Positions 1 to 35,642 of a stretch of 35,642 bases of DNA are shown here, in pieces. The stretch lies in the NCBI GenBank assembly GCA_021323375.2, contig JAJPCT020000008.1:1-35642 (forward strand), given 5' to 3'. The number at the start of each line of letters is the position of its first letter. The first letter of the stretch is position 1. This DNA is from Candidatus Wolframiiraptor gerlachensis (GTDB taxonomy: Archaea > Thermoproteota > Nitrososphaeria_A > Caldarchaeales > Wolframiiraptoraceae). The position numbers and the translations under genes are program-made. The notes under the pieces are model-generated. The model did not search any database. It worked only from the letters and a program-made list of their open reading frames with translations, and was not told where the DNA came from.

Positions 1-911
1 CTTGATCACCTCTTACCGTTACGACTAGGGTTCCGGCAGCTACTGCGAATTTCAGCGACTTTTCCAGGCTGAATCCTTTGAGAATAGATGCTATAAATGT
101 TCCAGCTAGAGCATCTCCCGCCCCTACCGGATCCACAACCGTCACTTGATATCCCTTAGCCTTTATTCTCTCCTTTTTTGAGGCGGCTAAAGCGCCTTTC
201 ACCCCAAGTTTGAAGACCACGATCTCGGCTCCCATCGAAAGGATAGTTTTCTATTGCCTTATCCACGTCTTTCTCCCCTAATAATATCATCGTATCGGCT
301 AGGTCTGTGAAAAGTATGTCAGCCTGCTCCACAAAGGGTAGAAGAGTTTTTGTAGCCTCCTCAGCGTCCTTCCAGAGTGGCGGCCTAATATTGGTATCAA
401 ACGATAGTTTGCATTCATGATTCTTGGCGCATTTTACAGCCTTCTTGGATGTTTTTAGTGCAGATTCGCTTAATGCCGGGGTTATGCCTGTGAGATGGAA
501 GACCCTCGCGTCTGCGAAGTATTCTGAGCTTATGTCTTCTTCGTTGAGCTTGCTCGCAGCTGATCCTCTTCGATAATAAACGACCGAGCTTCTTCCCGGT
601 ATCGGAAAGCCCCTTTGAATGAAGTAGATTCCAGTAGGAGCTGTGGTGTCGAATTTTATCTGAGATACATCTACACCCTCCCCTCTGAGCCAATTATAGA
701 GATATATCCCGAATTCATCGGCACCAAGCCTTGTGATGAAGCCTGAGCTAAGACCTTGTCTTCTTACGCAGACGGTTACATTGGCCTCGGCTCCGGCTGC
801 ATGTTTCTCGAAAAATGTGACATGGCGTAAAGGCCCCGGGGTTACGGCATTAAATTGTACCATTATCTCCCCTAGTCCTATAACATCTGGCAATCTCGGC
901 CACTTCCCCAT
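1..911 (-). CDS. kdgK: PfkB-family sugar kinase (2-keto-3-deoxygluconate kinase-like); one frameshift near 240; 3' end runs off the window
   Basis: N-term GLGEIM...AGAEANV and GADEFG motifs in ORF 156..911. A shifted frame at ~1-240 reads IVVFKLGVKGA...VVDPVGAGDALAGTF, the PfkB C-terminal signature. Confidence 0.8.
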
Positions 912-1063
912 TTATTTACGTGCTCGTTAAACATTAATTAATTTTATCTTGGGATAGCGATTTTATTCGCGCATCCAGCATTACATTCAGATGTGAGACA
1001 TGATTACCACGAATTATCTCAAGCTTTGAAGTTAGTCCATGAAGAAAAATCGCTCCAGATGGC

Positions 1064-2019
1064 TTATAGTCCTAAAACCTCTCTTATGGCTTTATGTGTT
1101 TGATTAAGTGGGTTGGCCGTATTCACAATGTAAATTTCTTCTAGAGAATTAAACAATCTTTTGAAGAAGTTTCTTCTCAGGTTTGACTTCCGCTCGTCTT
1201 TTACAAGCATGTGGGGGTTGCAGAAGTCAACTGCTTCTATGTATCTAGAAGCCTCTTCAGCTGAGAGTTGGTTAAGGATTGACCTGTCTTCTGGATCACG
1301 CTTCAGTAATATAGCTTTTTCAACGTTGTCATGGGCAGGATCTTCCCTTTGCCAACAATCCATCTCACGTTTACCACAGCACGGCCTTTCGAATCAAATT
1401 CAGCCTTTTCCACGAGTCTTTGGTACTCGCCCCAGCTTTCAGCTATGTCAGCTTGTATGTAGAAATTTTTCTCCGAGGCGAACGCGATGGCCTGCTCCTC
1501 CAATAAACGCACGAAAAACCAGTCATCTGATACAACACGTACTCCCTTAATTCTAAGGAGCCCATATGTATGCGTGGTTTTCCCGGTTCCAGATGGGGCG
1601 ATTAAGCATACTCCTTTGCCATCTACATCTACGCATGCGCCATGGACTGAGTTTATCCCGTGACTGTCTTCGAGGATGTCGCTTGCAACGCTTAAGGTGA
1701 CGGATTTCACCCAACCATAATAGTCTATGTTAATTAGGAAAGCTGTTTTAGAGAGCGGCTCATAGAGCACTCTTTGTCCCTCATTTTCATCATTTGTTAC
1801 TATTATTCTTCCATGGGAGCGGACATGCGCTGACATGGGATAGAAGCTTTCCTCCCAGCGCTCTTTCACGTATTTTACGTCTGTCAAGAGCTTGATACAA
1901 CATCCATATATGTCAGCTTTCTCCTCATAGAGAAAGCGATCACTATATTTATCCAGCAACTCATTCCTCTTCTCAATGGAGATGAGTTCAACCTCATATC
2001 TTGATGACAAATACCTCAC
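1064..2019 (-). CDS. HprK/PEPCK-superfamily P-loop kinase-like protein (frameshift near 1315 joins ORFs 1303..2019 and 1064..1363)
   Basis: VHGACV...CLIAPSGTGKTT (His + Walker A) and VVSDDW double-Asp motif. The GTG start overlaps the ATPase stop (GTGA at 2016-2019). Confidence 0.7.
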
Positions 2020-4923
2020 CTCACTATCGTCTTTTCTCTAATCCTAATTATCATTTTTCTAACGAGTTTTCTTAATTCATCGGCGAAGAATACTGTGCTT
2101 GAGACGAGGAATATTGTGCACCAATCCCATATCGAGATTGGAGCGGTGCCTAAAGCAACTCTTAGCGGGGGCAATAGCGTAGCTGAAACCTGTAGAGTAA
2201 TAGAGGCTGCTATTGCTATGATTAGATATTTGTTGGTGAAGAATCCCAGCTCGAAGGCTGATTTTGTGCTTGACCTGCAGTTTATCGCATTAAATACTTG
2301 AAACATCGCCATTGTTGTGAATGCTAAGGTTTGTGCTCTAACGATGTCTCCATTATTCCATTCTTTTATGAACATGTATAGCGTTCCAATCATCATGAAT
2401 ATTGACACGTACATTATGCCGAACAGAACATCTAGGTTAATTATTTTCTCCTTGGGTTTTCTCGGAGGTTTATCCATCACATCTTCCTCTTTTGGCTCCA
2501 TGGCCAAGGGCACCACGAGAAGGCCATCTGTTACAAGGTTCACCCACAATATCTGAATAGGCTTGAAAAGTAATGGGAGCTGTGGGAAGAAAATTAACGC
2601 GGTCAATATTGTTAAGATTTCTCCCGCGTTTGTGGAGAGCAAGTATTTCACAACCTTCCTAATATTCTCGAATATTACACGGCCCTCTTCAACAGCGTTA
2701 ACGATACTTGCAAAATTGTCATCTGCGATAACCATATCTGCTGCTTCTTTCGCGACATCGGTGCCCGTAATGCCCATAGCTACACCTACTTCAGCTGCTT
2801 TCAGAGCTGGTGCATCATTTACACCATCACCAGTCACGGCTACAACATGTCCTTTACGTCTAAGAGATTCGACTATCCGATATTTATGAACTGGAGATGC
2901 TCGGGCAAAGACTGGGACATTCTCTATAATGGTATCTAATTCGTCATCATTCATATGATCCAGCTCCGTCCCAGTTAAAACTTTTGAACCCGGCTCCATG
3001 ATCCCAAGCTCTCTGGCAATAGCTTCTGCTGTTAACTTATGATCCCCCGTCGCCATGATAACTTTGATTCCAGCCTTTTTGCAAAGTTTTATCGCCTGCT
3101 TCGCCTCAGGTCTTGGTGGGTCGATCATTCCCGTAAGGCCTACAAAAACCAGTTTGGCGAGTTTTTGTTTGAGATGTTCTTTGAATGTTTCAAGATTGTC
3201 TGGCTCTATGATTTTATATGCCATGGCGAGTACTCTGAGCCCTTCACTGGCCATTTCTGCGCTAATTTTGAGAATCTCTTCCTTTTCTTTAGGAGACAGC
3301 TTTCTCGTCTCATCATCTAGTAGAATATGTGAACACATTTCCAGAATTGTTTCAGGTGCTCCTTTCACGTATACTCTTAAATTCCCATCGGGGGATTTAT
3401 GAAACGTGGCCATATATCGCTCCTTCGGATCAAATGGGATCTCATCTATGCGTGGCAACTGCGTCTCTAGCGTCTCTTTATTTAGGCCTGCTTTTTCTGC
3501 AGCAACCACCAGCGCGCCTTCTGTTGGATCTCCATATACCTCCCAGCGATATCCACCATTCACCTCATGCTGCCTGAGCCTAGCATCATTGCAGAGTGCG
3601 GCAATTTCAAGTAAGAGATGGAGAGCCTTATCCTCTTTAGGGTCTATCGTAACATCATCTACCATCATCTACTTTAAATGAGCCTTCTGGAGCAAAACCA
3701 ACACCGGTTACCTCGATCATTTTACCGTTTACGAATATTTTTCGAACCGTTTGTTGATTGGTTGTCAAGGTTCCCGTCTTATCTGTGACAATCGCTGTAA
3801 CTGATCCTAGAGTGTCTATTGCTGGTAGCTTCCGTATGATGGCGTTGCGTTTCGCCATTCTACTAACTCCAACGGCTAAGGTTATTGTCAAGACCGCGGG
3901 TAGTCCTTCTGGTATGGCTGAGACCATGATTGCTAATGTGAAGAGTAATGTCTCGTAAAACTCAAACCCACGGATAAAGACGCCAGTGAGCAACACAAAG
4001 CTGCCACCACCTAGCGCGAAAAGACCTAATTTCTTAGTCAGATCTTTCGCGCGTTTTTCATATGGAGTTTCAACTCTCTCAGCTTCCTTTATAAGTTTAG
4101 CGATCTTGCCCATTTCTGTTCTCATTCCTGTGGCAACAACAACAGCTTTACCTCTCCCTCGAGTTACCATTGTCCCTGCGAATGCCATGTTCTTCCTTTC
4201 TGCTACAGGTAGATCCTCATCAAGAGGTTCGACGATTTTCCTTACTGGAGTTGATTCACCAGTTAACATTGATTCATCAATTTCGAGATTTATCGCTTCA
4301 AAGATGCGGGCATCGGCTGGAACCTTATCGCCAGCTTCTAGGAGAATTATGTCTCCTGGGACTATTTCCCTTGCCTTGACACGCATTTCGATACATGTGC
4401 CTTTTTCGGGGCATGATCGAATGACCTCTGCCTCTGGAGCCGCCAATGACTTTAGAGCTTGAAGAGCGGCTTCAGCCTTGTACCCTTGAATAAATCCTAC
4501 AGTCGTGTTTATGGCTATTACAGCAATTATCACGATGACGTCGATTAATTTGCCGGCAAAATAGGCAATAAGTGCTGCCGCATAAAGCACAAATAGCAGA
4601 GGGCTCTTAAGCTGATCAAGCAGTAGAGCTAGCTTTCCTAACCCCCTTTCTTCCTCTAACTCGTTCGGCCCATACTCTTTCAACCTTTTCTCCGCTTCAT
4701 CAATCGTTAATCCACGTTCACTGGTTTTAAGGATCCTGAATACTTCTTCGATGGGTAGTGCATGCCAGCTAATTTCTTCCTGTCTCCCTTCCTTTGCCGA
4801 AGACAATTCCTTTTCTTTCAACATTTTGGTTTTTAAAAGCTTTTTTTGGATTCTCATTAGCGTCCCGGAATTCTGTTTTAGCATGTCTTCCGAGCCTTCC
4901 CGGCTTAGTTGCTTCTTAATCAT
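2016..4923 (-). CDS. P-type IIA (Ca2+/SERCA-like) cation-transporting ATPase, split by one frameshift near 3670
   Basis: TGES, AIPEGLP, DKTGTLT, KGAPE, TGD, GDGVNDAPALK, TM5 STNAGE and TM6 WVNLVTDG motifs spread across ORFs 3655..4923 and 2016..3668. Confidence 0.92.
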
Positions 4924-5002
4924 GACGCTTAGGGGGGTTGCTGTGCCATGAGTATCTTTTAAGGTTTATCACTTCCGGTATACTGTGTTATGTTGAATCC
5001 TG

Positions 5003-6550
5003 ATGGGTAGAGGGTTAAGAGTTGTCGTCGTGGATTTCGGGGGTCAGTATACCCATCTTATCGCGAGGAGATGTAGGGAGCTTGGGGTCTACTCGGAGAT
5101 CGTTGAGCCTGAGAATATTGTCGCCGAGCTTGAGAAGGGTGATGTTGGCGGCGTGATACTCTCGGGTGGCCCTATGAGCGCTTATGAGCCCGGCTCTCCG
5201 ACCGTGAACCTTGATGCGATAATCTCAAGGGGCCTCCCGGTGCTCGGCATCTGCTATGGCCATCAGCTGATCGCCAGGCTTCTCGGTGGGAAGGTCTCGC
5301 GAGGGAGGTTCGGTGAGTATGGCAGAACCCCCATCGAGATCCTAGAATATGATGATCTGTTGGAGGGCTTGCCGAGGAGGCTTAATGCCTGGATGAGTCA
5401 TGGAGACTTCGTTGTGGAGCCTCCGCACGGCTTCAGGGTCACGAGCATGAGCGAGGGCGGTGTGATAACCTCTATGAGTGATAGGGCTAGAAGGATATAC
5501 TCCCTCCAATTTCACCCGGAGGTTGTTCACACGGAGCATGGTATGAGAATTCTCGAGAACTTTCTTAGGAGGATATGTGGAATAGAGCCTTGGTGGAGTC
5601 CCGGGGACATGATCGGCGAGCTCGTCAACGAGATAAGGAGGACTGTTTCCGAGGATGAGAGGGTTATCTGCGCGGTTAGCGGCGGTGTCGACTCCATGAC
5701 GACAGCGGTCCTCGTCTCAAAGGCTGTTGGGGATAGGCTATACTGTATCTTCGTGGACCACGGCCTCCTGAGAAAGGGCGAGAGGGAAAATGTTGAAAAT
5801 AGCTTGAGGGGGCTCGGCGTCAAGAATCTTATAGTGGTTGATGCGAGGAGGAGGTTTCTGGAGAGGCTTAGAGGGGTCTCAGACCCGGAGGAGAAGAGGA
5901 GGATCATAGGCGAGGAGTTCATAAGGGTCTTCGAGGAAGAGGCCTCCAAGATCCCGGGCGTCAGGTGGCTTGCTCAGGGGACGATCTACCCGGATAGGAT
6001 TGAGAGTGGTAGGGCGAGCAGGGCGGCAGCGCTTATCAAGAGCCATCATAATGTCGGCGGGCTGCCCGAGAGGATGAACCTCAAGCTCCTCGAGCCGTTG
6101 AGGGACTTCTATAAGGATGAGGTCCGGGAGATTGCGAGGAGGCTCGGCCTCCCCGATGAGATCGTGAAGAGGCATCCATTCCCGGGCCCAGGCCTAGCTG
6201 TCAGGATCTTGGGCGAGGTGACCGAGGAGAAGCTCGAGATATGTAGAGAGGCTAACGCGATACTCGAGGAGGAGCTGAGGAGGAGCGGGCTATATGATAA
6301 GGTCTGGCAGGCCTTCGCCGCCGTCTGTAATGATAAGTGGGTTGGGGTGATGGGCGATAGGAGGGTTGAGGGATACATCGTGATTATCAGGATTGTTGAG
6401 AGCGTTGATGGGATGACCGCCGACTGGCATAGGATAGATCATGAGCTTCTTGAGAGGATCTCGAGCAGAATAACGCGGGAGGTACCCGGGGTTACGATGG
6501 TCGCCTACGCGGCGACACCGAAGCCGCCCTCAACAATAGAGCCGTGCTGA
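5003..6550 (+). CDS. guaA: GMP synthase (glutamine-hydrolysing), fused GATase + ATP-PPase
   Basis: DFGGQY, GICYGHQ, QFHPEV, SGGVDS, KSHHNVGGLP and RHPFPGPGL motifs. Confidence 0.97.
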   Translation: MGRGLRVVVVDFGGQYTHLIARRCRELGVYSEIVEPENIVAELEKGDVGGVILSGGPMSAYEPGSPTVNLDAIISRGLPVLGICYGHQLIARLLGGKVSRGRFGEYGRTPIEILEYDDLLEGLPRRLNAWMSHGDFVVEPPHGFRVTSMSEGGVITSMSDRARRIYSLQFHPEVVHTEHGMRILENFLRRICGIEPWWSPGDMIGELVNEIRRTVSEDERVICAVSGGVDSMTTAVLVSKAVGDRLYCIFVDHGLLRKGERENVENSLRGLGVKNLIVVDARRRFLERLRGVSDPEEKRRIIGEEFIRVFEEEASKIPGVRWLAQGTIYPDRIESGRASRAAALIKSHHNVGGLPERMNLKLLEPLRDFYKDEVREIARRLGLPDEIVKRHPFPGPGLAVRILGEVTEEKLEICREANAILEEELRRSGLYDKVWQAFAAVCNDKWVGVMGDRRVEGYIVIIRIVESVDGMTADWHRIDHELLERISSRITREVPGVTMVAYAATPKPPSTIEPC

Positions 6551-6567
6551 GGATAATCCAAGGCTCC

Positions 6568-7221
6568 TCATGGATCATCGAGGAGCTTGAGCTTCTCCCT
6601 CAGTTCTAGGACATCTCGGATGATGAAGTCCGGCTCCCCCCGAGGCTTCTCGGCCACTAGGGCTGTCCTCATACCCAGCCTCTTCGCGGGCTCAAGTTCA
6701 ACCCTCCATCTATCCCCAATATAGAGGATCTCCTCGGGTCTCAGCCCCAGCGCCTCGACTATCTTTAAATATCCTTCCCGCATGGGCTTGGGCTCCGCGT
6801 CATCACATGTCACGATTGCGTCGAAGATGCCTGGTGGTATTCCGAGGGCTCTTAGAACCTTCTCGGCAAGAGCCCTGCTGGCATTCGTGTGGCAGGCTAG
6901 CTTGAGACCCCTCATCCTCAACTCCTCGAGAAGCTTAAGGAGCTCAGGTCTCGCGGCGATGAACCTCTCCGGGTCCAGCTTCTCAACAAGCCTCCCGTAG
7001 AACTCCGACCTCTCCACGCCCAGGGACTCCAAGCCGAGCGTTATGCTTCCATATCTCGCCCTCAAATCTTGGAGGAGCTTAAAGGCGTCATGCTCACTTA
7101 TCGAGAAGAGCTCGGCTAAGGTCTTAACAATCCCTTTCATGAGGTGCCTCGTGTAATCCTCTGAAGTGTAGAGCGTCCCATCTAGGTCAAAGATCAGCGC
7201 TCTTATCCTCAAGGAGCTCAC
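6568..7221 (-). CDS. HAD-superfamily hydrolase
   Basis: Motif I FDLDGTL, motif II TNA, KP, and IGD motif. Confidence 0.88.
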   Translation of the reverse strand: MSSLRIRALIFDLDGTLYTSEDYTRHLMKGIVKTLAELFSISEHDAFKLLQDLRARYGSITLGLESLGVERSEFYGRLVEKLDPERFIAARPELLKLLEELRMRGLKLACHTNASRALAEKVLRALGIPPGIFDAIVTCDDAEPKPMREGYLKIVEALGLRPEEILYIGDRWRVELEPAKRLGMRTALVAEKPRGEPDFIIRDVLELREKLKLLDDP

Positions 7222-7361
7222 CTTTGACGAGGCGAAAAATCCCCCATAAATACCTGAGTGGGGAGCCGCTGGAGGATGTGTCCTTATTTTCCATACCTTC
7301 GGCTATATGAGGGTCTTAAGATAATCCTTTTTAGGAGCAACCCTTTTTAAGACGATTTAGG

Positions 7362-7634
7362 GTGGAAAAACCCCTGTCGGAGGGGACTATGGAGAAGGAT
7401 AAACACATAAGACATCATCTGAAGTGTTGTAGCCCCGAGACCATGATAAGCCTGTTGATTGGAGATTCCGGGGAGGTAGCATCAGAGTATGGCGGCGTAG
7501 TCGTCAAGGTTCTGGACCCGCGCAGATTTCCATGGGAGCAGGTGTTTAGGACCTTACTGAAGCTGAATCATGAGATATACGTGGAACAGCAGGATGATTC
7601 GCTTGTGATAATCTCTAAGCCGAAAGTTGATTAA
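7362..7634 (+). CDS. Small hypothetical protein (start may be the ATG near 7389)
   Basis: Host-like codon usage; first gene of a plus-strand transporter cluster; no recognisable motif. Confidence 0.6.
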   Translation: MEKPLSEGTMEKDKHIRHHLKCCSPETMISLLIGDSGEVASEYGGVVVKVLDPRRFPWEQVFRTLLKLNHEIYVEQQDDSLVIISKPKVD

Positions 7635-7709
7635 GGGGTTAAGCCTAGAGCTGGCTCCACGATCATCAGCTTCGTCCTAATATTTAATAGCTGACAGCGC
7701 TTAAATCGC

Positions 7710-9095
7710 TTGACTATGAGGAGGTCTCTCGCCTACTTGGCGACGATCATCATTATCATGCTCTTCTCGCGTATCGCCGGCTTTAATCCCGCTCAATCCC
7801 TCTCCCTCACAGTCTTCCTCTCGATAATCGCCGGCGCGATAATGTTCTGGAGATTCAGGGTAGCCTTCGCCCTAGGAGGTGTGGCGATGCTCTTCGCGGC
7901 CGGCTTACTGGATCTCGAGCACTTCATGCAATATGCCAACCTCGATGTCGTGATTTTTCTGATATGCATGATGATAGTCATAGGCTTCTTAGAGGAGAGG
8001 AGGTTCTTCGAGGTTCTGGTGGATAGGTTGATGCGGTATTCGGGGAATAAGGCCCATATGACCATATTTCTGCTCATGGTTCTCTCGGCTCTGTTCGCGG
8101 CAATGGTTGACGAGGTCACATCCATACTCTTCATGATGGGCATAGCAATAAACATAGCCTCAAGGCTTGAGGTCCCGCTCATACCGCTAATGCTTATGAC
8201 CGTGTTCGCGACGAATATAGGCAGCAGCGCGACCGTGATCGGAAACCCCGTCGGGGTCATGATAGCCTTCGCATCAGGATATGGTTTCTTGGACTTCCTT
8301 AGGTGGTCAACGCCGCTAGCCATCCTAGCCCTGTTTGTGATCACGGGACTCATGATGATCTACTTCAAGCCATACCTAGATGAGGTTGACGAGAAGATGA
8401 GGAGAATGGTCCTGGCCGCGGAGCCGGATGGATCGGATGCTGTTTGCCGGAGGATCGACCCGATCGCCCTAGTCTTCTTCATCGGTGTTATAGGCGGCTT
8501 GATTTTTCACACTCAACTTGAGTATGTTCTTCATCTACCGAAGAACACCATGCTTTTGGGAGTGCCGATGATCGGCGCTGCTATCGCGCTCCTGATTGAG
8601 AATGTGAGGGCTAGGGAGATCGTGGAGAGAAGGGTTGACTGGTGGACTATACTCTTCTTCCTCCTATTCTTCACATCCGTCGGCACGCTAAAGTTTACGG
8701 GGGTGACCACTGTCCTCGCCCAATACATGATGCCTCTCGCGAGCCTCGATCCAATAATTTTCCTGCTCGTCGTCGGATATGTTGTTGGAATGCTCTCGGC
8801 ATTCATGGATAACATACTCGCGGTCGCGCTCTGGATAGCTATACTGCAGGAGATGGCGAGCCTCGGAGTCGATGTTGCGCCATTATGGTGGGCGGTCCTG
8901 CTCGGCTCAACCTACCTAGGCAACCTGACGATAATAGGCAGCACGGCTAACATCGTGGCTGTCGGGATGGTTGAGAAGCAGAGGCTCGGCCACATAACAC
9001 TAAAGGAGTGGATTAAAGCCGGCGCCCTCGCCTCCTTCCCACCACTAACACTCGGCCTGCTACTGCTCGCACTACAGATGCCATTAATGACTTGA
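7710..9095 (+). CDS. ArsB/NhaD/SLC13-type ion/anion permease
   Basis: Many TM segments; repeated motifs SALFAAMVDEVT / TNIGSSATVIGNP and SAFMDN / GNLTIIGSTAN. Confidence 0.85.
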   Translation: MTMRRSLAYLATIIIIMLFSRIAGFNPAQSLSLTVFLSIIAGAIMFWRFRVAFALGGVAMLFAAGLLDLEHFMQYANLDVVIFLICMMIVIGFLEERRFFEVLVDRLMRYSGNKAHMTIFLLMVLSALFAAMVDEVTSILFMMGIAINIASRLEVPLIPLMLMTVFATNIGSSATVIGNPVGVMIAFASGYGFLDFLRWSTPLAILALFVITGLMMIYFKPYLDEVDEKMRRMVLAAEPDGSDAVCRRIDPIALVFFIGVIGGLIFHTQLEYVLHLPKNTMLLGVPMIGAAIALLIENVRAREIVERRVDWWTILFFLLFFTSVGTLKFTGVTTVLAQYMMPLASLDPIIFLLVVGYVVGMLSAFMDNILAVALWIAILQEMASLGVDVAPLWWAVLLGSTYLGNLTIIGSTANIVAVGMVEKQRLGHITLKEWIKAGALASFPPLTLGLLLLALQMPLMT

Positions 9096-9189
9096 AAAAG
9101 GCGGAGATCATCGAGATCATCCGCTTGGCGCGAGCCCCTGATCGTGGAAAATACTCAAATAAGCTCTAGGTTGCTGGATTCTCGAGATA

Positions 9190-10416
9190 ATGTCTCTTGA
9201 GCCGGCCTTGACGGCGAGCTCCATGGATCCGGTTCTCAGGGCCATTGTCACGATTGGTGTTCTAGTCTTCTTCGCGAAGATTTTCGCGAGCATGTTCTCG
9301 AGCATCAGGCTTCCACCCGTCATCGGCGAGCTCTTGGCGGGAATTATTTTCAGCCCCTACGCCTTGGGAGGCGGGATAATAGTCTTCGGCGAGCCGATAG
9401 TCGTCTTAAATGATTACGTGGAGGCATTCGCCGAGATAGGCGCGATCATGCTCCTCTTCTCGATGGGGCTCGAGATGGGGTTAACGAGCTTGAGGGGGAC
9501 CGGCATGTGGGCGGTACTCGTCGCCACGCTAGGGGCGGTGATCCCCTTCATCGCCGGATACGAGTTCTATACCCTGTGCGGGCTACCCCAGACATCAGCC
9601 CTCTTCATAGGCGCGATAATGGTTGCCACGAGCCTGGCAATAAGCTCCAAGGTGCTAGAGAACCTTAATCTCCTAGCAACCGAGGAGGGAATGCTTCTAG
9701 TTAATGCCGCCGTGATAGATGACGTGCTAGGGATAGCCATCCTCACGATCATAACAGCGGTAATCGTCCATGGCACCATAAGCCCCTATGAAGCTGCCAA
9801 GATCGTGGTCGCCTTCTTCTCTATCTGGTTCGCGATGGTGGGGTTCGGCGCATACTTCCTGCCGAGGATTATGGAGAGGGCCATGTCTCTTGGGGTTGAG
9901 GGCGCCGTCGAGGCCGCTGCCGTGGCCTCAGCATTCATCCTCGCGGCCATCGCTGGAGGGCTGGGATTATCCCCGATAATCGGGGCTTATGCCGCGGGGA
10001 TGGCCATAGCCGAGTCGAGGGCGCTCCAGCATGTAAAGGACTTCACGCGGCACGTAAACACCGTCTTTAGCCCGATATTCTTCACGGTTGTCGGAGCCCG
10101 GATGAACTTGGGGATAATCACGGATCAGATTATCATCGGGATACTGGTAATGGCTGCCCTAGCCATTGTGAGCAAGTTTACTGGAGGGTTTGCCGGCGCG
10201 ATGCTGAGGCTTAGAAGCTGGCTGAAGAGCGCCCGAGTCGGCGTGGGAATGATCCCGAGGGGAGAGCTTGGGCTCATAATAGCCAGCCTTGCCCTCAACA
10301 AGGGCGTAATAGGCCAGGACCTCTATGCCCAGGCCGTCTGGATGGTGGCCCTAACCTCGATAATCGCCCCAATCATACTCTCGAGAATGTATCGCGTGGA
10401 GGCTGGGGAAGGCTAG
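9190..10416 (+). CDS. CPA2-family cation:proton antiporter (KefB/NapA-like)
   Basis: PPVIGELLAG, ATSLAIS, AAVIDD and GMIPRGE motifs. Confidence 0.9.
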   Translation: MSLEPALTASSMDPVLRAIVTIGVLVFFAKIFASMFSSIRLPPVIGELLAGIIFSPYALGGGIIVFGEPIVVLNDYVEAFAEIGAIMLLFSMGLEMGLTSLRGTGMWAVLVATLGAVIPFIAGYEFYTLCGLPQTSALFIGAIMVATSLAISSKVLENLNLLATEEGMLLVNAAVIDDVLGIAILTIITAVIVHGTISPYEAAKIVVAFFSIWFAMVGFGAYFLPRIMERAMSLGVEGAVEAAAVASAFILAAIAGGLGLSPIIGAYAAGMAIAESRALQHVKDFTRHVNTVFSPIFFTVVGARMNLGIITDQIIIGILVMAALAIVSKFTGGFAGAMLRLRSWLKSARVGVGMIPRGELGLIIASLALNKGVIGQDLYAQAVWMVALTSIIAPIILSRMYRVEAGEG

Positions 10417-10514
10417 GGCCATGGACCTCGGATTACCGAACTTCAGCCCCGAAGAGCCGGGCTGCCGGGCGGCTGGCGCTGCATAAGTTAATATTCGAGA
10501 TCAATTGCTTTGCG

Positions 10515-10922
10515 TTGAAAGAAATGGCGTGGTGCCACCTCCTAGTAGACCTCTATGGCTGCAACGTGGATAGCCTGAATAATAAGGAGTTGCTGGAGAA
10601 GGCTCTCAGGGATCTCTCGGATATCATGGGTCTCCGGATAATCCTCGGCCCCATACTCGTCCACTATGCTGGCAAGGAGGGGAGTCCGAGCGGCGAGGGC
10701 TACTCGGGATTCGTCGTAGTAGCGGAGAGCCATGTCTCGATCCATACGGATATCAGGACCGGCTACGCCTCGATAGACGTCTACTCCTGCAAGGAGTTCG
10801 ATGTCCAGCGCATCGAAGAGTATCTGAGCCAGGTCTTCGAACCCGCCGAGATTGAGAAGCAGCTCATATTGAGGGGATTAATGCTGGAAAAGGCCAAAAG
10901 CGCGGCAGCGGAGCGCGCTTAA
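10515..10922 (+). CDS. speD: Pyruvoyl-dependent S-adenosylmethionine (or arginine) decarboxylase proenzyme
   Basis: HLLVDLYGC N-terminus, GYSGFVVVAESHVSIHT self-cleavage motif (E-SH) and DVYSC. Confidence 0.82.
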   Translation: MKEMAWCHLLVDLYGCNVDSLNNKELLEKALRDLSDIMGLRIILGPILVHYAGKEGSPSGEGYSGFVVVAESHVSIHTDIRTGYASIDVYSCKEFDVQRIEEYLSQVFEPAEIEKQLILRGLMLEKAKSAAAERA

Positions 10923-10989
10923 AACACTATTTTTCCTCTTTCTCATTCTCAAGCCTCCTCTTTTTATCCCACACAAGCCTCTATCCTCC

Positions 10990-11127
10990 ATGGCCAGGTA
11001 TTTTCTCAGGTGTAGGATATGTGGAGAGAGCTTTGAGAGCTATGAGGAGTACGCGGATCACGTTTTCTCAAGGCATCCAGAGGCTCTCTGGGCGAGGTTC
11101 AAGCCCGAGATAATCAGGAGAGAGTAG
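10990..11127 (+). CDS. 45-aa C2H2 zinc-finger protein (not in ORF track)
   Basis: Manual translation MARYFLRCRICGESFESYEEYADHVFSRHPEALWARFKPEIIRRE*, with a C-x2-C-x3-F-x8-H-x4-H pattern. Confidence 0.8.
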   Translation: MARYFLRCRICGESFESYEEYADHVFSRHPEALWARFKPEIIRRE

Positions 11128-11159
11128 TTATATCCCGGCGCGCTGATAAGCCTTAGAGG

Positions 11160-11690
11160 ATGACCACGGGCAAGAATGATTATGAGACGTTTCTGCTCTC
11201 AGGCCAGAGGGTTTACAAGGATGATGAGAGGCTCCAAGCATGTGGTGCGGTCGATGAGCTCTCCTGCATCCTAGGCGTTGCCAAGGCCTTCTTAGTGGAT
11301 GGGGAGGTGGCGGAGATACTTACGAGAATCCAAGATCACCTCTTCATAATTGGGTCCCAGATCTCGGCCCTTGGAGCCGAGGTCGATGCCCCGAGAATAG
11401 GCGGAGAGCATCTCGAGTATCTGAGCAACGTTATACGTGAGTATGAGGGTAGGGTTCCTAGGCTTACCCGCTTCATCTATCCCGAGGGATCTCCGGCCGG
11501 GGCATTCCTCCACCTTGCTAGGGCCTTCGCGAGAAAATGTGAAAGGATTCTTGTCGGGCTCTCTAGGAGGTTTGAGGTCGATATGGCGTTAATCACTTAC
11601 ATGAATAGGCTCTCGAAGACCCTATTCCTGTTGGCAAGATATGTCAATATGAGGGATGGGTTTGGGGAAAGGACTTGGACAAGACCTTAA
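11160..11690 (+). CDS. PduO-type ATP:cob(I)alamin adenosyltransferase (divergent)
   Basis: GQRVYKDDERL..GAVDEL, LHLARA..RKCER and YMNRLS..LFLLAR motifs. Confidence 0.8.
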   Translation: MTTGKNDYETFLLSGQRVYKDDERLQACGAVDELSCILGVAKAFLVDGEVAEILTRIQDHLFIIGSQISALGAEVDAPRIGGEHLEYLSNVIREYEGRVPRLTRFIYPEGSPAGAFLHLARAFARKCERILVGLSRRFEVDMALITYMNRLSKTLFLLARYVNMRDGFGERTWTRP

Positions 11691-11732
11691 TAAGGGCTGT
11701 CTAATACTAGGTTTTGAGGAAGAGTTAGGACG

Positions 11733-13178
11733 TTGAGCGAGGATCTCAGAGAGTATTCGAGGCTCCTTGAGAGGGTTTTGGCGAGGTTTCCGGGGCTGAG
11801 TAGAGAGGAGCTTGAGGCGATGGTTGAGGCTAAGCTTAGAGAGTCGAAGCTGCTGAATAGGGTTGGAGCACTCCTACTCGTCGCCGAGGAGCTTGGAGCA
11901 TTCAAGGAGAGGGAGGATGTTGGAGAGATCAAGTCCTATGCGAAGATCGGGGGCCTCGTCCCCGGGCTCCGCGATGTCTCAATTAGAGGAGTTGTGTACG
12001 CCATGGCCGGACCAGTTGAGGCGGGCGGCCATAAAATCCTGAGGCTTAAGATGGGTGATGAGACCGGCTCAGTGAACGTGATAATCTGGGATGAGAAGGT
12101 TGAGGAGGTTAATGCTCTCGGCCTCAAGCTCGGGGATCAGATCGCGGTGCTTCACGGGTATACGAGGGAGAGAGTTGAGACGGGTAGGCCGGAGCTTCAT
12201 GTCGGCGCCGGCGGCGTTGTCGCGAAGCTCGGCGAGGGCATCAAAGATCCTAGAAGCTTCTATCTCGATCTTGGGGAGGCTCTTGAGGCCGGGGACGGAG
12301 TATATGACGTGAAGGCGATAGTCTTGGATGTCGGCGAGGAGAGGCAGGTAAGCACGAGATATGGCGAGGCAACCCTCAGGGAACTAAGGTTGGTCGGGGA
12401 GTCTGGAGAGGCTAGGCTGACGATCTGGAGGGATAGGATTGGCGAGTTCGGGAACCTAGAGGTCGGCGAGGCGATATATGTAACGGACTTGAGGATCGAG
12501 GGAAGCCGCGCCGCGCTAACCCCCAGGAGCATCCTCGCAATCAGGGAGAAGCCCACCGAGGAGACTCTCAGAATGATTCAAGAGAGAAAGGTCCGTGAGC
12601 TCATCTTGAGAGTCCTCGATGTTGTCGAGAAGAGGGCTGGTGTGGTGGCGATCGCGACTGATGGTAGGGAGGTGGTTAGGGTGCAGCCATGCCCCTCCGG
12701 AGTTAAGCCAGGCGATCACCTGCTTGTAAGGGATGCTGTGAGGGAGGTTAGGCGGGGCAGGGTAAGGTTACTATGCTTCGGGAGTGGGGTTGAGAGGATC
12801 GAGCCAGCCCAGCCCATCGAGCCACCCAATAGGGCTGTAAAGTTATCCGAGGTAGTATCGAGCCGGGATACAGAATTAACGGACGTGATCGTGGAGGGTA
12901 TTCTCTATACTAAGACACAGCCATTCAAGGTTAGGACGAGGTTCGGCGAGGTGGATAAGGTCGGATTCTGGATAAGGGATAGGGATACGGCTGTCCAAGG
13001 CTCAGCTTGGAGGAGCAAGGCCATGGAGATCGCCGGCATCGAGGAGGGATCAAGAATCAGGCTCAAGTGGGTGAGCATAAGAATGAACGTCTTCAATGAG
13101 CCGGAGATCCAGCTCGATGAGGACTCGATTATAGAGGTTCTGGAAAAGCCGGGACAAGAGGAGAAAATAGAGGAATAA
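11733..13178 (+). CDS. Replication protein A-like multi-OB-fold ssDNA-binding protein
   Basis: N-term helical segment (GALLLVAEELG) and repeated OB folds (GDETGSVNVIIW; GESGEARLTIW; RDRDTAVQGSAW). Confidence 0.8.
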   Translation: MSEDLREYSRLLERVLARFPGLSREELEAMVEAKLRESKLLNRVGALLLVAEELGAFKEREDVGEIKSYAKIGGLVPGLRDVSIRGVVYAMAGPVEAGGHKILRLKMGDETGSVNVIIWDEKVEEVNALGLKLGDQIAVLHGYTRERVETGRPELHVGAGGVVAKLGEGIKDPRSFYLDLGEALEAGDGVYDVKAIVLDVGEERQVSTRYGEATLRELRLVGESGEARLTIWRDRIGEFGNLEVGEAIYVTDLRIEGSRAALTPRSILAIREKPTEETLRMIQERKVRELILRVLDVVEKRAGVVAIATDGREVVRVQPCPSGVKPGDHLLVRDAVREVRRGRVRLLCFGSGVERIEPAQPIEPPNRAVKLSEVVSSRDTELTDVIVEGILYTKTQPFKVRTRFGEVDKVGFWIRDRDTAVQGSAWRSKAMEIAGIEEGSRIRLKWVSIRMNVFNEPEIQLDEDSIIEVLEKPGQEEKIEE

Positions 13179-13230
13179 TGTGCTATCTCTGCTCGAGATT
13201 CTGCATCGAGCCTAGGAGTAAGTTGCTGGG

Positions 13231-13332
13231 TGGGGCCGCGGCGGGGATTCGAACCCCGGCATCCGGCTTTCAGCCTAGCTTTTTACTTGCTAGTCCACAG
13301 GCCGGAAGGCTAACCGCTACCTCACCGCGGCC
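13231..13332 (-). tRNA. tRNA-His(GTG) with 26-nt intron (13269-13294) at 37/38; G-1 and CCA encoded
   Basis: Reverse complement folds as G-GCCGCGG...CCGGC CT GTG G [intron] A GCCGG...CGGGG TTCGAAT CCCCG CCGCGGC C CCA. The intron contains a CTAGC/GCTAG helix forming a BHB-like motif. Confidence 0.93.
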
Positions 13333-13442
13333 AGCTCGCCTCGAATCCTATGTTTGCTCGCGATTTTTAGCCTTACTTTCGCCCATGAGAGAGTATATTT
13401 TCCCGTTGTTTTCAACCTTCAAGAAAGCTATTTCTAGGCGCT

Positions 13443-14129
13443 GTGTCCCAATTTATTGAGACCTCCTTGGAATTGCCGCAATTCTTTCTCCTTGTGGTTT
13501 TCGTCTCGGCCTCGGGGGCTCTCGCGCCAGGCCCACTACTCTTCGCCACGATGAATATCTCTCTCAGGGCTGGGAAATATGCTGGCCTCGCCGCCGCGCT
13601 GGGCCACATGACCTTCGAGCTTCCCCTAATCCTAGCAATAGCATTCGGTATCTGGAACTTCATCCAAGATCCCGGCGTAAACTTCATGATAGGCATCGTT
13701 GGCTCCGCCGCGCTAATAGCCTTCGGGCTCCTCCAAGTCCGCTCATCGCTCAAGGGGCTCTCAGCAGGTGATAACCCGGGGAATAGCGGCCAATCTCTCC
13801 TGCTTGTTCGCGGCACGGACCTGCTAGCCGCCTTCCTAGTCGGCCTACTCTTCACAGCCCTAAACCCCTACTTCCTCACATGGTGGTTCACTGTGGGATT
13901 GCCGCTGATCTCGGAGGGCGTTAGGATGGGCGGGCTGGCCGGGTTGCTCACCATGTTCGGCTTCCACATCTGGCTGGACTATGCATGGCTCGGCACAGCG
14001 GGCTATGCTACCGCCACCGGCGCCAAATTCCTCAAGCCTAAGCAGATGAACATCTTCTCCTTAGCACTCGCGATAGCCGTGATAATCTTCGGAGCACTAC
14101 TCCTCATCCGAACACTAGAATTATTTTGA
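13443..14129 (+). CDS. LysE/RhtB-family amino-acid exporter
   Basis: SGALAPGPL N-term motif, LNPYFLTWW and about 6 TM segments. Confidence 0.88.
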   Translation: MSQFIETSLELPQFFLLVVFVSASGALAPGPLLFATMNISLRAGKYAGLAAALGHMTFELPLILAIAFGIWNFIQDPGVNFMIGIVGSAALIAFGLLQVRSSLKGLSAGDNPGNSGQSLLLVRGTDLLAAFLVGLLFTALNPYFLTWWFTVGLPLISEGVRMGGLAGLLTMFGFHIWLDYAWLGTAGYATATGAKFLKPKQMNIFSLALAIAVIIFGALLLIRTLELF

Positions 14130-14141
14130 GGTGGATTAACC

Positions 14142-14441
14142 TTGCTTGATTACCCCATCCTGCTTATCTTAACAATCTTCGCCGCCACAACAATATTCTA
14201 TATCATCCTCTATCGGAGAATTATTTCCAGAGCATCAAAGCATTATCTCACAGAATACAATGAGGTTAAAGAGAGCGAGTTCTCGAGGCTAAGGAATATT
14301 ATACCCCGCGGAGGCTCCGAGCTCGAGAAGCTCCTCTCAGAGCTAAAGGAGATAAGGAGGAAGGCTGAGCTACTCCTCGATGAAGGAGGAGGTTCTGAGG
14401 GCGAGAGACGCGGCGATAAGAGAGGCTCTGAAAGAGATTAG
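14142..14441 (+). CDS. Small membrane-anchored hypothetical protein
   Basis: N-terminal TM helix, then a charged coiled-coil-like region; GAGGTG RBS upstream. Confidence 0.6.
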   Translation: MLDYPILLILTIFAATTIFYIILYRRIISRASKHYLTEYNEVKESEFSRLRNIIPRGGSELEKLLSELKEIRRKAELLLDEGGGSEGERRGDKRGSERD

Positions 14442-15084
14442 AGATGGAATGGTCATCGGATACGGGTCTGGTACCACTGTAGCCCAGATGACCGCAATCC
14501 TGAGAGACCTGATACTTGAACAGAATCTTAACATAGTCTTTATACCATCATCACTCCAGTCGGCAGACCTGATACTATCCCATGGCCTAAAGCTTGCATC
14601 GCTCGCAGAATATCCCGAGCCCGATCTAATGCTCGACAGCTTTGATCAGGTAGATGCTGATGGCAATGTGATCAAGGGGGGAGGAGGAGCCCTCCTCAGG
14701 GAGAAGATCTTGATGCAGGCATCCAAGAGGGTGGTTCTCGTCGGCGACCACCTCAAGCTCAAGGAGAAGATGGACTTCCCAGTCCCCATCGAGATACTCC
14801 AGTACGCCTACCCACACGTGAAAAGAGTCCTTAGCTCATGGGGCCTGAAGATGGAGGCCAGAGTCTCGGGAGGAAAGATGGGGCCCGTTATAACGGATAA
14901 CGGGAACATCCTGGCAGACGTCCACGCTGGAGTGATAGATGATCCCGAAGACCTCAACGAGAGGCTGAAAAGCGTCGCGGGAATACTGGAGACAGGCATA
15001 TGTCCAAAAGCCGCGAACATGATCATAATAGGATACCCGAACGGCAGGATCAAACATATGAACATCGATAGGAAGAGGTTCTAA
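14380..15084 (+). CDS. rpiA: Ribose-5-phosphate isomerase A
   Basis: GYGSGTT, DSFDQVD, IKGGGGALLREK and GPVITDNGN motifs. Confidence 0.93.
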   Translation: MKEEVLRARDAAIREALKEIRDGMVIGYGSGTTVAQMTAILRDLILEQNLNIVFIPSSLQSADLILSHGLKLASLAEYPEPDLMLDSFDQVDADGNVIKGGGGALLREKILMQASKRVVLVGDHLKLKEKMDFPVPIEILQYAYPHVKRVLSSWGLKMEARVSGGKMGPVITDNGNILADVHAGVIDDPEDLNERLKSVAGILETGICPKAANMIIIGYPNGRIKHMNIDRKRF

Positions 15085-15156
15085 TATAATTACCCGCACA
15101 ATACTGGGAACATGTGTGACCGATAGCAGTAACGCTTAAGAGGGGTGTGGCCACCT

Positions 15157-15426
15157 ATGGTAATGATTAGAATGCTAACTAGGTGGGAGCGGAAAGTCCT
15201 GCTCGATAAGCTACATGGCCTAGAAGTTAATCCAGATCATCTAAGAGTTGTTAAACACAGAGTCAAGAAAAGGCTTATAGAGGCATTTAGGGACATGCAA
15301 CTGATCTATGCTGTCTTTCCCGATCTTCAGAATGTTATAGGTGTAGCAGGCATCAGGGTGGTGCGGGGGGTGGGATTTGAACCCACGAACCCCTACGGGA
15401 CAGGAGCCTCAGTCCTGCGCCTTTGA
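15157..15426 (+). CDS. Small basic protein reading into the antisense of tRNA-Leu; probable relic integrase N-fragment, int(N)
   Basis: MLTRWERKVL...RVVKHRVKKRLIEAF aligns with the ORF at 34146 that runs into attR of the integrated element. Confidence 0.6.
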   Translation: MVMIRMLTRWERKVLLDKLHGLEVNPDHLRVVKHRVKKRLIEAFRDMQLIYAVFPDLQNVIGVAGIRVVRGVGFEPTNPYGTGASVLRL

Positions 15427-15446
15427 CCAGGCTTGGCTACCCCCGC
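15359..15446 (-). tRNA. tRNA-Leu(GAG), long variable arm, CCA encoded
   Basis: Reverse complement: GCGGGGG...CAGGA CT GAG GC TCCTG...GTGGG TTCAAAT CCCAC CCCCCGC A CCA. Confidence 0.95.
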
Positions 15447-15527
15447 CCGTGATGAGTTTTCACATATCCGGTATTTAAACTTAGGATTAACAGTCTTAAA
15501 AATTTCTGCGTGCGTGATTATTCGAGC

Positions 15528-16526
15528 TTATATCACGAGCCTTATTCTCGTTCCTACTCCTTTCTTGAGGGCGTTCTCATAGACGATGTTCGCGACGGCT
15601 GCGTCTTGTATTGCTAGACCTGTTGAGGAGAATATTGTGATCTCATCATCGCTTTCTCTGCCCCTCTTCAGCCCGGCGACGATCTCGCCAAGCTCTCCAT
15701 AGATGCTTCCCGCCCCTATTATCCCCTCGCTTAGCGGCACGTTTATCTCGCCGCTATGGATCGCCTGCTCAACATCATCCACGACGATCTTTGATGCTCT
15801 CTTGAGTATCATCGGGTCGAGCTCCTGCTTCCCTGGAGCATCAGCCCCGATACAGTTGAAGTGCACCCCATCAGATATCCATTCACTCATCACCACGGGC
15901 TTTCTCGATGGTGTTGTGGTGATTATTATGTCGGCGCCCTCAACAGCCTCCCTCACAGATGATGCGGGGATCAGCGAGAGCCCTGCACCCCCATGATCCC
16001 CAATAAATTGTATGAAAGCTTTTTCGGCCTCCGGCTTGATGTCGAAGATCCTTATCTCCTTAATGGATTGGAGGACTCGTGTTATTCCGAGGAACTGCAT
16101 TCTCGCCTGTGTTCCGGCTCCTATGAAAGCCGCTATCCTAGAATTCTTCCTCGCGAGGTATTTAGCAGCGACCGCCCCAGCCGCACCAGTCCTGATTCCA
16201 GTTATCCATGTCCCGCCCATAACCGCCTTGGGAAAGCCCGTCTCAGGGTTCACGAGGACTATCATGGCCATGACCGTTGGAAGGCCCTTCTCAGGATTCC
16301 TTGGATGAGAGTTTACGATCTTGACGGATGATATATCGCCTGTCTTGATATAGCAGGGCATAACCCTCAAGTCTCCATTCCCGTAAAAGAGGTAGACTTT
16401 TGGCGGCATCTGGACGTTGCCGAGCGCCTTGTCCCTGAAAGCTCTCTCGACGGCGCTTATCGCCTCATCCATCGAGACCAGCTTCTTAACATCCTCCTCC
16501 GGCAAGAGGAGAGTATCCATCAACAT
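15528..16526 (-). CDS. ala: Alanine dehydrogenase, ornithine cyclodeaminase/mu-crystallin family
   Basis: MPPKVYL..GDLRVMP, KIVNSHP.NP, RTGAAGA, IGAGTQA, IGADAPGKQEL and STGLAIQD motifs. Confidence 0.88.
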   Translation of the reverse strand: MLMDTLLLPEEDVKKLVSMDEAISAVERAFRDKALGNVQMPPKVYLFYGNGDLRVMPCYIKTGDISSVKIVNSHPRNPEKGLPTVMAMIVLVNPETGFPKAVMGGTWITGIRTGAAGAVAAKYLARKNSRIAAFIGAGTQARMQFLGITRVLQSIKEIRIFDIKPEAEKAFIQFIGDHGGAGLSLIPASSVREAVEGADIIITTTPSRKPVVMSEWISDGVHFNCIGADAPGKQELDPMILKRASKIVVDDVEQAIHSGEINVPLSEGIIGAGSIYGELGEIVAGLKRGRESDDEITIFSSTGLAIQDAAVANIVYENALKKGVGTRIRLVI

Positions 16527-16546
16527 AACACCGCTTATACTAGATG

Positions 16547-17719
16547 TTATCTCGGGATCTTATACGCATTCCTCTTTATCTTCTCTATGGCTCTCGGGAT
16601 ATCCTCTAGATCCTCCTCATCTGCTAGGAGGACATATTGTGGAATCCATACCGCCTCCTCATATGAGGCCTTCTCAGTATTCGGTAACGGCTTGCTGGGT
16701 GGGAGGAATGAATAGCTGTAGAGCGGCTTATATCCCGCGTTGCATGGAATCCCTTCTGCGGAGAGGGCTTCAACAAACCTCTGCTTTGGGAGATTCGAGA
16801 ACTCCCGCGAATCATATTTGAAGATATAGAGGTGGTATGCATGTCTAGTTACCCTGCTATCATGCTTTAATGGAGTAATGCCGTCGATCTCGGAGAGAAG
16901 CTTATCTAGGATTCTCGCGCCTCTCTCCCTCCTCTCCATGAGCTTGGGAGCCCTCTCAAGCTGGGCGATGAGGACCGCTGCCTGAAACTCGGTTATTCTA
17001 TAATTCCAGCCATATATCCTGTGCTCATACCATGGGCCCATCCTAGGCCTGCCGACATTTTTCAGGGACCAGACCTTCTCAGCTATCTCATCGTTGTCCG
17101 TTGTTACTGCTCCGCCCTCGCCGCATGTTATGTTCTTTGACTGGTAGAAGCTAAAGATCCCCGCGTCTCCTATCGCGCCAACCCTCCTTCCCCTCCACTC
17201 CGCCCCATGTGCTTGGGCCGCATCCTCCAGCACTAGAAGCGACTTTTCCTCCGCCAGCTCCATTATGGCATCCATGTCCGCCGGCCTCCCGGCGATATGC
17301 ACAGGTATTATCGCCCTCGTCCTCTCGCTCACCAGCCTCCTCGCGGACTCCGGGTCGATCGTGTACGTCTCCGGGTCTATGTCCGCGTAGACCACTCTTA
17401 GCCCTAGATCCAGCGCTGATGTTGCGGTTGCGAGGAATGTGTATGCCGGAACTATCACCTCATCTCCCGGCTCCAGTCCCATGGCCCTTAACGCGATCTT
17501 CAAGGCGGCTGTCCCGCTTGAGCAGAGAAGCGCGTGCCTGGCATGCTGGAACTCGGCGAACCTCCTCTCAAACTCCTCCTGAAATCTTCCGCCAATGCTC
17601 CATCTCCCGCTTCTCAGGGCCTCGAGTAGAAGCTCTTCCTCGCGGCTATCATAAATCGGCCAGCTCGGGTAAGGCTTCCTCCTAACAGGCTCTCCACCGA
17701 TGATTGCCGGCAGCTCCAC
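16547..17719 (-). CDS. DegT/DnrJ/EryC1/StrS PLP aminotransferase (RifK/BtrR-like)
   Basis: SSGTAAL, EDAAQAHGA, FSFYQSKNITCGEGG (PLP lysine) and GWNYR motifs. Confidence 0.9.
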   Translation of the reverse strand: MELPAIIGGEPVRRKPYPSWPIYDSREEELLLEALRSGRWSIGGRFQEEFERRFAEFQHARHALLCSSGTAALKIALRAMGLEPGDEVIVPAYTFLATATSALDLGLRVVYADIDPETYTIDPESARRLVSERTRAIIPVHIAGRPADMDAIMELAEEKSLLVLEDAAQAHGAEWRGRRVGAIGDAGIFSFYQSKNITCGEGGAVTTDNDEIAEKVWSLKNVGRPRMGPWYEHRIYGWNYRITEFQAAVLIAQLERAPKLMERRERGARILDKLLSEIDGITPLKHDSRVTRHAYHLYIFKYDSREFSNLPKQRFVEALSAEGIPCNAGYKPLYSYSFLPPSKPLPNTEKASYEEAVWIPQYVLLADEEDLEDIPRAIEKIKRNAYKIPR

Positions 17720-17764
17720 GGCTTCTCGGCTAAAAGCCCCTACCTCTAGTGTAAATAGATTTTT

Positions 17765-18610
17765 CTAGATTGATCCAATGATGAATGCTATTAGGCCTAG
17801 GAGCATCCAGATAAGCGTCATGGACTTAACCTTCAACGCGTTCTCCCCAGAGTAGTCTTTCAGGATGCTGTACGCGGAGTATGTGAAGCCCGCGTCAGCT
17901 GCCGCGACTATCGGGATATAGATCCATGAGACGAGGCCTAGTATGTATGGGAGTGGGCTCACCGCGACCGCCGCCATGTAGAGGGATGCGCCAAGCCTCG
18001 CCGCGAATCTCGGCCCCATGATCCTGGCAACAGACCTGACCCCGCGGAGGGAGTCTCCCTCAACATCCGAGATACCCTTGATTATCTCTCTCCCCAAGTT
18101 TGATAGGAAGACTGGGAGGATGAATGTCGCCAGCCTCGGCGAGATGTATCCATCCGAGAGTATTGAACCATAAATGAAGGGTGCGGCCACGACACCGCTC
18201 ACGATTATGTTTCCGGGTAGGCCGCTCCTCTTCAGCCAAGCATTATAGGCGAGTGATGCAGCGTATGCGATTGAGGCTACTATGAGGCATTGGATCGAGG
18301 TTAATGCTGACGAGGTTAGACCAAGGATTCCAAGGGCCGCTGAGAATGCCGCGGCCTCCGAGGCTGAGATTGTGCCGGATGGTATCGGCCTCCATGGAGC
18401 ATTTACTCGATCCACCTCGCGGTCGAAGTAGTCGTTGAATCCCATGGAGCTCCCGCAGAGCCCGTAGGCAGTTATGAGGGCGAGCACGAGCTTCTCGGGC
18501 TGAAAGCTCTTGCTATCGGATAACACTATGCCAGCTATCACAGCTATGTACATGAGAATAGCGTTCGGCGGTCTCGTGAGCTTGAGGAGAGCGCGAAGCT
18601 TTCTAGACAT
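17765..18610 (-). CDS. Digeranylgeranylglyceryl phosphate synthase (UbiA family)
   Basis: LTRPPN, NDYFDREVD..N.PWRPIPSG, YNAWLKR..LPGN and REIIKGISDVEGD motifs. Confidence 0.88.
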   Translation of the reverse strand: MSRKLRALLKLTRPPNAILMYIAVIAGIVLSDSKSFQPEKLVLALITAYGLCGSSMGFNDYFDREVDRVNAPWRPIPSGTISASEAAAFSAALGILGLTSSALTSIQCLIVASIAYAASLAYNAWLKRSGLPGNIIVSGVVAAPFIYGSILSDGYISPRLATFILPVFLSNLGREIIKGISDVEGDSLRGVRSVARIMGPRFAARLGASLYMAAVAVSPLPYILGLVSWIYIPIVAAADAGFTYSAYSILKDYSGENALKVKSMTLIWMLLGLIAFIIGSI

Positions 18611-19130
18611 TTCTCAGGTCAACTATCGAGGCCTTGTAGTATATGACCTCATTCCTCCTGTCGACGACCGCTATGACGAGCTCCTTCCTCAGCTTTCTAG
18701 CCGCTGAGAGCCACTCTATCATCTTCTCAACCGAGATGTTTCTGCCCTCCATGATGGGCGCGACAAGATATCTCGCCGGCTCCTCCCCATACTTCCCCCT
18801 CTCAAAGACCCTGAATCTCAGCTCCCTATTCACGCCATCCTTAACGACATAGTTCCTCTCCCTCAAATCCCTGTAAACAACATAGTCCCTCCAGATGTTC
18901 TCATCAAGCTGTTTCAGGGTCGCGAGAAGCTTGTTGAAATCTAGCTCCTCGCCCGAGGCCGAGAAGACCCTCATCCTTCCCGTCTCGACGAGATAGAGGG
19001 CCTCTGGGTAGGAGTATATCACGAGCCCGATGGCCTGATCCTCCACGCCATAACCCTTAGAGAGGAGCTTGACTACCTCATCGCCCTTTTCGGCCTCGAT
19101 CCTCGCATCCCTGAGCCTTGCCTCAAGCAT
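18603..19130 (-). CDS. tRNA-splicing endonuclease subunit, probably the non-catalytic (structural beta) subunit
   Basis: EALYLVE, YVVYRDLRERNYVVK and RKELVIAVVD...VIYY motifs. Catalytic Tyr position reads F (FRVF) and the catalytic His is absent. Confidence 0.85.
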   Translation of the reverse strand: MLEARLRDARIEAEKGDEVVKLLSKGYGVEDQAIGLVIYSYPEALYLVETGRMRVFSASGEELDFNKLLATLKQLDENIWRDYVVYRDLRERNYVVKDGVNRELRFRVFERGKYGEEPARYLVAPIMEGRNISVEKMIEWLSAARKLRKELVIAVVDRRNEVIYYKASIVDLRNV

Positions 19131-19205
19131 CCCACGAAAACACCCAGCTCATGGGATGATAAAGATATTAAGGCTTCTCACGGTGTGGCGCGGGGAGACT
19201 GGACG

Positions 19206-19804
19206 ATGGCCAAGTCCGTGACGATGGCAGGACTTGCGATAACACTCCTCATATTCGGGCTCATAGCTGGGTATCTCATCGGTCTGAGACCCAACCCCGC
19301 ATAATAACGGTCCATGAAACATTCACCTCGACAATCATCGAGACGGGGATCTTAACACTCACTCTGACGATAAGCCATGTCAAGACAACGACGACGCTTG
19401 CGTTCGAGGCACCTTCCATGAGGGCTGTTAAGGCTGTCTGCATAACGAGGCTTATGGGAGGATGCATGAACATCTTAAGCGATATTATAAGCCGGTGGAT
19501 GCCCTGATAAGGGCCGCTGAGAGGGGTTAATGTCAAGGTCTTGATTGAGGCTGAGAGTGCGGGCTGGCAGGGAAGCGAGCATGAGAAGCTCATTGCCCAC
19601 GGCGTGGACGTGAAGCTTGACTCAAACCCTGATCTAATGCATCACAAGGTGATGATAACTGATGGGGGATCGTGGTCACGGGGAGCTATAACTAGACATG
19701 GTCCGCCGAGAAGAATAACGACGAGAACATCCTCGTGGTCGAGGATCCCGAAGCCGCCGCGATCTATGAGAGGGAGTTTCAAAGGCTCTGGAGCCATTGG
19801 CTAA
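19206..19804 (+). pseudogene. Membrane-anchored PLD/Nuc-like nuclease-domain gene, disrupted (frameshifts and apparent internal deletion)
   Basis: N-term TM helix and Thr-rich linker; fragments DALIRAAERG, MHHKVMITD (HKD motif), TGSYN and NNDEN fall in different frames. Confidence 0.7.
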
Positions 19805-19881
19805 CGCCCTGAGCTGGGCGAAACGTATAAGGGAGGGCCATCCCCACTCACACCATGTAATCTGGTTAAATATGGCCCAGC

Positions 19882-22785
19882 ATGTGGTGTGCGTGGATCA
19901 TGAAGGCGAGATCCCCGATGCCCTATGAGGAGAAGTGGGCTAAGAGATGGCTGGAGGAGAGGGTATTCGAGGCGGATCCGATACCAGGCGCGCCGAAGAT
20001 CTTCGTCTGCGTCCCATACTCTTATCAGAATGCTCCACTCCATGTCGGCCACGGCTTCACATACACGAGAGGCGATGCTTATGCTAGGTTCAAGAGGATG
20101 CAGGGCTATAATGTCCTCTTCCCATGGGCTTGGCACTGGACTGGCGAGGCTGTCGCTGGGACATGTGAGAGGCTGAAGAGGGGCGATGAGGCTGTCAAGA
20201 GGATGCTTGTCGAGATAGATGGCGTCCCCGAGGAGCTTCTGGAGAAGTTTACGGACCCGGCTTTTGTCACGAGATACTATACTGAGGAGAATCGCGAGGT
20301 TGTCAAAGCCATGGGCTTCTCCGTGGACTGGAGGAGGGAGTTCTACACCACAGACCTACACCCATATTATAGCAGGTTCATAGAGTGGCAGTATATCACG
20401 CTGAGGAACCTAGGCTATGTAGCAAAGGGAAGACATCCGGTGGTCTGGTGCCCGAGATGTGAGAGCCCAACCGGAGACCATGATAGGCTGGTTGGCGAGG
20501 GCGTCTCCCCGGAAGAATACACCCTCGTCTACTTCAAGCTTGATGAGTATGATGCCTTCCTAGCGGCGGCCACGCTCAGGCCTGAGACCATCTTCGGCGT
20601 CACGAATATCTGGATAAACCCGAGGAGCGAGTATGTCTTGATCGAGGTTGATGGTAAGAGGCTGATAGTCTCGAGGCAGGCGGCTGAGAAGCTCCAGCAC
20701 CAGATGAAGGTCAAGGTGACCGAGAGGATTGACCCGGAGAAGCTTATTGGAAAATTCGCGGAGGCGCCGATAACAGGCGTCAGGATACCAATATTCCCGG
20801 CGGATCTGGTCGACCCCGACTTCGGCTCCGGGGTTGTTTACAGCGTTCCAGCCCATGCACCATATGATTACGCAGGGATAGTAGCGTTGAGGAGGAATGA
20901 AGAGAGGCTGAGAAGATATGGAATAAAGGAGATCGTGGAGAGCATCAAACCTATCTCGATAATCAGGGTTCCGGGGTATGGTGACTACCCGGCGGTCGAG
21001 GAGGTTGAGAGACTCGGGATAACCTCTGACACAGATCCGAAGCTTGAGGAGGCCACGAAGACCATCTACTCGAAGGAGTTTCATAGCGGGGTCATGAAGG
21101 AGAATTGTGGGGAATATGCCGGGAAGAGCGTCGCTGAAGCCCGTGATCTGATGAAGCAGAGGCTGATAGAGCTCAGGCTCGGCGGAGTGATGTGGGAGCT
21201 CCCCGAGAAGGTTGTATGCAGATGCGGAACCGAGACGGTAGTAAAGATAGTTGAGGACCAGTGGTTCTTGAGATACTCGGACCCGGAGTGGAAGCGAAAG
21301 GTGAAGGAGCATATAATGAGGATGAATATTTATCCGGAGGAGGCTAGGCAGTGGTTCCTCAATGTCGTGGACTGGCTCAGGGACTGGGCCTGTGCCAGGA
21401 AGACTGGGCTTGGGACTAGGCTTCCATGGGACCCGAACTGGATCGTTGAGACGCTCAGTGACTCGACGATATATCCGGCCCTCTACACAATAAGCAAGTA
21501 TCTCAATCTCGGGATTGTTAAGCCGGAGCAGCTCACCTTCGAGGTCCTAAACTATGTCTACTTGGGGGCTGGGGATCCATCCGAGATTGCTGCGAGGGTC
21601 GGCTTGAGCGAGAGCATCCTGAGGCAGATGAGGGAGGAGTTCCTCTACTGGTATCCCGTGGATATGAGAATCTCGGCCAAGGAGCTCGTCCCCAATCATC
21701 TCACCTTCTACATCTTCCAGCATGTGGCGATATTTGAGCCGAGGCATTGGCCGAGGGGGATCGGTGTCAATGGCATGGTCAAGATCGAGGGGGAGAAGAT
21801 GTCGAAGAGCAAGGGCAACTTCATACCATTGAAGAGGGCGATTGAAATCTATGGCGCGGATGCGACGAGGATGACCCTCCTCCTCGCCGCCGAGGATCTC
21901 GATGACCCAGATTGGAGGGATAAGAATGCGAGGGAGGCCATGAGGATGCTCGAGACGATTCTCAAGATATGTGAGCAGGTTGCCTCAATTGAGGAGGCTG
22001 AGGAGAGTGAGGCAGATGCATGGCTCCTATCAACCCTACAGCGCAGAATCGAGAGGATAACATCCAACATGGAGGTATTAAAGACTAGAACCGCAGCCTC
22101 AGAGGCTATCTACGGCCTCTACAACGACTGGAAGTGGTATCTTAGGAGGAATGGTGGGAGGATTGGGAGGGCGGCGAGGATCTTTATGGAGACTTGGATC
22201 AAGCTCCTAGCGCCATTCATACCATTCACGGCGGAGGAGGCTTGGAGTATTCTGGGGAAGAGTGGCTTCGTCTCGCTGGAGAGATGGCCAGAGCCTGATA
22301 AGAGGTTGATAAATGAGGTCGTGGAGCTGAGGGAGGAGATCCTGACAAGGCTCATGGAGGATGTGAGGAGCATAATCGAGGTCTATAGGAGGAACCCGAG
22401 GCGCGTGATAATCTACTTGGCGGCGCCGAGCAAGATCCGGATGCTGGAGAAAGCGCTTGAGATCTTGGATGCCAGGCCGCATAACCCCGTCGGCGAGCTG
22501 ATAAGGTGGATCATGAGTGAGAGGATCATCGAGGCTAAGAAGGCGCCAAACATGGCGAGACTCATCTTCGACTTGATCTCCGCCTACTCCTCGAGATATG
22601 CGCGTGAGGCGATATTGGAGGTGGCTAAGAGTGAGAAAACATTCTATGAGAGGGCGAGAGATTTTCTGGAGAGGGAGCTTGGAGCACTCGTGGAGATATA
22701 TGAGGAGGGCGCAGAGGGGATCTATGACCCGAGGGGTAAGGCCTTATCCGCCCTGCCATTAAGGCCAGGGATTTATGTTGAGTAG
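19882..22785 (+). CDS. leuS: Leucyl-tRNA synthetase, archaeal type (real start probably the ATG at 19900 or 19918)
   Basis: HVGH, TLRPET, SVPAHAPYD, SDSTIY and KMSKSKGN motifs. Confidence 0.96.
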   Translation: MWCAWIMKARSPMPYEEKWAKRWLEERVFEADPIPGAPKIFVCVPYSYQNAPLHVGHGFTYTRGDAYARFKRMQGYNVLFPWAWHWTGEAVAGTCERLKRGDEAVKRMLVEIDGVPEELLEKFTDPAFVTRYYTEENREVVKAMGFSVDWRREFYTTDLHPYYSRFIEWQYITLRNLGYVAKGRHPVVWCPRCESPTGDHDRLVGEGVSPEEYTLVYFKLDEYDAFLAAATLRPETIFGVTNIWINPRSEYVLIEVDGKRLIVSRQAAEKLQHQMKVKVTERIDPEKLIGKFAEAPITGVRIPIFPADLVDPDFGSGVVYSVPAHAPYDYAGIVALRRNEERLRRYGIKEIVESIKPISIIRVPGYGDYPAVEEVERLGITSDTDPKLEEATKTIYSKEFHSGVMKENCGEYAGKSVAEARDLMKQRLIELRLGGVMWELPEKVVCRCGTETVVKIVEDQWFLRYSDPEWKRKVKEHIMRMNIYPEEARQWFLNVVDWLRDWACARKTGLGTRLPWDPNWIVETLSDSTIYPALYTISKYLNLGIVKPEQLTFEVLNYVYLGAGDPSEIAARVGLSESILRQMREEFLYWYPVDMRISAKELVPNHLTFYIFQHVAIFEPRHWPRGIGVNGMVKIEGEKMSKSKGNFIPLKRAIEIYGADATRMTLLLAAEDLDDPDWRDKNAREAMRMLETILKICEQVASIEEAEESEADAWLLSTLQRRIERITSNMEVLKTRTAASEAIYGLYNDWKWYLRRNGGRIGRAARIFMETWIKLLAPFIPFTAEEAWSILGKSGFVSLERWPEPDKRLINEVVELREEILTRLMEDVRSIIEVYRRNPRRVIIYLAAPSKIRMLEKALEILDARPHNPVGELIRWIMSERIIEAKKAPNMARLIFDLISAYSSRYAREAILEVAKSEKTFYERARDFLERELGALVEIYEEGAEGIYDPRGKALSALPLRPGIYVE

Positions 22786-22788
22786 CTC

Positions 22789-23451
22789 ATGAGCAGCCAG
22801 CTAAGGATTGATGTCTTGAGGGAGGCGAGGCTCGACCTAAAATTCCTCCTAGAGAGAGGGTATAGGAAGCAAACGGTGCTCAAGCTCGAAGGGGAAAAGG
22901 AACAGCTTAGCAGGGCAGAGAGATCACTCCTCTTCCGGTCAGTTATGCCGGAGAGCGAGGCCGAGATCATAAGATCTAAGATCATTGGGCCTGAGCAGCT
23001 GGTGGGGAGGGAGGATTCTCGTGGATGGATTCAACGTGCTGAATACCGTTGAGGCGATGCTGAGAGGAGAGCCCCTGATACTATGCGATGACGAAGTGCT
23101 GAGAGATATTAGGGAAAAAGCATTCAAAATATAGGCCATCAAATCTGTCAGAGAACGCTCTTAAAAATGATACTAGAGTTCCTGAAGAACGCTCATGTCG
23201 CCGAGGTTAAGGTGTTATATGAGTCCCAGATTAGCAGGAGTGGAGAGGTTGCTGGCTTGACTTAGACACCTCTTATCAGAGATGGGCTTAAGGGGTGATG
23301 CTAGGACCGCGAAAACCGTGGACTCTATACTGGCGAAGTCGGGCGAGATAATAGCAACAAGCGACTCGGCAATACTCCTAAGATGTAGGGCGTCCATAGA
23401 TATACCGAAAACTTGGCGCAAGCCGTGGGAGCGAGGATTATCAGGCTTTGA
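22789..23451 (+). CDS. DUF434-family (PIN-like) protein, frameshifted
   Basis: EARLDLKFLLERGY, then ILVDGFNVL..VEAML.G..LILCDD.VLRD and IATSDS in shifted frames. Confidence 0.72.
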
Positions 23452-23469
23452 TGGGGCGCGTAATCACCC

Positions 23470-24201
23470 CTATCTTATCATGCTCATGATCCTTCTCAGG
23501 ACCTTAGAATGCTTCTCCTCATCACTCTTGATGAACTCGACAAGCAGTGGTGCTGAAGCCTTCCGGGTAGGAGCTTCTCAACCTCCCCTAGGCCTCCCTA
23601 TATGCGCCTCCTCCTCCTTCCTAAGAAGCGACTCAATATCCATCTTCTTAAGCTGGCAGCTTATATCGACGGCCCCACCCCTCTCTATCGCCGAGATAAG
23701 GGTCATCAGGATGTCTGCATGCCCTCAGGCAGTCGCTTGCAAGAGCCCTGGAAGATCATCCGAGCAAGATCATCCTTCAGGTTTATAGCAGCTCTCATGA
23801 ACTCCTCAGCAGACTCCTGCTCGGCCTGAACCCTTCTCCTCAAGAACTCGAGTATTCTCGCAACCTCACCACTCACCTCGCTGGGGACGACCTTAACCCC
23901 TCACTCACCTCAGAGAGATCTCCTGATATTGAAGGCCGCATCATAGAGCTCGCCCTCAGTCAACATTCCCTAGACAGGATCTTCTCCAACGAGCTCGTCG
24001 AGATAGCGCCTCGCCGCCTCATTCTCCATAATCCTCCTCGCGGATGATGAAGCCCTCCTCCTACTCAGGTAAAGCGTTATCGTCGGCTGACTCATCCCCC
24101 AAAACCTCAGCCACCCTCTTCCTAAGCTAAAGCCATGATCCTTCACAAGCCCTCATCGCGAGAATAGCCCTAATACCTGAGACAATCTCCTCCATCCTCA
24201 T
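23470..24201 (-). CDS. Transcriptional regulator: N-terminal HTH fused to a ferritin/rubrerythrin-like four-helix domain (frameshifted; not in ORF track)
   Basis: Manual reconstruction: IRAILA.RLVKDHG...RVAEVLGMSQPTITLYLS (HTH), then QAEQESAEEF...ASDCLRHADIL...RKEEEAH...KSDEEKHSKVL. GGAGGAG RBS before the ATG at 24201. Confidence 0.68.
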
Positions 24202-24255
24202 TAACGACTCCTCCGGGCAAATGACTTAGCGCGTGAAAATAGCACCGTAAAGCAC

Positions 24256-24282
24256 ATGATTTTTACATCATAGAATTTAAAT
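24256..24282 (+). promoter_or_regulatory. Candidate operator ATGAT-N6-ATCAT next to a TATA box (ATTTAAAT) upstream of feoA
   Basis: Inverted repeat at 24256-24271 in the divergent intergenic region; TATA-like box at 24275-24282. Confidence 0.4.
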
Positions 24283-24328
24283 CAGGGTTCCTGGAAAACC
24301 TTCATGGATCGAGGGGCGATGAGCCTCT

Positions 24329-24640
24329 ATGAGGGTTCCATTAACCTCGCTTAGTGAGGCTTCGGGAGGCAGTGGTTGTGGAGATAACATTTGGAGGCCA
24401 TCCCCCAGCACGGGGTTCTGGGGAGGGTTTAGGCGTAGGCTTGGATGGGGCTGGAGAGGTAGAGGCGGCCCTGGATGCAGCGCGGTTAAGAGGCTTGCAG
24501 ACCTCGGCATACTACCCGGAGCCAAGATCAAGGTCGTTAGAAAGGCTCCACTCTAGCGGCCCCATAGAGGTTGGAGGTACATGGCTCGAGATCCATGATT
24601 GGAAGGGGCTTGGGCCTCGAAGATAATAGTGGAGACCTAG
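24329..24640 (+). CDS. feoA: FeoA ferrous iron transport protein with Gly/Arg/Trp-rich insertion (frameshifted)
   Basis: KRLADLGILPGAKIKVVRKAPL, then GPIEV..GS..IGRGL..KIIVE in shifted frames; directly upstream of feoB. Confidence 0.85.
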
Positions 24641-24671
24641 TCTAGCGAGATCCCCTTTGGAGGGCTCTCCA

Positions 24672-26656
24672 ATGAAGTATGCGAGTATCCCAGCTCGTGG
24701 GATCAGAGGCGGCCACGCCGAGCCGGATCTCAGGATAGCCTTAGCTGGTCAGGCGAACGTGGGCAAGAGCGTGATTTTTAATCAACTGACAGGACTTCAT
24801 CAGCATATAGCAAACTGGCCCGGGACCACAGTGGATAAGGCGGAGGGAACGCTATATTACAAAGGCCTGATAATGAAGGTTATTGATCTTCCAGGAATAT
24901 ATTCCGCTGACACATCTCTCAATAGAGAGAAGATCTCTAGTGAACTATATCGCGAGGAGAGGCTGGATGTTTGTGGTTAACGTGGTCGATGCAACAGCGC
25001 TTGAGAGACACTTGATCTTCACTCTCCAGCTTCTCGAGCTTGAGAGGCCGCCCATCCTAGTATTGAAACATGATGGATCTAGCGGAGAAGTATGGCATCG
25101 AGATAGATGTGGATGTGCTTAGGAGGAGCTCAGGGTGCCGGTCGTCATGACGATTGCGACGCGCGGGAGGAGTGTGTACCCAGATACTCGATGCCGCTAT
25201 GAGAGCTCCATAGAACCGGATACTCCCAAGAAGATCCGATATGGCAAGGAGGTTGAGGAGAGGGTTGAGAGGCTGGAGGCCGCTCTGGGGGAGATTGACC
25301 CACCATATCCGAGGAGATGGATCGCCCTAAAGCTTCTGGAGAAGGATGAGGAGATATGGGGCCTCGTTGGGGAGAAGAATCCACGGGTTATAGAGCTGGC
25401 CAGCGAGCTGATCACCGAGCTCGAGAGCATCCATGGACACGACTCATTAATCATAATCGCGAATGAGAGAGCTTGCATCGCGAGCCAGATCGCTAGGAGA
25501 TGCATAAGGATAGTGAAGCCCAGAAAACCAACTCTAGGAGATAGATTCGATGAAATCGCAACACATCCGATACTAGAGTTACATTCTCTGCCGCCATAAT
25601 ATTCGCCGGCCTCTTCTCAATAGTCTTCGGGGTCGGCGGAATAATCGCAGAACTCTCCGAGGAATATTTGTCGGAAATCATGCGCGATGCATGGGTTCGT
25701 ATCCTCGGGAATCAACCCGATATCCGAGGTCGGCTGGTCAGCCATCGAGAGCATCTTATTCCTCCTCGGCCTAGCCATACCATACATCCTCCTCTACTTC
25801 CTCACACATTCCTCTTGGAGAACTGGGGATACCTTGCGAGAGTATCATTTCTAATGGATTCTCCAATGCATAAGGTGCAGGCGTCCATGGCAGGCCGTAA
25901 TCCCCATGCTCCTAGGATTCGGCTGCAACGTCCCAGCATGCCTCGCGGCAAGAATCATGGATACATGGAGGGAGAGGATCATAACGATCTTAATGACGAC
26001 GCTCGTGCCATGCTCCGCCGTAACCGTTGTCGTTATGGGGCTAGTGGGAAGATATTTTGGAGTGTCATGGGTCATTGGGCTCTATCTCCTCACACTCCTC
26101 ATCGCCTTCATCCCTAGGCTCCATCGCCTCAAGAATCCTCCCAGGAGTACCACGTTGAGCTGATAATGGAGATGCCGAGCTACAAGGTGCCAAGCATCAA
26201 GACGATACTAACGATGACTTGGATCAGGCTGCGAGAATACCTTGAGATAGCAGCCCCACTCATAATCGCCATAGGAGCACTCGTAAAAGTCCTAGAAATC
26301 TCCGGCCTGTTAGGACTCTGATATCAAGCACCCTAAGCCCGATAACCTCCAGCTGGCTCGGATTACCAAAGGAAACTGGGTGTCCTACTAATCTTTGGAA
26401 TCCTGAGAAAGGAGCTCATACTAACAACGCTCGCGGCACTCCTCGGGACCATAGACTTCTCACAAGCACTCACGCCAAACCAGATGATAACACTCTCCAT
26501 AGTAACAATACTATACATACCATGCGCCACAATCTCCGTCCTACTCAAAGAAACCGGAACAAAACAACCCTAGTAATCACACTAGCGGAAATAAGCCTAG
26601 CAATACTCATCGGCGGAATAGCCTCAAAACTCCTCCTAACTATAGGAATAAGTTAG
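24672..26656 (+). CDS. feoB: FeoB ferrous iron transporter (many frameshifts)
   Basis: G1 GQANVGKS, NWPGTTV, DLPG, NVVDA; membrane motifs LGFGCNVPA, VPCSA, IMEMP.Y, GILRKEL and LYIPC. Confidence 0.92.
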
Positions 26657-27232
26657 GCTTGCAAAGAAAGCGCACATACCCTAAAAAGAGCCTAATCAGC
26701 CCGCATGACTATATTAGCCTGAGAACCCTTAGAACATTCTAAAAAGAAGAAATTGAAAAATAAGTGAGATTTTTCAAGATGTTAAATGATCGGCTCCGCA
26801 TATGATATTAGGTGTAAAATCTATGAAGTGCTTCGGGATTTGGATCTGATTTCATGGCCAGGCTTTGCTAAGAATTATGATTAACATTGTATCATGTTTG
26901 CGTATATTTCCTTTCTTGTTATGCACCTTGATCGCGTATTTTCGTGATAAAGATTTTACAGACCTCTTTCGAAAAGGTTCACCTTAATGTATGATGTGTG
27001 TAGTTGAGTATTTAATTGGGATGGACATTTGGAATGAGGTTTATTATTTATCACCATAAGTTAGCTGTCCTCATATCATACTGGCAAACTTTCTCAGCAG
27101 ATTAGGAAAAAAGCAGGATGATATAATACACGTTATCCTTCATAAGAATCAGAATGCCAGATTGCCCTAAAAAGCCTCTAAGAATTATATGTGCCAAAAT
27201 AGGCATAAGATGTTCCTCAGAGGTGAAGACCT

Positions 27233-27652
27233 TTAATCTTGTATTGTTATGATCTCGATTCCCATGATGTCTTTGATTACGTCGGTTTTCTTAGCTATGT
27301 CTTTGTCAAGGGTGGCTATGGACTTCGCTCCAATCGCCTTGGCTATAGTAATGTGTAGTAGATCAAGTGTTTTAAGCCTGAGCATGGGAACATGTTTTAG
27401 GCTTTCCTTCACAATAATGTTAAGATCTGTTTCAACTATCGAGGCGCCAAATCTCTTGATAGAGTACATAGCTAGTGGTATTGGTTTCTCCAATTCAGCT
27501 CTTGCTGTAAATGGATGCTAATTCAAGTAGTGTGAGCTGGCTTACAACTCTCCTCTCCATCCAATTGCATAGACATAGCTACCACTTTATCATGATTAGG
27601 GTCCTTTTCATCAACATACGATATGATGACATTTTGTGTCAATATATATCAT
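27233..27652 (-). CDS. vapC: VapC PIN-domain toxin (frameshifted)
   Basis: Reconstruction MIYIDT(N)VIISY..EKDPNH...VSQLTLLELAS...LKTLDLLHI..A...IATLDKDI. Confidence 0.85.
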
Positions 27653-27904
27653 CAATGTCTCTCCTCTTCCAGCATCTTACTCAGTCTACCGTGAGCGATC
27701 CTGAAGCCCGACTTCTCGAGCTCCTCAACATCCCTATACACCTGCTCCTAGAACCCCACTTCCCTCACAACCTCATTCTCAAGCCCTCTTTTCAATGAGA
27801 ATATTGAATGCATGAGACCTGCTTCTAGCAAGCCCATACCTAACCATCTTATCGGCTAGTTCAACAACCTCCTACGAACCTTTAATAGATACCGTAGTGC
27901 TCAT
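27652..27904 (-). CDS. vapB: VapB-type RHH antitoxin (frameshifted; not in ORF track)
   Basis: MSTTVSIKV..EVVELADKMVRYGLARSRSHAFNILIEK...LEEERH*; its stop overlaps the vapC start (TGATG). Confidence 0.75.
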
Positions 27905-27925
27905 TTACCATACATACTTAGTAGT

Positions 27926-27949
27926 TACCATGGTATATAAAGATATACC
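27926..27949 (-). promoter_or_regulatory. vapBC promoter with overlapping palindromes (candidate autoregulatory operator)
   Basis: TACCATGGTA (27926-27935) and GGTATAT-aaag-ATATACC (27932-27949) overlap a minus-strand TTTATATA box about 30 nt upstream of the vapB ATG. Confidence 0.55.
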
Positions 27950-28799
27950 TTAATAGTTTGTGGTATCAAGATGCAGCGATTACATGTTGCCTACAAGCCT
28001 CCTTTTACTATTAGGAACATAGCGTCTTTTATCCAAATTTGAAGGTTTGGAGGCTCCTAAGCTCCGGGAGTTTATAAGTAAGTGAAGAAAAATATCGCCT
28101 TTGGTTTTCTTTTATGTCACAGGGATCTAAAATTTTGTCGCACGAGTTAGCAATGAGTGAGAGGTTTGGGCTTTCGTGAAAAAGTTATGGGCTCTCCTTG
28201 TACCCATGTTCATGGCCGTGGATTCTGCCATCGTGAATAATCCGAAGATGCTCATAGAGACTCTTTTTATAGGAGGCTTCATCCTAGAGTTTAGGAGCCT
28301 GAATAACAGCCCCAATGCATATGTCTCACAATCCTGGAAAGACTTGGGCTATCCGTAGCCCTCTGTAGACTCCCGCTTCGGTAATTTCGGAAACCCGACC
28401 CCAGAAAGTAGAGTAAAAGTGTATTTTCCTTTAAAACTTCTTTATAAGCTTCGATATGGAAGCCGACAAATCAGAAAAATGATGTTAAAAATTAATTCTG
28501 ATTCGAGATGGAGAACCTTTGAGAGAAACAAGGGGTTGCCTGAAGATGGCTCGGTGGCTTTGCATGGCAAGAGATCGCTGAAAAGAACCAAAAGAACAAT
28601 ATGTTATCTCCTCGAGCTGGGCCTATCCCCCTCGCTGTAGGCTATAATGTTAGCAGGATTGCCAGCAGATGAGCAGGATTGCTGGAGAGGGGCCATATTA
28701 ATCATGCTCGAAAACAAAACTTGCAGAACATTTTATACATGTGGATCTGTTTTACTAACAGGCTGTTGCTCACGTTTAGTAAAGATTATATAGGGGTTG

Positions 28800-29641
28800 A
28801 TGGGTTTTGTTCGGACTTATCCCTTCATACCGGATTTAGGGCTGGTCTCCTAGTTTTCGATATTTGTCGTAATCAGGGCCGTTTCTTCCTTCTACTATCT
28901 TTACTACATGCAACCTCAGTTTACTACCTCCACCTCCTCTACCAGCATTCTGCTCACCGATCCGTCTAGGATTTATCTAGAGGTTGAGATCTCAAGTGTA
29001 GATGGTGTCAAGGGGTTTAGTGTTATCGCGGTGATCAATGTGGAGAATGTGGATTTCCTGCTTTTTAGGCCTATTGATGTATGGACCGATGATCTATCAG
29101 CTATTGGCTTGAGTGGCAGGATGCTGCTGGTGTCGAGTAACAATAACTATACGATTGATATGCCATGCATCATGAGGCTTAACGTCTCTTGTCCTCTGAT
29201 AACAGCGGATTATTCCTGGCTATGACATGCCGCCTCAGAATTGAGTCTGGAAGATATCTGAGTATCAATAGAGCTCTCTTGGAGCGAGGCTAAGGGTCGT
29301 GGCGGATTTACCTATCACTCTTTCCAAAGCTGAGGGACTCCACAAGATCCTACGCATTGATCGTCGATAAGACTAAAGCCTCTACGGGCCGGTCAGGCTA
29401 CTACGAGTCCACCGCGCATATATATGGATCTTTGAGGCCGCTGGAGAGGAGTATAGAAAGTTCAGGCTTGAGTCGACATCGCTGGAGACCGAGGAAGATG
29501 ATGGCGGTTCTTGAGGTGCCGGTCAAGAAGCAAGGTTCATACTATCAAGCACTAGTAATAATGAAGGCTAAGCCTGAAGAATATCTGTTAAGAATCACGA
29601 ACTCGATGAGCCTCAAGATAGAGCTAAGAGTGGAAGAATAG
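28800..29641 (+). CDS. Probable single frameshifted membrane-anchored/exported hypothetical protein
   Basis: Hydrophobic segment near 28840-28905, Ser/Thr-rich linker, and co-directional ORF pieces 28908..29225 and 29357..29641. Confidence 0.4.
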
Positions 29642-29968
29642 TCTTTAACAAAATCCGGCAGGGAAATAATCTAATACGGAATCATGTTTTCCCCATCACG
29701 ATTAGGCCTTTTTCAGCTCCCTCAGCCTCCAGCCTCCCTGACCATATTATTGATTCAAGCCTGAATCGCGAGGGTTAACTGCCTAACATCACATCGCAGT
29801 AGATCATCAATTGCCGAGACCAAGCTCCATCCACATAAAATCAAGCATCTTAACAATCGAATAATGCTGCCGCCTCCTAACAACCACCGGATTAACCTTA
29901 AAATACTGTCTCAAACAATCCTCAAACTGATTGGGGTCGGGGACCTCCCCCACTTGAGCAACGATTTT

Positions 29969-30041
29969 GGGCCCGTAGCTCAGCTTGGATAGAGCATCGG
30001 CCTTCTAAGCCGGGGGTCGGGGTTCAAGTCCCCCGGGCCCG
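29969..30041 (+). tRNA. tRNA-Arg(TCT); its 3' half is attL of the integrated element
   Basis: GGGCCCG TA GCTC...GAGC A TCGGC CT TCT AA GCCGG...TTCAAGT...CGGGCCC G. The T-stem appears one pair short, likely from homopolymer error. Confidence 0.92.
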
Positions 30042-30042
30042 C
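30002..30042 (+). repeat. attL core (anticodon loop to 3' end of tRNA-Arg)
   Basis: CTTCTAAGCCGGGGGTCGGGGTTCAAGTCCCCCGGGCCCGC, near-identical to 34321-34361. Confidence 0.9.
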
Positions 30043-30908
30043 TATTTCAAACGGAATAAGCCCTTCACGGCCTGTTAAGAATTCCTTTACGCTGCCCGTT
30101 AAAGGATTTTAACAGGGTTTTAGAGGATTTCCTCCAATATCTCCTGAAAACCTACTCAAGGAAATACGCTGTAGAAATCTATTCTTATGCCCGGAAATAT
30201 GGATATCAAGTCCTTTTTGAGAAGAATCTCCAACATTTTTACCGGCTGAATGATTTTCAACGGCTTGACGCAATGAAGGCCATGAGTCTGCTCTCAAGGT
30301 TTCTAGGCCGCTATGATGATTGGAAAAAATTACGTGAGAGACATGGGCTGAGGTGGGCCACAAATGATAATTTCATCCCATTGTTCAGCCTCCCGCCTTT
30401 TCCTAAGCTTTTAGAGGATGCTAAAAGCATGATAAACGCTTTGGTGGGGAGGTTTCTACATGAGGTGGAGTTTATGGCCCTGAGCGGGCTAAGGCCGCGG
30501 AGGCCATAATGGCAATTTAAGGTCTCTGCAAGATGCATAGAGAAGATTACTTTAACACTGAGCTAAAGGTTTTGGAGCATTTCCGCTTTCCACAGGTTTT
30601 CTTCAGAAGGTGTAAGCGGGCCTTCATCACGGTCCTTAATGATCATCTTTTAATGGCTCTTTGAAAGGCCGCGCCCATCACCTATAACATGCTGAGAATG
30701 TATCTTAGGCGGAGAGGCATGCGCCCATGCTTCAACGTCTTCAGAAAACTCTTTGCAACCTTTCTCTGCGGCAAAGGGTTAGAGGCGGAGCTGGTGGATT
30801 ACCCGCAGGGCTCGCGTCCCAAACACGGTCTTCATGCGCCACTATTTTTCACCTGACGTCAGGCCAGGTGCAGTGGAAAAGTCCGCGCCCTTTACCGGAG
30901 CTGCGTGA
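30043..30908 (+). CDS. Tyrosine integrase C-terminal fragment int(C), frameshifted
   Basis: Pieces MALSGLRP (catalytic R), LEHFRFPQVFFRRCKRAFI (K), FRKLFATFL (R), VDYPQG and VFMRHYF (Y nucleophile); begins directly at the tRNA 3' end. Confidence 0.82.
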
Positions 30909-30912
30909 GTTA

Positions 30913-32757
30913 TTATTCAATGGGTTTATGCCACTCCACGCGCTCAAGCTCATTATCCTCCCGCCAGCCACCGTCTGCAGAACAAACTGGTAGAGGCCGC
31001 GCCTAAGCCTTTTTCACCTTCCCCTATGTCCCTGTAAAAACTGGCAGCGCCTGGTGGATCTCCCTTGATCGTATAGGGTGAGGTCTCATAGACCTCTTTT
31101 AGGGCGTAAAGACTCCCTCAGGCTTCTGCAGAGCCACAGTCTCACTGTAGCGGCAGACGGCTGCCAGCCTCGTCCCTAGCCGAGCTCCGCGCCCTTCTGT
31201 AAAGGCTTGAAGCCGCCTTTATCAAGCTCCAATAGATAGGAGTCAAGCCACATTAACCCTGTTCTTGACTATGCGCAGCTGGTAAAAGTCCTGAATCCGC
31301 TCTAACAAAAACACCGTCAGCTATACCTGTGATAGCGCTGCTGCCGCGTATTTCCATCCAAAATATTCGCGTGTAAAAGGCTGCGCCTTTCTCAAGCGAT
31401 GAATAAGTATAATTGTTACATTATGTTTCATGCATATGGCCTTCAGCCTCCGCATTAGCTGGTAAACCCGGATATTATCATTTTCCGCCGTGAATTTGTA
31501 TCACTGCACTCAGGTTATCAATGATGACTAAGCCTCGTGGCTATACTCCGTTATGGCCCTCTCAAGCGCGGCCACTGCCCTTTACTTTCAAGGCTCAAGC
31601 CGCCGCCCAAGAAAAAGAGGCCATCACCTGGAATATCATCCGTTATCAACTCCATCCTCTGCTTTAGCAGTTGATAAGTGAGTTCTCAAAATCAATGAGT
31701 AAAACGTTTGTTTTGGCGGCGTTAAATGCGTCAAAGATCCTCTCACCTTTTACAATCTTCTAGAGAGAGGTCAAGGCGCCATGAAGCTTTTACCTCTCCC
31801 GGGCGCCCTGCTAGAATGATCAACGAGCCGCGCGGCAAAAAGCGGCTCAGAAATATAATCAATGGCACTCCACTTCCCTTACCACGTCTGAAAATTTTTG
31901 ATGCTCAAAGTTTCCGTGGATTCTCCTCTTTCTCACTGGAGAGAAGCCCCACCTTTGACAGAAAGTTTTTCAGTGAATAAGCCTTTCCGTCATGAAAATC
32001 ATAGAAATATCCTTTGTCTTTTGCGGAGATAAAAGATGGATGCTTATCCGCTGGGCATGAAAAGGGCAGTGATAAAGCGCGTAGCGGTGTGCTATCATAA
32101 GCCAGCCTGTCCCGTGAAAAAGTCTTGAGCCATCTCCAAGTAATGCTTGAGCCTATCTCCATTCCATCATCTACCGTCGCGCCTTTTTCATTAGTGTTAT
32201 GTTTTAGCTCAAGAATTAACTCCCGCCTCATGTAAAAGCGCGTGAACATGTTATTAGCGTCATCAATGATGCGGATGCTGTTATCATTTAGCTTGAGATA
32301 GCCCTCAGACGGGTGCATTATGACAAATTTGTTAAAGAGTAGCTCAATCTTACTTCCATCCTCTAATTCCACGGAGAATCTCTCCGGCTCCTTTACGCTG
32401 TAATAATAGGCGTGTAGGCCGCCGCGCGGCGTCCTTTCCAATTTTGTGATGGGCAGATGCTTCAGTAATGGCCTCCATCTCTCCTCCGGCATGTCAAAAT
32501 CAACGCAGGAAAGATAAAGGCCATCAAGCGTTTTTTGTAGAAAGACGCCCAGGGCGTTAGCGCCCTCCCAGTTTAAGTCCTCCAGCTCCTCCCGGCCCTG
32601 GCCATTTCTGAGCCATTTTTCCAGCGCCCCGGACTTCATTAGTGGCCGTTTTCTCCATTTTTCGTCATTCCTCCAGACGTGTAGGGGGCCGCAATCAGGC
32701 CTTTCTCATGCCAGGCCAGGGCCGCCCGCAAAGTTTATTAGCTAAAGGGCCCCACAC
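30913..32757 (-). CDS. Replication protein: bifunctional primase-polymerase + zinc-finger-like module + RecA-type (AAA_25/RepA-like) helicase, frameshifted
   Basis: LSCVDFD and TPRGGLHAYY (prim-pol); DKHPSF..YFYDFHDGK (CHC2-like); LPRGSLIILAGRPGE(G)KS Walker A, VLLIDFEN, ENDN, NVTIILIHRLRK and LRIVKNR. Confidence 0.75.
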
Positions 32758-33410
32758 TACTCTCCGCGCGCCGCTGGAGGTGGGAGGGGTCTTCCACGCC
32801 TATTCCTCACCTCCATGATCCCTCTTCCCAGCCATCCGGCCTCTTTAGCATGACCAGCCGTGTAAAAGAAAACACTTTGAGGCCGTCTCCCTCCGCGCCC
32901 CTCTTCCCACTCAAGCAATAGCGCCTTCTCATTGCAAACCACATGATCCACATTTTGGGCAGACAAACCTGTTACAGGCGGTGCAGTAATCTGCATTCTT
33001 TATTTCAAACTCACAACCACAAAGCCAACAGCGGTACGCATATTCATACCTACAATGCATGCATTTCAAACCTTCCACTAAATGTATTTTTGAACGCTTT
33101 TCCACACCTGTAACATTTCAGTGTAATGTATCTGACCCCATCTTGGTTTTATGAAATGCTCAAAGTCATTTGAAAAACATAAAATACTTATGTTAAAGGT
33201 GTCCGCTATCTTCTGCAGTTTTTCAACGTCATTCTTTTCAGATAATTAAAAAATTTAACAAAATAGATTTTGTCATCCTTCAAGCAGACAAAATCAAAGG
33301 CATCATCAATTATTTTAAGGGGAGTGGAAGCTGCGCTGCCTTAGCCTCTCCTCCGCCAAAACATGCATGAGATTTTGCGGGTTAATTGTTTGACTGCGCC
33401 TCATTTCCAT
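32757..33410 (-). CDS. Hypothetical protein: restriction-endonuclease-like N-domain plus five CxxC zinc-ribbon motifs (frameshifted)
   Basis: AFDFVCLKDDKIYFVK, then KCYRCG, KCMHC, RCWLCG, YCTAC and VCPKCGSCG; GGGTG RBS before the ATG at 33410. Confidence 0.55.
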
Positions 33411-33640
33411 CACCCACCCTGAAGATAATCACTCTATCCGCTAGAATCTTCTGCCTGACGCTCTGTCCTTTTTCAAACATATTTTTAGGTAGAGACACAG
33501 ACTAGGCTTCTGCCCAGCTGAATAACTTTCACCAGCCTAATGTTTTGATGCCTCATCAGGAAAAGCGTGGAAACTGATATATATATTTGCTTAACTTCAA
33601 AGACACCTGAAAATGCAAAATTCATTCAAACATTTTTTAT
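33383..33640 (-). CDS. AbrB/SpoVT/MazE-like small DNA-binding protein (frameshifted; start uncertain)
   Basis: IRLVKVIQLGRSL..VSLPKNMFEKGQSVRQKILADRVII resembles the AbrB-type KV..G.S..VSLPK motif. Confidence 0.5.
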
Positions 33641-33752
33641 CTTCAACCGCCGCCTCTCATGGAGGGTAAAGGGAGCGCGCCCCCGCTTTGAGGAGAGACC
33701 CTGGGGGCCTTTAAATATTGGATATCCTCCACCATGCTGAGCTATTATTTAA

Positions 33753-33770
33753 CTTTTTCCATGGAAAAAG
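33753..33770. promoter_or_regulatory. Perfect 18-bp palindrome (operator/origin candidate)
   Basis: CTTTTTCCATGGAAAAAG equals its own reverse complement. Confidence 0.6.
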
Positions 33771-33839
33771 GCGGTATTACTACTTACTCTATATAGATTC
33801 ATTTTCAGGGAAAAGTTTAAATAGCGCGGAACAAACTGG

Positions 33840-33920
33840 AAAAACCAGGGAAAGGCTCCTTTTGCCTTGAAAAGCCCGGAGCAGGCTCCTTTTGGCTAAA
33901 AGAACCTTTTCCTGGTTTTT
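33840..33920. repeat. 27-bp imperfect inverted repeat with internal direct repeat AGGCTCCTTTTG
   Basis: Arms 33840-33866 and 33894-33920 match at 23/27; AGGCTCCTTTTG occurs at 33853 and 33883. Confidence 0.75.
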
Positions 33921-34145
33921 GGAAAACGGAAGAAAATATTAAACCACTATTTAAATGTTGCGCAAATTTTAAATAGGTAATACTGCTACTTTTAACAGTT
34001 TGTATATTATATGTAAAAGTGCTGGTACATACCAATGCTAGTAATACGCGCATTGATGTACATTTTTGTACATTGTAAAGGGGCATGTCCCACCCTTTTT
34101 ACGTTTTGGGGAGAAACTTTTTACGGGCGCGGCCCATTATCATAT

Positions 34146-34361
34146 ATGCTGTCAAAGCGAGAGAAGGAATTTTGGAGAATCCAGCGGCTTTTTCCAGGGA
34201 GGAGGCCCGGGTCTACCGGGCATAGGATAAAGAAGAAACTGAGAGAAGCCTTAGGGAGCTTGAGCTCTCAATGACTTGATAATCTCCGGCGCTTTTCCGG
34301 TAAAACATGCGGTGGGAAATCTTCTAAGCCGGGGGTCGGGGGTTCAAGTCCCCAGGCCCGC
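34146..34361 (+). CDS. Putative integrase N-terminal fragment int(N) reading toward/into attR (frameshifted)
   Basis: Reconstruction MLSKREKEF(L)ENPAAFSREEARVYRHRIKKKLREALG; co-oriented with int(C) and abutting attR. Confidence 0.6.
34321..34361 (+). repeat. attR (duplicated 3' half of tRNA-Arg)
   Basis: CTTCTAAGCCGGGGGTCGGGGGTTCAAGTCCCCAGGCCCGC, with no D-arm or 5' acceptor strand upstream. Confidence 0.9.
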
Positions 34362-34453
34362 ATCTATAGATGAAGTATCTATAAATGAAGTATCTATTTA
34401 TCGCTAGCGCTAGTAGAGAATTGTCGTGATGAACGTGATCATTACAGCAGTTG

Positions 34454-35602
34454 TTATGGTTGTTGGCGCGAGTATTTTGTGGTGACTTTCCGGAGACTTG
34501 CTTTATAATATTCTGTTGAGAGTATTAGGCATGCATGAGCCGGGCTCAGTAGAGCTCCTGTAAAGCCTCCGGTGAACGCTAGCAGGAGCGCCCTATTACT
34601 TTCCTTTAAAAGGGGTGCTAGGGGCGGGAACGCTAGAGCGACGAAGGTGAATTCGACGCCAGTCCCAACAACTATTAGAAAGGGTATTGCGAATGCCGCG
34701 AGATCCAATAGAGAAGAGAGCCTGGTTAATAGATTATAGGCGACGCCGCTCTCCTCTATGAACGTGCTATAGATAAATGAGAAGACTATTATCGTTATAA
34801 AAGTCGGGTTCAGGGAGCTTTTTAGAGACTTAGCCATAGTCTTTATTGAGGGCTTGTAAATGGCTATCGCCATCAAAATCACTATTATTAGTGAGATCAC
34901 CAAGTCCATGCGAAGAATGATCGTTGTGATAGCTATTAGGAGAAATGGCCAGATATGCAGTAACCCGCTCACTCTCCCTCTCTCATTGAAAACTCTCCCA
35001 TCAATTGCTCTCCGGATGATGAGCATTCCAATAATGGCGCCGATGATTGTTGCGGTGAGCATTATCGGAAGATTCATTGTCGAGATTCTTCCAATAGAGA
35101 TCCCAAGTAGGCCGGATGCGAGGATCACACCTTGGTAAAGTGGCCAAGTTGTTATCCAGATTTGCCTGAACCAGTAGTTTATGAAGCCCTTCTGCTCCGC
35201 GTTTAGGCGTAGTTTCTCATAGAGATCGTTCAGGATCACTGCTGATACATACGCTCCTCCCGGCATGGGTAGTAGTCCTATGAGCGCTGGTGTTGCTAAA
35301 GCGGCAAAGCTCGTGCTGAAAAAGGATAATCCCTCTACAAGCTTCTGGGAGTAGCCCGTCATGCTATACAACTCGGCTAGGAACATCGCGAGTATCAAGG
35401 CTAGAAGTGTTCGAATCATGCTCATGTTGAATGCTCGTGGGAGGATTTGAATGAGGTTCGAGCCGAATGCTAGAAGGCCGAAGAGGAGGCTGCCTACAGC
35501 AAGCGCGGCCGCAACATTAACCCCCCTAAAAGTAAGTACCAGGACTATAATTGTGGAGATTATGAGAGCGGCCGTCAAGTCGATGCTGTACATTACCTTC
35601 AC
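34454..35602 (-). CDS. DUF401-family multi-pass membrane protein (C-terminus likely frameshifted)
   Basis: PALIGLLPMPGGA..SA, INYWFRQIW...WPLY and LLSPAHACL..S.EYY motifs. Confidence 0.8.
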   Translation of the reverse strand: MKVMYSIDLTAALIISTIIVLVLTFRGVNVAAALAVGSLLFGLLAFGSNLIQILPRAFNMSMIRTLLALILAMFLAELYSMTGYSQKLVEGLSFFSTSFAALATPALIGLLPMPGGAYVSAVILNDLYEKLRLNAEQKGFINYWFRQIWITTWPLYQGVILASGLLGISIGRISTMNLPIMLTATIIGAIIGMLIIRRAIDGRVFNERGRVSGLLHIWPFLLIAITTIILRMDLVISLIIVILMAIAIYKPSIKTMAKSLKSSLNPTFITIIVFSFIYSTFIEESGVAYNLLTRLSSLLDLAAFAIPFLIVVGTGVEFTFVALAFPPLAPLLKESNRALLLAFTGGFTGALLSPAHACLILSTEYYKASLRKVTTKYSRQQP

Positions 35603-35642
35603 CTGAGATCATAAGTGCTCAATTTTCAGAGGAGGGCCTTTT

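Follow-up and report, generated by a model that had tools for sequence, protein, structure and literature searches.

What regulates feoAB in archaea is usually held to be a protein of the DtxR/IdeR/MDR1 or Fur type, and current accounts of archaeal iron sensing rely on DtxR- and Fur-type proteins taken from the bacterial picture, leaving many lineages poorly covered. In the window analysed here, a 35,642-nt stretch of one contig of Candidatus Wolframiiraptor gerlachensis, the gene that faces feoA-feoB head to head is of another make, and the question is what kind of regulator it encodes and which signal it would read. A preliminary description had seen in it an HTH domain fused to a ferritin-like domain. 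The features concerned are the following.

23470..24201, minus strand: regulator gene, window copy (stop codon 23470-23472, ATG 24199-24201), with 13 indel events; XRE-type HTH at about 1-98 and ferritin/rubrerythrin-like helical domain at about 110-239
24329..24640, plus strand: feoA, frameshifted in the window, an intact 102-aa ORF on contig C9; Pfam FeoA, 77.8 bits
24672..26656, plus strand: feoB, in many frame pieces in the window, an intact 659-aa ORF on C9
22907..30046, no strand: error-dense stretch that spans the entire finding, with a clean second version at the end of C9 (C9:22380-15295, reverse)

The regulator gene is real. Contig C9 of the same genome carries a second copy, 97% identical, which is a single uninterrupted ORF of 239 aa (C9:21101-21820 = L002:1629-2348; protein P0001), and feoA and feoB are intact there too. 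Hence, both domains belong to one gene, as had been proposed. Relative to the C9 copy, the window copy shows 13 indel events, 12 of them frame-shifting, and 14 substitutions. Over the whole error-dense stretch, 105 indel events and 77 substitutions were counted; 94 of the indels are single-base, and 65 of those adjoin the same base. A true decayed pseudogene cluster, that is, a dead duplicate of the regulator-feoAB region and not a sequencing artefact, would account for the presence of two versions, 97% identical across 7.1 kb, within one assembly, and for the fact that none of the three proteins (regulator, FeoA, FeoB) can be encoded from the window version; part of the substitutions, clustered at 24000-24500, also resemble genuine strain differences. 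We nevertheless regard this reading as very improbable, given that indels outnumber substitutions and mostly lie beside the same base, which is error-like and unlike natural decay, and that the error density stops exactly where the part shared with C9 stops, the flanking genes being intact (for example the 967-aa LeuRS at 19882-22785). Moreover, contigs from four public runs, belonging to four studies, lack the extra letters of the window at all 12 places listed out of 65, so that the frame breaks are probably assembly errors.

Two-domain relatives are found elsewhere. A first search gave 26 close ones; in a search of 1.84 billion proteins, about 50 full-length two-domain representatives were present among 448 matches, and matches of two-domain length occur in 68 of the 401 genomes of the phylum. 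Relatives at greater distance that still have both domains fall in one more family of the phylum and, judging from source names, in Thermoproteaceae and Thermoplasmata. Intact ORFs in dozens of genomes rule out that the two domains are separate genes.

The N-terminal part of P0001 is an XRE-type HTH by Pfam, HTH_3 (PF01381) matching residues 19-49 at 24.2 bits for a cut-off of 23. The same family is matched in 35 of 52 relatives (E ≤ 0.01), and the family profile also matches XRE/HigA/lambda-repressor-like chains of the PDB. For the C-terminal part, Rubrerythrin (PF02915) reaches 13.2 bits (E 0.12) in P0001 alone, below its 22.8-bit cut-off. It is matched in 33 of the 52 relatives, with a best E of 7e-07, and the cut-off is exceeded in two loci, L046 (25.9 bits) and L063 (23.4 bits). 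Against the PDB, the family profile retrieves a ‘Bacterioferritin’ chain (9viw_A, E 1.1e-6) and 9qq4_A (E 8.8e-4). The assignment of this domain as ferritin-like is thus borne out at the profile level. Two other identities were set aside: an N-terminal match to a 76-aa ‘FeoB’ PDB chain, at E 0.1, was taken as chance, and a FeoC-like regulator is ruled out, no such family being present among the Pfam matches of P0001.

The four diiron-type motifs quoted from the window (AEQES, SDCLR..H, KEEEAH and DEEKH) all exist, and they are spread over three reading frames of the window copy: KEEEAH and DEEKH share a frame, whereas AEQES and SDCLR..H each have their own. SDCLR..H is itself broken there by an inserted base and reads SDCLRACRH. 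In the alignments with 9viw_A and 9qq4_A, E126, H159, E193, E224 and H227 fall on canonical ligands, and the residue at 156, Ser or Cys, falls on the Glu that is absent. Five of the six ligands of the 2-His-4-carboxylate set (E, ExxH, E, ExxH) are thus in place. The sixth, the Glu of the helix-2 ExxH and one of the two bridging Glu, is replaced by Cys156 in P0001, confirming the Cys noticed at this position, and by Ser in most relatives, next to the invariant D155. With one bridging Glu changed to Ser or Cys, a classical diiron site is not assured. None of the 56 distinct sequences deviates at R122, E126, D155, S/C156, R/K158, H159, D/E161, E193, D223, E224, K226 or H227. Cys156 is carried by 13 of the 15 feo-linked sequences and by a further one that a contig end truncates, and is absent from every other group; Ser is found in most of the family, including the two remaining feo-linked sequences. 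No rubredoxin-like Cys4 domain is present among the Pfam matches of P0001 (E ≤ 1), and the protein ends at residue 239, directly after helix 4.

An AF2 model of P0001 (pLDDT 82, pTM 0.49) predicts long helices at 110-139, 143-171, 186-198 and 212-238. A Foldseek search of the PDB yielded nothing at E ≤ 0.001; ferritins and TetR-type repressors made up most of its weak rows. With VIA-align over 48,161 chains, EncB, rubrerythrin and sulerythrin scored Z 8.4-9.1, equal to unrelated helical hairpins: rubrerythrin 1nnq (Z 8.7, 118 residues aligned, rmsd 13.2) and sulerythrin 7o8d (Z 8.4, 124 aligned, rmsd 12.7) are level with them, and EncB chains, among the top rows with Z 8.9 for residues 110-176, do no better. 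Since many kinds of helical hairpin reach Z 8-9, this comparison does not discriminate.

The homodimer, modelled with four riding Fe ions, has an ipSAE of 0.82 against 0.01 for the best control, on a calibration that lacked riding metal; of 30 proteins whose solved structure is a pair, 20 attain this mark, and of 23 solved as a single chain, 1 does. At least 68% of the contacts are common to the three runs, with a partner pLDDT of at least 77. The modelled interface is confined to residues 112-237, and its tightest cross-chain pairs are D223-D155', D223-H159', D155-H227' and K226-D155'. In the model, the conserved ligand residues thereby come together across the subunit interface. The literature describes such arrangements: sulerythrin forms a domain-swapped dimer whose sites are bimetallic (PMC12833474), and in encapsulated ferritins the ferroxidase centre forms at the dimer interface (PMC11202242). 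The pass of the dimer model may reflect the model's memory of solved domain-swapped dimers of the rubrerythrin type.

The head-to-head arrangement with feoA-feoB holds both in the window and on C9. In Wolframiiraptor-like genomes, feoA-feoB lies divergently upstream in 10 of 12 loci, the remaining two being cut by contig ends, and a further genome search found it in 11/11 loci of the same family, down to 36-38% identity. The feoB orthologue of L063 carries FeoB_N, FeoB_Cyto, Gate and FeoB_C. Homologues stay with feoAB, as anticipated, in all 10 informative loci and in more distant genera of the family; sister clades differ. PhnCDE-like ABC importer genes annotated for phosphonate, phosphite or phosphate adjoin 15 of the 16 loci re-fetched from the next family (TIGR01098 153 bits vs 112; PhnE 221.6 vs 216.7). 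One regulator, 97% identical to a Phn-linked one and sharing its spacer, precedes an EfeU/FTR1 iron permease. An unknown 143-aa gene adjoins the regulator in another family (11/11 loci), nine loci have no transporter nearby, and a convergent ZnuA/ABC-3 cluster adjoins family members in 11 loci. Given the clades with Phn-like genes, the 143-aa gene or no transporter as neighbours, the signal of the family need not be iron. Neither peroxidase, catalase or other oxidative-stress genes among the conserved neighbours, nor an encapsulin gene among the neighbours scanned, nor a partner rubredoxin gene or domain among these neighbours and the domains of P0001 was seen.

The spacer between the divergent genes contains four elements.

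24235..24241, minus strand: TATTTTC, TATA-like box on the regulator side; aligned orthologous spacers have TATTTTC or TAATTTTC here
24247..24266, no strand: inverted repeat GTAAA-N10-TTTAC, the proposed operator, between the two divergent TATA-like boxes; N9 in the C9 copy
24256..24271, no strand: ATGAT-N6-ATCAT, in this copy only, overlapping the right half of the conserved repeat
24276..24282, plus strand: TTTAAAT, TATA-like box that precedes the feoA ATG by about 47 nt; TTTAAAT, TTTATAT or TATAAG in orthologues

TATTTTC and TTTAAAT are putative promoter elements. The repeat that had been noticed beside the feoA box, ATGAT-N6-ATCAT, is indeed present next to TTTAAAT. An inserted T at 24260, together with substitutions absent from the C9 copy, gives rise to it, and it is unconserved in the 11 aligned orthologous spacers. 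We rejected it as operator because it is not kept even in the 97%-identical copy. The conserved repeat is GTAAA-N8-10-TTTAC: both half-sites, carried by the sequence GTAAAGTCATGTGTTTTAC, are invariant in 11/11 aligned orthologous spacers, with variable flanks and 8-10 nt between them. The distance from the repeat to the nearest box is about 9 nt on the feoA side and about 5 nt on that of the regulator. It has one match in the window, where 0.01 is expected. The 1.28-Mb genome holds only two matches, which are the two copies of the regulator-feoA spacer; shuffled genomes give a mean of 3.1, so that the genome count itself is not enriched. In the sister clade, 14 of 17 spacers carry GTGAA-N8-TTCAC at this position. 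Five sister-family genomes hold 2-6 GTGAA-N8-TTCAC sites each. No further targets emerged: all 13 extra sites examined fall inside open frames of at least 90 codons.

The constant head-to-head position with feoAB suggests that this HTH and rubrerythrin-like protein is probably a new kind of iron-responsive switch. Its two N-terminal XRE-type HTH domains, brought together in the homodimer, would read both halves of GTAAA-N9-TTTAC. With the repeat about 9 and 5 nt from the two boxes, an occupied site would touch the BRE/TFB region of the feoA and regulator promoters. The dimer would be made by the C-terminal rubrerythrin/sulerythrin-like helical domain, with E126, D155/C156..H159, E193 and D223/E224..H227 forming one metal site per bundle from ligands of both subunits. 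The labile Fe(II) pool would fill these sites and thereby fix the dimer geometry, which would switch DNA binding. We favour a polarity in which feoAB is shut off by DNA binding of the iron-loaded dimer; alternatively, the apo-form would be an activator placed just upstream of the BRE. Lying upstream of both TATA-like boxes, the repeat fits repression and activation alike. Its spacer varies from 8 to 10 nt, which would be unusual for a single rigid dimer. From what can be read in the sequence, iron sensing by the protein, its binding at GTAAA-N-TTTAC, the metal involved and the polarity of regulation are all putative. We put at about even chances the complete proposal, namely that the gene product is a one-component transcription factor dedicated to feoAB and to its own gene, in which an Fe(II)-filled rubrerythrin-like site switches DNA binding of the dimer. 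The genome also has a DtxR-type gene (C1, 161 aa; Fe_dep_repress and Fe_dep_repr_C), the last gene of its own ABC_tran/ABC-3 operon and away from feoAB, whose product could act on feoAB as well.

Two other signals have to be weighed against iron supply. The protein could respond to redox (O2 or H2O2): a permanently bound dimetal site, with Cys156 next to it, would be oxidised, and the ensuing change of the dimer would shut off Fe(II) import and limit Fenton damage in an anaerobe. Rubrerythrin-type sites do react with peroxide or O2 (PMC3317640, PMC12851003) and the host lineage is described as anaerobic (PMC9246946). Cys156 is moreover confined to the feo-linked subclade, and one signal would explain why regulators that are 97% identical and share a spacer stand before an FTR1/EfeU permease in one genome and a Phn-like ABC importer in another. 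This mechanism appears unlikely to us: position 156 is Ser in most of the family and even in 2 of the 15 feo-linked sequences, the conserved neighbours include no peroxidase, catalase or other oxidative-stress gene, and neither a rubredoxin domain nor a partner gene was seen.

The invariance of the candidate ligand positions in 56/56 distinct sequences, which goes beyond what a scaffold needs, weighs against the other alternative. It holds that the regulator is transporter-linked and that its ferritin-like domain is no more than a dimerisation scaffold with a structural metal, or carries a dimetal site binding an oxyanion or another small ligand; iron would not be the signal, and feoAB would be one of several neighbourhoods acquired. 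The PhnD/PhnC/PhnE-like genes beside 15 of the 16 re-fetched loci of the next family, the clades without an adjoining transporter and the family-wide absence of one canonical bridging ligand speak for this explanation. It must also reckon with the metal importers of three kinds that adjoin family members (Feo, EfeU/FTR1 and the convergent ZnuA/ABC-3 of 11 loci) and with the Cys156 added at the site in the feo-linked clade, and we judge it rather improbable.

Returning to the iron-responsive switch, a wider form of the proposal, which we advance tentatively and hold to be somewhat doubtful, is that an undescribed class of archaeal metalloregulators has P0001 as its founding representative. In this class, an XRE-type HTH would be driven by a rubrerythrin-like dimetal site lying across a domain-swapped dimer, whose geometry, and hence operator binding, would be set by Fe(II) occupancy or oxidation; in Caldarchaeales, the same module with co-varying half-sites (GTAAA/GTGAA) would control Feo, EfeU/FTR1 and Phn-like ABC importers. 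In line with the view that the regulator type is uncharacterised, no description of an HTH-ferritin-like or HTH-rubrerythrin regulator was found in the open literature, subscription journals lying outside this coverage. The words feo, ferrous, rubrerythrin, ferritin and ‘transcriptional regulator’ are absent from the main text of the Wolframiiraptor paper (PMC9246946). If the proposal is true, a ferritin-like sensory module would extend the small set of metalloregulator families by a new sensor fold and would tie the oldest iron-handling fold to gene control. The protein of 239 aa and the proposed 19-bp operator form a compact thermostable pair suited to direct gel-shift testing with and without Fe(II). 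The family also offers a handle on unannotated transporters, the PhnCDE-like system having its regulator and spacer in common with the EfeU/FTR1 permease.

Among known systems, EncFtn/EncB proteins have a metal site at the dimer interface, built from helical hairpins (PMC11202242), and the P0001 model likewise sets D155/H159 against D223/H227 of the other chain. The match of NCBIfam EncB_fam to P0001 is weak (E 0.34, 10.9 bits for a cut-off of 90). Unlike EncFtn/EncB, P0001 has four helices per chain and a DNA-binding domain, with neither an encapsulin targeting peptide nor an encapsulin neighbour seen. Rubrerythrin and sulerythrin (PF02915) share with its helical domain a similar E...xxxH...E...ExxH pattern, and, as in the domain-swapped dimer described for sulerythrin (PMC12833474), ligand residues of the modelled P0001 dimer are in cross-subunit contact. 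In contrast to rubrerythrin, P0001 is fused to an HTH, is without a rubredoxin domain and has Ser or Cys for the helix-2 Glu, with an invariant Asp one residue earlier; its family lies beside transporter genes and not beside redox partners.

The concept of a helical-bundle dimetal site that reports iron or oxygen to iron homeostasis is that of FBXL5, a hemerythrin-like diiron sensor that acts via protein degradation in animals; fold family and ligand set differ from those of P0001. Fe_dep_repress (PF01325), Fe_dep_repr_C (PF02742) and FUR (PF01475) are not found among the Pfam matches of P0001 (E ≤ 1), and FUR has no match anywhere in the genome, which is 89% complete. The proposed switch would nonetheless resemble DtxR/IdeR/MDR1- and Fur-type regulators, which are likewise one-component, dimeric and metal-responsive, and act at palindromic sites in iron-uptake promoters, including that of feoAB, and often at their own gene. 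Compared with these, P0001 has a DNA-binding domain of the XRE/HTH_3 type and, as candidate sensor, a ferritin-like helical domain with carboxylate and His ligands.

No long ORF is left between window positions 22907 and 30046, where the regulator gene, feoA and feoB are each split into several frame pieces. The genes flanking this error-dense stretch are intact, as for the 967-aa LeuRS at 19882-22785. A second, 7.1-kb version with 97% identity ends contig C9 of the same genome (C9:22380-15295, reverse). It is fully open, encoding a 102-aa FeoA, a 659-aa FeoB and the regulator that provides our residue numbering:

C9:21101-21820, regulator P0001, intact copy, 239 aa

Comparison of the two versions gives 105 indel events and 77 substitutions; 78 of the indels are bases added in the window, 94 are single-base indels, 65 of which adjoin an identical base, and 13 indel events lie inside the regulator gene. 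The window's extra letters are absent at all 12 places displayed in the comparison with public contigs (four public runs of four studies; 53 further places lie outside these 12), and the largest share of the window's words in any public run is 0.49. The broken frames could mark a true pseudogene of the regulator-feoAB region, possible at low odds; from the sequence comparison, we conclude that they are presumably consensus errors from merging two strain versions, not biology. The common stretch stops 4 bases past a tRNA-Arg(TCT) gene (29969-30042), after which the contigs are unlike each other, and thus looks like two strain haplotypes parting at this gene. At the end of C9, the duplicated part begins right after LeuRS. 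The gene convergent with the regulator encodes a 179-aa DUF5616 protein (window 22789-23440; L002:2370-2906 in the C9 excerpt), frameshifted in the window and intact on C9. In FeoA (L002:1197-1502; window 24329-24640), the Pfam FeoA domain covers residues 51-101 only, and an insertion of about 30 residues, rich in Gly/Trp/Arg, lies beyond the first 20 or so residues.

Pfam HTH_3 matches P0001 residues 19-49 just above its cut-off (24.2 bits versus 23). The Rubrerythrin match is weak (E 0.12) yet runs end to end (residues 117-232; profile 1-134 of 137); NCBIfam gave no useful match. A first search returned 26 close relatives (42-95% identity), carrying no name, 'predicted transcriptional regulator' or, once, 'rubrerythrin'. 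An alignment of P0001 with 21 full-length relatives (A1, five truncated sequences omitted) was used as a profile against 1.84 billion representatives and retrieved 448 proteins at E <= 1e-3, 69 of them at E <= 1e-10. Alignment A2 combines P0001 with 51 two-domain proteins out of the best 150, omitting single-domain proteins and fragments. HTH_3 is matched by 35 of its 52 sequences and Rubrerythrin by 33 (best E 7e-07), two relatives surpassing the Rubrerythrin cut-off. The single ORF on C9 and these 51 relatives bear out the preliminary description, which had placed an HTH and a ferritin-like domain in one gene. The C-terminal domain also occurs as a stand-alone protein of about 140 aa (P0083, P0085, P0088).

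Against the PDB, the A2 profile matches 'Bacterioferritin' chains 9viw_A (E 1.1e-6) and 9qq4_A (E 8.8e-4) and, weakly, de novo diiron bundles. In these alignments, E126, H159, E193, E224 and H227 coincide with canonical ligands. Position 156 aligns with the Glu of the helix-2 ExxH motif, so the Cys noted earlier in place of the usual Glu is indeed found there. Only the feo-linked subclade has this Cys, in 13 of the 15 sequences linked to feo and in one further sequence ended by a contig edge. Across the 56 distinct regulators of the fetched loci, R122, E126, D155, S/C156, R/K158, H159, D/E161, E193, D223, E224, K226 and H227 are invariant. On this basis, the predicted site has three of the canonical carboxylates together with two His, and an Asp adjoins the position of the absent bridging Glu.

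The AlphaFold2 model of P0001 (pLDDT 82, pTM 0.49) has a helical domain at its N-terminus, joined by a disordered linker (98-108) to four long helices. Foldseek found no match to it at E <= 0.001, and VIA-align was non-discriminating, with Z values of 8.4-9.1 for EncB, rubrerythrin 1nnq, sulerythrin 7o8d and unrelated hairpins alike. Set against its controls, the homodimer model passed (ipSAE 0.82 versus 0.01 for the best control). In a calibration set without riding metal, this mark was attained by 20 of 30 proteins whose solved structures are pairs and by 1 of 23 whose structures are single chains. Runs had at least 68% of contacts in common, with partner pLDDT of at least 77. The interface is confined to residues 112-237, and the closest contacts set D155/H159 of one chain against D223/K226/H227 of its partner. 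This is how a domain-swapped rubrerythrin-type dimer would look, although the pass may reflect model memory of solved rubrerythrin-type or dimer-interface structures. Sulerythrin is described as a domain-swapped dimer (PMC12833474), and encapsulated ferritins likewise have a metal site built at a dimer interface (PMC11202242).

A search of genome contigs yielded 12 loci with a relative, in records of Ca. Wolframiiraptor allenii, W. sinensis, Aigarchaeota and Nitrososphaeria MAGs; feoA-feoB lies divergently upstream in 10, and the remaining two end at contig edges. Among 401 genomes of the phylum, two-domain-length matches occur in 68. These genomes all belong to four families: f1, which is that of the window, f2 and f3, which fall in its order too, and f14, from another part of the phylum. 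All other matches are HTH-only paralogues of 110-160 aa. Such paralogues of the N-terminal domain are nearly universal (362 of 401 genomes, E around 1e-20); the window genome's own lies at G000:C6:18594-18887. The expected linkage to feoAB holds within f1, where feoA and/or feoB adjoin the regulator gene in 11/11 fetched loci, down to 36-38% identity; the fetched loci of f2, f3 and f14 have other neighbours. In f2, a PhnD/PhnC/PhnE-like ABC importer is encoded divergently from the regulator in 15 of 16 re-fetched loci, and in 11 of these a ZnuA/ABC-3-type metal importer is encoded convergently as well; in one locus, the divergent neighbour is an EfeU/FTR1 iron permease. In f3, a PhnD-like system follows in two loci and nine have no transporter nearby. 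In f14, a 143-aa gene of unknown function adjoins the homologue in 11/11 loci (L045-L055). It has no Pfam or NCBIfam match and is divergent from the homologue in most loci, with CoaBC and spermidine synthase genes downstream.

The regulator tree tracks organismal families, and one clade unites the feo-linked and Phn-linked lineages (support 100/99). Within it, the regulator preceding FTR1 in genome G114 (L057, G114:C14) is 97% identical to that preceding PhnD in genome G285 (L065, G285:C68), and their spacers are near-identical. From this likeness, a single signal is predicted to govern both the iron permease and the PhnD-like ABC system, and regulator plus operator look like a re-used cassette.

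Alignment of 11 orthologous spacers (the C9 copy and ten loci) revealed a candidate operator, present in the window as:

24247-24266, GTAAA/TTTAC inverted repeat, candidate operator, 1 match in the window versus 0.01 expected

Both half-sites are kept in 11/11 spacers, separated by 8-10 nt and flanked towards feoA by a conserved TTTAAAT-like box and towards the regulator by a TATTTTC box; the repeat lies 66-101 nt upstream of the regulator start. Genome-wide, the repeat occurs only in both copies of the regulator-feoA spacer. In two distant feo-linked genera, one g3 locus retains GTAAA-N9-TTTAC and another a degenerate form, while both g4 loci have GTTAATTAAC in the equivalent place. In the Phn/FTR1-linked clade, GTGAA-N8-TTCAC is found in 14 of 17 spacers, and five genomes searched contained no further intergenic copies. 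The ATGAT-N6-ATCAT palindrome first proposed (24256-24271) overlaps the right half-site; it falls away as an element, its symmetry being owed to an inserted T and substitutions not found in the C9 copy. In the spacers of L056, L062, L064-L073, L075 and L077, a second conserved palindrome, ATAAC-N3-GTTAT, accompanies GTGAA-N8-TTCAC and lies near the phnD-like start, and a related ATAACGCCGTTAA lies close to the regulator's side.

The evidence is best read as a one-component regulator that acts locally. Its dimer would be joined through the ferritin-like domains, setting two XRE HTHs on an inverted repeat that would abut the BRE region of each divergent promoter, and metal occupancy of the inter-subunit sites would set the dimer geometry. 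The regulator may be a holo-repressor or an apo-activator, as operator position alone fits either.

Fe(II) is the favoured signal, at roughly even odds, because the feoAB link is conserved, the EfeU/FTR1 permease has its regulator and spacer in common with the Phn-linked clade, the conserved residues are of metal-ligand type and the DtxR-type gene of this genome belongs with another transporter. The same site could sense redox through its bound dimetal/Cys centre, which we consider improbable. The Phn-like neighbours point towards a ligand other than iron, or a domain whose role is structural alone, also an unlikely reading. The DtxR-type gene (161 aa, Fe_dep_repress and Fe_dep_repr_C; G000:C1:7451-7624, L084:1483-1968) stands last in an ABC_tran/ABC-3 metal-importer operon, and a search of the genome (89% complete) yielded no gene with a FUR domain.

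Source names of the relatives are 'hypothetical protein' or 'transcriptional regulator', and no description of an HTH-ferritin-like regulator family was found in the full text searched, largely outside subscription journals. We rate the regulator as a candidate metalloregulator of the one-component type whose sensor fold would be new. It resembles DtxR and Fur in predicted function and has the fold of neither. Rubrerythrin and sulerythrin are nearest to its sensor domain. Unlike rubrerythrin, the regulator has no rubredoxin domain and misses one bridging Glu, which argues that the predicted sensor is a divergent ferritin-like domain, not a rubrerythrin.

Follow-up and report, generated by a model that had tools for sequence, protein, structure and literature searches.

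The plasmid pSSVi is about 5.7 kb in size and targets a tRNA-Arg gene. In those parts of the review literature that treat it, it appears as an integrative, non-conjugative plasmid of Sulfolobus/Saccharolobus solfataricus that carries an SSV-type integrase and resides in integrated form, with few episomes present. The suicidal integrases of the pTN3, pT26-2 and SSV families, as presented in the relevant sections of PMC8371274, have attP inside int and an att of 40-50 bp identical to part of the tRNA, and these families comprise 13-38-kb plasmids and viruses of Thermococcales, Archaeoglobales, Methanosarcinales and Sulfolobales. From the Thaumarchaeota, passages of Krupovic et al. 2019 (PMC6563490) report cryptic integrated elements, among them NitEve-E3, which has a split SSV1-like integrase, and CalSub-E1, which has primpol genes.

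Within a 35.6-kb window (the whole stretch of DNA that was analysed), we identified what we consider, with a probability of about 80%, to be a cryptic integrative plasmid that is about 4.3 kb long, has entered the 3' part of a tRNA-Arg(TCT) gene site-specifically and owes most of its apparent gene damage to consensus error (Table 1). Judged by how the closest LeuRS and integrase homologues are named in the sources, its host is probably a hot-spring archaeon of Aigarchaeota/Caldarchaeales affinity within the Nitrososphaerota. Like pSSVi, to which it is likened by description only, the window element is a small plasmid-like element with an apparently suicidal, SSV-type integrase and without capsid or conjugation genes; unlike pSSVi, it resides in another host phylum, belongs to a type of smaller elements (4.1-4.5 kb), and encodes a Rep that combines PrimPol, CHC2 and a RecA-type helicase. 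With the pTN3, pT26-2 and SSV families, as far as the sections of PMC8371274 cover them, it has in common a tRNA-derived att and the placement of int(N) and int(C) at the borders, to which its relatives add the Phage_integr_3 catalytic domain (PF16795), whereas elements of the window type are 4-kb in size and have Nitrososphaerota-type hosts. The elements in the cited passages of PMC6563490 resemble it in pairing an integrase with a replication protein of the mobile-element type, in their tRNA targets, in their related host lineage, and in lacking virus or conjugation hallmarks; their primpols, unlike that of the window element, come with superfamily-3 helicases, either as fusions or in linkage. 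The main-text passages of that paper contain no description of an SSV-type int together with a PrimPol-AAA_25 protein on a 4-kb element.

Table 1. Features of the integrated element and its borders (positions are those of the window).
Feature	Position	Strand	Basis or remark
tRNA-Arg(TCT), target gene (attB) rebuilt at attL	29969..30042	+	ARAGORN; Rfam RF00005, 59.5 bits
attL, 41-nt direct repeat	30002..30042	+	Anticodon loop to tRNA 3' end
int(C), catalytic part of the probable SSV-type tyrosine integrase (PF16795 in relatives), directed away from att	30035..30918	+	Frameshift-aware alignment to L016/L018 integrases
rep, PrimPol (AEP) + CHC2 (DnaG-type) zinc finger + RecA-type AAA_25/DnaB_C helicase, about 605 codons	30969..32784	-	
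Gene of ~220-aa protein with C-terminal Cys-rich zinc ribbon	32892..33377	-	Alignment to L017 226-aa and L019 213-aa proteins
Gene of a small, weakly AbrB/MazE-like protein, about 50 aa	33406..33538 (aligned extent only)	-	
Divergent control region between abrB operon and int	33539..34084		
int(N), N-terminal integrase part, which runs into attR	34085..34361	+	Alignment to L018 int(N)
attR, second 41-nt repeat copy	34321..34361	+	
Host DUF401 membrane protein gene, flanking the insert	34454..35602	-	Adjoins tRNA in G002

The preliminary description had proposed a minimal integrative plasmid of ~4.3 kb that would encode Int, Rep, a zinc-ribbon protein and an AbrB-like regulator, a proposal now strengthened by the att duplication, an empty site and intact relatives. 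The 4.3-kb insert is bracketed by 41-nt repeats that start 2 nt 5' of the anticodon and end with the 3' end of tRNA-Arg(TCT), in keeping with the ~41-bp repeats described earlier as running from the anticodon loop to the 3' end of that gene. The first 21 nt of the repeat occur exactly 2 times in the window (expected 0.00; 0/100 shuffles). The attL and attR copies differ only in homopolymer lengths (G4/G5 and C5/C4) and at one base, and the copy of the same tRNA-Arg on another contig (C9) has G5/C6, which yields a proper 5-bp T stem. An empty site, which it had been suggested to seek in related genomes, was found in a genome of the same genus (G002), where tRNA-Arg(TCT) (8212-8288) is followed directly by a DUF401 gene (8559-9749) whose product is 84% identical (aa) to its homologue in the window; as read from its gene order, this junction is the unoccupied target. 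Downstream of its tRNA, C9, which is the better-polished allele, carries a different, 3.1-kb cassette and not DUF401, which means that it does not represent a simple empty site. The reads and contigs obtained for this population (short-read contigs from two runs) contained neither the circular junction (attP) nor an exact empty site, and a second copy of the element was not found elsewhere in its own genome. A joint from 29995 to 34322 (7 letters between, 25-nt sides, depth 246/364) was considered as an excision product and rejected, because it belongs to a tRNA-Arg gene from a different organism that is more abundant.

Two complete relatives allow the locus to be read against intact copies. 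One, on a metagenome contig (L018), is 4130 bp long and lies in tRNA-Ala(TGC) between perfect 47-nt repeats; the other, on contig C2 of a genome of the same family (G021), is 4504 bp long and lies in tRNA-Leu(GAG), with perfect 61-nt att repeats that cover the 5' half of that gene. Both share the genes of the window element, each in an order of its own that differs slightly.

The integrase is supported, by comparison of sequences, as an SSV-type (type I, suicidal) enzyme whose gene contains attP and has been divided there into int(C) and int(N). In-silico circularisation of both intact, complete relatives gave one int frame across att (2/2; 407 aa in L018 and 365 aa in G021), and this supports the suicidal reading. 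In a frameshift-tolerant alignment, int(N) and int(C) of the window are colinear through att with the L018 integrase, so that the split at att put forward in the preliminary description holds; the circularisation it had proposed gave a single ORF in the two relatives, while in the window the homologous frame is open across the rebuilt attP junction, though 6-7 frameshifts must be bridged in other places. These comprise 4 frameshifts in int(C), which also has 2 in-frame stops, and 2-3 in int(N), whose possible start is at 34035 or 34085 and whose frame is open from 34264 through attR. The motifs GLRP, FRKLFAT and RVPNTVFMRHY are visible on successive frames of the + strand 3' of attL. In a 17-sequence alignment the catalytic residues R169, K209, R252 and Y285 are invariant, and the window has SGLRP, CKRAFITV, FRKLFATF and RVPNTVFMRHY at the aligned catalytic positions. 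The window gene is broken by frameshifts, and its best single fragment is a weak match to PF16795 at 15.3 bits (E 0.019; cut-off 27); relatives of int(C), 45-54% identical, exceed the cut-off (L016, 43.4; L018, 36.3; G021, 28.7 bits), and the domain is present in 81/83 database homologues. Identity of the integrase to any database relative found is about 30-54%, and int(N) matched nothing in Pfam and PHROGs.

The self-priming replication module of the preliminary description likewise finds its counterpart in a predicted PrimPol + CHC2 + AAA_25 protein. The window rep contains 17-18 frameshifts and 2 stops, with 31905-32639 as its sole long intact ORF, and is colinear over 602 residues with intact Reps of 609-618 aa at 53% identity. 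An AF2 model of residues 1-300 of the L018 Rep (pLDDT 88) had as its best Foldseek match the prim-pol of pRN1 ORF904 (1rni; E 9e-6, TM 0.62 on the target), and also matched the NrS-1 primpol (E 1.7e-5) and the DnaG zinc-binding domain; a profile search linked Rep to the pRN1 prim-pol at E 0.008. The DxD and His catalytic motifs (D98, D100, H127) are conserved, and the window ORF at 31908-32639, 46% identical to the corresponding L018 segment, shows VDFD and GGLHAYY. Pfam Prim-Pol (PF09250) matched neither this ORF nor the related proteins P0002 and P0005, and is present in 12/20 more distant homologues; the AEP domain of this family is too divergent for that Pfam model. The C-terminal half matches AAA_25 (E 4e-26 and 2.5e-30), DnaB_C and KaiC, and Pfam thus places it in the RecA fold instead of superfamily 3. 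The Rep resembles pRN1 ORF904 in having an N-terminal prim-pol fold joined to a helicase on one polypeptide, but is only 16% identical to it, has CHC2 after the AEP domain, and carries a RecA-fold AAA_25/DnaB_C helicase, not one of superfamily 3. Its domain order is that of phage primase-helicases with Prim-Pol, AAA_25 and, in some, CHC2 (phrog_239 match, E 7e-26), and in its best ESM Atlas clusters 97-100% of members carry AAA_25 and 82-96% Prim-Pol, one cluster having Zn_ribbon_DnaG in 49%. These phrog_239 and Atlas proteins are mostly from tailed bacteriophages, and the window family differs from them in lacking a Pfam match to Prim-Pol. Scans of a genome-contig collection confirmed 0/37 pattern matches with the window Rep ORF as query and 0/105 with the Rep alignment.

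Taken together, these homologies suggest a life cycle in which site-specific recombination would insert a circle into the 3' part of tRNA-Arg(TCT), after which int(C) would adjoin attL and the rebuilt tRNA while int(N) would run into attR. The circular form would express full-length Int and replicate by its own Rep, in which an archaeo-eukaryotic PrimPol that could prime DNA de novo is combined with a DnaG-type CHC2 and a RecA-fold, RepA/DnaB-like helicase. The probable start of replication is the repeat-rich stretch that separates int from the abrB-zn-rep operon, with the AbrB/MazE-like and zinc-ribbon proteins likely acting as regulators or origin-binding factors. Excision of an integrated copy would require Int supplied by an episome or by a related copy. 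The functions of Rep, Int and the origin are all presumptive here, being deduced from sequence.

The density of lesions, about 1 frameshift per 100 nt and in total about 30 frameshifts plus 6 in-frame stops in the four genes int, rep, zn and abrB, could be taken as the mark of an old integration whose genes have truly decayed into pseudogenes, and the non-identity of attL and attR and the good assembly of the remainder of the MAG (long open frames cover 86-94% of the rest of the genome) would fit such a fossil. We consider this quite improbable. Host genes in the same contig tail are equally dense in frameshifts relative to their intact C9 copies (FeoB 17, o243 10, hyp223 7, PIN 3, RHH 1), with the same ~1% indel density, and for this reason the extra frameshifts are read as assembly error; FeoB, despite its 17 frameshifts, retains 636/664 aa (96%) of the intact protein. 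Over 7.1 kb, the window contig (C8) differs from C9 by 95 indels, 63 of them in homopolymers, and 102 mismatches, and this indel-to-substitution ratio of about 1:1 with homopolymer bias is unlike natural decay. The element also lacks large deletions and keeps its homology from end to end. Short-read contigs (Logan) from two runs, which are possibly source samples of the assembly and hence not independent of it, share 1-2-nt indels by which both depart from the window; among the 12/83 indel places and 40/75 substitutions listed, 9 indel places lie inside the element, and 5/9 coincide with predicted frameshifts and have the sign that restores the frame. Gaps in the coverage by run X2 are uninformative. 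The extra fragmentation of the window copy is thus most likely assembly error and not decay: the dozens of extra frameshifts would be consensus errors in a poorly supported contig tail (about 22.9-34.4 kb), itself a minority variant of the population, and int or rep would be intact in the window copy itself.

The same short-read contigs break at both att borders, and the depth of the element, about 3-7, is far below that of the flank at 34366-34500 (34.5 in run X1), as might be seen if a free circular plasmid, with the tRNA 3' half as its attP, had been threaded into the chromosomal path by the assembler and were not integrated here. However, the tail looks, from its errors, like a consensus of few long reads, and reads of that kind would reach across a 41-nt repeat; the relatives L018, L016 and G021 are integrated, with host flanks on one contig; and at the borders the genes are arranged exactly as they should be in an integrated element of the SSV type, all of which makes an assembler-made joint very improbable. 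An integrated plasmid might still depend on others for its spread, replicating and integrating by itself but being packaged by a co-resident helper virus, as pSSVi and pSSVx are with fuselloviruses. The small size (4.1-4.5 kb), the want of capsid, packaging or conjugation genes, the assignment of nine proteins of related loci (L016-L019 and P0002) to replication and integrase PHROG families only, and the pSSVi precedent, as the review literature outlines it, are compatible with a satellite. We regard it as unlikely, in that no helper, virus-derived gene or packaging signal was identified, the scan of viral contigs with the Rep alignment confirmed 0/335 pattern matches, and missing transfer genes are equally expected of a plain cryptic plasmid. 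A simple k-mer finder detected no CRISPR array in the element's own MAG, and none of the matches listed from 40 related genomes, which are those stronger than a further 55, was spacer-like; they fell only in the tRNA, DUF401 and one stretch of the G021 rep.

Returning to the cryptic integrative plasmid as the preferred reading, the window element and its relatives plausibly constitute a small, apparently unnamed family, its undescribed status being judged after a limited literature search. A fuller proposal, to which we give somewhat less than even odds, is that this undescribed family consists of autonomous integrative plasmids, minimal in size (4.1-4.5 kb) and in gene number (four to five), that live in Aigarchaeota-like Nitrososphaerota of hot springs. 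They would be the smallest known suicidal-integrase replicons and would have been retargeted to other tRNAs or tRNA halves (the 3' part of Arg-TCT and of Ala-TGC, the 5' half of Leu-GAG) by swapping of the tRNA-derived segment in int; the window copy would be polymorphic in the natural population, and hence recently active. If so, suicidal integration would extend to plasmids of very small size whose hosts form an uncultivated archaeal lineage of hot springs, and the Arg, Ala and Leu tRNAs would provide three complete natural cases in which one integrase family changed its target via the att segment in its own gene. A 4-kb element that replicates and integrates by itself could serve as a vector backbone, ready-made for integration in a lineage without genetics. 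The locus also illustrates that a contig tail may hold about 1% indel errors while the remaining genome is clean; since tails can be error-rich, "pseudogenised" mobile elements in them are not to be taken as fossils.

The smaller genes are less readily assigned. The zinc-ribbon protein of the preliminary description is present, but the 58-aa ORF (32929-33105) assigned to it proves, on alignment, to be the C-terminal tail of a ~220-aa protein, whose gene has 5 frameshifts in the window. Its zinc-ribbon Pfam matches are sub-threshold, and its N-terminal domain matched nothing in Pfam and PHROGs. By impression, that domain contains a putative nuclease-like motif. The AbrB-like regulator also stands as a small gene, the first of the abrB-zn-rep operon and with 1 frameshift, while its likeness to AbrB/MazE is weak: E values of 0.039 and 0.12 against MazE_antitoxin (PF04014) are under the cut-off, a profile search of the PDB gave VapB1 at E 0.11, and an AF2 model (pLDDT 78) had VapB/MazE as its top Foldseek matches (E 0.2-1.6, TM about 0.4). 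Upstream of this operon, the divergent region is a candidate promoter/origin region, in which the TATA-like motif TTTAAATAG occurs three times (33816-33976) and is accompanied by a tandem/inverted 30-nt repeat (33836-33920) and paired palindromes (34011-34078), and repeats similar to these occur in both L018 and G021.

The 4.3 kb between tRNA-Arg(TCT) and the DUF401 gene in the window reads as an insertion at that tRNA. As the preliminary description proposed, the tRNA gene contributes direct repeats (41 nt, reaching from the anticodon loop to its 3' end). The window contains just two exact copies of their first 21 nt (0.00 expected; reached in 0 of 100 shuffles), and the attL and attR copies differ solely in homopolymer lengths and one base. 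An empty site, which it was suggested to seek in related genomes, is present in the congeneric genome G002. There, LeuRS, two small genes, FeoB, and tRNA-Arg(TCT) (8212-8288) are followed by an adjoining DUF401 membrane protein gene (8559-9749), the product of which shares 84% identity with window 34454-35602. The window holds the same gene set, but with the extra 4.3 kb between tRNA and DUF401, and we therefore take G002 as the empty site.

Coordinates of the tRNA target, the direct repeat and the frame-restoring indels
Feature	Position in window	Basis
tRNA-Arg(TCT)	29969-30042	ARAGORN + Rfam
41-nt direct repeat	30002-30042 / 34321-34361	repeat search of window
Frame-restoring indel	+C after 30494	Logan contigs
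Frame-restoring indel	-1 at 33098	Logan contigs
Frame-restoring indel	-1 at 33135	Logan contigs
Frame-restoring indel	+C after 33232	Logan contigs
Frame-restoring indel	-1 at 33326	Logan contigs

The source MAG (1.28 Mb, 27 contigs, 89% complete) includes the window as its entire contig C8, and the element genes on it are heavily frameshifted (17-18 in rep, 4 in int(C) and 2-3 in int(N), the integrase gene parts at attL and attR, 5 in the zinc-ribbon gene, and 1 in the AbrB-like gene), with only one long ORF surviving (31905-32639). These extra breaks are most likely errors, because their density, about 1 per 100 nt, equals that in host tail genes that are intact on another contig, C9, and because two metagenome runs restore the frame at five places. 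Specifically, C9 aligns to window 22907-30042 (C9 22380-15298) at 97% identity with 95 indels, of which 82 are of 1 nt and 63 lie in homopolymer context, and 102 mismatches. The G002 genes have intact counterparts on C9 and broken ones on C8, and the C9 tRNA-Arg(TCT) reads G5 and C6, giving a regular T stem. The C8 FeoB has 17 frameshifts against the C9 protein, yet 636 of 664 residues are identical; the corresponding counts are 10 for the host gene o243, 7 for a 223-aa protein, 3 for a PIN protein, and 1 for its RHH partner. Further, the bulk of the MAG has assembled well: open frames of 120 aa or more cover 86-94% of most contigs, C8 26-34 kb being one of only four low regions. The Logan contigs of the two hot-spring runs, which cover the element at a depth of about 3-7, share many 1-2-nt indel differences from the window (83 places, 12 of them listed), and five of the nine listed places inside the element fall at predicted frameshifts with a frame-restoring sign; with the C gained after 30494, 'GLRPRRP*' becomes 'GLRPAEA', a recombinase box. 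As the assembly may have been made from these very samples, the comparison tests the consensus and is not independent biology. We conclude that the consensus of C8 between about 22.9 and 34.4 kb is poorly supported and represents a minority variant. Elsewhere in the window (2016-4923, minus strand), the gene of a P-type (Ca-type) ATPase appears as two ORFs, of 550 and 422 aa, that overlap around 3655-3668; either the consensus is wrong here too, or this otherwise clean part of the contig has a genuine frameshift.

Two intact relatives carry these genes in a slightly different order. L018, a metagenome locus of 4313 bp, is a complete integrated element in tRNA-Ala(TGC), with perfect 47-nt repeats 4130 bp apart that enclose int(C), a zinc-ribbon protein, Rep, an AbrB-like gene, iterons, and int(N). 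A third complete copy lies in G021 (same family, different genus), bounded by perfect 61-nt repeats 4504 bp apart that span the 5' half of tRNA-Leu(GAG). In another metagenome locus, L016, a 310-aa int(C) frame runs directly out of tRNA-Ala beside archaeal host genes. Of 76 genomes searched within the host's order, 3 have Rep, the source MAG included. The window's own tRNA-Leu(GAG) (15359-15446, minus strand), with the anticodon of the tRNA occupied in G021, is unoccupied.

The stop-to-stop frames of the window confirmed recombinase-like pieces downstream of attL, and one frame that is open from 34264 reads into attR. It had been suggested to test whether circularization yields one ORF from int(N), attP, and int(C). 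It does so in both intact relatives, which when circularized in silico give single open frames across att of 407 aa (L018) and 365 aa (G021); in the window, the rebuilt junction is open in the frame matching the L018 integrase, to which both sides and att align colinearly with catalytic positions present, while frameshifts interrupt the gene elsewhere. The int(C) parts of the relatives pass PF16795, as do 81 of 83 integrase homologues in databases, the closest having 50-54% identity to the window's. The hosts of these homologues are named by their sources as Aigarchaeota/Calditenuaceae, Bathyarchaeia, and Nitrososphaerota. Several of the 83 show a tRNA-derived peptide close to the N-terminus, and full-length members (374-399 aa) occur among them. 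Three of the full-length relatives (P0218, P0221, and P0223) carry a Cys-rich, zinc-ribbon-like N-terminal segment before this peptide and are presumably uninterrupted, episomal forms.

The replication protein is a candidate primase-helicase. The 244-aa ORF in the window matches five proteins of 609-618 aa (E 1e-57 to 1e-64), four of them on 3.9-5.6-kb contigs, and the full alignment extends over 602 residues on the minus strand, from 32784 to 30969, with 53% identity to the relative P0002. C-terminal halves of these proteins match AAA_25 (E 4e-26, 2.5e-30), DnaB_C, and KaiC; there is a weak signal for a CHC2 zinc finger, and Pfam recognizes nothing in the first ~220 residues. An exhaustive phmmer search with the N-terminal part returned 176 proteins at E <= 1e-3, only 8 of them at E <= 1e-30, and Pfam Prim-Pol was found in 12 of 20 sampled distant homologues. 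The profile of this part matches the Aquifex DnaG zinc-binding domain (E 0.003) and pRN1 ORF904 (E 0.008), and its AF2 model (pLDDT 88) has the pRN1 prim-pol domain 1rni as best structural match (E 9e-6), along with the phage NrS-1 primpol and the DnaG zinc-binding domain. In the ESM Atlas, phage primase-helicases commonly combine Prim-Pol with AAA_25 (and CHC2), and AEPs joined to RepA/DnaB helicases are described in excerpts of Kazlauskas et al. 2018 (PMC5862659). A 590-aa cousin with Pfam Prim-Pol (55 bits) and AAA_25/DnaB_C is encoded near a contig end in G073, from another genus of the host family (G073:C14 5428-7200, minus strand), with no tRNA or integrase within 7.8 kb. Some 23 hot-spring metagenome contigs have proteins that share with Rep solely PrimPol+CHC2, at 27-35% identity, and appear from sequence to be other element types with the same primase module.

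The two small genes emerged somewhat altered. The zinc-ribbon protein exists, but the 58-aa ORF with the zinc ribbon is the tail of a ~220-aa protein, with homologues of 226 and 213 aa in the metagenome loci L017 and L019; its gene lies upstream of rep there and in the window, and downstream in L018 and G021. The supposed AbrB-like regulator, the operon's small first gene, has a weak AbrB/MazE likeness, all matches being sub-threshold.

The region that separates the divergent int and abrB-zn-rep units contains the window's only three TTTAAATAG motifs (33816-33976; 0.36 expected; reached in 0 of 100 shuffles), together with a tandem/inverted 30-nt repeat. The TTTAAATAG core recurs in four 33-nt repeats of L018, and G021 has two TATTTAAAC repeats; the core of these motifs equals an archaeal TATA-like box. 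Two imperfect palindromes 42-45 nt apart also lie beside the int start in all three elements. These control-region repeats may be promoters, operators, or an origin.

Among named LeuRS sequences, those closest to the host's come from Thaumarchaeota/Nitrososphaerota (80%) and from Aigarchaeota-type MAGs (53-61%). SSV-type or 'suicidal' integrases with PF16795 and att sites of 40-50 bp are reported from Sulfolobales, Thermococcales, Archaeoglobales, and Methanosarcinales in excerpts of PMC8371274, which also offer pSSVi as a precedent for a small integrative plasmid. Of the thaumarchaeal cryptic integrated elements presented in excerpts of Krupovic et al. 2019 (PMC6563490), one has a split SSV1-like integrase and others have primpol-S3H Reps, and a 2025 preprint catalogues hundreds of Nitrososphaeria MGEs. 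As no description of the 4-kb family was found in the literature searched, which included excerpts of that preprint, the element probably represents a new family within the already known kind of SSV-type integrative elements.

The last 12.7 kb of the contig form an error-rich second version of a locus that C9 has in clean form, so that the tRNA-Arg locus is present in the MAG as two haplotypes. On C9, a 3.1-kb cassette (12372-15280) encoding two D-2-hydroxyacid dehydrogenases and a KDPG/KHG aldolase takes the place of DUF401 after the tRNA, and beyond it lie homologues of the G002 genes located past DUF401; this different flank marks a strain-variable spot. Between FeoB and the tRNA, 3.3 kb missing in G002 hold the 223-aa hypothetical protein and a VapBC-like pair (window 27236-27904; intact at C9 17423-18087) of an 82-aa partner and a PIN-domain protein (PF01850, E 3e-16). 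Window 27308-27607 is 82% identical to 146267-146564 of a further contig of the MAG, C16; this match is probably a paralogous PIN gene.
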